Below, in pieces: positions 1-55,702 of a stretch of 55,702 nucleotides of DNA. The notes beneath the pieces were generated by a model, which was not told where the DNA came from, did no database searches, and was given only the letters and a program-made list of their open reading frames with translations. Where the stretch lies: the NCBI GenBank assembly GCA_030616425.1, contig JAUWXJ010000001.1, positions 1 to 55,702 of the forward strand, written 5' to 3'. How positions within the stretch are numbered: the stretch's first letter is position 1; each line of letters begins with the position of its first letter. Source of the stretch: Desulfobacterales bacterium. GTDB lineage: Bacteria > Desulfobacterota > Desulfobacteria > Desulfobacterales > C00003060. Position numbers and translations under genes: made by a program.

Positions 1-1011
1 CGGCGAATTCGCCAGGTGATGAACAGCTATATTGGAAAGGGCGGTCACCTCAGCGCCCAGCCAATGGGCGCGCTGAGGGATTACGTTGCCCGAAATCCGC
101 GCACGGAGCGTCCGGCCGTGGTAAACTTTCCTGTGCTGCCCGACAACCCCCATAGGGTCGATGTGCCAACCACGCTAAAATTAATCGATGAATACCGGCC
201 GGAGTTGATCATTTTCGGAAAGAGCATGGTCCTGCACAAGGAGCCGGTTGCTGAGATCCGCCAGTTCCTTGACGCCCAGGACATCAATGCTGTGTTGATG
301 TACGACATGGCCCACGTGCTGGGGCTCATCGGCCCGCACTTTCAGCAGCCTTTTGAGGAAGGAGCCGACCTGGTTACCGGATCGACACACAAGACTTTTT
401 TCGGCACACAACGCGGAGTCATTGGTAGTAACTTCCAGGAGCATGAAGAGCGTTATGAGCTTTGGGAGGCTCTGGTTCGGCGGGCCTTCCCCGGATCGGT
501 CTCCAACCATCACCTCGGCACATTACTCGGGCTGCTGATGGCCGCATACGAGATGAATCACTTCAAGGACGAATACCAACCAAAAGTCATCTCCAATGCC
601 AAGGCATTCGCCAGGGCGCTAAAGGAAAGTGGGTTGGATGTAGCCGGCGACCCGGCCATCGACTTCACGGAAACCCACCAGGTGGTGGTCGATGTGGGTT
701 ACAGCTACGGGCCGGAAATTGCCGGCCGGCTCGAAGCCAATAACATCATCTGCAATTATCAAGCAAACACGGACGAAGAGGGGTTTACTGCTTCCGGGGC
801 TCTGCGGATGGGTGTATCTGAGATGACCCGCTTCGGCATGGAAGAAGAAGGTTTCCGGACCATGGCCGCTCTGATCCATGATGTGGTTGTGAACGATATG
901 AATGTCACTGATCAGGTCAAAGCGCTCCGGGAGCGATTCTCAGATCTGCGGTTCTGCTTCCGTGGCGACGAATACGCCGACGTGCTGCAAAAGCTGCACG
1001 AACTGCTGTAA
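1..1011 (+). CDS. Serine hydroxymethyltransferase-family PLP enzyme (divergent), 5'-truncated by the window edge
   Basis: The reading frame is open from nt 1 (ORF 16..1011). It has an SHMT-like PLP-lysine motif, GSTHKTFFGTQRG (canonical TTHKTLRGPRGG), plus DMAHVLGL. TAA stop at 1009..1011. Confidence 0.7.
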   Translation, partial: RRIRQVMNSYIGKGGHLSAQPMGALRDYVARNPRTERPAVVNFPVLPDNPHRVDVPTTLKLIDEYRPELIIFGKSMVLHKEPVAEIRQFLDAQDINAVLMYDMAHVLGLIGPHFQQPFEEGADLVTGSTHKTFFGTQRGVIGSNFQEHEERYELWEALVRRAFPGSVSNHHLGTLLGLLMAAYEMNHFKDEYQPKVISNAKAFARALKESGLDVAGDPAIDFTETHQVVVDVGYSYGPEIAGRLEANNIICNYQANTDEEGFTASGALRMGVSEMTRFGMEEEGFRTMAALIHDVVVNDMNVTDQVKALRERFSDLRFCFRGDEYADVLQKLHELL

Positions 1012-1022
1012 ACAACCTATAT

Positions 1023-1925
1023 TCAAGACGTCCCAGAATAGGAAATCGTGGGTTTCATGGAGAGGTGAAATTCTTCCTCTATTGCTTGAACGTCTTCCAT
1101 CCTTTTTGGATCAAGAAATGTCTTATAAATGAGGTCGTTTCTGTCTAGTGGCCTGCCGAGCAATTTCTGCTCAAGCATGGGCAGAGCTTGAATCGATTTG
1201 TCACAGACCGGGTAGTTCCTGTCATCGAGATTGATAATCGCATCAAAGGAGAGATTGGAAATATTGTTGATGTCTACAAGCTTGATATCTCCGGACCGGG
1301 TGAGAAGAAGATTCCCCACACCTGCAAGATCCGGGACATGATTTGCCTCCACGATCATCTTCTTGACCCTTCCTATGAAGCTCTCAACCTTTTCCTTAAC
1401 ACTGTGGATCCATTGATCGCTTGTCGTAACTAAGTCCTCACCTTTGTCACATCCCATGTTACGCAAAAGTGAGATCAAATGGTCTTTGTCCAAATGGCTC
1501 CATGGGTCCAGTACTTCTCCTTTGACATACTCCTGAAGGCCGCAAAGGAGGATTTCGTGTTTTTCATTTCTTGTATAATCTGTCAGAAATTCTTCGGACC
1601 TCGCGACATAATCTGGAGCCAAGTAGGTTCCAACAATCCTTACTCTTTTTAACTCTTCCTCACCATCTTCTATGGTCTTGAACCTCGTTCTATATATCCT
1701 CAACATCTTTAAAGGCTCAGCCCTCGGATAACTCCTCAATCCATCGATCATGATCCCCTTTGTTTCATCTTCCACATCCTCGGGGTCTAATACCTCCATG
1801 ATATGGGAGCGCAACCCTTGACAATAATGCCTCCTGTAAAAATAAATTCCTGGGGCTCTGATAAAGTTGAGTTCCAATATATCTTCGTGATTCAGGGATG
1901 GTTTTTCTCTTATGTCTTCCGGCAT
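1023..1925 (-). CDS. Hypothetical protein, possible atypical kinase-like fold
   Basis: A 300-aa ORF convergent with the SHMT-like gene. I recognise no family. Weak kinase-like motifs: LQEYVKG, PDLAGVGNLLL, IKLVDINN. Confidence 0.5.
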   Translation of the reverse strand: MPEDIREKPSLNHEDILELNFIRAPGIYFYRRHYCQGLRSHIMEVLDPEDVEDETKGIMIDGLRSYPRAEPLKMLRIYRTRFKTIEDGEEELKRVRIVGTYLAPDYVARSEEFLTDYTRNEKHEILLCGLQEYVKGEVLDPWSHLDKDHLISLLRNMGCDKGEDLVTTSDQWIHSVKEKVESFIGRVKKMIVEANHVPDLAGVGNLLLTRSGDIKLVDINNISNLSFDAIINLDDRNYPVCDKSIQALPMLEQKLLGRPLDRNDLIYKTFLDPKRMEDVQAIEEEFHLSMKPTISYSGTS

Positions 1926-2014
1926 GTGAGAAATTAGATACCCTTTTTGGTGACGTGAGCCTTAGCAAAGGTGGAGCTTCGGGAAACCACAGGGTCCCAT
2001 ACCCCCCCTGCCCC

Positions 2015-2797
2015 TCAGACAGCCCGGGCCAGGGTCAGGACATCCACAAATTCCGCACCGGCCTTCATCAAGACCCGAGCACACTCATTAACTGTGGCGC
2101 CGGTTGTGTAGACATCATCCACTAAAACGATCTTTCGGCCTTTTATCCTCTCTGGATGCCGAACGGAAAAGGCGCCTTTGATGTTTTTCCGGCGCTCTCT
2201 CCGGCTGAGTTCAGTCTGGGGTGCTGTCCAGCGACTGCGGGATAGCGTGAAACCGTCAAAGGGAATTCCTTCCTGTTTTGCCCATCTCCTGATCAAAAGG
2301 TGGGCTTGATTGAATCCCCGTTTCCGGAGGCGCTTCACGTGCAGCGGCACTGGAACAAGGAGATCTATAGCATCCCCATCCCAGAATTGAAAAAAAGTCT
2401 CCCTGGCAAGGGCGCCCAAAGGCCGGGACATGGAGATCTTCCTTCCGTATTTAAGAAGATGAATCGCCTCCATAAGGCTATCGTCATAGACTCCGAAGGC
2501 CCTTGCCATTCTGAAATATCTTCTTTCAGTGATGCACTCGGAACAGGTGTGATTGTCTCCTTCCCGGGAAACAAAAGGGAGACCACATCTTGAGCAAAAA
2601 GGGGAAGCAATCGGGGTAAAGCCCTTTCGGCAAGGCTCGCAAAAGTGCGGAGCAGTAGGATCTGAAACAGGATCAGATGCAAGCTCGCAAGCTGATGGCT
2701 GCAATGGATAATAAGTATTGCAAATAAGGCACTTGGGCGGAAAAACCGCCCTTAAGCATGCCTGCCACAATCCTTGTAGAAAAGGCAGAACGTTCAT
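2015..2797 (-). CDS. comF: ComF-family phosphoribosyltransferase-domain protein
   Basis: N-terminal Cys-rich zinc-finger-like region (CLIC...CEPC...CSRC...CSEC) and C-terminal PRTase motif VLVDDVYTTGATV. The ATG lies 2 nt after the icd stop. Confidence 0.85.
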   Translation of the reverse strand: MNVLPFLQGLWQACLRAVFPPKCLICNTYYPLQPSACELASDPVSDPTAPHFCEPCRKGFTPIASPFCSRCGLPFVSREGDNHTCSECITERRYFRMARAFGVYDDSLMEAIHLLKYGRKISMSRPLGALARETFFQFWDGDAIDLLVPVPLHVKRLRKRGFNQAHLLIRRWAKQEGIPFDGFTLSRSRWTAPQTELSRRERRKNIKGAFSVRHPERIKGRKIVLVDDVYTTGATVNECARVLMKAGAEFVDVLTLARAV

Positions 2798-2799
2798 GT

Positions 2800-4059
2800 T
2801 TAACGCAGCCGTTCTATTACGACTTGTGCAAATTCAGAGCACCTTAGTTCACGGCTGCCTGGCATCTGGCGCGCCAAATCGTGAGTTACAAGGCCATCGG
2901 AAATACTTTTCTGCACGGCCTGCTGAATGGCCGAGGCCGCCTCTTCCCATCCCAAAAACTCCAGCATCATGACCCCGGATAGTATCAGTGAGATTGGGTT
3001 GGCCATATCCTGACCAGCGTACTTGGGGGCTGTGCCATGAGTCGCCTCAAAGACTGCACAATTGTCTCCAAGATTGGCCCCAGGGGCCATACCGAGGCCC
3101 CCTACTTGAGCGACCAGGGCGTCAGAGAGATAGTCTCCGTTCAGATTAGGGGCGGCAATCACATGGTAGTCTTCCGGCCTAAGGAGTACTTGCTGAAACA
3201 TCATGTCTGCAATCTTATCTTTGATCACCACCTTACCCGAAGGCACTTTGCCCTCATGCTCCAGCCCACCCTCTGACTCAACGATGATGTGATCCCCGAA
3301 TATCTCACGCGCCACTTCATAGCCCCATTTCATGAAGGCCCCTGCAGTCTACTTCATGATATTTCCCTTGTGCACCAAGGTCACACTCGGAAGGTTGTGA
3401 TCCAAAGCATATTGTATAGCTCTTGCCACCAGCCGCCTTGAAGCTGTTCGGCTCATGGGCTTCATACCAATGGCCGAATCCTTGGCCACATCAACTCCCA
3501 TCTTATCCTTCAGAAAGCCAATAACAGCCTCTGCCTCTTTGCTTTGGGCTTCCCATTCGATCCCGGCATAGACATCTTCTGTGTTTTCCCGAAACACCAC
3601 CATATCGACCCTTTCAGGGTGCCTCATTGGGCTGGGAACACCCTTGATGTATCTAATGGGCCTAACACAGGCATACAGATCGAGTATCTGTCGCAATGCC
3701 ACATTGATACTGCGAATCCCTTCCCCCACCGGCGTAGTCAATGGCCCCTTGATGGCTACAACATAATCCTTAATCGCCTGCAAAGTCGCCTCAGGAAGCC
3801 ATTCACCTGTTTCTTGATATGCCTTCTCCCCTGCCAATACCTCCGACCATATGATCCTGCGGTCGTCTCCGTACGCAAAAGCGATGCCCGCATCCAGGAC
3901 ACCCTTAGCAGCGGCCCAAATATCAGGGCCGATCCCGTCTCCTTCAATAAACGGAACAATGGGCTCGTCCGGAACCAGAAGCTCACCTTGCTCCGTCACG
4001 GTAATCCGACGGGTGTTGCCTTGATCTTTTTCCTCAGTTTCCAATGTCGTTTTCCTCAT
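2800..4059 (-). pseudogene. icd: NADP-dependent isocitrate dehydrogenase interrupted by one in-frame TAG (3349..3351)
   Basis: ORFs 3349..4059 and 2800..3333 are in the same frame. Read together (...[27 protein letters not shown]...) they are colinear with E. coli Icd ([26 protein letters not shown]). The C-terminal half keeps [10 protein letters not shown] and [12 protein letters not shown]. Confidence 0.9.
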
Positions 4060-4070
4060 GAACCCACTTA

Positions 4071-4206
4071 GAAGCTCAAAGCTGAAAGGTCAAAGCCCGC
4101 CCTGGCGCGTCGTTCCCTATGAGCTGCACGGCCAATAAACCCGGCCTGGGCCAGGGCTCAAAGCAAGAAAAAAATTCCGGCTTTCAGCTTTCAGCCTTGA
4201 GCTTTC
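4071..4206. repeat. Nested imperfect palindrome with xxAAAG sub-repeat arms and a conserved core shared with 48379..48444
   Basis: Left arm gaagctcaaagctgaaaggtcaaagcc (4071..4097) pairs with right arm ggctttcagctttcagccttgagctttc (4179..4206). Core motifs aaagcccgccctggcgc (4092..4108) and ctgggccaggg (4146..4156) recur in reverse orientation at 48428..48444 and 48379..48389. Confidence 0.7.
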
Positions 4207-4224
4207 AGCTAACAACAAACGGGC

Positions 4225-6099
4225 TTAACGGGCTGACCATTTCTTAAGATAGATCTGAATAATCGATACTGCTGCCGGAGTTATGCCAGATATCCTGGAA
4301 GCCTGTCCGAGAGAAATCGGCTGAATCCTTGAAAGCTTCTCCTTTACTTCATTCGAGAGTCCAGGAACAGCTTGATAGTCAAAGCTGTCAGGGATTTTTG
4401 TCCCTTCCAGGTTTTTCACGCGTTCAACCTGCTGCATCTGGCGTCGAATATATCCATCGTATTTAACAAGGATGGTGGCTTGTTCAGCTATCTCCTTGTC
4501 AAAAGAAAGAACGCGGCTATCAAGCTTTGCAATATCTTTCAGCTCGACCCCGGGCCTTTTTAGCAGATCCTGCAAGGTGACTGGTTGATTGATAAAGCCA
4601 AGCCCAAGACCTTCGAGGGTAGAATTCACTTCTGGCCTTGGGTTGAGGCGAACATCCGAAAGAAGGGCCAAAAGTCTCTGTACGGCATCACGCTTTTTCT
4701 CAAATTTCTCATAGAGCTCCTCAGACACCAGGCCGATCTGATATCCGAGCTCGCGAAGACGCAAATCTGCGTTGTCCTCCCGCAGGAGAAGGCGATACTC
4801 GGCCCTTGAGGTAAACATCCTATACGGCTCCCGGGTACCTTTGGTTACCAGGTCATCGATCATAACGCCGATATAGGCCTGGTCCCGGACAAGAATAATC
4901 GGGGGGTTTCCTCTCAGATGGTACACAGCATTGATCCCTGCCATGATCCCCTGGCCTGCTGCTTCCTCATAACCAGAGGTGCCGTTTATCTGGCCCGCCA
5001 AAAATAACCCTCGAATCGCTTTACACTCTAAGCTTGGTTTAATCTGCACCGGGTCCACATAGTCATACTCAATGGCATAGCCTGGCCGAACAATCTCCAC
5101 CTGTTCAAGCCCCTCAATAGACCGAAGCATCTTGAGCTGCACATCCACCGGAAGGCTCGTTGAAACACCGTTTGGATAAATCTCTGTGGTTCCGAGCCCA
5201 ATGGGCTCAAGAAAGATCTGGTGTCGGGGTTTATCTGGAAAGCGGACCACTTTATCTTCAATCGATGGACAATAGCGTGCCCCGACCCCTTTTATAACCC
5301 CGGTAAAAAGAGGAGATCGATCAAGACCTGTTTTAATAATATCATGGGTCTTTTCGTTCGTGTAAGTAATGTGACATGGAACCTGCTTTTGACTGATGGA
5401 CTTTGTCTCAAAGGAAAATGGAAGTGGTGGTTCATCTCCGTACTGCGGCGTCAGCCTGGGAAAATCGATCGTACGTCCATCCAACCGAGGCGTGGTGCCG
5501 GTCTTGAGGCGACCTATCCTTAAACCCAAAGATTTCAGGCTGTCTGATAGCTTGTTCGAGGGTGGATCTCCCATGCGCCCTGCAGGAAAATTTTTTAACC
5601 CTATATGGATCAGCCCTCTCAGAAAGGTGCCTGTGGTGAGGATAACTGTTTTCCCAAAAAACCTCTCCTGGATACTTGTTATGATGCCTCTGACCGCACC
5701 ATTCTCCACAATCAGGGCATCTACCAGCCGCTGTTTTATGTCCAGATTCTCCTGGCGCTCCAACACACCCTTCATGCGAAGGCGATATTGTTCTTTGTCG
5801 GCCTGGGCCCTGGATGACTGCACAGCAGGGCCCTTCTTGGTGTTCAGACGGCGGAACTGGATACCAGTAGCATCAATGTTTTTGGCCATCTCCCCGCCAA
5901 GGGCGTCGATCTCACGCACAATATGACCTTTGGCCAAGCCTCCTACGGCCGGATTGCATGACATCTCTCCAATGTGGTCTACGTTAACAGTAACCACCAG
6001 CGTGCTATGCCCCAAGCGGGCTGCAGCCAAAGAAGCCTCGCACCCGGCATGGCCGGCTCCCACCACTATAACGTCGTATGTCTTGGAATATGGTTCCAT
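4225..6099 (-). CDS. mnmG: tRNA uridine 5-carboxymethylaminomethyl modification enzyme MnmG (GidA)
   Basis: 624 aa. N-terminal FAD motif DVIVVGAGHAGCEA and GidA signatures throughout (GLFLAGQINGTSGYEEAAGQG). Confidence 0.95.
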   Translation of the reverse strand: MEPYSKTYDVIVVGAGHAGCEASLAAARLGHSTLVVTVNVDHIGEMSCNPAVGGLAKGHIVREIDALGGEMAKNIDATGIQFRRLNTKKGPAVQSSRAQADKEQYRLRMKGVLERQENLDIKQRLVDALIVENGAVRGIITSIQERFFGKTVILTTGTFLRGLIHIGLKNFPAGRMGDPPSNKLSDSLKSLGLRIGRLKTGTTPRLDGRTIDFPRLTPQYGDEPPLPFSFETKSISQKQVPCHITYTNEKTHDIIKTGLDRSPLFTGVIKGVGARYCPSIEDKVVRFPDKPRHQIFLEPIGLGTTEIYPNGVSTSLPVDVQLKMLRSIEGLEQVEIVRPGYAIEYDYVDPVQIKPSLECKAIRGLFLAGQINGTSGYEEAAGQGIMAGINAVYHLRGNPPIILVRDQAYIGVMIDDLVTKGTREPYRMFTSRAEYRLLLREDNADLRLRELGYQIGLVSEELYEKFEKKRDAVQRLLALLSDVRLNPRPEVNSTLEGLGLGFINQPVTLQDLLKRPGVELKDIAKLDSRVLSFDKEIAEQATILVKYDGYIRRQMQQVERVKNLEGTKIPDSFDYQAVPGLSNEVKEKLSRIQPISLGQASRISGITPAAVSIIQIYLKKWSAR

Positions 6100-6108
6100 G
6101 TGAAGCCT

Positions 6109-6128
6109 CCCCGCCCTGAAGGGCGGGG
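6109..6128 (-). other. GC-rich hairpin immediately upstream of the mnmG Shine-Dalgarno sequence and start
   Basis: ccccgccc-tgaa-gggcgggg: an 8-bp stem with a 4-nt loop. On the minus strand it is followed by aggcttcacATG, so its 3' arm abuts or overlaps the GGAGG. There is no U-tract. Confidence 0.5.
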
Positions 6129-6156
6129 CTTGCGGGGAGCGAGCCGGTCAAGAATA

Positions 6157-6894
6157 CTACTTCCTTCTCTGTCTCATAACCTCGTACAAGACGACGGCTC
6201 CAGCTACAGCAGCATTAAGCGAGTCAACTAAGTTCCTCTGCGGAACAGATACAAGATAGTCACAAGTCTTTCGAACCAAAGGACGTATCCCCTTGCCTTC
6301 ACCCCCGATGACAAGGACCAAACCAACATTGAAATCAGCCTCATCTGCCCGTTGCTCTGAACCGGCATCGGCCCCCACTACCCAAAGGCCTGCCTTCTTG
6401 AGTTTTTTCAAGGCTGCCACAAGGTTAGTAACCCGAGCTATCAATGTATGCTCCATGGCTCCAGAAGAAGCCTTTGAAACCGAGGGGACCAAAGGAGCAG
6501 AACGGTTTTTAGCAAGCACGATACCGTGGGCGCCCATGGCGAGTCCGGTCCTGATAAGGGATCCCAGGTTTTGTGGGTCTTCAATCCCATCCAGGGCCAT
6601 AACTATCGGAAGCTCACCATCGGTTTCGGCCTTTCTGAGGATAGCGTCTATATCTACCAGCGGATAATCACTGACACGGGCTGCAACGCCTTGGTGTACC
6701 GAGGCGCCCAGGCGCGATCTAAAATAATCCGGCGCTTTATGCTGTATGGGGATCCCCTCGGCCTGAGCACGTTCCAAAAGGTCCTGAATACCTTTGGCGC
6801 GTCGACTCTTTGACACATACAGCCCTTTGAACTCCCGCCGTCCTGCCACCAAGGCCTCATAAACCGGATGGATCCCATAAAGAAGATCATTCAT
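6157..6894 (-). CDS. rlmB: 23S rRNA (guanosine-2'-O)-methyltransferase, SpoU/TrmH family (RlmB-like)
   Basis: 245 aa. N-terminal L30e-like substrate-binding region and a SpoU methylase domain (LDGIEDPQNLGSLIRT, LVIGGEGKGIRP, SLNAAVAG). Confidence 0.85.
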   Translation of the reverse strand: MNDLLYGIHPVYEALVAGRREFKGLYVSKSRRAKGIQDLLERAQAEGIPIQHKAPDYFRSRLGASVHQGVAARVSDYPLVDIDAILRKAETDGELPIVMALDGIEDPQNLGSLIRTGLAMGAHGIVLAKNRSAPLVPSVSKASSGAMEHTLIARVTNLVAALKKLKKAGLWVVGADAGSEQRADEADFNVGLVLVIGGEGKGIRPLVRKTCDYLVSVPQRNLVDSLNAAVAGAVVLYEVMRQRRK

Positions 6895-7456
6895 GCAAGC
6901 GTGCTTTTCCGATTATGGCTTTCAGTTCCGAAACCGCCTTTAGCAGATCATCATTGACAATCACATGATGATACCGCTCGGCCTCTGCCATTTCTGCTTT
7001 GGCGCTGTTCAGCCGCTGCTCAATCGCCTCAGCTGAGTCCATGCCCCGTTCCGCAAGTCGCCGCTTCAGTTCCTCCATGGATGGTGGTGCTATGAAGACC
7101 AAAATAGCTTCAGGATATTTGGGGTAGAGTCTTTTGGCCCCCTCAACGTCAATGTCAAACAGGATGTCGTAGCCCCTGTTAAGGCTGTCTACTAGAAATT
7201 TGGCCGGCGTGCCATACAGGTGGCCATGTACTTCAGCCCATTCGGCCAACTCACCAGAGTCTATCTTCTTACGAAAGGCAGCATCACTGATAAAATAGTA
7301 GTCTACGCCATCCCGCTCATTCCCGCGAAGGGGACGCGTAGTATACGAAATCGAATACTGAAGCGATAGATCTTCTCTCAAGATCGCTTTCAGAATAGTT
7401 GATTTCCCCGCCCCAGAAGGTGCAGATATGATGAACAGATGTCCTTTTTTTGCCAT
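6887..7456 (-). CDS. gmk: Guanylate kinase
   Basis: 189 aa. P-loop SAPSGAGKST, TTRPLRGNERDGVDYYF. Overlaps the rlmB start by 8 nt. Confidence 0.95.
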   Translation of the reverse strand: MAKKGHLFIISAPSGAGKSTILKAILREDLSLQYSISYTTRPLRGNERDGVDYYFISDAAFRKKIDSGELAEWAEVHGHLYGTPAKFLVDSLNRGYDILFDIDVEGAKRLYPKYPEAILVFIAPPSMEELKRRLAERGMDSAEAIEQRLNSAKAEMAEAERYHHVIVNDDLLKAVSELKAIIGKARLHE

Positions 7457-7467
7457 AACGCACGGTC

Positions 7468-7752
7468 TTATAAGCTGCCCGGAGCCTTTTTCTTATCCTC
7501 CTTGAATTCAATCCCCGTCACAAACCGCTGCGATATGGTCTCGGCTTGAATAGCCGAGAGTATGACGTGGTTGCTGTCGGTAATAATAATAGAACGCGTA
7601 CGACGCCCCTGGGTAGCGTCAATTAACCGCTTCCCCTCCTTTGCATCCTCCTTGAGCCGTTTCATGGGAGCCGAACTTGGCGTCACAATGGTCACTATAC
7701 GACTGGCAACGACTGTGTTTCCAAATCCGACGTTCAGCAAGGTCGTATCCAT
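7468..7752 (-). CDS. remA: RemA/DUF370 family regulator
   Basis: [64 protein letters not shown] is typical of RemA. I prefer the internal ATG (MDTTLLNVG) to the ORF-track start at 7782. Confidence 0.85.
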
Positions 7753-7890
7753 TATCTCCTCCAGAGGTTTGTCTCTCGTCATTCGTTATTCGCGGCTCGT
7801 TACGTTTTACGTCCCACGGTTACCGAAACGAGCTGCGCAACCGAGAAACGATATACGATTCACCATTTCTCAGTCACTTGCAATCCTTTA

Positions 7891-8772
7891 CTACTCTATA
7901 TTCTGAACCTGCTCTCTGAGTTTCTCCAGTTCGCTCTTGATTCCCACAACAATCTGGGATAACTTCACATCCCCTCCCTTTGAACCGATCGTGTTAACCT
8001 CCCTGTTGAGCTCTTGGAGCAGGAAATCAAGAGTCCTTCCGGCTGGTGCCTCCGATTCGATCATGTCTAGAAACTGTTTCAAATGACTCTCGGCACGAAC
8101 TATCTCCTCTGTAATATCACTCTTGTCTGCTATAAAAGCCGCTTCTTGAGCCAATCGATTTGGATCTATCTCCACCGTGCCCTGTGTAAGTGCAGCTATG
8201 CGTTCCTCCAAGCGACTATGATAATGTGACAATACGGACGGAGCCAATTCTTTTATGCGGGAGAGGCCCTCCTGAACAGACCGCAAACGTTCCATAAAGT
8301 CCTGGTAGATGGCCTTGCCCTCTGATACACGCATGGCATTTACTTCCTCTAAGGCCGAACCTATACACGATGAAAGAACCGACCAGGTTTTTTCAAGATC
8401 TTCTTCAGGTTCTGTAGTCGTAATGACCCCGCGCATGCCCAAGAGTGTTCCAAGCCCGACCTTTTCGTCAATTTTTAGGGTTTCGCTCAGCTCGGATAAG
8501 GCCCTGTAGTATTCTTTGGCCAGGGGTAGATTAACATCGATGTCAGGAACCGCTTGCGAACCATTCTTAACTTTAATCATCACCTCCACCCTGCCACGCG
8601 AAATCTTGGTCGCGACCAGCTTTTTGATCTGATCCTCGAGAGGAAGAAACCGCTGAGGCATACGTACAATGACCTCTCCGTAGCGACTATTGACCGAACG
8701 TATCTCTATGGTAAATGTGCGACCCTCAACTCTCTTTTCCGCCCTGCCAAAGGCGGTCATACTCTTGATCAT
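7891..8772 (-). CDS. yicC: YicC-family stress-induced protein/endoribonuclease
   Basis: 293 aa. MIKSMTAFGR N-terminus and C-terminal DUF1732 motif (LDFLLQELNREVNTIGSK). Confidence 0.9.
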   Translation of the reverse strand: MIKSMTAFGRAEKRVEGRTFTIEIRSVNSRYGEVIVRMPQRFLPLEDQIKKLVATKISRGRVEVMIKVKNGSQAVPDIDVNLPLAKEYYRALSELSETLKIDEKVGLGTLLGMRGVITTTEPEEDLEKTWSVLSSCIGSALEEVNAMRVSEGKAIYQDFMERLRSVQEGLSRIKELAPSVLSHYHSRLEERIAALTQGTVEIDPNRLAQEAAFIADKSDITEEIVRAESHLKQFLDMIESEAPAGRTLDFLLQELNREVNTIGSKGGDVKLSQIVVGIKSELEKLREQVQNIE

Positions 8773-8810
8773 GGTATCACCGAATCTTTCTGTCCTTTCC
8801 TGCTATAAGG

Positions 8811-9329
8811 TCACAATTTATACAAATATCTCTCTCTGACACATCTCAGAAACCGTATGATTGGCTCCCCTGCATAGTCGGGATACGTCCAGTCCAACGC
8901 ACGAAAACGACCCTTGTAGAAAATCAGGGTCAGGTCTGCATAAATTCCTGTCCTCAGATAAATGCGATGGGTATAATTCTTCCCGGTTGCAAGCACAAAC
9001 CGTTCTGGCAGTAAGTATCCGGGATCGATGTTGACAAGTCGCTTCCCCTGGGCCGAATACTCACCTTCCAAATCGTTCGTAAAAAGCTTTATGTCAGCCA
9101 GGGCGTCCTGCTGAATCAATTCACGGAAGGTCATAAATCGCCTGAAAAGGGGCGAGCCCATCTCAGGGGTATAGTAATCTGTATACTCAAAGGGAAGCCA
9201 CGGGCTGACAATATCTATTGGGCCGAAGGCTTCAGACAGCTTACGAGCCACATCGACCAGAACCTCTTTATCCCTGGTGAAACAATTAATAACCAGCTTG
9301 GCAGGCTCAGGGCTTCGAGGCTTACTCAT
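8811..9329 (-). CDS. DUF4416 family protein
   Basis: 172 aa. The pattern PAKLV..., YYTPEMG, VNIDPGYL, THRIYL, WTYPDY matches my recollection of DUF4416. Function unknown. Confidence 0.6.
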   Translation of the reverse strand: MSKPRSPEPAKLVINCFTRDKEVLVDVARKLSEAFGPIDIVSPWLPFEYTDYYTPEMGSPLFRRFMTFRELIQQDALADIKLFTNDLEGEYSAQGKRLVNIDPGYLLPERFVLATGKNYTHRIYLRTGIYADLTLIFYKGRFRALDWTYPDYAGEPIIRFLRCVRERYLYKL

Positions 9330-9332
9330 CGC

Positions 9333-10637
9333 CTACGGCCGCCCAACACTGGTATAGCGGAATCCTATGGCTCGCATCCGCTGTGGATCATAGATGTTCC
9401 GCAAATCGACCACAATCAGTCGTTTCAAGAGCTTCTTGATCCTTCCCCAGTCTATATTTCGGAACTCGTTCCATTCTGTGGCAAGGACCAAGGCATCAGC
9501 CCCTTCAGCTACTGCGTACAAATCTTCTTTATAGTCAACATCCTCAAGGTATCTTCTAGCCTGTTCCATCCCTGCAGGATCATACGCCTGGATCTTTGCC
9601 CCTTTCTCCTGTAGGCCTTTGATAATGGGAATTGTGGGAGATTCACGCATATCGTCTGTATTCGGCTTGAATGTCAGGCCAAGGATCCCTATGACCGCTC
9701 CCTTCGATTGCTCGCCCAAGGCTGAGATAATCTTTTCGATCATCATCACAGGGCGTTCCTCGTTCACCCTTATCACCGCATCAACGATCTTGAACTCATA
9801 CCCGTATTGTCTAGCAATTTGACTGACAGCCCGTGTATCTTTAGGAAAACAAGACCCCCCAAACCCTGGTCCGGGATGCAAGAATTTGGAGCCAATCCGC
9901 CTGTCAAGGCCCATACCCTTGGCCACCTTATGTACATCTGCGCCAGCCCGCTCACAGATGGCTGCCATTTCGTTGATAAAGGATACCTTGGTGGCCAAAA
10001 AGGCATTGGAGGCATACTTGATCATCTCAGCTGTCACTACGTCGGTAATCACAAATGGGGTTTCAATCAGATAGAGCGGCTTGTAAAGGTCCTTTAGAAT
10101 AGCGATAGCCTGTTCACTCTCGGCACCAATTACGACCCGGTTGGGACGCATGAAATCCTCTACTGCTGCGCCCTCCCTCAAGAATTCAGGATTGGAGGCC
10201 ACGTCAAAGCCGCACGGCTCGGTCTGGTTTTCCTTGATAATAGTCTCAATCAGCTTACCGGTACCCACTGGAACTGTACTCTTTGTAACCACCACCTTAT
10301 AGCCGTTCATGGTCTGACCTATAGATCTGGCTACCTCTTCTACATATTTTAGGTCAGCGCCCCCTTCCTGGTCGGATGGGGTACCCACTGCAATAAGAAT
10401 CACCAGGGCATTTTGGACACCCTCTTTGATATCAGTAGTAAAAAAGAGGCGTTCATCCTTAATGTTCTTCTGTACCAGTTCGGCCAGTCCAGGTTCGTAA
10501 ATCGGAATCTTGCCTTGATTCAGCAGCTTGATCTTGGACGCGTCTCTGGCTACACAGGTTACATGCAATCCGAACTCAGAAAAACAGACCCCTGTGACAA
10601 GCCCAACATATCCTGCACCAACAACACAAATGTTCAA
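9333..10637 (-). CDS. ugd: UDP-glucose 6-dehydrogenase
   Basis: 434 aa. Rossmann N-terminus MNICVVGAGYVGLVTG and catalytic region GFGGSCFPKD. Confidence 0.95.
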   Translation of the reverse strand: MNICVVGAGYVGLVTGVCFSEFGLHVTCVARDASKIKLLNQGKIPIYEPGLAELVQKNIKDERLFFTTDIKEGVQNALVILIAVGTPSDQEGGADLKYVEEVARSIGQTMNGYKVVVTKSTVPVGTGKLIETIIKENQTEPCGFDVASNPEFLREGAAVEDFMRPNRVVIGAESEQAIAILKDLYKPLYLIETPFVITDVVTAEMIKYASNAFLATKVSFINEMAAICERAGADVHKVAKGMGLDRRIGSKFLHPGPGFGGSCFPKDTRAVSQIARQYGYEFKIVDAVIRVNEERPVMMIEKIISALGEQSKGAVIGILGLTFKPNTDDMRESPTIPIIKGLQEKGAKIQAYDPAGMEQARRYLEDVDYKEDLYAVAEGADALVLATEWNEFRNIDWGRIKKLLKRLIVVDLRNIYDPQRMRAIGFRYTSVGRP

Positions 10638-10662
10638 CTTATATCTCCCCCTTCAATATTAT

Positions 10663-11715
10663 TTAAGCCGCAACCATTTTCCGGGCCAGCATCTCTTTAA
10701 CAGCCTCAACCACATCGTCTGGGGTAATCAGATTGACGTCGTTCCCTTTCCTCAAAACCATGTGGCCTTCTCCCCAGGGGGCCCATATCTGAGGGTTGTT
10801 CCTGCCAAATAGAGCGAGCGTGGGTGTGCCTACTGCAGCCGCAACGTGCATTGGACCTCCCTGCAGCGTCACAAAGAGATCGCACTGCGCAATCATCCCC
10901 GCAAAATCCTTTATACTTCTTGAGCAGTACAAAGGCACATCGGCACTTAGCTTCTTTAAAAGCCCTGTTACGTGTTGCACTTCATATGGAGCGGTTGTCA
11001 CGATTATCTGTAGGCCTTCAGCTACGAGTGATTCAATAACTTTCAAATAATTTTGATCTTCCCAGTATCGCCCCTCTTCCAAGCGTCGGCTGTAGTTCAA
11101 GCACACCAACGGTTTTTGGTAGAAAATACCAGATTTTGATAGAAATTTCCGAGCTTTCTCTACGTTATCATCGAAACACCTCAAAATCAACCTCTTTTCA
11201 TCAATATCCACCCCTATTCTTCTCAATACGTGCAACGAGCGCTCCACTTCATGAACCGATTCTTTCATGGGCTTTACGAATATGTTGTAAAAAAAAGAGT
11301 GCTTCTCATGTCTCTTTGATGGTTCTATTCCCAGCCGATAACGGGCACGACTCGCATAGACCAGCCAGCCTTGAGACGGCGAAAATTCAGAGCGGATCCC
11401 AATAGCAAGGTCAAAATGGTCATCCCTGATTTCCCGTAAAACTTGCCACTGCTTCCACCAGGCAGTCAATACGAATTTATATCTTCCGTGTTTTGCCTTG
11501 TCATAGACGTAGACCTTATCCAGATAAGGATGCCCAGTAACAATCTCTTCTGTAAGACGGCAGACAAGAATAGCAATGAATGCGTCTGGGAAATGTCGCC
11601 TCAACGCCTCAATACAAGGCAAAGTGCAAACAACATCACCTATATTGTCATTCCTGACCAGCAGGATTTTTCTTATTTCTGATTTCTGAAAAGGGGGTGT
11701 TGTCTGACCGCACAT
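10663..11715 (-). CDS. Glycosyltransferase family 9 (heptosyltransferase-like)
   Basis: KILLVRNDNIGDVVCTLP N-terminal motif and C-terminal GGPMHVAAAVGTPTLALFG. The ATG overlaps the upstream TAA (TAATG). Confidence 0.85.
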   Translation of the reverse strand: MCGQTTPPFQKSEIRKILLVRNDNIGDVVCTLPCIEALRRHFPDAFIAILVCRLTEEIVTGHPYLDKVYVYDKAKHGRYKFVLTAWWKQWQVLREIRDDHFDLAIGIRSEFSPSQGWLVYASRARYRLGIEPSKRHEKHSFFYNIFVKPMKESVHEVERSLHVLRRIGVDIDEKRLILRCFDDNVEKARKFLSKSGIFYQKPLVCLNYSRRLEEGRYWEDQNYLKVIESLVAEGLQIIVTTAPYEVQHVTGLLKKLSADVPLYCSRSIKDFAGMIAQCDLFVTLQGGPMHVAAAVGTPTLALFGRNNPQIWAPWGEGHMVLRKGNDVNLITPDDVVEAVKEMLARKMVAA

Positions 11716-12869
11716 TAGACCGAGCTTAATCTCCTTAATACGTTCTCTATTCTTTCAGCACGATTTTGCCATGTGATGTTTGAGACATCCAAGAATGCCT
11801 GTTCAGCGACTCTGGCTGACAACTCTTTATCCTCCAATAGTCTGCTAATACCCTGTGATAGTGACTTTGGGTCATCCGGTTTCACCAGGATACTGTTATG
11901 ACCGTCCGTGAGTACTTCTCTTATAACAGGTATGTCAGAAGCAACGACTGCCATCTTCGCGGCCATATACTCAAATAACTTCAAAGGGCAAGTGAAGCTT
12001 GAATCCGGGGAGGTGACCAGGGGCAGAACAGCTATATGCCCATCCTTCAAAAACGATTTCACGTCTTGAGGTGGAACCTGGCCATGGAAAGAAATTCGCT
12101 CTGAAACGCCCTTGGCCGATGATAGCTCCTTCAATCGCTGTATCGACTCTTCAGAACCGCCCACTATATTAACTACGGCATTCTCAAGGAACTGCATCGA
12201 CTCGATCAGGCACTCGACCCCTTTCCAAGGATAAAGCTGACCCACGTACAGGATTTTGCCGTTGGTTCTTGGTTCCTTTCCCCGAAAGGACTCTACAATC
12301 TCCCTGCTGACTCCGTTCCTGATAACATGAACCCTGTCACTTGGAACAAAAAACTTCTTCTCTATCAGGGCCTTAATTGTTTCGGAGTTCGTAACAATCC
12401 GATCAAACGCGGTATATACCAAGACTTCCAGTCTCTTTACCTTTTTCTTTTTGGAAGTTACAGAGAAAAGTTCGTGTGCTTCAAAGATGAAAGGAAGCCC
12501 AATCCTCCTTTTGAACCTTAACAGAAAGGACGCTAATTTAAGATGCCTTAAATATATACAGCTGTGTGCCCCTTTTCTTACAAGCTCCAATATCTTTAAT
12601 AAGCAGAATAGATTAAAAACTAAGCCCCACGAAATTCTTATTCTTCCCTCATAACCTAGCCTCATCATCGGAACTGTGTGAATCCTAAGGCCATCAACAG
12701 GCTCAAGGCCAAAACGCCCAAGCAGCTCCCCTTCAGACTCTGACAGGCACCCGGTTATTATATCTACCTCACACCCCAAACTCGCCAGTGCATGACATGT
12801 ATTCATTATTTGTATAAATCTAGCCTTTCGAGTTGTTATCGGCTCACTTACAGGATAGATAATCCGCAT
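11715..12869 (-). CDS. Glycosyltransferase family 4 (GT-B fold)
   Basis: 384 aa. C-terminal GT1/GT4 region (CPLKLFEYMAAKMAVVASDIPVIREVL). Confidence 0.8.
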   Translation of the reverse strand: MRIIYPVSEPITTRKARFIQIMNTCHALASLGCEVDIITGCLSESEGELLGRFGLEPVDGLRIHTVPMMRLGYEGRIRISWGLVFNLFCLLKILELVRKGAHSCIYLRHLKLASFLLRFKRRIGLPFIFEAHELFSVTSKKKKVKRLEVLVYTAFDRIVTNSETIKALIEKKFFVPSDRVHVIRNGVSREIVESFRGKEPRTNGKILYVGQLYPWKGVECLIESMQFLENAVVNIVGGSEESIQRLKELSSAKGVSERISFHGQVPPQDVKSFLKDGHIAVLPLVTSPDSSFTCPLKLFEYMAAKMAVVASDIPVIREVLTDGHNSILVKPDDPKSLSQGISRLLEDKELSARVAEQAFLDVSNITWQNRAERIENVLRRLSSV

Positions 12870-12978
12870 AAATTACCACAGTTTGAAAAATTACGTTTAC
12901 TGCAAATATCCCGCGACAGGGTCACACCAAGTCATTTCTTAATCGATCATCTATTGATCATAGTGAGTATCTCTTCCT

Positions 12979-14745
12979 CTAGTTTCTCACGCCTTGTTCT
13001 AGGACTACAAGAAAGTTCTCTATCATTAACGCATCTATTCTCCTGTCTTGAAGGGCCTTAATAGCCTCTGCTGGTTTGCAAATAATCGGTTCCTCATGAA
13101 CATTAAAGCTGGTGTTCAAGATAAGGGGTATCCCGCTCAAACGATAGTAGGCATCGATTATATCATAATATCTGGGATTATCCTCTCTGGCCACAACCTG
13201 CGGCCGTGCTGTACCGTCAACGTGGATTACGGCCGGAATCTTTGACCGCCACTTTTCATATACGTCAAATATAACCGTCATAAACTTTGACGTATATGCG
13301 CCCTTTACATAGTTTTTGAATATATCATCTGCATAAGGCGCCAAAACGCTGGGGGCAAACGGCATAAACTCGGTCCTGTCCAATCTCTCGTTGAGCCAGT
13401 CGTTGATTGTCTTGTCTGTAGGAGCGGCCAGAATACTCCTGTTTCCAAGGGCTCTCGGACCAAACTCCATTCTGCCCTGAAAACATCCAACAACCCTGCC
13501 AGAATGAATTAGATTTGCTACTTTCCTGGCAAGATCCTCAAAAGCATAGCGTCTGTATGAAAGCCCGCTTTCCTTCAAGACCTTCTCTATTTCAAGTTCG
13601 TCATAGGAAGAGCCCCAATACACGTCATCAAGTTTGGCCCTGACTTCCCATAAGCGATCCTCATCATTGTCATACATTCCTGAAAGGGCTGTCCCAACAG
13701 CATTTCCAGTATCACCCATCGCTGGAAAAACAAATATCTCTTCCACCTCATCAAGTTCCGCAATTTGATGATTTAACTTTACGTTGGCAAAAAGACCTCC
13801 ACTCAGGGCGACGCGGCTTACCTTATATTTCCTTAAAGCTCTCTGCACATGCCTTACGATAACCTCTTCTACAAGCTGCTGAGCTGCTGCAGCCACGTCC
13901 GCTGGTTCATGTGAGCGAATCAGTTTCTTCAAGTATCTAAATCTTTCACCTTCCCCGCCCTTTTCGAAAAAATCCGACACAAAAGTCATTTTGTCAGGAG
14001 ACAGTCTCAAGCACGGCCTCATTAAATCGAGCAACTTTGAAGGATCGCCATAGGCAGATAGACCCGTTATTTTGCCTTCATGCCTCAAAGGCTTAAATCC
14101 CAAAAGTTTAGTAATGTCACAGTAGAAAAGACCCGGTGAAGCCTCTGCGCCTCTAGAAATAGCTACACGGCGGAGCTTTTTGTCAATAAACAGGCTGGTC
14201 GTGTGGAATATTCTGTCATCCCCTATGCCATCTATAGTTACTACCAGCACCTCATCCCAGTTGGAAAAATACATGGCAGGCCAAGCATGCGCCAGATGAT
14301 GGTCGCAAAAACGCCATTTGATAGAATTTAAACCAAAATCCTTGTGGAACTTTTCCCATCTGAAATGATTCTCCAGGGTCTTTTCATGTTTCTTCAGTTT
14401 GTCAGCAAGATTTGCCACAAGGAGCACTGACTTAAATGTCTCCCCTTTGAGATATGACTTCAGCCGCCGCCTTGCACGTACCCATTTCCTTTCCAGTTCT
14501 TTGTAAAGGGTCTCACGAACGAAGTATTCCTCTGGCATAAAAGTCATAAGGAGAGAGAGAAAATCGATGCCTTTTGAGGAAATGCCAGTATACTTATAAA
14601 TCTCCTCCAAGCTGAGCAGAGGGAGATCGTCGCTATCGCATTTTATTCGGCTCAACCTTTCTTCGGAAATGGCTGCCGAAATTCGGCCGTCTTGCAGTAT
14701 AGCGACCGAGGCATCATGCCCGCTGTGAAGACCCAATATATTCAT
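12979..14745 (-). CDS. Carbamoyltransferase, NodU/CmcH family
   Basis: MNILGLHSGHDASVAILQDGRISAAISEERLSRIK N-terminus and C-terminal NTSFNVHEEPI. I use the internal ATG at 14745; the ORF-track start at 14826 would overlap the upstream gene. Confidence 0.9.
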   Translation of the reverse strand: MNILGLHSGHDASVAILQDGRISAAISEERLSRIKCDSDDLPLLSLEEIYKYTGISSKGIDFLSLLMTFMPEEYFVRETLYKELERKWVRARRRLKSYLKGETFKSVLLVANLADKLKKHEKTLENHFRWEKFHKDFGLNSIKWRFCDHHLAHAWPAMYFSNWDEVLVVTIDGIGDDRIFHTTSLFIDKKLRRVAISRGAEASPGLFYCDITKLLGFKPLRHEGKITGLSAYGDPSKLLDLMRPCLRLSPDKMTFVSDFFEKGGEGERFRYLKKLIRSHEPADVAAAAQQLVEEVIVRHVQRALRKYKVSRVALSGGLFANVKLNHQIAELDEVEEIFVFPAMGDTGNAVGTALSGMYDNDEDRLWEVRAKLDDVYWGSSYDELEIEKVLKESGLSYRRYAFEDLARKVANLIHSGRVVGCFQGRMEFGPRALGNRSILAAPTDKTINDWLNERLDRTEFMPFAPSVLAPYADDIFKNYVKGAYTSKFMTVIFDVYEKWRSKIPAVIHVDGTARPQVVAREDNPRYYDIIDAYYRLSGIPLILNTSFNVHEEPIICKPAEAIKALQDRRIDALMIENFLVVLEQGVRN

Positions 14746-14767
14746 ATCACTGACTGTCCGTAAAAAG

Positions 14768-15523
14768 TTACTCCCTGCACTTTGAAGCTTCAATAATGAT
14801 ACAATCCCCGAAAAGCATGGCATCACTCAATGTCCCTTCGTCGGGGAAGTTTCGGTTGCGGATCGTATATCGAATAACAGCGGCCACCACCTTGTGAAGG
14901 TACTTTTTAAAAGTGCTCTGCGGGAACACAATCGTATTTGTGTCGATCCTCTCCACACTCAGACCCTTATTTTCCATAAAGTATTTCAACTGCCAAAAGT
15001 AGATAGGAGAAATGTGCCCCTGTAACCCCTCGGCCCGCAGACTTCCCCTGTTGTGCATGAGCGGCTTGAATCGGGGATAATAGCCGGTCAACATAAATCG
15101 CAGGCGCCCATCCACTGACATTATGTTCGGCGTGGAGATATAAAGCCATCCACCGGTTCTTAAAACTCTTCCCAGTTCATCAATAAATTAAAATGGGTTC
15201 ACAAAATGTTCTAGACCCTCAAGACAAAAGATGTAGTCAAACGACTCATCTTTAAACGGGAGTCTGTCATAAACATCACCCGTTAAAAAATGGGCATGCC
15301 CAGACAATTTAAAATCTTCTCTGTTAATATCGAGGCATACGATGTCGGAAAACCCCTTTTTGATCAATTCACTGGCAAATGCACCTTCCCCAGAAGGAAT
15401 ATCGAGTGTTTTCCCTGGTTCCTTGCCTTCCAAGAGTCCCAAAACTTGTGGGTACAAATTTTCGTCAGGGACATGGGCAAGGATCTCCCCCTCTGTCTTT
15501 GTACATCGCATAGACCTATGCAA
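14768..15523 (-). pseudogene. Class I SAM-dependent methyltransferase interrupted by one in-frame TAA (15188..15190)
   Basis: ORFs 15188..15523 and 14768..15121 are in the same frame. Read-through gives LDIPSGEGAF...FCLEGLEHFVNPF*FIDELGRVLRTGGWLYISTPNIMSVDG, an intact SAM-MT motif I to post-II arrangement spanning the stop. Confidence 0.85.
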
Positions 15524-16751
15524 CCTCTTGAAAGATACCCAATAGCTTTGTGGCTATTTCTTCAAGATGAAACTCGCGACTCATCCTCAACGCATTCTCT
15601 TGATAAATCTCTTGTCTCTCTGCCGGGTAAGCAAAAAAATCACACAATGCCTCCCCAAGCGCTTACCCATCCGCGGCCTTTATCACGGTACCCGCATCAT
15701 AGGATGTAACCCAGTAAGAAATCCCTGCACCCTCAGTGGTAATTGAGGGGGTTCCCACTGAACCCGCCTCCACGGTTACCATGTTCAGCCCCTCTCCCAG
15801 TGAAGGGTTCAGGTTCACCTCAGCTGAGGCCAGATACTCGAGCACCTCATTCGGATGTACCCTTCCCACGAAACTAATTCTATCTGTGAGGCCCAGTCTC
15901 GCAAATTTTGTCTTCACGGACTCCATATACTCGTTCACCGGACCCACAAAAATTACAAACAAAGAGGGCAGGTGCCCTCTTGCTGACTGCAAGGCATCAG
16001 GTATTAGATACATCCCTTTACAGTAATCACCGCCGCTTACAGCGACTGCTATCCTGAAATCGCTGGAAATCCCCAATTGTTGAGTTAATTTTTCTCTGCA
16101 CATCCTCCGAAACTGAGCAAGGTCGCCTCTTGAGCTAAATAGCTTCTGAGCAGCCATGTGTGATGGACAAATCCTTATCTTCTTCGCCTGCCCACCATCC
16201 TTTAATATAACGTCTTTCAGGAGTGGGGAAACTGGTCTCAGAATGTCGGCATGTTTGTATACTAGTTGAAACATCCTGTTGTTGAAACGTGTGCGGCGCT
16301 GCCCACAATCGGCTTCGGGAATGTCCAGAATGTCCCCCCCTATAAAGCTGACAACCAGGGGTTTATGAAAAAGTCCGAATCTCTTGAGGAGACCGGCTGG
16401 AACAGCATAGGAGTATCCATCAGAGCAGATAACAACATCTGCATCCCGGAAAATCCGAAGCGCGTTTCTGATAACGGCCATTGTGTGAAAGAGGTTTCTC
16501 CCTTTAAACTTCTCCTTTGTCAACACATCAAGGGGCCAGGTTAATATCTTTCTCCATTCTCTATGTGAATTATACCAAAGCGTCTGGATCCCATCGCCTT
16601 CTTCTTTAAAGAAATCCCTCAGTACGCAATGGAATTCCCTCAGGTTCTTGTCTTGCTCCAGCACATACACAGAGTGCCCCATTCTGACAAACTGAAGCAG
16701 AATAGGATATTCTCCGGTCCATGAGTTTGGATGAAGATACAATATCTTCAA
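15516..16751 (-). pseudogene. Glycosyltransferase family 4 interrupted by one in-frame TAA (15663..15665)
   Basis: After ...GTVIKAADG*, the same frame continues as ALGEALCDFFAYPAERQEIYQENALRMSREFHLEEIATKLLGIFQEVA to a TAG ending at 15516, overlapping the next gene's start. That is a typical GT4 C-terminal helix region. The likely start is TTG at 16751 (MKILYLHP) with an AAGGGG SD; the ORF track starts at 16850. Confidence 0.8.
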
Positions 16752-16945
16752 AATACTGCCCCTTTTGTAACGCTTTAGATCTTTCCTTTTAGATGAGGAG
16801 AGAGTTTTTTGAGAAAGCCGTGATACCGTGGACTTGGCAGGATGCTTCAATCAAGCTTGGTGAGTATTATCACGGCTTTTGAGAAAAATTCCCTCCTCAT
16901 CCAGGCACGTCATACTTTCAAAGAGCTAAAGTGTTACCCTCCTTT

Positions 16946-18841
16946 TTACAAGGTTACGTTTTCAAGTCTGAGCCAATGGCAGAGAATCAAGAGGGTCCAT
17001 AGCTTCTTGGCATGGGACTTCGCACCTGATCCGTGCTCTTCCAATAGCCTTTCGATCATTTCACTTTTTACAATCTTGTGAAGATTCGTTTTTGCCAGAA
17101 GTTCGTCCCGTAAGTATTCAAAAAGATCCTCTCTTAACCACTTGGAAACCGGGGCTGAGAAGCCCATCTTGGAGCGATTCTTAAAGCTCTCAGGTAGCCA
17201 ATCAGAAAATGTGTCTTTCAATATCCGCTTGCCTTCACCAGACAGCCGTCTCTTGTAATGCCCCGGCAAGCTCACTGCAAACTCTATCAACTCATGATCC
17301 AGAAAAGGCGACCGACTTTCAAGGGAATTCATCATGCTGCATATATCTACCTTAAACAGGATGTCTTCAGGTAGATATGTTTTTTGATCTATGTAAAAAT
17401 ACCTGTTAAATATGTCGTCTGTCTCATACCGTTCCACAAATTTCCTCAAATAGTCTACCGTGCCATGAGGGCCGGTAATTTGTCTCATCTGCTTAGTATA
17501 GAACATCTCTTTTTCATTGTCTGAAAAAAATGCAAGAAGATAATGATAGCGTTCAAGACCTTTTAGCCCCAGAATCTCATCGCCTTTTGATGTTGGGAAT
17601 CTTTTGTTCCGCCGCCTTTTATTGAAAAGCCTTTCCAAAGATAGTACTAGTTTTCTGATATATATCCATAGGCCTATACTGTAGAAATGTTCTAAATAGT
17701 CAGCTCTCGCTGCTAGAGTAAACCTCCTGTAACCACCAAAGGACTCGTCCCCTCCGTCTCCGGTGAGTACGACTTTCAGATCCCTTCCTGCAAAATTAGA
17801 AACGTAGTATGTCGGTATGGCAGAAGAATCCGCCATGGGCTCGCCAAAGGATTTGACCAAATTCGGAAGGATGTCAATCGCCCGAGGCTTCACGATCATC
17901 TCATTATGATCCGTTCCATATCTATCGGCAATTTGTCTTGCATAGGGAAGTTCATTGTAAGACTCATCCTCAAAGCCTATAGAATAAGTTTTGATAGGTT
18001 CGTCCGAAAATGTGCTCATCGCCGCAACAGTGAGACTAGAATCAATACCTCCGCTCAGAAAGGCGCCTATAGGTACATCGCTAATCATCCTTATCTTTGT
18101 TGCTTCCAAAAATATGCTTCTCAGCCTCTCACAGGCCTCGTAATAGCCAATCTTCTCCCTCTTTTCGACAGGCAAATCCCAGTAACATACAACCTTTTTA
18201 ATAAGCCCATCTTTTACAATCATGAAATGACCAGGGGGAAGTTTTGAAATGGACTTGTACCCCGTCATGGGAGACGGAATATACTGAAACGTAAAAAAGA
18301 AATCTATCGCCCTGTAATTTATACGCCTGGAAATGGACTCGTTCAAGGAAAATAGCCCCTGAATTTCAGATGCAAAATAAAACCCTTCTGGCTGTTCTGT
18401 ATATATCAGAGGCTTAACACCCATACGGTCCCTTGCAAGGAACAAAAGCCCTTCGTTGCGGTCCCACAAGGCAAACGCAAACATTCCTCTCATGTACTTG
18501 AGACAGTCCACACCATACTCCTCATAGAGATGTATGACTGTCTCGGTATCACTTTTGGTCTTAAACTCGTGGCCTTTTTTCAACAAGGTTTGCCTAAGCT
18601 CAGGGAAATTATATACCTCACCATTGTACGTTATCCACACGGATTCATCCTCATTGGCCATGGGCTGTTGACCTGTGTCAACATCTATGATCGACAGGCG
18701 GCTATGGGCAAGCCCCACCCGACCATCCGTAAAATAGCCCTTTTCATCAGGGCCCCTGTGGTGCAGGGTTTGTGATGCTCTTTTCAAAGCATCCTCAGAC
18801 CCTTTCCCGTCCTTTAGGAAAAATCCTGCAATCCCGCACAT
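16946..18841 (-). CDS. asnB: Asparagine synthase (glutamine-hydrolysing)-family amidotransferase, copy 1
   Basis: 631 aa. N-terminal MCGIAGFF (Ntn Cys2) and PP-loop SGGIDSS. Confidence 0.9.
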   Translation of the reverse strand: MCGIAGFFLKDGKGSEDALKRASQTLHHRGPDEKGYFTDGRVGLAHSRLSIIDVDTGQQPMANEDESVWITYNGEVYNFPELRQTLLKKGHEFKTKSDTETVIHLYEEYGVDCLKYMRGMFAFALWDRNEGLLFLARDRMGVKPLIYTEQPEGFYFASEIQGLFSLNESISRRINYRAIDFFFTFQYIPSPMTGYKSISKLPPGHFMIVKDGLIKKVVCYWDLPVEKREKIGYYEACERLRSIFLEATKIRMISDVPIGAFLSGGIDSSLTVAAMSTFSDEPIKTYSIGFEDESYNELPYARQIADRYGTDHNEMIVKPRAIDILPNLVKSFGEPMADSSAIPTYYVSNFAGRDLKVVLTGDGGDESFGGYRRFTLAARADYLEHFYSIGLWIYIRKLVLSLERLFNKRRRNKRFPTSKGDEILGLKGLERYHYLLAFFSDNEKEMFYTKQMRQITGPHGTVDYLRKFVERYETDDIFNRYFYIDQKTYLPEDILFKVDICSMMNSLESRSPFLDHELIEFAVSLPGHYKRRLSGEGKRILKDTFSDWLPESFKNRSKMGFSAPVSKWLREDLFEYLRDELLAKTNLHKIVKSEMIERLLEEHGSGAKSHAKKLWTLLILCHWLRLENVTL

Positions 18842-18848
18842 GACTCAG

Positions 18849-19973
18849 TCATCTGCCCCCTGTGAGGTTGCGAAAGGCCTCTAGATGTCTCCCGGCATTG
18901 GCAGCCCATGTGAAGTGCTCAACAACACGCTCTCTTGCACTAGCGCCATAAGATCTTCTTAGGTCATCATCTTCCAATATCTTAATTACAGCGCCCGCTA
19001 ATGCCTCTCTGTCCCTGGGAGTAACCAAAAACCCAGTCTGTCTATCAATTATGATTTCGGGAATTCCTCCAAGCCGACTCCCAATAGCTGGAATTCCGCA
19101 AGCCATTGCCTCTACCAGAGTGATGCCAAATGCCTCTTCAGCGATACTGGGCTGGACCATCACGTCAGCAAGGGAAATGTATTCCGGCAATCTCTCGTGT
19201 GGAATTTCTCCAACAAAAATTACTGAATCTTCTAACTTCATTTCTCTGCATTTTATCTGTAAGACATCCAGGTATTCACCCCCACCTACAATCACCCAAC
19301 TGACATCAGGTATCACCTTTTTAATAGCAGGTAACGTATCCATCAGTACCTGCAATCCTTTCCAACCAACCACTCGACCGACCGTAATGATTACCTTGCT
19401 CTCTTTTAGCCCCAGGCTGGCAGCTAAATTCAGATCCCTTTCTCCGGGCTTGAATTTGTCTATGTCAACCCCGTTGTGAATAACCTCAACCGGAACTTTA
19501 TAGTGAGTCCGGAGCTGATCTGCGTTGTAATGTGAACTGGAAATGAAATAGTCAACACAACGCACAAAAAAGCGATCAGTCATATAAAATTCTCGTCCCC
19601 CTGAGCGGTATACGACCTTAAAATCCTTCTTGCGTTTCGACCAAAACATAGCCGGAAAATCAAATGGTTTAACAATCACCACAATGTCATAATCCTGTGA
19701 GAGGAAAAAATGTCGGGCATTGTATACAAATGTGAGGCGCTCTATCAGGCGGCTACCGCGGGTTCCGCCCACTGGCACTTTTTCAGCAGGATAGAAGGGA
19801 AACGTGACGACTCGAACACCCGGAATCTGCAGTCCCCGTGACCCTGGTGGCTTGCCACCCAGGATATCTATCGTACATCCGAGCTTTGCTAACTCCGATG
19901 CCAACTCTCGACAATACGTTTCTAAACCACCGACCAGAACAGTGGTTGTAACGTTAAAAAAGCAAACCCGCAT
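18849..19973 (-). CDS. Glycosyltransferase family 4
   Basis: MRVCFFNVTTTVLVGGLETY N-terminus and EAFGITLVEAMACGIPAIGSRLGGIPEII. The ATG at 19973 is preceded by a GAGGA SD; the ORF-track start at 20039 would overlap asnB. Confidence 0.85.
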   Translation of the reverse strand: MRVCFFNVTTTVLVGGLETYCRELASELAKLGCTIDILGGKPPGSRGLQIPGVRVVTFPFYPAEKVPVGGTRGSRLIERLTFVYNARHFFLSQDYDIVVIVKPFDFPAMFWSKRKKDFKVVYRSGGREFYMTDRFFVRCVDYFISSSHYNADQLRTHYKVPVEVIHNGVDIDKFKPGERDLNLAASLGLKESKVIITVGRVVGWKGLQVLMDTLPAIKKVIPDVSWVIVGGGEYLDVLQIKCREMKLEDSVIFVGEIPHERLPEYISLADVMVQPSIAEEAFGITLVEAMACGIPAIGSRLGGIPEIIIDRQTGFLVTPRDREALAGAVIKILEDDDLRRSYGASARERVVEHFTWAANAGRHLEAFRNLTGGR

Positions 19974-19984
19974 TCTACAATCCT

Positions 19985-21865
19985 CTAAAAAGTTACACGA
20001 AATGCCTTGGCCCACAGAACAAAAACGTAAAGCAACCAAATCTTAGGCCAATTGTCGCACCTCCCCGCGAAGTGCTCTGCAAGGAGTCTATTTACTGTTG
20101 CTTTATCAAAAAGTTTTCCCACAGAATCGTGTTTTTCAATCTCTTGTGCTATCTTGCTATCTGCTCTGCTACTTCCCATCCACTTTCTAATCGGTGCGCT
20201 AAAGCCCTTTTTCTCTCGTTCAAAAAAACCAGGATCTATGGCCCGTCGCATGCAGTATTTAAGTATCTTTTTGCTATGCCCTCCTGCAATCTTATACTCC
20301 GAAGGCATAGATGCCGCAAACTCTATTATTCTATGGTCCAACAGCGGTGAGCGGTACTCCAAAGATACAGCCATACTTGCGACATCTGCCTTTACCATCA
20401 ACCCACCTAGATAGATAAAAAGATCCGAATAGATCATGTTGTCAAGAACATCGTTAGAACTCTCTCGGTCATAAAACTGACCCAAATAGGCTGCTGGAAG
20501 GCCATGATCTCCCGCAGCAAGCAATTTTCTCCTTTGCTCTTCAGAAAAGTACTCCAGCATCTTTATATACCGATCACTTCCCCCTACACGTAGCGCCTCG
20601 TCCATTTTTGTATTGGGAAAATAACAATGCCGCCTTTTCTTGTTCAAGAGTCTCTCAAAAAACAGTGACAATCTCCTTAACATGATCCAGAAGGGAAGCA
20701 TTCCGTTTCTGCATATCTTTTCTGAAATCAGGACACTGCGATAACGCTTATATCCGCCGAAGTTTTCATCTCCGCCATCACCTGCCAGCGCTACAGTCAC
20801 TTTTTCGCGTGCTAATCTGCACACGTAGTATGTTGGAATGATAGACTGATCGCCAAAAGGCTCCCCCATTTTTAAAACCAGCTTATCTATCAAAGATATT
20901 TCTGACGCATCTATAACAGCTTCTGTATGGTCTGTGCCGAACTGTTCTGCAATCTTCTGTGCGTAAGGGAGTTCGTTAAACCTCTTGTCTTCAAAGCCGA
21001 TAGAAAATGTCTTGACCTCCGGCAGCGATTCTGCAAGGGCTGCAACTATCAGGGAAGAGTCTACGCCCCCACTCAAAAAAGCACCCAAGGGAACATCCGA
21101 AATGGTTCGCAACCTCACAGCGTCAAGGAAAAGCTCCTTTAACTGTTCTGCGGCAGTTTCAAAATCGACCTCTCTTTTTGGTTGAAAACACGGGTTCCAG
21201 TACTGGACTTCTCTCTTTATCCTACCATCTTGGATAAGCATGAAGTGGCCAGGCTTGACTTTTCGTATGGCAGCAAAGGCCGAGTATGGCGCAGGTATAT
21301 ATTGAAATGTGAAGTACAGCTGAAGAGCATCGTGATCGAGATCCCTGGATATCTCCTTAACCGAAAAAAGCGCATTGATCTCCGAACCAAAAACGACGCC
21401 ATCTTCACTCTCATGGTAATACATGGGCTTTTTGCCGACTCGATCCCGTACCAGAATAACTCTGTTCCTATCTTTATCATAGAGCGCAATAGCAAACATT
21501 CCGAGGAGTTTCTCTAGAAACCCATCTCCATATTCAGCATAAAGGTAAAGCGCCACCTCAGTATCAGAACGTGTCCTGAAAACATAACCTTTAGCCTCTA
21601 ATTCACGGCGTAGTCGTTGAAAATTGTATATTTCCCCATTGAGGACAATTGTGTACCTACCATCTTCCGATGTCATTGGCTGGGCCCCGCCCTCAATGTC
21701 GATGATGGAAAGCCGACGGTGGCCGAGGATGATACGACCCTCATCCACAAAGATCCCTTCGTCATCAGGACCTCTGTGTTCGAGCAAACCGAGCGCCTTC
21801 CGGAAGGTTTCTTTGGAGTGAAGATCATGACCGTTACGACTTACGTTACCCAGAATGCCACACAT
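19985..21865 (-). CDS. asnB: Asparagine synthase (glutamine-hydrolysing)-family amidotransferase, copy 2
   Basis: 626 aa. MCGILGNV N-terminus and PP-loop SGGVDSS. Confidence 0.9.
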   Translation of the reverse strand: MCGILGNVSRNGHDLHSKETFRKALGLLEHRGPDDEGIFVDEGRIILGHRRLSIIDIEGGAQPMTSEDGRYTIVLNGEIYNFQRLRRELEAKGYVFRTRSDTEVALYLYAEYGDGFLEKLLGMFAIALYDKDRNRVILVRDRVGKKPMYYHESEDGVVFGSEINALFSVKEISRDLDHDALQLYFTFQYIPAPYSAFAAIRKVKPGHFMLIQDGRIKREVQYWNPCFQPKREVDFETAAEQLKELFLDAVRLRTISDVPLGAFLSGGVDSSLIVAALAESLPEVKTFSIGFEDKRFNELPYAQKIAEQFGTDHTEAVIDASEISLIDKLVLKMGEPFGDQSIIPTYYVCRLAREKVTVALAGDGGDENFGGYKRYRSVLISEKICRNGMLPFWIMLRRLSLFFERLLNKKRRHCYFPNTKMDEALRVGGSDRYIKMLEYFSEEQRRKLLAAGDHGLPAAYLGQFYDRESSNDVLDNMIYSDLFIYLGGLMVKADVASMAVSLEYRSPLLDHRIIEFAASMPSEYKIAGGHSKKILKYCMRRAIDPGFFEREKKGFSAPIRKWMGSSRADSKIAQEIEKHDSVGKLFDKATVNRLLAEHFAGRCDNWPKIWLLYVFVLWAKAFRVTF

Positions 21866-22056
21866 TTTGATTCTCGTTGCTGGTTTTATAACAATCTCAT
21901 CAACTTAAGGTGTAATTTCACAGGACAAGGGACATCGCCTCTCTTCGGCATCCAATGCCTTCAAAAGGTATGCTGTTATGGTCGATGGAAATGGCTGTAT
22001 GCCTGCGTTCAGCGATATTCCTCGCCCTGTGTCGTGGATAGGGAACGGGTCTTAAG

Positions 22057-23280
22057 TTAATGACATTGAGTTTTATAAGCCAATTCTTGAGCGCTACTCT
22101 GCAATATCCGCGAATAGAGGTTTTCCAATTCGTCGGCAACTCTTTGCCAGGAGAAAGATCGTTCAACATCTCTCCGGGCATTTTTAGCAACCTTGCCTCC
22201 AAGTTCAGAATCATCCAATACTGCCAATATCTTGCTCGCTAGCTCAGACGCATTCCGGGCATCGTTGACCAGAATACCGTTTACTTCATCGGTGATAAAC
22301 TCGGGAATACCACCCTTATTGGTCGTCACGATCGGAAGCCCGGCAGCAGCAGCTTCAAGCAAGGCTGTTGGGAAAGGATCGTTCCATATTGCAGGCAGGA
22401 CAAAGACGTCGCCTATTGTATAGAAGTCAGGCATCTGGAGCGGCGGGATTGTGTCAGTCAGGATGATAGCCTTTCTATCTTTGACCAACTCCCGAATTTG
22501 TTTGCCGTAAACAGCTTTCCTGTTGTCAGGGTCATCACTTTTTCGGATATCGCCTGCCAGGACAAGTTTAACGGCATGGCCCTTTGACGCCTCCTTTACT
22601 AACGTAAATGCCTCAACCAACTCCTTGACGCCCTTCTCGTGTACAATCCTGCCTGCAAACAAGACCACAATATCATTTTCTCTTAGCCCAAACTTTCCGC
22701 GAGTCCTTTGACGAATATCAGGGACTTCCCAAACAGGCCTTATTCGAGCCACATCGGTCCCTGTATATACGGTAGTGATTTTTCCCCTTGAAACCCCATA
22801 ACCCGCATTGAGCCATGAAGCAATGTAATGGCTGCAAGCAATAAAATGATCAACATGTTTAAGAAGATGACTATCTATCTCCTTTTCATTTGCTACATGT
22901 AACAATAGTTTGCTATTAGATCTTTTTGCATAGCGCCACATACGCCTCAACAACTTGGGCTCATTATGAAGGTGAACAATTTCCGGCCTCAGCTTGGCAA
23001 TTCGTCTGCCTACCCTATCATTGAATGAATACGGATCCCAGGGCACGATTTTTTGGAAGATTCGCCTATAGGCTTTTCCTATCTTAATGCGCTCATAGCT
23101 CACCCCGTCGATGACCTCTTTCTCTAAAAAGCCGGGAAACCACCTTGAATAGACCACCGGCCTAAACCGCTTGGCGTGTTTTGCCACATTATATACCCTC
23201 AGTTCGGTGCCCGCACTGTTGATAGGCGGTACAGGGTTAAATGGAGGGACAACATGTGCAATCTTACAAATCTTTTCCAT
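22057..23280 (-). CDS. Glycosyltransferase family 4
   Basis: 407 aa. DPFPTALLEAAAAGLPIVTTNKGGIPEFI motif. Confidence 0.85.
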   Translation of the reverse strand: MEKICKIAHVVPPFNPVPPINSAGTELRVYNVAKHAKRFRPVVYSRWFPGFLEKEVIDGVSYERIKIGKAYRRIFQKIVPWDPYSFNDRVGRRIAKLRPEIVHLHNEPKLLRRMWRYAKRSNSKLLLHVANEKEIDSHLLKHVDHFIACSHYIASWLNAGYGVSRGKITTVYTGTDVARIRPVWEVPDIRQRTRGKFGLRENDIVVLFAGRIVHEKGVKELVEAFTLVKEASKGHAVKLVLAGDIRKSDDPDNRKAVYGKQIRELVKDRKAIILTDTIPPLQMPDFYTIGDVFVLPAIWNDPFPTALLEAAAAGLPIVTTNKGGIPEFITDEVNGILVNDARNASELASKILAVLDDSELGGKVAKNARRDVERSFSWQRVADELENLYSRILQSSAQELAYKTQCH

Positions 23281-24412
23281 AAATCGTCTTCATTGCAGTT
23301 ACAAGCTTTTCAAAAACCTCATCAACGCCGATTTGATCCATGCATATGTTGTTCTTGCATCTCTTCGTTGTGCAAACCTCGCAAGTCGGAGCCGTCTGAA
23401 TGACAAAATGCCTGTCCTTATCATAAAGTGGTCCTATCAACCGATGATCTGTAGGCCCATACAGGGAAATCGTCGGAGTGTTTACCGAGATCGCCATGTG
23501 CAAAGGACCGGTATCGGGCACAATAAAGAGTGAGAGCCTTTTCAAAAGTGCTGCCACCTCAATTGGAGAAAAAAGCCCCGCCGCGTTGATTATCTGATCT
23601 CGATTCCTTAACTTTGTAATTATCTTTGCTATCTTTTTCCTGTCCTGCTGAGAACCGGTCAGTATCACTGCTATATGATCGGCGACAGAGGCGATCATAT
23701 CGAGGAACTCAATGTTCTTACTCATAGGCCACATCCTGTAGCGGCCCGCCGCAAATATGTGGATGCCTACCAATTTCCTTTGGCTTCTGCCTTTCCAGGC
23801 TTCAATTCTATCGTCAACCTCTCTCTGGGTCTTTTCATCAATGTTCACATACATCCGGGTGTCGCCTGTTGAACAATTTATCAAGTCGAATATCTTAAGC
23901 CTGTTTTCAATATAGTGGGCGTTCGGATCAAGATAAGACATTGCTCCAATATCTTGGTTTGAAAGAAGAAATTTGAATCGAGTTGTATCATTGGGAATTC
24001 TTATTATGAATAAAGCACCGGGAAAATAGACCAACGGTATGATATCCGGATCATTGCCATGAAATATGAGCGCCAGATCAAACTTTTCTTTTTTCAGCAG
24101 GCCAATGGTCTTGAAGAATTTTCTATACTTTCCTTTGTAAGGAATGATCCCATCAAGATACGGGTCTTTTTCAAAGAGCGAGGCCCAACTCTCACGTACA
24201 AGTAACTTTATTTGTGAATCCGGAAAGTTTTCGCGTGCAGCCCTTATCGCAGGGGTAGAAAGGATTGTGTCTCCAAGGCCTGTAGTAAGGACAAGCAGGA
24301 TGCTTCTTACCTTGCCTTTGTCAAAATTTTCAAGGGATGTTTCGCGCTTATCTCGCCATTTTGTAAAGTGCGCCACACCATAGAGAAGGTTATCAAGAAT
24401 TTTTATTTTCAT
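23264..24412 (-). CDS. Glycosyltransferase family 9 (heptosyltransferase-like)
   Basis: ILLVLTTGLGDTILSTPAIRA and VPDTGPLHMAISVNTPTISLYGPT. Confidence 0.85.
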   Translation of the reverse strand: MKIKILDNLLYGVAHFTKWRDKRETSLENFDKGKVRSILLVLTTGLGDTILSTPAIRAARENFPDSQIKLLVRESWASLFEKDPYLDGIIPYKGKYRKFFKTIGLLKKEKFDLALIFHGNDPDIIPLVYFPGALFIIRIPNDTTRFKFLLSNQDIGAMSYLDPNAHYIENRLKIFDLINCSTGDTRMYVNIDEKTQREVDDRIEAWKGRSQRKLVGIHIFAAGRYRMWPMSKNIEFLDMIASVADHIAVILTGSQQDRKKIAKIITKLRNRDQIINAAGLFSPIEVAALLKRLSLFIVPDTGPLHMAISVNTPTISLYGPTDHRLIGPLYDKDRHFVIQTAPTCEVCTTKRCKNNICMDQIGVDEVFEKLVTAMKTIYGKDL

Positions 24413-25562
24413 TATATTGACTCAACATAGCTTCATAACACTCGACAGTTTCTCTAACATGATTCTCTATGTCCATTAATCGGTATTTTCTTTTCGCCCA
24501 CTTTATTGTTTCACTGTTCCCCTGTCGCAGAAGCCTTTGTATTGCATCTTTCAGAGCTCCAACGTCAGATGGGTCTTCCAAGCAAACCCCTGTGATTCCA
24601 TCCTCTATTAACTCCGAAACGCCATTTATCTTACTCGTCACGACCGGAACTCCTGAGGCCATTGCCTCAAGGCAAGCATTGCTGAACGGATCATAAACTG
24701 TGGGCAAGACAAAAACATCTGCGGCTGCATACAACTTTTCAGATTCCTTTGTTGGACCACAAAACAATACATTATCAATAACCCCGAGCATTCTAGCTTG
24801 TCTCTTATATCTTCTCGAATAGTTCCTGCCAGCTACAATGAGCTTTATCTTAGGATCATGCATCATGCTCAATGCTTCGATGGCAAACTTCAGTCCTTTT
24901 CGTTCAAAACCAGAGCCAAGAAAGAGCATAGCACTCTCGTCTTCTGCGATTCCAAGCCGAGCCCTCACAGCCTTTCTATATTTTTTTCTGTTATCAGGAT
25001 GAAAGCGAGTGCTGTCCACGGCATTAAGGATCACACGGATTCGCTCAGGCGGGAAATTATAGTGGCGAATAATCTCCTCTTTTCCTCTTTCAGAGTTTGC
25101 TATTACTATTTTCGTATTGTTCTGCTTGAAAATTTGTTTTTCGATCCATAAAAAGACCCAATGAAGAGGATTGACTCGCACCAGGAAAGTCTTCCAAGGC
25201 GCTTCGTATTTCGCGCGCTGAATCAGCCACTCTTTGTGGCATCCGTCACCTGCCCTGTATATGTCCTGATAAAGGGTCCGCTCAAAGCTATGTATAACGT
25301 CAAAGCGCTCCTTCTTTAACAACCTTCTGGCATTGATAGCAAAGGAAAGGAGCTTCAGAACTGACAGCCCCTTGATCATGGGAACCTTATGAAAAAATAG
25401 CCTCCCGGTTTTGGGTTGTGAGATACCAGTTTCAGATTCCCACTGATTGGCAAAGATGTGTACCTCATGGCCTAACCCAAGTAAGTGTTCGACCAACGTG
25501 TCAAGATATCGTTCTGCGCCTCCAAAGGGAGAATATTTCTTGCGAATCAGGGCAAGTTTCAT
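24393..25562 (-). CDS. Glycosyltransferase family 4 (WaaG-like)
   Basis: MKLALIRKKYSPFGGAERY N-terminus and DPFSNACLEAMASGVPVVTSKINGVSELI. Confidence 0.85.
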   Translation of the reverse strand: MKLALIRKKYSPFGGAERYLDTLVEHLLGLGHEVHIFANQWESETGISQPKTGRLFFHKVPMIKGLSVLKLLSFAINARRLLKKERFDVIHSFERTLYQDIYRAGDGCHKEWLIQRAKYEAPWKTFLVRVNPLHWVFLWIEKQIFKQNNTKIVIANSERGKEEIIRHYNFPPERIRVILNAVDSTRFHPDNRKKYRKAVRARLGIAEDESAMLFLGSGFERKGLKFAIEALSMMHDPKIKLIVAGRNYSRRYKRQARMLGVIDNVLFCGPTKESEKLYAAADVFVLPTVYDPFSNACLEAMASGVPVVTSKINGVSELIEDGITGVCLEDPSDVGALKDAIQRLLRQGNSETIKWAKRKYRLMDIENHVRETVECYEAMLSQYNENKNS

Positions 25563-25606
25563 TCCCTATACTTTTCCATTCACATGGGAACCTTTTCCTG
25601 GCATTT

Positions 25607-26677
25607 TCAATTCCGCCAAGTTCCATCCTTGAGCTTTTGATCAACAGCCCTATAAACCTCTTCAGGAGTAATTGCTTCCAGGCATTCGCTAACCTTGCTC
25701 CCGTCGCACCCGTCGCGCCCGCAAGGCTGACAGTCCCAACCTTTCTTTATGACAATATGACCGTTACCCCAAGGGCCCCACATGTGGTCCCCGGACGGGC
25801 CGAACAGAGCAATCACAAGTGTATTTACTGCAGCAGCGATATGCATGGGAGCGCTGTCAACACCAATGAACAAAATACTCCTTGATATGCAATATGCCAG
25901 CTGTTTAAGGGAAAGCATCCCAGACAAGTCTATCGGAGGATAGTCGACAAGCGATAAGATCTCCTTGACCCGTTTTCTCTCTTTTTCGTCAGGCGCACTC
26001 GTGATAATGACAGACAACCCATGTTTTTCTCTTATGTAGTCACACAACAGGGCATATCCTCTAGAATTCCAGGCCTTAAAAAGCCAACGTGACGTGGGAT
26101 GAAGGACGACATATGGCCGGTCTTCGCCTAAACCCCTTTCCGACAAAAGCCTCACACAGGCTTCTGAATCTCTTTCCGACCAAAATATCGACAATCTCTT
26201 GTCAGATGGCTCTATTCCAAGGGCCCGCACCAAAGTCAAATTATAGTCTACCATGTGTTGAGTTGTCGTGCTTATCTTAACAAGCTTCGTAAATGCATGA
26301 TGGCGTCCCAGAAAGGTTCTTTTGTGCGGCTCAAACCCAATCCTCTCTTTGGCACAGGTTACAAACCCGAGGAATGCCCCTCTGTCCCCGGCACTCAGTT
26401 CGAGGACAAGATCAAAACTCTTTCCTCTTAGCTTCATCAGAAAACCCAGATGTCTAAGCATCCTGCTGGCAAAGGGAGCACCCTCTGCTCTGTCCAGAAC
26501 AATCACCTCATCTATAGCCGGATTCAGTGTAACCATATCCTCCGTTCCTTTCGGCACAAGCACTGACAATCGGCTTTCCGGATACGCCTCCTTCAGCGCT
26601 GTGAAAACAGGAGTAGCTACCAGCACATCGCCGATATGTTTTAATTTAATAACCAAAATATTTTGATATGCTTTCAA
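25607..26677 (-). CDS. Glycosyltransferase family 9 (heptosyltransferase-like)
   Basis: ILVIKLKHIGDVLVATPVFTALK and GVDSAPMHIAAAVNTLVIALFGPS. Confidence 0.85.
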   Translation of the reverse strand: MKAYQNILVIKLKHIGDVLVATPVFTALKEAYPESRLSVLVPKGTEDMVTLNPAIDEVIVLDRAEGAPFASRMLRHLGFLMKLRGKSFDLVLELSAGDRGAFLGFVTCAKERIGFEPHKRTFLGRHHAFTKLVKISTTTQHMVDYNLTLVRALGIEPSDKRLSIFWSERDSEACVRLLSERGLGEDRPYVVLHPTSRWLFKAWNSRGYALLCDYIREKHGLSVIITSAPDEKERKRVKEILSLVDYPPIDLSGMLSLKQLAYCISRSILFIGVDSAPMHIAAAVNTLVIALFGPSGDHMWGPWGNGHIVIKKGWDCQPCGRDGCDGSKVSECLEAITPEEVYRAVDQKLKDGTWRN

Positions 26678-26725
26678 TGCTACCTTATCTTACTTTCTCA
26701 GCATGACGCAATTCTTTGATGAACT

Positions 26726-26919
26726 CGTAAAAAGTCTTTTGCGAACGACTTTGAGCATTTTGGGGAAAAGATGCCTGATGAGCGGCGCGTTAAAAATCAC
26801 AAACTGTTTGAGGGCGTTAGCCCGAGTTTAGCGCAAGGCTTCACTCCGTGCTGTGATTTAGCGACGCGATTCAGGCATCCCCAAAATGTTCACGGAGTGA
26901 GTAAAATCGACTTTTTACG
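26726..26919. repeat. Structured intergenic repeat family A, copy 1 (nested palindrome around a conserved core)
   Basis: Outer arms cgtaaaaagtc (26726..26736) and gactttttacg (26909..26919). Inner stems agatgcctgat/attcaggcatcc and aaatcac/gtgattt. Core ctgtttga...gagtttagcgcaaggcttcactccgtgct (26804..26852) is shared with 28921..28972. Confidence 0.75.
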
Positions 26920-27673
26920 AAGACATCAATTCTTTCAGTTTCGCATATTTTACAAAAGTATAATACGAGTAAAGAGTGGCCAGCTGAAATCCTACAGCCC
27001 CATCTAGAAAACCCCGCTTTAAAAGGTACATTTGCACAAAGGTGAACCAGGCACGAAAGGCCATCTCGATCCAGCCGACCTGACGCCCCTCTTTGTAATA
27101 GGCCTCGGCAGACAATGTAGAGTATCGGTCCATCCTTTGAACAAAGTCCGAGATTGACCGGTAAGTGTAATGTTCGACAAAATTATGCAATCGTCCCACT
27201 GGTCCTGACACCTCAACTCCTTCGTGCACCAAGCGCTCCTTAAATCTTCCCTTGTCCTTGCGAAAGAGCCTCAGGTGATATTCGGGGTACCATCCGCCGT
27301 GACGGACCCATCGATCTCCAAAAAAGACCTTGTAGGGCAACTCGTATCCCGCCAGCAGCGGTTCACCTGACCGGAACAAGGCAAGGATTTCGTCTGAAAG
27401 TTCACGAGTCACTCTCTCATCAGCATCAATGGCAAGTATCCAGTTGTTTGTCGCTTTTGAAATTGCGTAGTTTTTTTGACTCCCAAAGCCGTCCCACTTC
27501 CTCTGAAATATCTGGTCCGTGTATCTTCCTGCAATGTCCCGGGTGAGGTCTGTGCTGAAGTTGTCCACAATAATTATCTCTTCGGCCCACTTCACCTTCT
27601 CCAGGCACCTGCCTATGTTCTCCTCTTCATTATATGTTATAATGACAACCGAAAGCGTTTCCATAACCCACAC
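26915..27673 (-). CDS. Glycosyltransferase family 2 (KdtX/WaaE-like LPS core glycosyltransferase)
   Basis: 252 aa. LSVVIITYNEEENIGRCL, IIVDNFSTDLTRDIA, AIDADE. Confidence 0.85.
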   Translation of the reverse strand: MWVMETLSVVIITYNEEENIGRCLEKVKWAEEIIIVDNFSTDLTRDIAGRYTDQIFQRKWDGFGSQKNYAISKATNNWILAIDADERVTRELSDEILALFRSGEPLLAGYELPYKVFFGDRWVRHGGWYPEYHLRLFRKDKGRFKERLVHEGVEVSGPVGRLHNFVEHYTYRSISDFVQRMDRYSTLSAEAYYKEGRQVGWIEMAFRAWFTFVQMYLLKRGFLDGAVGFQLATLYSYYTFVKYAKLKELMSS

Positions 27674-27693
27674 CTATCTTTGGTCGCACAGCA

Positions 27694-28500
27694 CTATATG
27701 CGACTTTTCCCCTTTTTTAGCTTTATTTTGAAATCAAGCAGATTGTCGTTTCGCTTTATGATGATCCGCTTGAGCTGAAAAGGGTCAACCGCCTCGTCAT
27801 TGTCACCATGGTGTATGACGCATGCCGCCTGAAAACCAGCTTCTCGAACAGCCCATCGAATCTTTTCGTTTTCCTTTCCGTAGGGGTATGAAAAGGCAAT
27901 TATTTCATTGCCTAGTGCGCCCCCTAAAACAGACCTGGAAGCCCTCACATCAGATTCAACCGCACTTAACGGCAACTGAGTGAGGTCTTGGTGGGTGTGA
28001 CTGTGCGACCCAAATTCAACACCGCTGAGAGCAAGATCCTTAATTTCCTCTGCATTCAACAATGGCTCCTCAGGTTCTCCTTTTTCTAGGTCCCACAAAT
28101 TAACGCCACCAATGTATTTCGTCACCAGAAAAACAACTGCTTTAAAGTCGTGACTCTCAAGGATCGGCCAAGCAGAAGTGTAAAAGTTTCTGTAGCCGTC
28201 ATCAAAGGTGATGATGATCGGCTTCGATGGGCACACCCCTTTACCATGCCTATAATCTAGCCATTCCTTTATTGTTATGCTATGATATCCTCTATCTTTC
28301 AAATAAGCCATCTGGGCGCGGAATCTTTTTGGAGAGACCCGAAGTTTTGGCAGCTTGGTGCCCGCGATGTCATCGCTCACCATGTGATACATGAGGATAG
28401 GCACACCTCGAATATTTCGGCGCCATACATTGAAGCGAAGTAAAACCGAAATTAGGATTGCTAGAAAAATCACACAAGTTAACAACATGGGCTGACACAA
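27694..28500 (-). CDS. Polysaccharide deacetylase (NodB homology domain) with an N-terminal TM helix
   Basis: IITFDDGYRNFYTSAWPIL, FGSHSHTH. Hydrophobic N-terminus. Confidence 0.85.
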   Translation of the reverse strand: MCQPMLLTCVIFLAILISVLLRFNVWRRNIRGVPILMYHMVSDDIAGTKLPKLRVSPKRFRAQMAYLKDRGYHSITIKEWLDYRHGKGVCPSKPIIITFDDGYRNFYTSAWPILESHDFKAVVFLVTKYIGGVNLWDLEKGEPEEPLLNAEEIKDLALSGVEFGSHSHTHQDLTQLPLSAVESDVRASRSVLGGALGNEIIAFSYPYGKENEKIRWAVREAGFQAACVIHHGDNDEAVDPFQLKRIIIKRNDNLLDFKIKLKKGKSRI

Positions 28501-28631
28501 AGACTCTATTCTTACTTCTCAGTAGGGGTCTTAAGCTTTCACAGGCATTTGCCAAAACAGCTGCACACCTATGTTTAAAAGAGCCCGTTTAAAGCAGCAG
28601 CTCCAGCAACACCCGTTTCACCTTTGACCCT

Positions 28632-28805
28632 TCAGGTTTCTATTGACTTTGCTTCATCGATGAGCATGATGGGAATATCATCCCTGATCTCATAAAGGAG
28701 TTTACACTTATCACAGATAAGTCCATCCTTTGTCTCATTCATATAAATGTCCCCTTTGCACTTAGGACAGGCCAAGATATCTAATAACTCCTGGCTGATT
28801 GCCAT
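28632..28805 (-). CDS. Trm112/YcaR (UPF0434) family small zinc-ribbon protein, 57 aa (below the ORF-track cutoff)
   Basis: My own translation is MAISQELLDILACPKCKGDIYMNETKDGLICDKCKLLYEIRDDIPIMLIDEAKSIET, with CPxC...CxxC and the IPIML(I)DEA motif typical of the family. Confidence 0.8.
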   Translation of the reverse strand: MAISQELLDILACPKCKGDIYMNETKDGLICDKCKLLYEIRDDIPIMLIDEAKSIET

Positions 28806-28840
28806 AACTTTACCCCCTTTCCAGAGAAATAGTTACAACT

Positions 28841-29042
28841 GGTTTCAAAACCTCTTAGTGAGCCAATTTTGGCCATTTTGCTAAGAAGTTCTTAGCGAAG
28901 GCGGAGCGTAAAAATTGGAACTGTTTGATCCCGCGTAGCGGGAGAGTTTAGCGCATGGCTTCACTACGTGCTCCAATTTTAGCGGAGTAAGCTTAGAACT
29001 TCTCAAAATGGACAAACCAGCGAGAAAAGAGGTTTTTAAACC
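28841..29042. repeat. Structured intergenic repeat family A, copy 2
   Basis: Outer arms ggtttcaaaacctctt (28841..28856) and aagaggtttttaaacc (29027..29042). Inner stem aaaattgga (28911..28919) pairs with tccaatttt (28972..28980). Core 28921..28972 nearly matches copy 1. Confidence 0.75.
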
Positions 29043-29144
29043 GCTTCTAAGTGGTTGAGTAGTCAAATGGTCGAGTGGTCATTTGTCATTCTCTACTCCC
29101 CGTTCTCGATTCACAAAGCCCCATTCAACCATCACGCTATTCGA

Positions 29145-30086
29145 CTATTTGACCAACTCTTTAATCCACTCGTACTCCGTCTTAAGTCCATCCTGAATCG
29201 AGACTTTTGCTTTGTATCCTATCACTTCCTCTGCTTTGGTCACGTCCGCCAAAGTGTGTCTCACATCACCCTTTTGTACACCCTGATAATGCACCTCAAG
29301 ATCCCGACCCATCATCCCCTTCATGATCTCTATCACCTTGTTCAGAGTAATGCGTGACCCCCCCCCAATGTTCAGCACTTCTCCAGGCATAGCTTTTTCA
29401 AAGGCCAGCCAGTTGGCTTCCATAATGTCGTCCACATGTGTGAAGTCTCTGCTCTGTTCGCCGTCCCCATACACCTTAAGCGGTTTCCCCTCCAGTGCCC
29501 ATCTGAAGAAACGGTGAAAGGCCATGTCTGGCCGTTGACGAGCCCCGTAAACTGTGAAATACCGCAGTGAGATTACTGGTATTCCAAAATTTTTGTAGTA
29601 AAGACGGCACAGGTGTTCGGCAGCCAGCTTAGACACACCATACGGAGAAACCGGACACGGCAGGGAGGATTCTCTCATGGGAAGATCTTTGGTATCTCCA
29701 TAAACTGAAGAAGAGGAGGCATAAACGAATCCCTTCACCGGATTTTGCTTACACGCCTCAAGGAGCATCTGTGTTGCAAGGATATTGTTATCAGAGTAAA
29801 TTTTAAAGTCTTGCCCCCAACTCGCCCGCACACCTGCTTGGGCCGATTGATGAAAAACAACATCAACTCCGTCCAAAACCTTTGCCAAGTCGACCTCAAG
29901 GAGACTTCCTTCAACAAACTCAAAATTGTGACTCTTCCTCAATTCACTAATATTTGATTCCTTTATGGATCTGGCGTAGTAATTCATAAAATTATCGATA
30001 CCTGCGACCTCTAATCCCTTTTGAATCAAATATTCGCACAAATGCGATCCAATAAAGCCGGCTGCCCCTGTGACCAAAGACTTCAA
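29145..30086 (-). CDS. NAD-dependent epimerase/dehydratase (SDR), likely a UDP-glucuronate/UDP-hexose 4-epimerase
   Basis: 313 aa. VTGAAGFIGSHL and catalytic SPYGVSKLAAE (YxxxK). Confidence 0.8.
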   Translation of the reverse strand: MKSLVTGAAGFIGSHLCEYLIQKGLEVAGIDNFMNYYARSIKESNISELRKSHNFEFVEGSLLEVDLAKVLDGVDVVFHQSAQAGVRASWGQDFKIYSDNNILATQMLLEACKQNPVKGFVYASSSSVYGDTKDLPMRESSLPCPVSPYGVSKLAAEHLCRLYYKNFGIPVISLRYFTVYGARQRPDMAFHRFFRWALEGKPLKVYGDGEQSRDFTHVDDIMEANWLAFEKAMPGEVLNIGGGSRITLNKVIEIMKGMMGRDLEVHYQGVQKGDVRHTLADVTKAEEVIGYKAKVSIQDGLKTEYEWIKELVK

Positions 30087-31204
30087 GTCGTCCCTCCTTG
30101 TGTTCCTGTCTTGTGTCTATATATAGTGGTATATAGCTCAATCGTTCTATCTAGCATATTGTCGTAATTATAATTTTTTTCAACCCTAAATCTGCCGTTT
30201 TCTCCTAACCTCTTTGAAAGCTTCTCATCTTGTAACAGTCTTAAGATTCCATCTGCAACAGCCTCAGCATTATTCGGCTCAACCAGCAGACCTGTTTCTT
30301 CCGGTCTAATCACCTCGGAAATACTTCCAACATTTGTTGCCACAACCGGCTTCTTCATAGCCAAGTACTGAAGCACGGCCTGGGGGACACCTTCTGCCGA
30401 TTCTGAAGTCAGAGCGCACACATCAGAAGCTGACAAGATCTCGGGGATATCTTCTCGGTACCCGGTCATTATCACATTCTTCTCGAGTTCTAGATCTTCT
30501 ATCTTTCTCTGAATATTATTCATGCCGGGGCCATCACCCACTATCAAAAAAACGATGGATGGTATTACTCCCAAAACGATTCGGGATGCCTCAAGGAAAA
30601 TCCCATGCCGCTTCCAGCTTCTCAAAACCGCCACCATGGTCACAACCTTTGTGCCTTCTGGAATCTGCAATTCTTCCCTTATTCCTCTGCCTGAGACTCC
30701 AGGGTGGAATCTGTCCAACATGACGCCCGTAGGTATAGAAAATATTTTGTTACCATCAAGACGGTTTTCTTCCATCATCATTCTGCGGATCGACTCCCCG
30801 GTAGTGATAACGGCATCAGGCATTCTATAAACAAAATTGAGAATGTGTTTCGATATGGGGACTGAGAGGTGTCGAGTTCTGACAAGCACAGGGACATTGG
30901 CAATCTTGGCTGCAAAGGAGGCTATCCAGCTGTCAACCGAACTGTGAGTATTCACTACCAGAATATCCCTTTCCTTGATTAGACTCACTATCTTCAAAAG
31001 GGCTGTCACATCAAAGCTGTGTTTTATATCTAGTAGGTGTGTTTCGATCCCATTCTTTACCGCTTCTTTTGCCAGTTTACTTTCCGGAGGACAGAGAATC
31101 GAGGCCTCGTGACCCCTGTCCAACAAACCGATGGTGTCAAGAAGGATTCGTATCTCTTGTCCTCCCCATCCATTTGACCATTCTGTATGGAGAACCCTAA
31201 GCAT
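30083..31204 (-). CDS. Glycosyltransferase family 4
   Basis: 373 aa. ESAEGVPQAVLQYLAMKKPVVATNVGSISEVI. Its stop overlaps the SDR start by 4 nt. Confidence 0.85.
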   Translation of the reverse strand: MLRVLHTEWSNGWGGQEIRILLDTIGLLDRGHEASILCPPESKLAKEAVKNGIETHLLDIKHSFDVTALLKIVSLIKERDILVVNTHSSVDSWIASFAAKIANVPVLVRTRHLSVPISKHILNFVYRMPDAVITTGESIRRMMMEENRLDGNKIFSIPTGVMLDRFHPGVSGRGIREELQIPEGTKVVTMVAVLRSWKRHGIFLEASRIVLGVIPSIVFLIVGDGPGMNNIQRKIEDLELEKNVIMTGYREDIPEILSASDVCALTSESAEGVPQAVLQYLAMKKPVVATNVGSISEVIRPEETGLLVEPNNAEAVADGILRLLQDEKLSKRLGENGRFRVEKNYNYDNMLDRTIELYTTIYRHKTGTQGGTT

Positions 31205-31288
31205 CTGATGACCTTCTTATACTGTGCACGGTCATAAATGGCGTTTTATGACTTCCGTGGGGTATCAGGTTCGACGCATTGTTAAAAT

Positions 31289-31440
31289 AAATTCGAAATC
31301 CGAATATCGAAATCCAAAACAAATCCGAATTTTCAAATTTCTTAATGTTTCAAGCTAAACATCAGCCAATTTATTTTGAATCTTTTGTTTTGGTAATTTG
31401 ATATTGTTTCGTATTTCGTGCTTCGTATTTCGGATTTGGC
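31289..31440. repeat. Long imperfect palindrome with CGAAAT-type sub-repeat arms
   Basis: Left arm attcgaaatccgaatatcgaaatccaaaacaaatccgaatttt faces right arm gtttcgtatttcgtgcttcgtatttcggatttgg. It lies in the 273-nt gap between waaC and the GT4 gene. Confidence 0.65.
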
Positions 31441-31477
31441 AGTATATTGTGCATGGTCAAAAATTCAAAAGCTCCAA

Positions 31478-32521
31478 CTATGCCCGTCCAAAGTATAATA
31501 CCCTTGCAACAGCACCAAAAACCTGCTCAACAGAAATAAGTTTCATACACTCAACACTGTCACACTTTTTCTTAAAGCACGGGCTACAAGACAGGTCCGA
31601 GCGTATAATTTCATGCCCTTCTCCGAATGGGCCTGTTCTCCAGGGAGCCGTAGGGCCGAAAAGGGCAACTACAGGTGTTCCTACTGCCGCGGATAGGTGC
31701 ATGGGGCCCGTATCTGTAGATACCAGACATTTTGACATCTCGTAGAGGGCAGCCAAATGCCTTAAATCGGTCCGGCCAGAAAAGTCGATGCACGGATTGT
31801 GCATTCTAGAAATGATCTTTGCGATTTCTTTCTTATCTTCTTCGCTTCCCGTGAGGACCACGACACACCCAAGCTCTGAAACAACCCTGTCAGCCAATCT
31901 TGAGAAATTATCACCATCCCAGAGTTTGCTATCCCATTTTGCCACAGGATTTATGGCAAGAACAGATTGATTGTCCCATCCGTTTTGACGCAGCATCGAC
32001 CTGACGCGCGACCTTTCCTGTTCTCCAAGCGGGATATCAAACCTTATGTCGTGGGCCTCAACACCCAAGTGTTTAACCAAATTTAAGTATCTAAAAACCG
32101 CATGTTTGTCCATATCAAAGGGTGGTATGCGACCATTAAGGACAATATAGCTGAATTCACGGGTCATCCCGTAGCCGATCTTTTGTTTCGCCCGACACAG
32201 ACCAACCATCGCAGCACTTTTCATAAGCCCCTGAAAATCAATCACGATGTCATATGTGGTGTCTCGAAGTTCCCTCACAAAACGAATCGCCCCTTTTATG
32301 TTCTGAAGGCACTGAGGCCCCAGAAGGCCCTTGATCCACTGTTGTCGTTTTGAGATAAGGATCCGATCTAGGGCCTGATGAGATTTGACGATGTCAGATG
32401 CAGCCTCCTCCACCAGCCAGGTGACGTGAGCGTCGGGAAAATGCTCCCTAAGAGCATTCAGGGCCGGCAGTGTATGGATTACGTCTCCAATAGCGCTCAT
32501 TTTGATGATGAGTATGTTCAT
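31478..32521 (-). CDS. waaC: ADP-heptose:LPS heptosyltransferase I
   Basis: MNILIIKMSAIGDVIHTLPALNALREHFPDAHVTWLVEE resembles E. coli WaaC (MRVLIVKTSSMGDVLHTLPALTD...WVVEE). C-terminal DTGPMHLSAAVGTPVVALFGPT. Confidence 0.85.
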   Translation of the reverse strand: MNILIIKMSAIGDVIHTLPALNALREHFPDAHVTWLVEEAASDIVKSHQALDRILISKRQQWIKGLLGPQCLQNIKGAIRFVRELRDTTYDIVIDFQGLMKSAAMVGLCRAKQKIGYGMTREFSYIVLNGRIPPFDMDKHAVFRYLNLVKHLGVEAHDIRFDIPLGEQERSRVRSMLRQNGWDNQSVLAINPVAKWDSKLWDGDNFSRLADRVVSELGCVVVLTGSEEDKKEIAKIISRMHNPCIDFSGRTDLRHLAALYEMSKCLVSTDTGPMHLSAAVGTPVVALFGPTAPWRTGPFGEGHEIIRSDLSCSPCFKKKCDSVECMKLISVEQVFGAVARVLYFGRA

Positions 32522-32544
32522 AACATCAGTGCCTAAAGTTTAGT

Positions 32545-33618
32545 TCACCTACTATCGCCACCCTTGCCGGTCTCTGCGATCAGCGCAGCAGCAGCAGCAT
32601 ATACCCGATCAATTGTAATCTCTTTCATACAGCGATGGTCCTCAGGACATTCTGGCTTGAGACAAGGGCTACAGGGGACCTGCACACGAATAATGCGACT
32701 CCTGGAACTACTTGGCCCTGTTGTAATCGGATTGGTCGAGCCAAAAATAGCAACCAGGGGCACATCAAATGCCGATGCCACGTGCATCAAGCCGGAATCG
32801 TTGGTTACGAAGAGTTGACACTTTTCAATTAAGGCTACAGCCTCACGAAGGGTGGTTCTGCCACAAAGATTGATACAACCGTGCTTCATCAATGCTGAAA
32901 TCTGGCGCCCCGTGGCCTCTTCCCCTGACCCTCCAAAGATAATAATCCGAGACGCCCAATTGGTCTGAATCTTGTCACACAGGGCCGCATACCGTTCAGG
33001 CGGCCACCGCTTTGCCGGCCCGTAAGTAGATCCAGGATTTACCCCTACTAGTACGTCACGGCCTGTCACTCCGTAATTTGCCAGTATATCTTCCGCGCGG
33101 CTGCATTCCTGGCCCGTCACTACTATGGTCAGGTCTCTGCCATCAAGCTCCAGGAAAGCCCCCTTTAGAATGGTGAGGTAGTAATCAATTTCGTGGATCT
33201 GCTTGAATTTTGGTTCCAAATGAATGGGGTGTGTCAGAAGCGCGCCCCGGGCATCAGTATCGTAGCCGAGTCTGTTGGGAATTCCGGCCAAGTAAGTTAG
33301 CAGGGCAGCTTCAAAGGCATTCTGGAACAAAACGGAGAGATCAAACCTGCGTCTCCTCAATTCCTTGATCAGCTGTATTTTTCCCACCCAACCCGCATGT
33401 TTTCTCTCTGAATCATATTGTATGACATAATCCGCATACGGATTATGGTAAAAAACTGGAGCCACCCAGGGCTTGGCCAAGATACTGATTTGTGCGTGGG
33501 GAAAATTCTTTCGAATCGCCCGAACCGCTGGCGTAGTCAGGATGGCATCCCCGACCCAGTTCGTAGAACGAATAAGTATGCGTTCGATCGTATCAGAATT
33601 CAGTTTTCTTTTTATCAT
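32545..33618 (-). CDS. waaF: ADP-heptose:LPS heptosyltransferase II
   Basis: ILIRSTNWVGDAILTTPAVRAIRKNFP and NDSGLMHVASAFDVPLVAIFGSTNP. I prefer the internal ATG at 33618 (MIKRKL); the ORF-track start at 33747 would overlap lpxL by 61 nt. Confidence 0.8.
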   Translation of the reverse strand: MIKRKLNSDTIERILIRSTNWVGDAILTTPAVRAIRKNFPHAQISILAKPWVAPVFYHNPYADYVIQYDSERKHAGWVGKIQLIKELRRRRFDLSVLFQNAFEAALLTYLAGIPNRLGYDTDARGALLTHPIHLEPKFKQIHEIDYYLTILKGAFLELDGRDLTIVVTGQECSRAEDILANYGVTGRDVLVGVNPGSTYGPAKRWPPERYAALCDKIQTNWASRIIIFGGSGEEATGRQISALMKHGCINLCGRTTLREAVALIEKCQLFVTNDSGLMHVASAFDVPLVAIFGSTNPITTGPSSSRSRIIRVQVPCSPCLKPECPEDHRCMKEITIDRVYAAAAALIAETGKGGDSR

Positions 33619-33686
33619 CAGACGAGTGACAATTCTCTTTCCGCTGTGCCCGCTGTGCTGGTCGTCTTGGCTCAGGTGCCCGTCCG

Positions 33687-34592
33687 TTACTTCCTTGGCC
33701 AGAGATGATAGGGCCTTGTCTTCCAACGCTGATGGACCCAAAACCACTGATCCGGATACCGGCGAATAAACGATTCTATAACCTTGGTGTACTGCTGGGT
33801 ATTGGCCTCAACATCCTTTGTCTTATCCCCTGTTTGCACCAAGGGGACCTCAGGACCAAATTCCGCCTTAAAGCATGATTTGTCTCTCACAAGAAACACT
33901 GGCACAACAGGGGCTCCTGTATGTAAGGCAAGCAATGCCAACCCCTTGTTCGTACAGGCCGGCCTTCCAAAAAAATCGACAAAAACACCATCATACCAAT
34001 CGACATTCTGGTCCATCAACATGCCAACCATCTCCCTTCTTGCCAGGCTTTTCATGACCATGCGCATCGAATATTTTTTTGGTATTAACTTCCCCCCAAA
34101 ACGGGTCCTGTGCCTTATGAAAAATTCTTCAAGAGGCCTGAATTCGAGTGGCCGTACGACAATACTCGCTGGATAACCAGTCATAGCTATAACAACGGTC
34201 AAAAGTTCCCAGTTCCCCATATGGGCTGTGAGGATGAGAACACCTTTGCCTTTCTCATAGGCACGCGTGAGGTTGGATAATCCCTCAATGAGAAAGTATT
34301 TATGAAAGTTCTTCTTCTCCAGTCTCAGAAACCAGCCCATCTCGAATAAGATCTGGCCCAGCCCGCAAAAAACCCTCCGCGCAAGCTCTCTGATCTGTCT
34401 CGACCCCTTTTCCCGCCCAAAGGCGTGGAAGAGGTTTTCTAAGGCAATCTCTCTATGTTTTGAATCACAAACGAAAATGAGATGACCCAGAAACGCCCCC
34501 AACCGTCGACCCGTATCTAGCGGGACTCTACCCAGGAGCATAAATAACCGAGTGATCACCTGACAAGCCATTCTGTCAAACAAGCTTTTCAT
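33687..34592 (-). CDS. lpxL: Lipid A biosynthesis (Kdo)2-lipid IVA acyltransferase (LpxL/HtrB family)
   Basis: 301 aa. LTAHMGNWELL (HX4-type motif), PDQWFWVHQRWK C-terminus. Confidence 0.85.
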   Translation of the reverse strand: MKSLFDRMACQVITRLFMLLGRVPLDTGRRLGAFLGHLIFVCDSKHREIALENLFHAFGREKGSRQIRELARRVFCGLGQILFEMGWFLRLEKKNFHKYFLIEGLSNLTRAYEKGKGVLILTAHMGNWELLTVVIAMTGYPASIVVRPLEFRPLEEFFIRHRTRFGGKLIPKKYSMRMVMKSLARREMVGMLMDQNVDWYDGVFVDFFGRPACTNKGLALLALHTGAPVVPVFLVRDKSCFKAEFGPEVPLVQTGDKTKDVEANTQQYTKVIESFIRRYPDQWFWVHQRWKTRPYHLWPRK

Positions 34593-34656
34593 AAAATAAT
34601 AAACCCTGCTGCCACTTTCGATCCGCCTCAGGGGAACTACTGGCCGCAGCAGGGTT
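34593..34656 (-). terminator. Terminator-like hairpin downstream of hepT, abutting the lpxL start codon
   Basis: On the minus strand, aaccctgctgc...gcagcagggtt forms an 11-bp stem with a ~33-nt loop, followed by tattatttt and then the lpxL ATG (34592). Confidence 0.35.
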
Positions 34657-34673
34657 GGCGCACGCTTTTCAGT

Positions 34674-35132
34674 TCAAAGAGATCGATCCACCAAATCGGG
34701 GTGTAAGCCTATCCATTCGAGAATTTTAGCCAAAATCTTTTCTACATCATCAAGTTGCTCATGGCATATTTGGTAAAGTTCTTCTGTTGTGACTTCGTCG
34801 TAAAAATGAACCATACGGTTTCGATACCCGGCTAATTCCCGCATGATCTTTGCTTCCGCCTCTTGCAGCACGCCACACTTTTTAAGCTCTATAGGAATTT
34901 CCTTATATTCAGCAACAGCCTTGCCAAACCCTTTGGCCAGCATATGTCTACCCAAATCCATCAGCGCTTCAAGCCCCCTGCGCAGGTAGGATTCTGCTGA
35001 AGCGGCATTCCTGGGATCGGATAAGAAGGATTGGTAGGAATCAAGAGGTAAGGAACGGACACTCCCCATCATCTTCCTGATCCAGGCGGTTCTCTCAACG
35101 ATGATTTTTTCTCGAAGCATTGAACGTGTCAT
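34674..35132 (-). CDS. hepT: HepT-like HEPN/DUF86 toxin (type VII TA)
   Basis: Rx4H motif in GYRNRMVHFY, with size and position (downstream of the MNT gene) typical of HepT. Start taken at MTRSMLREK (35132); it overlaps the mntA 3' end by 38 nt. Confidence 0.8.
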   Translation of the reverse strand: MTRSMLREKIIVERTAWIRKMMGSVRSLPLDSYQSFLSDPRNAASAESYLRRGLEALMDLGRHMLAKGFGKAVAEYKEIPIELKKCGVLQEAEAKIMRELAGYRNRMVHFYDEVTTEELYQICHEQLDDVEKILAKILEWIGLHPDLVDRSL

Positions 35133-35559
35133 GAAATTTGCCTGTAAGAATCTGGTGTCTCCTTTGCCGTTCAAAATAGGCCAAATCCCCTGCTCTGCGC
35201 AAGACGTACAGTTCATACTCCGCGGTTTCGTCCGGGGCGGCTGTGAAGAGGAGTTCGCCTTGAATTACTTCCAAGGCAAGGAAAGGTGAGGCTTCAGGAA
35301 GGATCACGAGATCCACCCGGCGAACCCCGAATAAGTTTTCCAAATCAATCGTCAATCTCACCCTGTCTCTCTCACTCAGACGGACGCCTGTAGCAGTGAG
35401 CACACCCATATCAACATCCGAGCCATATCTGTCATCCATCCGACCTGTCCCGCGCACATATTGGAATACCTCTTTTGCCCGGCTGCCAAACACATAGAGG
35501 CTGTCAATCCGGTATTCACGGCAAAGGGATTGGATGCTTTTTAATATTTCCGCTTTCAT
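35095..35559 (-). CDS. mntA: MntA-like minimal nucleotidyltransferase antitoxin
   Basis: LYVFGSRAKE...GSDVDMGV (GS...DxD NTase motif). I prefer the start at MKAEILKSIQ (35559) to the ORF-track start at 35622. Confidence 0.8.
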   Translation of the reverse strand: MKAEILKSIQSLCREYRIDSLYVFGSRAKEVFQYVRGTGRMDDRYGSDVDMGVLTATGVRLSERDRVRLTIDLENLFGVRRVDLVILPEASPFLALEVIQGELLFTAAPDETAEYELYVLRRAGDLAYFERQRRHQILTGKFHDTFNASRKNHR

Positions 35560-35710
35560 TGGAGCACTTGATACGAACAGAGCATCGTATTCTAACCACT
35601 TCCGATACCTACACAATATCATTAGCCTTTTTAATACAAGACTACACTAAGCCCACTCTATGGTCAAGGAACTTTTGTCTGGAGAATTTCACATACCCGC
35701 CTGCCATCGC

Positions 35711-35905
35711 CTCCCCCACCCCGGCATTCTCATAAGCCCCCACTCGATACATTAAACCCGAGCCACCATATGTTGCGGCTCTTTTTGCCTTGACACACAA
35801 CCCCATTTTTCCTATACTCCCCCCACCAAAAAGCAACTTCTTATCAAACACACAACTCCATTTTTCCTATACTCGTCCCACCAAAAAGGGACTTCTTATC
35901 AAATC
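35711..35905 (+). repeat. Direct repeat, left copy (about 140-nt unit whose last ~57 nt are tandemly duplicated)
   Basis: 35711..35847 aligns with 38158..38298 at roughly 85-90% identity by eye. 35849..35905 repeats the promoter-like tail. Confidence 0.85.
35790..35818 (+). promoter_or_regulatory. Sigma70-like promoter inside the left repeat
   Basis: TTGACA, 17-nt spacer, TATACT. The duplicated unit at 35845..35873 reads CAAACA-17-TATACT. Confidence 0.55.
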
Positions 35906-35914
35906 CTAGATCCC

Positions 35915-35943
35915 TTGACATATCAAGAAGATAAAGATATGTT
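35915..35943 (+). promoter_or_regulatory. Second sigma70-like promoter upstream of the radical SAM gene
   Basis: TTGACA, 17-nt spacer, TATGTT. Confidence 0.45.
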
Positions 35944-36185
35944 ACGGCCAATCATCGCACGTCCAGTTCATACGATATCCGATCATACCGACAGGCCGAT
36001 TCTGCTCAAGCTCCACTTCTCTATCAGGCGGGGCAAGGTTTTCGCATTCTTTTCAACTCACAAATCAATGTCATTGACTCACAAATACAAAAAGAGGGCG
36101 GAAGATTCAATTGCAGTGATCGGCACAATAGCCTGGGAAGACCTGACTCCCCGCCATGGGCCTTGAACCTTAAAGAGAAAAACAA

Positions 36186-37598
36186 TTGAAGATCACTATT
36201 ATTTTTCCCGGCAGAAGTCTCGAAACGGCAAAGCCTACGGGTTCGGTCATGCCATTGGCCCCGACATTGTTGGCTGCCTTAACGCCAGACGAACACGAGG
36301 TTTGCCTGGTGGACATGTTCTTTGGCGACAAGGTTGACTATGAATCTGATGTAGACGTTGTGGCCATCACGGTTCGCACGCCTTTGGCCGTGATTGCATA
36401 CGAGATAGCCGATAGTTTCCTCAAAAAAGGTAAGAAAGTTATTCTAGGAGGGCCGCACATCTTTGCCTTTCCCGAAGAGGCCAAACAGCATGCAACTGCC
36501 GTGGCAATCGGTGAAGGGGAAGGGCTTTGGCCAATTATCCTCAAGGACGCAGAACAAAACAAGCTAAAGGATTTCTACGTGTGCGGACCCTATGGGGTAG
36601 AGAGACTGGACGGTGCCGTCTATCACAAAAAAGAAAGACCGACACTGAAGAACCTTCCGATGATGAGACGGGACCTATTGCCCCGCGAGCGCTATTTCAT
36701 GGATTCCATATTCACGACCCGCGGCTGTCCCAACCACTGCCGGTTTTGTCCCGTTACGGATATTTTCGGGCCCAAAATTCGGCACAGGCCCATCGATGAA
36801 GTGGTCGCTGAAATAGAGACCCTCGGCAGACGGTACTTTAGCGTTGACGACAGCGTGTTTGGCCATCCGCAAATTGTGGACCGACCTCAAGAGAATCAGT
36901 ACTACCTTGACCTTTATCGCGAACTGGGACGACTCCGTCGCGGGCGACTTTGGACTGGCGCTGGCGGCTTATCAGCAGTGAATTACAAGAATGGCCGCAA
37001 GATCCTGGAACTTGCTGCTGAAAGTGGCTTGTGCAGCATAGCAGCAGGTCTGGAGTCGATATCCGCGAAAGGCCAGAAACAATCTGGAGGTTGGAAGAAG
37101 CTACACTACACTTCCCCAGATGCCTTTGATATCGAGAGAATGAAGACAAATATCAGAACCATCCAGAGCCTTGGGATTGAAGTTAAGGGGTTCTTCATCA
37201 TCGGTTGGGACGAAGATACTACGGAAACTTACCGCAGAACCCTCGACTTTTGCGACGAATGTAACGTTATCCCTTTCATTTTCACTCTAACTCCCATGCC
37301 CGGCAGCCAGATTTATCGGGAGTATTTGGAGCAAGGGCGGATTCTTACTGATCGTCCTTGGGACCATTACGGTGGCGGCCATATTGTATATGCGCATCCC
37401 ATTATGTCGGAACAGGAGATGTTTGACCTCAATGCCGAGGTTATGACCAAAGGGTACAGCATGAGACGTATCCTCAAAAGGACTCTCCAAGCGGTGAGGT
37501 ACCGATTTTCCTTCGATGTTGCTACAAACTCGTTTTTCACTCAAGTGGGACTGAGAAAGGCATACAGGCAATTGTATGAGCAAAGTCCAAGGCCATAG
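36186..37598 (+). CDS. B12-binding domain-containing (class B) radical SAM protein, function unknown
   Basis: 470 aa with a TTG start. N-terminal cobalamin-binding-like domain (VDVVAITVRT..., KKVILGGPH). Radical SAM cluster motif CPNHCRFC (CxxxCxxC). Confidence 0.85.
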   Translation: MKITIIFPGRSLETAKPTGSVMPLAPTLLAALTPDEHEVCLVDMFFGDKVDYESDVDVVAITVRTPLAVIAYEIADSFLKKGKKVILGGPHIFAFPEEAKQHATAVAIGEGEGLWPIILKDAEQNKLKDFYVCGPYGVERLDGAVYHKKERPTLKNLPMMRRDLLPRERYFMDSIFTTRGCPNHCRFCPVTDIFGPKIRHRPIDEVVAEIETLGRRYFSVDDSVFGHPQIVDRPQENQYYLDLYRELGRLRRGRLWTGAGGLSAVNYKNGRKILELAAESGLCSIAAGLESISAKGQKQSGGWKKLHYTSPDAFDIERMKTNIRTIQSLGIEVKGFFIIGWDEDTTETYRRTLDFCDECNVIPFIFTLTPMPGSQIYREYLEQGRILTDRPWDHYGGGHIVYAHPIMSEQEMFDLNAEVMTKGYSMRRILKRTLQAVRYRFSFDVATNSFFTQVGLRKAYRQLYEQSPRP

Positions 37599-37705
37599 TT
37601 GTTGCAAGAATATGATCCTCGCCTTTGCACGGGAAACATTAGAATTGTATGAAAGACGCAGGAGTGATTGGGCTTTCTTGTTTTTGGGCCAAGGAGGGTT
37701 TTCAC

Positions 37706-38353
37706 ATGGCACATAAACGTACGTACGAGGAATTGGAACAAAGGCTTAGGGAGTTAGAACGGGAAGCCCTTGAACGCAAGCGAGTCGAGGAGGCGTTGCG
37801 GGAGACCAACGAGCTTCTGGAGAAGATCTTTTCCACGACCCATCTTTCCATCGCTTACATGGACACGGATTTCAACTTCATCCGAGTAAACCATGCGTAC
37901 GCGGCAGAGGACGGCCGCGAACCAGAGTTTTTCGTCAACAAGAACCACTTTGACCTGTACCCGAATACAAGTAACCAGGCGATCTTCGCTCAAGTTGTCG
38001 AGAAAGGTGAACCGTACACCGTCTACGCGAAGCCTTTTGAATATTCAGAACATCCGGAACGCGGGGTGACATATTGGGACTGGAGTCTTTATCCTGTAAA
38101 GAACTCGTCCGAGGAGGTGGAAGGACTCGTCCTGGGCCTAGTTTGCATGAGATCCGGCTCCCCCACCCCCCGCATTCTCATAAGCCCCCACTCAATACGA
38201 TTAACCCGAACCACCATATGCTGCGGCTCCTTTTGCCTTGACACACAACTCCATATTCCCTATATTCGCCCCACCAAAAAGGGACTTCTGATCAAATCAA
38301 ATCAAACAAAAAAACAAATCAAATCAAAAAACGGCTGTCAGTTGGCTCTTTAA
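37706..38353 (+). CDS. Coiled-coil plus single PAS domain protein, probably a truncated sensor-kinase remnant
   Basis: ATG at 37706 preceded by an AAGGAGGG SD. The PAS core runs LLEKIFSTTHLSIAYMD...GVTYWDWSLYPVKN...EGLVLGLV. From 38158 the frame runs into the right direct repeat, and no HisKA/HATPase follows. Confidence 0.6.
   Translation: MAHKRTYEELEQRLRELEREALERKRVEEALRETNELLEKIFSTTHLSIAYMDTDFNFIRVNHAYAAEDGREPEFFVNKNHFDLYPNTSNQAIFAQVVEKGEPYTVYAKPFEYSEHPERGVTYWDWSLYPVKNSSEEVEGLVLGLVCMRSGSPTPRILISPHSIRLTRTTICCGSFCLDTQLHIPYIRPTKKGLLIKSNQTKKQIKSKNGCQLAL
38158..38298 (+). repeat. Direct repeat, right copy
   Basis: Aligns with 35711..35847/35905. Followed by an AAATC pentanucleotide microsatellite (38290..38325) that reaches the lpxK stop codon. 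Confidence 0.85.
38238..38266 (+). promoter_or_regulatory. Sigma70-like promoter inside the right repeat, facing the 3' end of lpxK (antisense)
   Basis: TTGACA, 17-nt spacer, TATATT. Confidence 0.5.
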
Positions 38354-39439
38354 ATAGTCTTCAAAGCGTTCTGCGTCATCTCCAAATGAAATCGTTATGG
38401 CCAGGATCAGGAGTGGCAGAGTTGGTGGAATCTCAGAATAAATATTGAAATAATCCTTCTCAGTCGTAATGATATTGTCCGCGTTCAGGTCTTTGGCTCT
38501 TTTCCAAATGGAGATCAGGTCATCACTTGAATACAAATGATGGTCTGGAAACTTAAGTGAGCCTGCCACATAGCCTCCAAGCCCGGTAATTTTGGCATGA
38601 AAGTCATCGTTTTGGGCAATGCCAGAAAAGGCAAAAAGCCTTCGCCCTTGCAAGTTGAGCAAATCAAGAGGCTCTTTTTCTCCGGCAACAAATAGACGCT
38701 CAGGCACATGTCCGCATTTGAACATTGGGTGTCCCTGGGCACGGGTTTCTATAACAGAGACCGTGTGAGTTAAACTCTCCTCCTCGTAGCAGCGCGTCAG
38801 CACGAAGGCGTTTGCCCGCTTTAGCTGATCTGCGGGTTCCCGAAGTATACCCCTGGGAACACAATGCCCGTTGCCAAGCGGACGAACGCTATCCAAAAGC
38901 AATAAATCTAAGTCCCGTCTCAATGAGAGGTGCTGAAAGGCATCATCAAGAACCAACACCGATGAACCAAATCTGCTAATGGCAAGCCTGCCAGCCCGGT
39001 AGCGATCTCTTCCGACCAGCACGGGAATGCCTTCCAGTTTTGATGCCAACAGTTGGGGCTCATCTCCCGATGCCCTGGGTCCCATAAGAATTCTCTTTCC
39101 ATCTGAAACGATCCCTCCTGCACGCTGCTGCCTCCCACCGTAGCCACGGCTGATGACAGCTACCTCCAGACCAAGGCCTTTTAACAAATTTGCCACATAG
39201 CGTACCATAGGGGTCTTTCCAGTCCCTCCCACAGTGATATTTCCAATAGATATAACCTTGCATGGCAGCCTCTTTGATCTGAGGATACTATTCTCATACA
39301 GGCTTATTCTGAGCGTCATTGCGACGCGGTATATCTTTGAGCACACGTAAAGCACCCATTCAAGAGGTGACGAAAAGGGTGGATCAGTCATATCTCCTCT
39401 GATCATCACCGCTTCTATTGCCTTCCGAATCGAAGTCAT
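38324..39439 (-). CDS. lpxK: Tetraacyldisaccharide 4'-kinase
   Basis: P-loop ISIGNITVGGTGKTPMV. The ATG at 39439 (MTSIRKAIE) lies immediately after the waaA stop (39441..39443); the ORF-track start at 39490 would overlap waaA. Confidence 0.9.
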   Translation of the reverse strand: MTSIRKAIEAVMIRGDMTDPPFSSPLEWVLYVCSKIYRVAMTLRISLYENSILRSKRLPCKVISIGNITVGGTGKTPMVRYVANLLKGLGLEVAVISRGYGGRQQRAGGIVSDGKRILMGPRASGDEPQLLASKLEGIPVLVGRDRYRAGRLAISRFGSSVLVLDDAFQHLSLRRDLDLLLLDSVRPLGNGHCVPRGILREPADQLKRANAFVLTRCYEEESLTHTVSVIETRAQGHPMFKCGHVPERLFVAGEKEPLDLLNLQGRRLFAFSGIAQNDDFHAKITGLGGYVAGSLKFPDHHLYSSDDLISIWKRAKDLNADNIITTEKDYFNIYSEIPPTLPLLILAITISFGDDAERFEDYLKSQLTAVF

Positions 39440-39440
39440 G

Positions 39441-40754
39441 TCATGGGTCCTGGCACGCTTCCGGTCCACGAGGAGCTGAAAACCTCTCAATCACCCTTAA
39501 CACTCTGGCAACCGCGCCCTGGTTAGTACTAAACACCTTGTAGGCTCGCTCTCCTATCAGACGAGAACGTTCGGTGTCACGCAGGAGAACCTTGACCTGC
39601 TCTAAGAGACTGTCCCTGTTGTCCACCTGAATGGCCCCACCTTCTCGGACAAGCATCTCAGCAATTAGAGCAAAATTAAACATGGATGGCCCAAAGAGCA
39701 CGGGTTTTTTGAAAGCTGCGGGTTCCAGTGGATTCTGTCCACCGAGATTGACCAGACTTTTTCCCACATAAACAACATCGGCAATGGCGTATAGTCGCCT
39801 TAGTTCCCCTATAGTATCTACAATGATCGCCTCTGGTATGACACCAGCATCCATCTTGTTCAATTCGGTCCTCAAAGGAGCGAGCAAGCCAACCTTTTTA
39901 AACATGCGTTGTACTGAGCTGGCCCGATGAGGGTCTCTCGGTGCAATCACCAATACGAGATTGGCAAAACTTTCTCTAAGGGCCTCAAAGCACCACAAAA
40001 GGACCGCCTCTTCCCCCTCATGTGTACTGCCGGCCAAGAACACCCTCGCATCCGCTCCAATCCTCATCGAGGCGCGTAGCCTATTCGTCTCCCCATCAGG
40101 CGCGGCAATTAAGGGCTGATCGAACTTAATGTTTCCAGTAACCTCTACCTTTTCTTTAGCAGCGCCAAGGGATCTAATTCGTTTGGCATCTGTCTCGGTC
40201 TGCATACAACAACAGGCAAAATTTGAAATAATTCTCTTTGTAAAAAAAGATAGCCGCTTGTATCTCGTGTATGAACGCGGTGAAATTCTGCCATTTACAA
40301 GAATGGCGGGCACTCCTTTTTTCTTAACTTCATGCAAAAAATTTGGCCATAGATCTGTCTCGACAAGAAGGAAAAGCCATGGGTTAATTCGACGATTAAG
40401 GTGCCTCACTACCCACAAAAAATCGTAAGGAAAGAAAAAAACAAGATCTACACTTTTAGACAGAGATTCAGTTGCTACCTGGTAGCCACTGTGCGTTGAA
40501 ACCGAACAGACAAGAGCACGATCGGGATATCTCTCCTTGATCGCGTCTATCAAGGTTACGGCCGACAGGACCTCTCCAACCGACAGGGTGTGTATCCATA
40601 TCGGCCGCCCCCGGAATCGGGGCATCCGGAAGCCGGGAAATAACCTCTTCAGTAATGTTGCTCGTCTTTTTTCAAGCGTCAGGGCCTTCACTACAAAAAA
40701 AGGGAGCATTATGATGTTCCCGAGTAAAAATAAAATATTATACAAGAAAATCAT
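39441..40754 (-). CDS. waaA: 3-deoxy-D-manno-octulosonic acid (Kdo) transferase
   Basis: 437 aa. WIHTLSVGEVLSA resembles E. coli WLHSVSVGE. C-terminal GGQNPLEPAAFKKPVLFGP. Confidence 0.9.
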   Translation of the reverse strand: MIFLYNILFLLGNIIMLPFFVVKALTLEKRRATLLKRLFPGFRMPRFRGRPIWIHTLSVGEVLSAVTLIDAIKERYPDRALVCSVSTHSGYQVATESLSKSVDLVFFFPYDFLWVVRHLNRRINPWLFLLVETDLWPNFLHEVKKKGVPAILVNGRISPRSYTRYKRLSFFTKRIISNFACCCMQTETDAKRIRSLGAAKEKVEVTGNIKFDQPLIAAPDGETNRLRASMRIGADARVFLAGSTHEGEEAVLLWCFEALRESFANLVLVIAPRDPHRASSVQRMFKKVGLLAPLRTELNKMDAGVIPEAIIVDTIGELRRLYAIADVVYVGKSLVNLGGQNPLEPAAFKKPVLFGPSMFNFALIAEMLVREGGAIQVDNRDSLLEQVKVLLRDTERSRLIGERAYKVFSTNQGAVARVLRVIERFSAPRGPEACQDP

Positions 40755-40766
40755 CTCTCAGAAAAC

Positions 40767-41837
40767 TCACTCAACATAGAGCAGAATTACTATACTTAGA
40801 AAAACAAAAATCGTGTTTGTAACCCATGCTGCCAAAAATGGCTGTAAGAGTCCGTTATGTCCTAGTGATATGCAAAGGCCATAAACAACCCAATAGCAAA
40901 AAGCTACTCCGATACCATAGGCAATACCCATGGCTATCCCTTCCTTTTTCCGGTTTCTGACCGAAATGGCTGTCCCCACTAATGTCATGACAAGGCAAAC
41001 AACCGGAAAGGCCAATTTAGCTTGCCAGTCTACCTGATAAGGGGTGGCATCATATCCTTCCTCTTTAACTTTTTGGATATAAGTTGACAGTTCATTGAAG
41101 CTCATCTCTTCGGATTTCTTCACAAGCCTTTTCAGATCCTCAGGAGCAAGATCTATCTTTAGAGTGCGTTGAAGGGGATAGACCACCTGGTAACTTCCAT
41201 CTTCGAGTCGAATCTGTTCCACGCAATCATGCAGCAGCCACCTACCATCTTCATAGATTCCTTTTTTTGCGTCAATGCGTTTAGCAATGTTGAATCTGTC
41301 GTCGAAGAAGTTGAAAGTTACGCCAGATATGCTCTTATCAGCCGGGTTAAAATAGGCTATATGATAAATAGCCCGATTACCTTTGATCCAAATATCCTTT
41401 TGTTTAAAGGTGGCCTCTTGCTTGTTCACCTTCACCTCCCAAATATGATTGGCCTTTGCCATGGTGATTGGGACCACTATCTCAGCAAAGAAAAAGAGAA
41501 AAAGACTAAAAGCCAAACCCAAAACAAAAAGGGATTTCAGAAGGTAATAGGTACTTATCCCGCCACTTTGCAAGGCCACCAGTTCATTATTCCTAGCCAT
41601 CAGGCCAAGGACTATGAGAACAGCCAACAGCACTCCCACTGGCGTTACCTGGGCAATTATTAAGGGGAGCCTGAACATAAAGAAAATAAGTGCTTGCGAT
41701 ATGGGAACCATGGACTCAAGAAAATCATCGATCTTTTCAAAGAAATCGACAACCAAATAGATAGTCATGGCTGCTGCCAAGACAATAGCAAAATTCTTCA
41801 GTACCTCTCTGATCAAGTATTTGTGAATTATCTGCAC
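40767..41837 (-). CDS. lptG: LPS export ABC permease, YjgP/YjgQ family (LptG by gene order)
   Basis: 356 aa. IHKYLIREVLKNF N-terminus, multi-pass TM protein with a periplasmic beta-jellyroll region. Confidence 0.75.
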   Translation of the reverse strand: MQIIHKYLIREVLKNFAIVLAAAMTIYLVVDFFEKIDDFLESMVPISQALIFFMFRLPLIIAQVTPVGVLLAVLIVLGLMARNNELVALQSGGISTYYLLKSLFVLGLAFSLFLFFFAEIVVPITMAKANHIWEVKVNKQEATFKQKDIWIKGNRAIYHIAYFNPADKSISGVTFNFFDDRFNIAKRIDAKKGIYEDGRWLLHDCVEQIRLEDGSYQVVYPLQRTLKIDLAPEDLKRLVKKSEEMSFNELSTYIQKVKEEGYDATPYQVDWQAKLAFPVVCLVMTLVGTAISVRNRKKEGIAMGIAYGIGVAFCYWVVYGLCISLGHNGLLQPFLAAWVTNTIFVFLSIVILLYVE

Positions 41838-41845
41838 AGAATCAG

Positions 41846-43024
41846 CTATCCTCTTTTTCCAATAGACCTAAACCACTGAAAAATTCTAAGGGCAATCATG
41901 ACTGCCTTTGCAGGCCGTTCGTTAGCCGTGATGAACATGAGATAGGCAGCAATGCTCCCTATGATTATATTTGGAACCCACATGCCAACAATAGGTGGGC
42001 AGATACCTCCCTCCCCAAGAACCCAACCCGCAGAGAGAAGTGTATAGTAAATAAGAAAAAAGAACAGACCAAGAACTATTCCAAAAGATCGCTTTGCAGA
42101 CTTTGATTGGAGCCCTAACGGGACAGCTACGAACCCAAGAACAAAACATGCAAAGGGGATTGAAATTTTCTTGTGATATTCCATCAAACTCAAATAGTAG
42201 TTGGCATCATTCTTCATGACCTCATTCAAACTCTGGCGCAACTCTGACCAACTCATCTCTTTCCTACTCTTTCGACCATCTTTTACTCGAGACAGGACCT
42301 TGGCGAGATCGAGGTAAAAATCATAGGTATCAAACTTAACAGAATGCACTGTCTTTTTGTCCTCTGTGAGCTGATTAATAATCCCGCCGTACAGCCTCAA
42401 CTGAAAGGCAAGTCTTTCTGGATCGCAAAAGAACTCTCCCCTGGGAGCAACTATAGTGCTCAGCATACCAGACGCTCGCCGGTCTTCGACAAACACATCC
42501 GTCAGGGTTTTGTTTTTTGAATCGATTTTGCTCACATACAGCATAACACCCTTGAAACTATCGTTGAATGTCCTTCCTTTCAGTCCTATGTGAATATTCG
42601 ACCTGGCAGTTTCGAACAGCAGGTTCTTAAAAGAAAGCCGACCCCACGGTGATCCATTTAGGCACATAAAACCCGTCGCCAAGAACCCAATAAAGCAGAA
42701 GACTAATACTGGAGGAAGAAGCTTGTAGAGATTAACCCCGCTCGCTTTCAGGGCAACGATTTCATAATCATTTGACAATCTCAGGAAAGCAAACAGCACA
42801 GCCATCATGACAGACATAGGAATAACAAAAACAAGGAAAGAAGGCATACAATATATCAACATCAACAGGACAGAGGAAAGACTCACGCTATGGTTGACGA
42901 TCAGATCTGTGATATCTAGTATCTTGGCCATCAAGAAAATGAGGGTAAATAAGAGCAGGTTGATGACAAACAGAGGTATCATCTCGCTGAAAAGATATCT
43001 GCTAATAACGGCGTTGATTTTCAT
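41846..43024 (-). CDS. lptF: LPS export ABC permease, YjgP/YjgQ family (LptF by gene order)
   Basis: 392 aa. ISRYLFSEMIPLF N-terminus, same family as the downstream gene. Confidence 0.75.
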   Translation of the reverse strand: MKINAVISRYLFSEMIPLFVINLLLFTLIFLMAKILDITDLIVNHSVSLSSVLLMLIYCMPSFLVFVIPMSVMMAVLFAFLRLSNDYEIVALKASGVNLYKLLPPVLVFCFIGFLATGFMCLNGSPWGRLSFKNLLFETARSNIHIGLKGRTFNDSFKGVMLYVSKIDSKNKTLTDVFVEDRRASGMLSTIVAPRGEFFCDPERLAFQLRLYGGIINQLTEDKKTVHSVKFDTYDFYLDLAKVLSRVKDGRKSRKEMSWSELRQSLNEVMKNDANYYLSLMEYHKKISIPFACFVLGFVAVPLGLQSKSAKRSFGIVLGLFFFLIYYTLLSAGWVLGEGGICPPIVGMWVPNIIIGSIAAYLMFITANERPAKAVMIALRIFQWFRSIGKRG

Positions 43025-43090
43025 CTATTTTTGGGCTTATGAGGTAGGTCTTTGTAAGTAGATGCCACCCGCAGGATAGACCTTTTGGCA

Positions 43091-44869
43091 TTATTGTCCG
43101 CTGGCAACTTGACGATTGTTATCCTCAAACTGCAAGTCGTGAAGCTTATGGTACTCTCCTTCAAGGGCCAGAAGCTCTTCGTGTTTGCCTTCCTCCACAA
43201 TCTTCCCGTCCACGATCACTATAATCCGGTTGGCATGTCGGACGGTTGAAAGCCTGTGGGCGATCACAAAGGTTGTCCGTCCTTTCATCAGGTTTTCAAG
43301 AGCCCGCTGAACCGCCAGCTCTGACTCACTGTCCAAGGAAGAGGTTGCTTCATCCAGAATCAGGATGGGGGCATTCTTCAAAAGAGCGCGAGCAATGCAA
43401 ACGCGTTGTTTTTCTCCTCCCGAAAGCCTAATGCCCCGTTCGCCCGCCACCGTATCAAACTTTTCAGGAAACCGCTGGATAAAATCGTAGGCGTAGGCGG
43501 CTTTGGCTGCCGCAACGATGTCTGATTCTTTTGCATCAGTATTTCCATATGCGATGTTGTTTCGAATAGTATCATTAAAAAGAATGGGGTCCTGGGTCAC
43601 AATGCCTATCTGGCTGCGAAGTGAGGCAATCGTTACATCCCGGATATCGTACCCCTCCATAAGGATTGATCCTTCGGTTACGTCATAAAACCGAGGAATC
43701 AAATTCACCAGAGTGGTCTTGCCACCACCGCTCATGCCAACCAGCGCTAGAACTTCACCTTTTTTGACCTCAAGATTGATGTTTTTCAACACCATCTGAT
43801 CCTCATATTTAAAAGAGATATTCTGGAAAACCACTGAATGAGCGTTTGACTTAAGTTCGATCGCGTCTTCCCGTTCCACGATATCAGATGCAGTATCGAG
43901 AATATCGTAGATCCTGACGGCTGCTGCCAGGCCCTCTTGGATAGTATTATTGAGCCCGCTCATTTTTTTGACGGGCTCATACAACATAATAAGCGCTGCC
44001 ATAAAGGAGAAGAAGGTCCCGGGTGTTGAAGTTCCAGTGACAACTTTGTATCCTCCATACCAAATAATAAGTGTAATACCAATGCCACCCAGTAGTTCCA
44101 TGACTGGGGAAGAGATAGATCTGACTCCGACAGCTTTCATCTCATTGGTGAACAACCGAGAAGTCCTTTCAAAAAAACGACGGTTTTCATAAGATTCCAT
44201 TCCAAAGGCCTTCACAATTCTATTACTAGTAAAGGTCTCGTGCAGAAGGAAACTCATATCAGCAATAGCTTCCTGGCATCGGGTACTGAGCCGCCGCAAT
44301 CGCCTTCCAAAATTCACAATCGGGATTACAGCCAGCGGAAAAATTGCAATTGCAATCAAGGCCAACTTCCAGTCGCGATAAAAGATCACAAATAGCAGGC
44401 CTATGATTGTAAACGAATCTTTTAACACCCCTGTAATAGCATTAGATACCATTCCCTTAACAATATTGACATCGTTGATAATCCTTGCCATCAGGATTCC
44501 GGTCTTGGTCTTGTGGAAAAAGGACAACGGCAACATCTGAATGTGAACGTAGAGCTTGTCCCGCAGTCGCATGATGATGCTGTGCCCCACATAATTCATC
44601 AGATAATTCTGTCCAAAGTAGCAAGCCCCCTTTACCGCATACAGGATAATGATAGCAAAAGGGAGGAGCTTCAACATTCTCATATCTTTCTTGAAAAAGA
44701 TTTCATCTAGCACTGGCTTTACTAAATAAGCAGTCGCCGCGGTTAAAAATGCCACAAGCATCATGCACAACATGGCCACTAGAAGACGAGGCCACTGTAA
44801 TTTCACAAGCTCAAGAATTCTTTGATATATCTTAAGCAAGTCTATGTCGCTTTTTTTCTTCTCAACCAT
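43091..44869 (-). CDS. msbA: Lipid A export ATP-binding/permease protein (ABC, MsbA-like)
   Basis: Six-TM domain plus an NBD with Walker A GMSGGGKTT, signature LSGGEKQR and Walker B ILILDEATS. ATG at 44869; the ORF-track GTG is at 44878. Confidence 0.85.
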   Translation of the reverse strand: MVEKKKSDIDLLKIYQRILELVKLQWPRLLVAMLCMMLVAFLTAATAYLVKPVLDEIFFKKDMRMLKLLPFAIIILYAVKGACYFGQNYLMNYVGHSIIMRLRDKLYVHIQMLPLSFFHKTKTGILMARIINDVNIVKGMVSNAITGVLKDSFTIIGLLFVIFYRDWKLALIAIAIFPLAVIPIVNFGRRLRRLSTRCQEAIADMSFLLHETFTSNRIVKAFGMESYENRRFFERTSRLFTNEMKAVGVRSISSPVMELLGGIGITLIIWYGGYKVVTGTSTPGTFFSFMAALIMLYEPVKKMSGLNNTIQEGLAAAVRIYDILDTASDIVEREDAIELKSNAHSVVFQNISFKYEDQMVLKNINLEVKKGEVLALVGMSGGGKTTLVNLIPRFYDVTEGSILMEGYDIRDVTIASLRSQIGIVTQDPILFNDTIRNNIAYGNTDAKESDIVAAAKAAYAYDFIQRFPEKFDTVAGERGIRLSGGEKQRVCIARALLKNAPILILDEATSSLDSESELAVQRALENLMKGRTTFVIAHRLSTVRHANRIIVIVDGKIVEEGKHEELLALEGEYHKLHDLQFEDNNRQVASGQ

Positions 44870-44894
44870 ACTGCACACAAAATGGGGAAAAATT

Positions 44895-45572
44895 TTAATT
44901 TATTATATGATAGTAGTAGCGGTCCACTCTTTTTGTGATTTGATTAAGTTCGATTTCCAGCTTTCTTCGATAGGCCTCTTCTTCATCTTGATCTATATCT
45001 TCTGGGACCGAAATGGGCGTACCGTATATGACTCGGCCTTCGGTAAACGGATATGGAAGGATGAAACGATCCCAACTGGAAAATATTTTGATCTTCTGAG
45101 CACTGTAGCTGACCGGCACGATAGGATAACCTGTTTTTTTTGCCAGGGCAATGACCCCTGGTTGGACCTTAAATCGTGGGCCCCTTGGGCCATCTGGAAC
45201 AACACCCCCTGGATGAATCTCTTCTCTTAAAGCCTTGATTAACCTCGCCAAGGCCCGAACACCGTATCTGGAACTGGATCCGCGGATGGTCTCGTGACCT
45301 TGGCGTTGCAGTATCTGTGCTATGATCTCTCCGTCCTTGGATTTGCTGACGAGAATGGCTCCACCCCACCCCTTGTAGAGGTAGCTAATCATAAGTATTC
45401 TCGAATGCCAGAATGCAAAGATAAATCTCCTCGACTCGATCTCAGCCCGTACCTTTTTAAAATCAATAGTCCGAATCCTCATTGTGCTACAAATCAGGTC
45501 AACCAGGCCTTTCCCCAGCCAACCGACCAGCCACCATTTCAGATCTTGCCACTTATCTGATTCTCTGGACAT
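44895..45572 (-). CDS. DUF374 domain protein (lysophospholipid acyltransferase-like)
   Basis: FAFWHSRILM..., PDGPRGPRFKVQPGVIALAKKTGYPIVPV. The start is uncertain (45572 or 45674). Confidence 0.65.
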   Translation of the reverse strand: MSRESDKWQDLKWWLVGWLGKGLVDLICSTMRIRTIDFKKVRAEIESRRFIFAFWHSRILMISYLYKGWGGAILVSKSKDGEIIAQILQRQGHETIRGSSSRYGVRALARLIKALREEIHPGGVVPDGPRGPRFKVQPGVIALAKKTGYPIVPVSYSAQKIKIFSSWDRFILPYPFTEGRVIYGTPISVPEDIDQDEEEAYRRKLEIELNQITKRVDRYYYHIIN

Positions 45573-45716
45573 AGAAAGAAAAGACTCAGTCCGCCGCGAC
45601 CCACTGTTTCCTTCCCGAATTCCCCCAACCCACGAGAAATACTTAACAGAAATTCCCAGTCGCATAAAGGCCAAAGCGACTAGTGGGTCGTTTCGCTAAA
45701 GGCTTTACATTATTCT

Positions 45717-45874
45717 GTCATTGCGAGGAGCGAAGCGGTTGCGAGGCCGAGCCGAAGCAAACTCGGAGCTGGTGGTTTAGGCCAAACGAGATTCCTCACT
45801 ACGCTCGGAACAGGCTCAGCAATCTCATTGTTTTCTCCAGCGGTTAGAGATTGCTTCACTACGCTCGCAATGAC
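45717..45874. repeat. Long hairpin element with GTCATTGCGAG...CTCGCAATGAC arms
   Basis: gtcattgcgaggagcgaagc (45717..45736) pairs with gcttcactacgctcgcaatgac (45853..45874). An internal second copy of the cctcactacgctcgg motif sits near 45795. Confidence 0.7.
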
Positions 45875-45909
45875 ATCATTCATTGTAAAGCTATTTATGA
45901 AATGCTGTA

Positions 45910-47076
45910 CTAGTTGCCAGAAAGCATCCTCAGGGCCACCTCCGCAGCCCGTCTGGAAGCCCCCGGCGTGCCCAAGTTCTCTCCCACCCGAAGTAGTTCG
46001 TGACGCATCCGCACAAGCCCTTTTTCATCTCTGAGCATTCTCAAGGCCAGGTCGGTAATCTTTTCGGCTGAGGCATCCGCCTGAATCAACTCCGGCACAA
46101 TCGGCCTTTTGGCAACCAAGTTTGCCAGGCCGACATGCTTTACGCGAACCAGGCGCTTTCCAAGCCAGTAAGTGAGAGGAGATACTTTGTACACGATAAT
46201 CATAGGTGTACCTGCTATGGCCGCCTCCAGCGTCACGGTCCCAGAAGCTGTTATGATCAATGCAGCCTCATCCAGTACATCTCGAAGCCTATCAGACAGG
46301 ATCAAGAACCTTGCCTTTCCTCCCTGAACAATGGTCTCTACAACACCCCTGCCGACCGAAGGGGCTACAGGTATGGCAAAGCGGATCCCCTCGATCTGTT
46401 CTGAAAGGATCTCTGCAACCTTTACCATCGTGGGAAGAAGGCGTGAGATCTCCTCATTCCGACTGCCGGGCAGAAGGCCGACCAGAAAACCGTTGCAACT
46501 CAAGTCTTCTGCTTTCTCCTCAGTTGCCGTGGCTTGCATGCTGTCCAGTAAGGGGTGTCCCACAAAGGTGACCGGCACGTTCCACTCCTTATAAAAATCG
46601 ACCTCGAACGAAAAGATCACCACCATGTGATCGACCACCTTCTTAATCTTTTTAACCCTCCCAGTCCGCCAGGCCCACACCTGTGGACTGATGTAATACA
46701 TAACCGGAATACCCAGTTTCTTGGCAGCAGTGGAAACGCGCAGATTAAAGTCTGGGAAATCAATCAAGATGAGTAGGGCAGGATGAATCTTTTTAAGATC
46801 CTGTTTGGCCAGCCTGAGTGCGCTAAGAAGTACGTTAATCTTTGAAAAGACTTCAGAAATCCCAACTACAGCCATCTGAGAATTATCAACCCGAATCTCA
46901 ACTCCAGCTCGTCGAAGGGCGTTGCCACCTATCCCGAAAAAATCAAGGTCTGGGTTGAGTGCCCGCATGGCTCTCACCAAGTGTGCCCCATGAAGGTCAC
47001 CAGAGGCCTCCCCAGCAATGATCATGATCTTCCGATTTCTATACCCAGATGGCAGATTGATAGGCTGATCCTTCAA
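45910..47076 (-). CDS. lpxB: Lipid-A-disaccharide synthase
   Basis: IMIIAGEASGDLHGAHL, LLPGSRNEEI. The ORF-track start is TTG at 47076; an alternative ATG is at 47025. Confidence 0.9.
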   Translation of the reverse strand: MKDQPINLPSGYRNRKIMIIAGEASGDLHGAHLVRAMRALNPDLDFFGIGGNALRRAGVEIRVDNSQMAVVGISEVFSKINVLLSALRLAKQDLKKIHPALLILIDFPDFNLRVSTAAKKLGIPVMYYISPQVWAWRTGRVKKIKKVVDHMVVIFSFEVDFYKEWNVPVTFVGHPLLDSMQATATEEKAEDLSCNGFLVGLLPGSRNEEISRLLPTMVKVAEILSEQIEGIRFAIPVAPSVGRGVVETIVQGGKARFLILSDRLRDVLDEAALIITASGTVTLEAAIAGTPMIIVYKVSPLTYWLGKRLVRVKHVGLANLVAKRPIVPELIQADASAEKITDLALRMLRDEKGLVRMRHELLRVGENLGTPGASRRAAEVALRMLSGN

Positions 47077-47139
47077 GAAACCACGGATATGAGCAATAGG
47101 TCAAAACCGTGCTTCACAAGCACCTTGAAAGTGAATCGA

Positions 47140-47158
47140 CTATGGCCTGCGGCCATAG
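47140..47158. other. Perfect 8-bp hairpin between the Gfo/Idh/MocA gene and lpxB
   Basis: ctatggcc-tgc-ggccatag. A second hairpin, gtgctt-cac-aagcac, sits at 47109..47123. Confidence 0.4.
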
Positions 47159-47176
47159 CGTCAAGACGCACAAGCC

Positions 47177-48169
47177 CTAAAATGACTCACTCTTTCCCAT
47201 AAACTTCTTATTGGTTGCCTCGATTTGATCCATGATGCTGAGAGCAACCCGCAGGGCATTCCGCCCCTCCCTGCCCGATACCAGTGGTGCCTCACGAGTT
47301 CTTACCGAGTGGACAAATGCCTCCAGCTCAGATTCCAGGGAATCGGCTTCCTCAAAACTAGTCTGCTCTAAAAACATGCCAGGGATTGGAAGCTGGATGC
47401 CATCCCCGTCCCTTCGGATAGTGGTAATCTCATGATTTGCACAATCGACCGAGATATAGGTGTCTTTCTGGAAGATACGTATTTTTCGCATATTTTTCAT
47501 GGAAATACGGCTGGCAGTTACATTGGCAACACAGCCATTCTCAAAAACCAACCGCGCATTGGCAATGTCTACGCGAGTGGATACTACCGGAACACCGACA
47601 GCATGAATGCTCTTAACCTCGGACTTTACAAAGTTCAATATGATGTCTATGTCATGGATCATCAAATCCAAGACCACATCGACTTCGGTTCCTCGCACTT
47701 CCTTTCCTGGGTCTGGTTTCTTGGGGATATGTAACCGGTGAGACTCTATGAACAGAGGACGCTCCACTACCTCCCGCAGGGCTACCACCGCTGGATTAAA
47801 TCGCTCCAGATGCCCCACTTGGATGATTCGGCTACGGAAATCTGCAACCTTTATCAAGGCATCGGCCTCCCCAACTGTCTCTGCCATCGGTTTTTCGATC
47901 AATACATCCACATTATTTTCCAGGAAATCACGGCTAATCGAAAAATGCACGGTGGTAGGTACCACCACGCTTACTCCGTCCACCTTACCTATGAGATCTC
48001 TGTAATCGGTAAAAGGCTCTGTTCCATACTGTTTTGCAACACTTTCTGCTCTTTCAGGGATTATGTCCACCACACCCGCAAGCTTCACCCCATCCATCCG
48101 CGCATATTTTTCAGCATGAAACTTCCCCAGATATCCAATCCCTACTACACCAACACGTAACGGTTCCAT
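47177..48169 (-). CDS. Gfo/Idh/MocA family NAD(P)-dependent oxidoreductase
   Basis: 330 aa. N-terminal Rossmann LRVGVVGIGYLGKFH and EKPMA motif. Confidence 0.85.
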   Translation of the reverse strand: MEPLRVGVVGIGYLGKFHAEKYARMDGVKLAGVVDIIPERAESVAKQYGTEPFTDYRDLIGKVDGVSVVVPTTVHFSISRDFLENNVDVLIEKPMAETVGEADALIKVADFRSRIIQVGHLERFNPAVVALREVVERPLFIESHRLHIPKKPDPGKEVRGTEVDVVLDLMIHDIDIILNFVKSEVKSIHAVGVPVVSTRVDIANARLVFENGCVANVTASRISMKNMRKIRIFQKDTYISVDCANHEITTIRRDGDGIQLPIPGMFLEQTSFEEADSLESELEAFVHSVRTREAPLVSGREGRNALRVALSIMDQIEATNKKFMGKSESF

Positions 48170-48183
48170 AGCGTGCTCAGATC

Positions 48184-48456
48184 CTTAAGTGCCTAAAGTA
48201 AGCGAAAGTGCCTAAAGTTAAAAGATGAAATACCGCTTGTTTGGTTTTACTCGTTCCGTTGGTTCGATTGGTTAGAAACCAATAAAACCAATTCAACCAA
48301 TCTAACTAATGAAACCAGTGGCTAAAAGAATAAAACTAATTTTCAAAAAGGTTTCTTCAGATCCTTAACTTTAGCTCACCCTGGCCCAGACCTGGCTTAT
48401 AGGCATAATAGGGTATTCCGGCACATAGCGCCAGGACAGGCTTTAGGCACTTTAAG
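48184..48456. repeat. Composite nested palindrome: GTGCCTAAAG arms, an internal AACCAAT/ATTGGTT minisatellite hairpin, and a core shared with 4092..4156
   Basis: cttaagtgcctaaag (48184..48198) pairs with ctttaggcactttaag (48441..48456). gtgcctaaagttaa pairs with ttaactttagctcac. The 9-nt-type sub-repeats at 48240..48320 form the two arms of an inner hairpin. Confidence 0.75.
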
Positions 48457-48469
48457 TACTTTAATCTCC

Positions 48470-49285
48470 CTATTCTATGCCTATAATCGCAATCCCGTTT
48501 TGATCAGCCAGCGCAACCGCCTCTTCCCTGTCAAAAACCACTGTTTTGTCAGCCTCAACAGCCAAGACCGAGGCGCCAACATCGCACATTGCTTGAATGG
48601 TCTTGAGCCCAACAGCGGGCACGTCGAATCGCATATCCTGATTGGGTTTGCTCGCCTTCACTACCACGGTCTTTTTCTTCCCGAGCTTCCCTCCTCGCCT
48701 TATCGTAGCATCAGTACCATCTATTGCCTCTACCGCCATCACTGAGCCGCCCCGAACCACTACGCTCTGTCCAATATCTAGCCTTCCAATCTCCTTAACG
48801 ATATGCCACCCGAAATGCACATCGGCCATCTCGGACTTGGTTGGCTTGCGCCGCGTCCAGCAGCCTCTTTTTGCCAGAAGTTCGGGCAGCAAAAAAGTAG
48901 AAGGGCGAATGGTTATCCCCTCTTTTTCCATCTCACTGGCAAAGGCCCGCAGGAGCCCATCATCAAGTGTATGATCTAAAGTCGCCAGGACCTTCAGGGC
49001 CCTCAGGTCTGGCCTCACTCCTGAAAACATCTTGGTCTTGGCAATCGCCCCAGCCATCACCGCATCACTTACCCCATTTTCTTTAAAAAATGTAATAAGT
49101 TGCTTCAATTGACCGATCTTTAGCCACTTTATTTCTTCCACAAGGGTTTCGAGTCGCGGGTCTGTTTCCCCAACATGGGCTACTGCGTAAACCTTCATTC
49201 CCCTTTTCCTGGCCGCCTTAGAAAAAATTGCGGGGAACTGCCCGCTCCCCGCAATGAGTCCAATCTTTGGGTTTGTTGGGTTCAT
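48470..49285 (-). CDS. lpxI: UDP-2,3-diacylglucosamine diphosphatase LpxI (DUF1009)
   Basis: KIGLIAGSGQFPAIF N-terminal core, position between lpxA and lpxB. The start is ambiguous: ATG at 49285 or 49303 inside the 9-bp repeat, or TTG at 49363. Confidence 0.8.
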   Translation of the reverse strand: MNPTNPKIGLIAGSGQFPAIFSKAARKRGMKVYAVAHVGETDPRLETLVEEIKWLKIGQLKQLITFFKENGVSDAVMAGAIAKTKMFSGVRPDLRALKVLATLDHTLDDGLLRAFASEMEKEGITIRPSTFLLPELLAKRGCWTRRKPTKSEMADVHFGWHIVKEIGRLDIGQSVVVRGGSVMAVEAIDGTDATIRRGGKLGKKKTVVVKASKPNQDMRFDVPAVGLKTIQAMCDVGASVLAVEADKTVVFDREEAVALADQNGIAIIGIE

Positions 49286-49327
49286 TGGGTTTGTTGGGTT
49301 CATTGGGTTCGTTGGGTTTGTTGGGTC
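49265..49327. repeat. 9-bp tandem repeat, 7 units (plus strand NNTTGGGTT; minus strand AACCCANNN)
   Basis: ctttgggtt tgttgggtt cattgggtt tgttgggtt cattgggtt cgttgggtt tgttgggtc. If translated on the minus strand it gives (NPT/NPM)n. Confidence 0.9.
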
Positions 49328-49372
49328 ATAACTAAATAAACACAATAAACCATTTAAACACAATAAACCGTG

Positions 49373-50146
49373 TCACCTCGTTACCCCCCGCTGAGAGGAC
49401 TTGATAAACTCTGTGACATTAACAACTTCTGGTATCTGATCTACCTCTGCGGTAACCCTTTCAATCCCTTCATTCAAGGTCAATCCGAGTCGAAATAGGA
49501 TTCGATAGGTCTTCTTAAGGGCGAGCAAAGTATCTGTTGAAAAGTGATGCCTCTTCAAACCTACGGTATTCAATCCGTGGAGTCTGGCGCGGGGTGTGCC
49601 TGATGCCAGCACGTATGGCGGAATATCTTTGCTCACAGCAGTCATGCCACCTACAAAGGCATACTCTCCAATCCGCACAAATTGGTGGACGGCTACAAAG
49701 GCACCCACGGTGGCCCAATCTCCTATCCTGATATGGCCGCCAAGGGTGGCAGCATTGGCAAAGAGAACCTCTCGCCCGGTGAAGCAGTCATGCGCAATGT
49801 GGGTATAGGCCATCAAAAAATTTTCTTCGCCAATCTCGGTTATTCCGCCGCCAAACTCGGTCCCCCTGTGAATTGTCACAAATTCTCGGATCGTGGTTCC
49901 ACGACCAATCTTTACAAACGTTTTCTCTCCTTTGAATTTCAAAGCCTGAGGAACAGCACCTATGGCTGCGTGTTGGAATATCTTACAATCGGGCCCAATA
50001 GTCGTATACTGATCTATTGTTACATGAGAACCAATGATAGTCCCAGCATGTATTTGAACGTCGCTGGCTAATACAGCATAGGGCCCAATTTGAACATCAG
50101 AATCTATCTGGGCACCAGGATCAACAATTGCAGTAGGATGTATCAT
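49373..50146 (-). CDS. lpxA: Acyl-ACP:UDP-N-acetylglucosamine O-acyltransferase
   Basis: 257 aa. MIHPTAIVDPGAQI, hexapeptide repeats, C-terminal helical domain. Confidence 0.95.
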   Translation of the reverse strand: MIHPTAIVDPGAQIDSDVQIGPYAVLASDVQIHAGTIIGSHVTIDQYTTIGPDCKIFQHAAIGAVPQALKFKGEKTFVKIGRGTTIREFVTIHRGTEFGGGITEIGEENFLMAYTHIAHDCFTGREVLFANAATLGGHIRIGDWATVGAFVAVHQFVRIGEYAFVGGMTAVSKDIPPYVLASGTPRARLHGLNTVGLKRHHFSTDTLLALKKTYRILFRLGLTLNEGIERVTAEVDQIPEVVNVTEFIKSSQRGVTR

Positions 50147-50589
50147 GTCTTTTTTCCTATCATGGCCATCACTTCGGCCTCTGCAACCAGCGTCCCGTCC
50201 ACAGTCGCCTTGCCAGACATCTTAAAAAGATTCGAACGCGTCTTCAATAGAATCATCTCAAGAATGAGTTGATCTCCCGGGACTACAGGTTCTCGGAAGC
50301 GGGCCTTGTCAATACCCATAAAATAGATCAGTTCTCTGTTCTTCTCCTCTGCACGAGAAGCATAGGCAAGGACCCCTCCTACCTGAGCCATGGCCTCAAC
50401 AATGAGCACACCCGGCATAACAGGTGTTCCCGGAAAATGCCCCTGAAAAAAAGGCTCATTTATTGTCACATTCTTGAGCCCGACTATCCGTTCATTCGGA
50501 ATTATCTCCACGATTCGATCCACCATGATAAAGGGATACCGATGTGGCAGGAACTCCATAATCTTGCGAATGTCATATACGAGGTCCAT
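50143..50589 (-). CDS. fabZ: 3-hydroxyacyl-ACP dehydratase FabZ
   Basis: 148 aa. LPHRYPFIMVDRI, HFPGTPVMPGVLIVEAMAQ. 4-nt overlap with lpxA. Confidence 0.95.
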   Translation of the reverse strand: MDLVYDIRKIMEFLPHRYPFIMVDRIVEIIPNERIVGLKNVTINEPFFQGHFPGTPVMPGVLIVEAMAQVGGVLAYASRAEEKNRELIYFMGIDKARFREPVVPGDQLILEMILLKTRSNLFKMSGKATVDGTLVAEAEVMAMIGKKT

Positions 50590-50605
50590 CTCTCTCCTCT
50601 CCCAA

Positions 50606-50707
50606 ATGCAAAGCGTAAGATGCCTGATACCTCACACACGGCTCCGAATGACAAAGGAAGCTTGTGCCCCAGGGATCAGGCATCCTGTCCAAGCAGCAGA
50701 ACTGCAT
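50606..50707. repeat. Intergenic palindrome sharing the AGATGCCTGAT / ATCAGGCATC arms with repeat family A copy 1
   Basis: agatgcctgat (50618..50628) pairs with atcaggcatc (50675..50684), and the outer atgca pairs with tgcat. The same arm sequence occurs at 26769..26779 and 26869..26880. Confidence 0.65.
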
Positions 50708-50716
50708 CCAACCTGT

Positions 50717-51748
50717 TTAGTCCATCGCAACCTTTTCCAACCTATCGATGCGTTTCTCCAATTCCCTTATCTTTTTTTTCAACTCCGGAAGCTTGGGAAT
50801 AATGTTGGAAACCTTCAGCCAGACGCTATGGGGCATCTCTGGGCTACCAGACACGACCTGACCATCGGGTATTGATTTGGCAATCCCTGACTGAGCCCCT
50901 ATGGTCACTCGATTACCAATAGTCACATGTTGCGATACCCCAACCTGACCGGCCAAGATCGCATGGTCTCCAATAGTTACACTCCCCGAAACCCCCACCT
51001 GCGCAACCAATACAGTATCTTCACCCACCACTACATTGTGGGCGACGTGCACTGAATTGTCTGTTTTGACGCCACGCTTGATCCAAGTCCTTCCAAAGGT
51101 TGCCCTGTCAATTGTATTGCAAGCGCCTATCTCCACGTCATCGTCGATGCGAACGATACCCGTCTGTGGGATCTTATGATAGCGGTCTCCATCAGGCGCA
51201 AATCCGAAACCGTCACTACCTATAACAGAACCCCCATGAATAATCACCCTGCTACCGATCTCGCAGCGCTCCAGAATGCATACATTGGGATAGACGATTA
51301 CATCATCGCCTACTTTCACACTGTTATCAATGACTACCCCTGGATGCAGAGTCACACAGTCACCCAAGGTCACATCGTCACCAATGAACACCCCTGGGTA
51401 CACAGAAATATCAGCTCCACACTTGAAATTTTCCCCTATGTGCGCATCCTCACTGATCCCGACCACCGGGCGGGAAACAGGATGAAACAAGGTAGATACT
51501 TTGGCCATGGCTAAAGAGGGATCTTTAACACGCACAAGGATTTTCTCAGATTCACGAACCTCATCAGGAACAATTACTGCAGCCGCCATGGTCTCATCAA
51601 CACGCTTCTTGTAGTCGGCAGATGCAGCAAAGGTGATATCATCCGGGCCGGCATTGTCAAACGCAGCAACACCTCTGATAATAAAATCACCGTCACCCAC
51701 AACCTCACCACTAACCAGTTCAGCAATCTTGCGAACAGGAAGCTCCAT
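50717..51748 (-). CDS. lpxD: UDP-3-O-(3-hydroxyacyl)glucosamine N-acyltransferase
   Basis: 343 aa with extensive hexapeptide repeats. Position skp-lpxD-fabZ-lpxA. Confidence 0.9.
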   Translation of the reverse strand: MELPVRKIAELVSGEVVGDGDFIIRGVAAFDNAGPDDITFAASADYKKRVDETMAAAVIVPDEVRESEKILVRVKDPSLAMAKVSTLFHPVSRPVVGISEDAHIGENFKCGADISVYPGVFIGDDVTLGDCVTLHPGVVIDNSVKVGDDVIVYPNVCILERCEIGSRVIIHGGSVIGSDGFGFAPDGDRYHKIPQTGIVRIDDDVEIGACNTIDRATFGRTWIKRGVKTDNSVHVAHNVVVGEDTVLVAQVGVSGSVTIGDHAILAGQVGVSQHVTIGNRVTIGAQSGIAKSIPDGQVVSGSPEMPHSVWLKVSNIIPKLPELKKKIRELEKRIDRLEKVAMD

Positions 51749-51780
51749 TTCTCGTTATCCGTTATTTCTTATTCATAGAT

Positions 51781-51871
51781 GAAAGTGCCTAAAGTTAAAG
51801 GAATAAACCAATCTTTACAAAAAGTTTCTTCAAGTCCTCAACTTTAGCTCACTTTAGGCACTTTAGCTCAC
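51781..51871. repeat. Short copy of the GTGCCTAAAG-armed element
   Basis: gtgcctaaagttaaagga...caaaaagtttcttcaagtcctcaactttagctcactttaggcac matches 48209..48378 with the central minisatellite hairpin absent. Confidence 0.7.
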
Positions 51872-51891
51872 TTCTTACACGATTCACCAAC

Positions 51892-52464
51892 CTATTGCTT
51901 TTTCTTTGACTTCGCCGATGCACCTTCTTTCTTATTCCGCTTTGCATCCATGAGATTGTATTCTTCTATTACCTTGTCAGTTATGTCTATAGCATTAGGT
52001 GCGTAAACCACGCCCCCTACACGACGATCAATAATCAACGAGTACCCGCCGGCTTTCCCTGTTCTTTCAACTATCTCAAAAACATCTTTCGTAATCTTTC
52101 TAGAGAAATTGACGTTGAGCTCTCTCAGAACATCTTGATACCGCCTCTCGAGAGACCTAAAGTCTTGAATCTTGGCACGCAGGTCCTGTTCCTTTGCCCC
52201 ACGCGCCTCATCACTCATAACAAGGGCTTTTTGATCCAGAGTCTTTTTCAGATCTTCAATCTCAGTTCCCTTCTTCTTGAGGATCTGCTCCATCTTCTTT
52301 CCTTGACTCTTGATCTCAACGGATGACCGCTTACCAGCATTCGACTTGTCGATTATCTTCTGGAGGTCGATGACTCCTATTTTTTGCACCTCAGCCCCGT
52401 AAACCATCCCGCTAAGGCCAAAAAAACAAAGGGCTATGCTCAAAAATATGTTACGCATACTCAT
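51892..52464 (-). CDS. skp: OmpH/Skp periplasmic chaperone
   Basis: Signal peptide followed by a Lys/Glu-rich coiled-coil. ATG at 52464 preceded by a GGAGG SD. Position between bamA and lpxD. Confidence 0.85.
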   Translation of the reverse strand: MSMRNIFLSIALCFFGLSGMVYGAEVQKIGVIDLQKIIDKSNAGKRSSVEIKSQGKKMEQILKKKGTEIEDLKKTLDQKALVMSDEARGAKEQDLRAKIQDFRSLERRYQDVLRELNVNFSRKITKDVFEIVERTGKAGGYSLIIDRRVGGVVYAPNAIDITDKVIEEYNLMDAKRNKKEGASAKSKKKQ

Positions 52465-52602
52465 GAAAAACCTCCTTCTTTGGTCATTAGTCATTATTAC
52501 TGATATCAGCTACGGCAAGGCATTGGGCTTACGAGATCTAAAATGCACCAGCACCGGGAATCGGGGATCAGGCAAGAGCAGGTAAACGAGATGACTAGTG
52601 AC

Positions 52603-55242
52603 CTAAAATGCCATCCCCATGGTGAACTCCCAACCGCCCTCACCTCTCCGAGCAGGATCAAGGATATAGCCATACTCCAGACGCATAGGCCCAATCGGGG
52701 AATACCATCGAAAACCGAAGCCAGCGCTCTCACTCAGCTCCGATGTTGTAATTTTAATCTCTTCTCCATTGTTATAGGCGTTACCTGCATCGTAGAAAAG
52801 GACCCCCATCAGGCCCGCTTTTCTTATGATCGGAAGTAAAATCTCTGCGTTGAACTGCACCATTTTATTGCCACCTATCTTATCACCGGTTGCAGGATCC
52901 TCAGGGCTGATATCCCGCCAGCCGTAACCCCGGACCGTGTCCATGCCGCCCAAATAGAAACGCTCCCAGACAGGCACAATCCCAATCACATCCCCGTGTA
53001 TGAACCCTGTGCGGCCGTGCGGGTGCCCAACTACACCCCAGAAAAGGGGAATATACCACCCGGAGTCCGCAACGTACTTTGTGAAACCGATATCCCCGCC
53101 CATTGGTGTTCCCGCGTGCTTGACCACGATGCTATTGTCCGAGCCCTCGGTGGGATTGAACATGCGGTCCCTTGAATCGCGGCGCAAAACACCAGTCAGC
53201 ATGTGGGCCAGATTTGTTCCCTCCATATCTCTGACCCAGGAAGAAGCATCGTCAGTAAGATTCCTAATTTCTGCCTGGTCATAGTTGTACGAAAAATATG
53301 CACGCGTGTAGTCAAAAACCGGGTAGCCAAACCGAACAGTACCCCCGAAACTGTCCTTGTCATATGTATCATAGTCCCGAGTCGTGTTGTACAGATCAAA
53401 GCCTGCTGACAAAGGAATATCAAAGAGCCAAGGCTCAGTAAAGCTCAGCTTATAGGAGGTGCTTCTTCTGCCCATTTGGGCCGTTAGATTCAGGACCTGG
53501 GCGCGTCCAAACAGGTTTCTCTGCGAAATCGAGACCATGGCAAACAGGCGGTCCATTGAGCTGTACCCAGCACCAAAGCTAAAAGCCCCTGTCGGTTTTT
53601 CAGTTACATCAATCTTGAGAACCATCCTGTCGTCAGCACTTCCCTTAGAGGTATTTACCCTAATATCTTCAAAAAAATCCAGGCGGTAGAGATCCCGTGT
53701 CCCACGCTTCAAGAGCTTGCCGCTGAACAGTTCCTGCTCATACACCTTCAACTCCCTGCGAATGACCTTGTCACGAGTCTTGGTATTGCCCGTTATAATG
53801 ATCTTTTCAAAATAGACTACCGGTCCTTTGTTGACCAAGTATGCGACGTTAGCCATAAGCTTCTTGGAATCCTGGTCAATGCGCGGTAAAATATCCGCAT
53901 AGGCATAACCTGCATCTGAGTAAATGTCTCGCAGAGTCAAAACATCTTCTCGTATAAGTTCACGGTTGTAAGTCTTGGCCCTAGAAATCTTCATCCTTTT
54001 CAGTAATTCGCCTTTTGGCTTAATCAAATCTCCCTCAATGTCCACTTTCCCAACCTTGAACTGGGGGCCTTCATCTATCTTGATGTTGATATAAACCCAC
54101 TTTCCTTCGTAAGTCAGCTTTGGCTCACCGACCTTTGCCTGAATGTAACCATGGTTATGATAGTACGCAGCTATTTTAGATACGTCCTGGTCCAAGACTT
54201 CGTCGTCCAAATCTCCTGAGGAAGTAAACCAGGAAAAAAAACCTTTCTCGTTTGTCTTCATCAAGTCCTTTAGTTTATCACTGTCATAAGCCTTATTCCC
54301 TTCAAAAGAGATGGCCTTGATCAATACCTTTTCACCCTCTTCGACGATAAAATCGACATCAACACGGTTCTCTGATAAAGACTTTGTCTCATAGGTGACC
54401 TTTGCATGATGATAACCCTTTTCTTTGTACAGCTTGTCAATCTGCTGAAGATCGCCTTGAACCCTGTTTATGTTCAAGATAGCACCTGGCTTAACAGTAA
54501 TAACATCTTTGATTTTTTCATCGTCGAATTTCTTGTTACCCTTGATTTTGATGTTACGAATGGTTTCATTTTCTGCAACTCGAAAAGTCACTACTTTGCC
54601 GTCTGGGGTACTGGAAGACTCCACGCGAACGTCAGCAAAATACCCCATTTTATAAATTGACTTCAGATCATCCTGGAGATGCTTTGCCAGGTAGATATCT
54701 CCCTTTTTTGTCGTAATGATTCTCTTAATCGCCTCAGATTCTATCCGTTTGTTCCCCGTTATGACAACCTCTGCCACCTTTTCCCGCTTGAATATCTTTA
54801 TCCCAAGGTTCCTAGCTATCCTTTGAACGGAATCGAGCAGGGTTTCAAGGCTTTCCCCTTCCACATAAACTGGCTCTGGAGGAACATCCCCGTATGATTC
54901 CATGACCTTTACGTCCAAACTGAAGCGTTTACCAATCTTGGTAAAACTCCCCCATATCACAAAATCAGCTCCTGCACGGCGACCCAATACCCTGAAACGG
55001 TTCAGACCCTCTTCCTCAACGATGGGCAGCTCTTCAAGTGTTTCGCCGGGCTCCACGACTATAACTCCTTGCTCTCCTAGTCGCTTTTCAACAAGATCCC
55101 GGATCTGTCCCCTTAAGTAGTCAAGCCTTTCGGGTGCATGCACCTCGAAAGGAAGCACAATGACTCGAATCTCCTCCTGTGCTACTGCGCTTGCTCCACA
55201 AAGCAACAGTACTAACACAAATAATAACAACCGCTTCAACAT
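52603..55242 (-). CDS. bamA: Outer membrane protein assembly factor BamA with an extra N-terminal domain
   Basis: POTRA repeats (VVITGNKRIE..., IKIKGNKKF..., ISFEGNKAY...) and an Omp85 barrel ending ...EFTMGMAF. ATG at 55242 preceded by GAGGTG; the ORF-track TTG is at 55257. Confidence 0.9.
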   Translation of the reverse strand: MLKRLLLFVLVLLLCGASAVAQEEIRVIVLPFEVHAPERLDYLRGQIRDLVEKRLGEQGVIVVEPGETLEELPIVEEEGLNRFRVLGRRAGADFVIWGSFTKIGKRFSLDVKVMESYGDVPPEPVYVEGESLETLLDSVQRIARNLGIKIFKREKVAEVVITGNKRIESEAIKRIITTKKGDIYLAKHLQDDLKSIYKMGYFADVRVESSSTPDGKVVTFRVAENETIRNIKIKGNKKFDDEKIKDVITVKPGAILNINRVQGDLQQIDKLYKEKGYHHAKVTYETKSLSENRVDVDFIVEEGEKVLIKAISFEGNKAYDSDKLKDLMKTNEKGFFSWFTSSGDLDDEVLDQDVSKIAAYYHNHGYIQAKVGEPKLTYEGKWVYINIKIDEGPQFKVGKVDIEGDLIKPKGELLKRMKISRAKTYNRELIREDVLTLRDIYSDAGYAYADILPRIDQDSKKLMANVAYLVNKGPVVYFEKIIITGNTKTRDKVIRRELKVYEQELFSGKLLKRGTRDLYRLDFFEDIRVNTSKGSADDRMVLKIDVTEKPTGAFSFGAGYSSMDRLFAMVSISQRNLFGRAQVLNLTAQMGRRSTSYKLSFTEPWLFDIPLSAGFDLYNTTRDYDTYDKDSFGGTVRFGYPVFDYTRAYFSYNYDQAEIRNLTDDASSWVRDMEGTNLAHMLTGVLRRDSRDRMFNPTEGSDNSIVVKHAGTPMGGDIGFTKYVADSGWYIPLFWGVVGHPHGRTGFIHGDVIGIVPVWERFYLGGMDTVRGYGWRDISPEDPATGDKIGGNKMVQFNAEILLPIIRKAGLMGVLFYDAGNAYNNGEEIKITTSELSESAGFGFRWYSPIGPMRLEYGYILDPARRGEGGWEFTMGMAF

Positions 55243-55249
55243 GCTCACC

Positions 55250-55702
55250 TCAATCAATTAGAAATGCTTTGCCGTCCACCAGTGTCACACTGCGAGATAA
55301 CTTCTCAGCTAACTTCATGTTATGAGTAACTATGACCGCTGTAACGCCATCATCACGGTTCAACGAGATCAGAAGATCACGTATCGACCCACCAGTCCTC
55401 TCATCCAGATTACCGGTCGGTTCATCCGCCAACAGGATCGAAGGTTTCAGTACCAGAGATCTGGCCACAGCCACTCTTTGCTGCTCCCCGCCTGATAGTT
55501 CTCCAACATGATGTCTGAGGCGATCCTTCAGGCCCACTCGAATTAGGATAGTCTCGGCCAGCTCACAAGCCTCTTGAGGACTCATACCCTTAATCAGGCC
55601 AGGCATCATGGTGTTTTCTAGGGCATTGAATTCTGGCAGAAGATGGTGAAATTGAAATACAAAACCGATAGTCTTATTACGAAAAGTGGCAAGTGTTTGC
55701 TC
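55250..55702 (-). CDS. lolD: Lipoprotein-releasing/ABC transporter ATP-binding protein (LolD-like), 5'-truncated by the window edge
   Basis: The frame is open to nt 55702 (…[28 protein letters not shown]…). ABC signature LSGGEQQR, Walker [13 protein letters not shown]. Confidence 0.75.

Follow-up and report, generated by a model that had tools for sequence, protein, structure and literature searches.

Private in-frame stop codons in three constrained genes of a Desulfobacterales metagenome-assembled contig

Three interrupted genes and their surroundings

The window analyzed here is a whole contig, 55,702 nt long, from the metagenome-assembled genome (MAG) of an uncultured Desulfobacterales sulfate reducer. 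Its approximately 50 genes are tightly tiled, and at least 30 of them are LPS or outer-membrane genes. Three genes on the minus strand are each interrupted once, as a preliminary description of this DNA had reported. The icd gene for NADP-dependent isocitrate dehydrogenase (2800..4059, 419 codons) carries an in-frame TAG at codon 237 (3349..3351), directly after HKGNIMK, which contains the conserved KGNIMK motif. The gene for a class-I SAM-dependent methyltransferase (14768..15511, 247 codons) carries a TAA at codon 108 (15188..15190). It adjoins the gene for a GT4 glycosyltransferase (15516..16850, 388-444 codons, with a start at 16850, 16751 or 16682), in which a TAA at 15663..15665 lies 48 codons before the natural TAG at 15516-15518. 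The span from the first to the last stop is 12,316 bp. All three lesions are point substitutions, and no indel or repeat was found at any of the sites. By eye, none of the three lies in an Illumina sequence-specific error motif (GGC or GG-T contexts).

Domain homology carries on in frame past the stop in all three cases, as expected of nonsense-disrupted genes. For icd, the NCBIfam model TIGR00183 (prok_nadp_idh) matches residues 15-418 with 608 bits, reading through the stop. In the methyltransferase, the Pfam domains Methyltransf_11 and Methyltransf_23 cover residues 28-154 across the stop, which Methyltransf_25 also spans, and in the GT4 protein Glycos_transf_1 (Pfam) covers residues 220-387 across it. 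Full-length orthologues likewise show homology in the same frame on both sides of each stop. The public record carries the stops, with the truncated products P0242, P0373 and P0374 deposited; the NCBI gene calls cut the methyltransferase into a 107-aa P0374 and a 117-aa P0373 and give the GT4 protein as the 339-aa truncated P0242. A second change private to the window, Glu239Ala (GAA to GCA, 3343..3345, minus strand; plus-strand base 3344 is G, where T would give Glu), lies 5 nt from the icd stop at a position where all 119 homologues have Glu.

The remaining genes, about 47, are full-length and without frameshifts. A search of the coding strand for paired long segments in the same frame found no further gene break in the window, and each of the 30 further genes that were scanned matches its Pfam profile over the full length, bearing out the earlier statement that no comparable break is present in the other genes. 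Internal stops outnumber frameshifts by three to zero in approximately 50 genes, an excess of the kind expected of assembly or base-call artefacts, and their density is approximately 54 per Mbp. Several other positions were considered as breaks and rejected: 9333, 34674 and 49373 are borders between distinct genes (ugd and DUF4416, HepT and an acyltransferase, lpxA and lpxI), the overlapping ORFs at 34674-35622 are the distinct genes HepT and MntA, the 644-bp gap at 28501-29144 contains a 57-aa zinc-ribbon ORF rather than a gene remnant, and an apparent compensated indel pair at 19425/19446, seen against L083 and L084 among the related contigs, is not a frameshift but an artefact that blastn produces in a variable stretch of equal length.

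Sense codons in relatives and constraint on the three genes

We compared the window with environmental contigs at 94-98% nucleotide identity (L081-L088), among them contigs from JGI metagenomes, by blastn projection onto the window coordinates. Every relative recovered has a sense codon at the site, one transversion away from the stop: TAC to TAG in icd (Tyr), TCA to TAA in the methyltransferase (Ser) and AAA to TAA in the GT4 gene (Lys). At plus-strand base 3349 in icd, the window has C and L087 (96.3% nucleotide identity) has G, giving the codon TAC. At plus-strand base 15189 in the methyltransferase, the window has T and all relatives have G, with TCA in L081, L083, L084, L085, L086 and L088. 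At plus-strand base 15665 in the GT4 gene, the window has A and all relatives have T, with AAA in L081-L085 and L088. The closest icd relatives, from JGI metagenomes, encode proteins 94% and 92% identical; intact methyltransferase orthologues of 246-247 aa include P0121 (96%) and P0372 on L088 (99%), and intact GT4 orthologues of 388 or 444 aa are encoded on L082-L085.

More distant homologues agree. The icd stop position is Tyr in 108, His in 5, Phe in 4 and Cys in 3 of 120 homologues, and a stop in none. The methyltransferase position holds T, V, P, S, A and other residues, and the GT4 position A, G, P, Q, E and other residues, never a stop. No shared stop was found at an orthologous position in the 6-7 related contigs or in approximately 120 homologues per gene. 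The same truncated products were not found from another assembly among approximately 15 billion proteins, where clusters 1, 4 and 5 hold such fragments from this contig alone, and exact-product look-ups of mnmG, yicC, P0242, the icd N-terminal fragment and gmk gave no record of the same strain. A scan of the GTDB species representatives turned up none that belongs to this species; their closest YicC is 81% identical, and the loci with the best YicC matches are without the methyltransferase and GT4 genes. The privacy of these single-base stops, which are absent from every relative, is new relative to the preliminary description.

The coding sequences show no sign of decay around the stops. The dN/dS values of the broken genes (icd 0.21, methyltransferase 0.24-0.44, GT4 0.22) match those of intact neighbours (mnmG 0.21, ugd 0.27, carbamoyltransferase 0.21), so the lesions are either very young or not biological. 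dN/dS does not rise towards 1 in any of the three, and none contains a second disabling lesion. Between the methyltransferase gene and its counterpart in L088, the nearest relative, 10 codons differ synonymously and 3 by missense changes, apart from the stop. The private substitutions of the window have a transition:transversion ratio of 69:26 and affect 47 synonymous versus 29 non-synonymous codons, no worse than in the lineages of the relatives. That all three lesions are transversions is uninformative, because most one-step routes to a stop are transversions and the private spectrum of the window is normal.

Origin of the stops

The finding is an ordinary one: either the consensus of the MAG took in errors or minority alleles, or the genes lost their function very recently. 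The stops are three independent single-base transversions private to one metagenome-assembled contig, in genes on which purifying selection has acted normally to the present day. Our preferred inference is a technical rather than a biological cause, and we give a probability of roughly 45% to the reading that the stops stem from miscalled bases, from consensus errors or from rare variant reads that entered the consensus, and are not the functional state of the dominant organism. They would then have been taken up into the consensus of a Desulfobacterales MAG of probably low coverage, and the real icd, methyltransferase and GT4 genes would be intact and normally decoded. The privacy of the stops, the dN/dS values and the presence of stops without frameshifts favour this explanation; internal stops have been tied to base miscalls, low coverage or low read quality, and frameshifts to indels (Cooley and Wright, 2024; PMC11017572). 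The icd stop with Glu239Ala only 5 nt away, in a housekeeping enzyme, looks like a local cluster of errors. A similar cluster separates L083 and L084, two JGI assemblies of the same population that are 99.96% identical: three of their six base differences, each a change to T, fall in a 29-bp stretch, and one of them converts GAA to TAA in a heptosyltransferase. Nonsense calls that look like errors thus do arise when this population is assembled.

Other observations sit less easily with error. Since nonsense makes up only 2.8% of random coding substitutions by our computation, the contig would need about 100 substitution errors to yield three nonsense errors at random, a rate of approximately 0.2% that is high for a short-read consensus. 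The GT4 stop sits within a truly divergent allele, and the private substitutions look evolutionary rather than random in their transition:transversion ratio and their synonymous and non-synonymous counts. In the neighbours rlmB, gmk, yicC and ugd, none of the columns that are at least 95% conserved deviates, although such counts have too little power to tell a 0.2% error rate from none.

An otherwise accurate-looking contig of this kind, and the deposition of the stops in the public record, are also what one would see if the stops were real, as young pseudogenes fixed in the strain or as high-frequency nonsense polymorphisms of the population sampled, and it could well be that they are. Each is one mutational step from the codon of the relatives, and nonsense accounts for approximately 2 of approximately 30 private non-synonymous changes in a 4.4-kb region comparable across three lineages, near the neutral expectation of 3.9%. 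Inactivation of icd and of the methyltransferase and GT4 genes of an LPS/polysaccharide cluster may in that case have polar effects on co-directional downstream genes. Surface-polysaccharide genes are common targets of loss of function. The absence of the stops from every relative and of decay from all three genes fits such real losses less well, as does the truncation of icd right after the catalytic-loop lysine, which would probably impose a need for external 2-oxoglutarate or glutamate on a free-living anaerobe. Frameshifts are usually at least as common as nonsense lesions in natural pseudogenes, so three nonsense lesions and no frameshift would be unusual, and three of approximately 50 genes is several-fold over the usual pseudogene load of 1-2%. 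On the side of real losses, in-frame stops have been reported to be common but transient, persisting about as long as polymorphisms within a population (Belinky et al., 2021; PMC7918605).

We consider it improbable that the stops are genuine while the genes keep some lower level of function, whether by basal read-through or with a natural nonsense-suppressor tRNA of this lineage, as in a 'pseudo-pseudogene'. The downstream coding sequence is intact and in frame in all three genes and dN/dS is well below 1, which favours this reading, but low dN/dS is equally explained by stops too young to matter. Classical Tyr-amber and Lys-ochre suppressors insert Tyr at TAG and Lys at TAA; that the TAG of icd stands in place of a Tyr codon and the TAA of the GT4 gene in place of a Lys codon is a lead in this direction rather than a test. 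The window contains no tRNA, hence no suppressor tRNA, and an efficient suppressor would be costly where TAA and TAG each end 16 of 49 genes; a lineage-wide natural suppressor tRNA of either type that keeps nonsense alleles in expressed genes including icd is very improbable, and would lead to more in-frame stops scattered through the rest of the genome. The nucleotides 3' of the stops differ (TAG-A in icd, TAA-T in the methyltransferase, TAA-G in the GT4 gene), structure downstream does not exceed that of shuffled controls (z-scores of -0.02, -0.46 and +0.14), and no Rfam element was found in the window. Frequent tolerance of in-frame stops has been claimed, with conservation of an orthologous stop in at least two lineages as the criterion (Belinky et al., 2021; PMC7918605); the stops described here are kept in no second lineage.

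Programmed recoding or a changed code, whether by reassignment of TAG or TAA or by insertion of pyrrolysine or selenocysteine, has nothing in its favour beyond the presence of in-frame stops, and we regard it as extremely unlikely; some Desulfobacterota do encode a Pyl system. The even use of all three stop codons as terminators (TGA 17, TAA 16 and TAG 16 of 49 gene ends) effectively refutes it; mnmG and icd end in TAA, rlmB and asnB-2 in TAG, and gmk and comF in TGA, just as the preliminary description had stated in judging reassignment unlikely. A reassigned codon would be rare as a terminator and would occur many times opposite one amino acid; neither pattern was found, with only three in-frame stops in approximately 17,000 codons and three different ordinary amino acids (Tyr, Ser and Lys) at the sites in relatives. 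No known recoding system uses TAA, the codon at two of the sites, and the one TAG stands opposite Tyr; no recoding RNA element, Rfam family, downstream structure or tRNA that would point to Pyl or Sec insertion was found within the window. From the explanations listed earlier, a reasonable set, only an artefact or a very recent loss fits, because the stops are private single-base transversions in genes without relaxed constraint; programmed read-through is unsupported.

The suggestion that selection had switched off an LPS modification is without statistical support. Two of three hits in LPS genes equals the chance expectation (about 0.65), because LPS or outer-membrane genes account for at least 30 of the approximately 50 in the window. 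Nor does clustering carry a signal: three random coding hits span 12.3 kb or less with P=0.125, and two of them falling in adjacent genes (P=0.11) is within chance.

Comparison with known systems

Like the spurious pseudogenes described by Cooley and Wright (2024; BMC Genomics 25:365, PMC11017572), the stops occur without frameshifts, are absent from close assemblies and interrupt otherwise perfectly conserved genes at a high local density (approximately 54 per Mbp here), although that study did not cover MAGs and the nearest relatives here are at 94-98% identity rather than ≥99.9% ANI. They also resemble young pseudogenes or segregating polymorphisms (Belinky et al., 2021; IJMS 22:1876, PMC7918605) in being single nonsense substitutions in constrained genes, with flanks nearly identical to those of intact alleles and dN/dS below 1. 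Unlike those alleles, the stops in the window are common to no second genome and give no evidence of persistence or reversal, and one of them lies in a gene of central metabolism. With stop-codon reassignment and Pyl or Sec recoding they share only a stop codon within a conserved reading frame, and they differ in the normal termination by all three stop codons, the TAA at two sites, the three amino acids involved and the lack of recoding elements. Two lesions in neighbouring surface-polysaccharide genes, which could plausibly be switched off, recall phase-variable LPS glycosyltransferase loci; such contingency loci change the length of simple-sequence repeats, whereas here bases are substituted where there is no repeat tract and the length stays the same.

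As they stand, the stops carry little biological weight, and their practical value is as a quality flag: three private stops in 55.7 kb suggest that the base accuracy of the MAG, or its population consensus, needs checking before the loss of icd or an altered LPS is inferred. If the stops were fixed, the icd knock-out would imply that an uncultured sulfate reducer of sediments depends on 2-oxoglutarate or glutamate for its metabolism, and the two LPS lesions would represent ordinary loss of function in surface structures.

Three in-frame stops in the window

All three premature stops lie on the minus strand: an in-frame TAG at 3349-3351 in icd (2800-4059), an in-frame TAA at 15188-15190 in a class-I methyltransferase gene (14768-15511), and an in-frame TAA at 15663-15665, 48 codons before the natural end, in the adjoining GT4 glycosyltransferase gene (15516-16850). 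These positions, together with profile matches to domains that span the stops on read-through (TIGR00183, Methyltransf_11/23 and Glycos_transf_1), confirm the preliminary description of single in-frame stops with homology continuing in frame. A mechanical search for long in-frame segments parted by one stop recovered exactly these three sites among true interruptions; the remaining minus-strand segment pairs were rejected as extra breaks, being borders between distinct genes. Since, in addition, the genes tile the contig tightly and 30 further genes have end-to-end Pfam profile matches, the window holds no frameshifts and no additional internal stops, which bears out the earlier statement that no other gene carries a comparable break.

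For comparison we used environmental contigs from the population of the window or from a sister population. The icd site is TAC (Tyr) in L087 (JGI, 96.3% identity to the window, covering 2806-5953), and the column is Tyr in 108 of 120 homologues; the methyltransferase site is TCA (Ser) and the GT4 site AAA (Lys) in six contigs each. The set also comprised the Logan contigs L081 (96.5%, 11295-15733) and L082 (92.8%, 15476-17441) and the JGI contigs L083-L086 (94.2-96.1%, up to 8835-21877) and L088 (98.1% within the methyltransferase gene, 14760-15999). Given these sense codons, and no stop at the three columns in any of ~120 homologues per gene, each lesion is a single transversion private to the window contig. 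The protein collection contains truncated products of the broken genes (P0242 from the GT4 gene, P0373 and P0374 from the methyltransferase gene), assigned to an NCBI contig with precisely the window's length of 55,702 bp, which makes the window a whole MAG contig; the matching truncated products in 90%-identity protein clusters came only from this contig.

Decoding of the stops

Terminator usage is normal, with 17 genes in the window ending in TGA, 16 in TAA and 16 in TAG, and the example terminators previously listed for named genes are all correct. This usage, the two TAA sites and the fact that relatives have a different amino acid at each of the three sites exclude codon reassignment, already judged unlikely from the sequence, and also rule out Pyl/Sec recoding; we give recoding a negligible probability. 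Tolerated read-through or suppression is improbable. Within the window we found no tRNA gene and no Rfam family at the gathering threshold, 83-nt stretches taken from each stop show no folding beyond that of shuffled controls (z-scores -0.02, -0.46 and +0.14), and the nucleotides 3´ of the stops are unlike (TAG-A, TAA-T and TAA-G). Belinky et al. recognize tolerated in-frame stops by an orthologous stop common to at least two species (PMC7918605); in contrast, the window stops are not shared in this way.

Constraint, divergence and origin of the stops

dN/dS against relatives is about equal in the broken genes (icd, 0.21; methyltransferase, 0.24-0.44; GT4, 0.22) and in intact ones (mnmG, 0.21; ugd, 0.27; carbamoyltransferase, 0.21), and, the stop aside, 10 synonymous and 3 missense codon differences separate the methyltransferase gene from its closest relative. 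By dN/dS and codon differences, the three broken genes show no sign of post-inactivation decay, which means that the stops arose very recently or are not biological. Where three lineages could be polarized, the private changes of the window affect 47 codons synonymously and 29 non-synonymously, at a ts:tv of 69:26, a profile no worse than in the other two lineages, and rlmB, gmk, yicC and ugd show zero deviations at ≥95% conserved columns. The normal profile and clean columns indicate that most private differences are genuine divergence. Unlike the neighbouring housekeeping genes, none of which deviates at ≥95% conserved columns, icd carries E239A, R282K, T303A and A316V, and its intact relatives P0001 and P0002 have 4 and 3 such deviations, reflecting either somewhat weaker constraint in a small clade or noisy metagenomic sequences. 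Relative to L088 (14760-15999), divergence jumps at the methyltransferase/GT4 boundary, from 1.9% in the methyltransferase gene to ~11.6% in the last 161 GT4 codons (28 synonymous and 24 non-synonymous codon differences), which suggests allelic replacement or recombination in the polysaccharide cluster. Codons with private multi-base changes are likewise crowded together in the next GT4 gene, at ~12045-12140.

The preliminary observation was accurate and its exclusion of reassignment right; the phenomenon itself is ordinary, fitting the known categories of spurious or young internal-stop lesions, and no new mechanism is needed. We favour, at a probability of about 0.45, the reading that the stops would be artefacts, or minority alleles taken into the consensus. 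Their restriction to this contig and the lack of decay in the three genes count towards it, as does the occurrence of internal stops without frameshifts (~54 per Mbp), a class that Cooley and Wright tie to base miscalls, low coverage or read quality in a study that did not include MAGs (PMC11017572). Also on this side, the housekeeping enzyme icd is broken beside the conserved KGNIMK loop, and 5 nt from its stop a second private change abolishes a Glu conserved in every one of 119 homologues. L083 and L084, assemblies of JGI sister samples, are 99.96% identical, with 6 differing bases. Three differences fall within 29 bp, L083 having T each time; one of these changes a GAA codon to TAA in a GT9 heptosyltransferase gene (L083:13127-14182 and L084:12095-13150, orthologue of window 10663-11715), splitting the gene calls into 136 and 201 aa. 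The cluster looks like local read errors taken into the assembly, and the case shows that error-like nonsense calls do occur in assemblies of this population.

That the stops are real, young loss-of-function alleles is nearly as probable, though below even odds. Nonsense makes up only 2.8% of random coding substitutions, so three nonsense errors would need ~100 errors, or ~0.2%. The rest of the contig appears evolutionarily normal, the GT4 stop lies within a truly divergent allele, and surface-polysaccharide genes commonly lose function. Selection to switch off a surface modification, as had been proposed, is unsupported, because the span (three random coding hits within ≤12.3 kb, P=0.125), the adjacency (two of three in adjacent genes, P=0.11) and the share of hits in LPS or outer-membrane genes (at least two of three, ~0.65 given ≥60% such genes) are all near chance. 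Chiefly, the stops signal that the MAG reads should be checked before anything is concluded about metabolism or LPS.

Gene content of the window

Nearly all genes lie on the minus strand, with top protein matches in Desulfobacterales / Thermodesulfobacteriota MAGs. At least 30 of ~50 function in LPS or outer-membrane biogenesis, among them bamA, skp, lpxD, fabZ, lpxA, lpxI, lpxB, waaA, lpxK, lptF/G, an msbA-like ABC transporter, several GT9 and GT4 transferases, two asnB-like genes and one carbamoyltransferase gene. The LPS core/polysaccharide block at 9333-34592 is unusually large, with confirmed GT9 heptosyltransferase-like genes at 10663, 23264 and 25607, putative ones recognized by eye at 31478 and 32545, at least six GT4 genes, two asparagine-synthase-like amidotransferases, a carbamoyltransferase, a GT2 and a polysaccharide deacetylase; the block adjoins the lipid A genes lpxK, waaA, lptFG, msbA, lpxB, lpxI, lpxA, fabZ and lpxD, as well as skp and bamA.

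In a HepT/MntA-type toxin-antitoxin pair (34674-35622, minus strand), a HepT-like ribonuclease gene (PF01934) overlaps a Pol-beta-type nucleotidyltransferase gene (PF18765); the pair has the LPS core genes on one side and, on the other, a B12-binding radical SAM gene with divergent transcription. A 300-aa minus-strand ORF at 1023-1925, between the first gene and a comF-like gene, matched no Pfam family at E≤1e-5. Most of the largest apparent intergenic gap is taken up by a 57-aa minus-strand ORF (28632-28805) with two CxxC pairs (MAISQELLDILACPKCKG...CDKCK), which by eye looks like Trm112/YcaR-type zinc ribbons.
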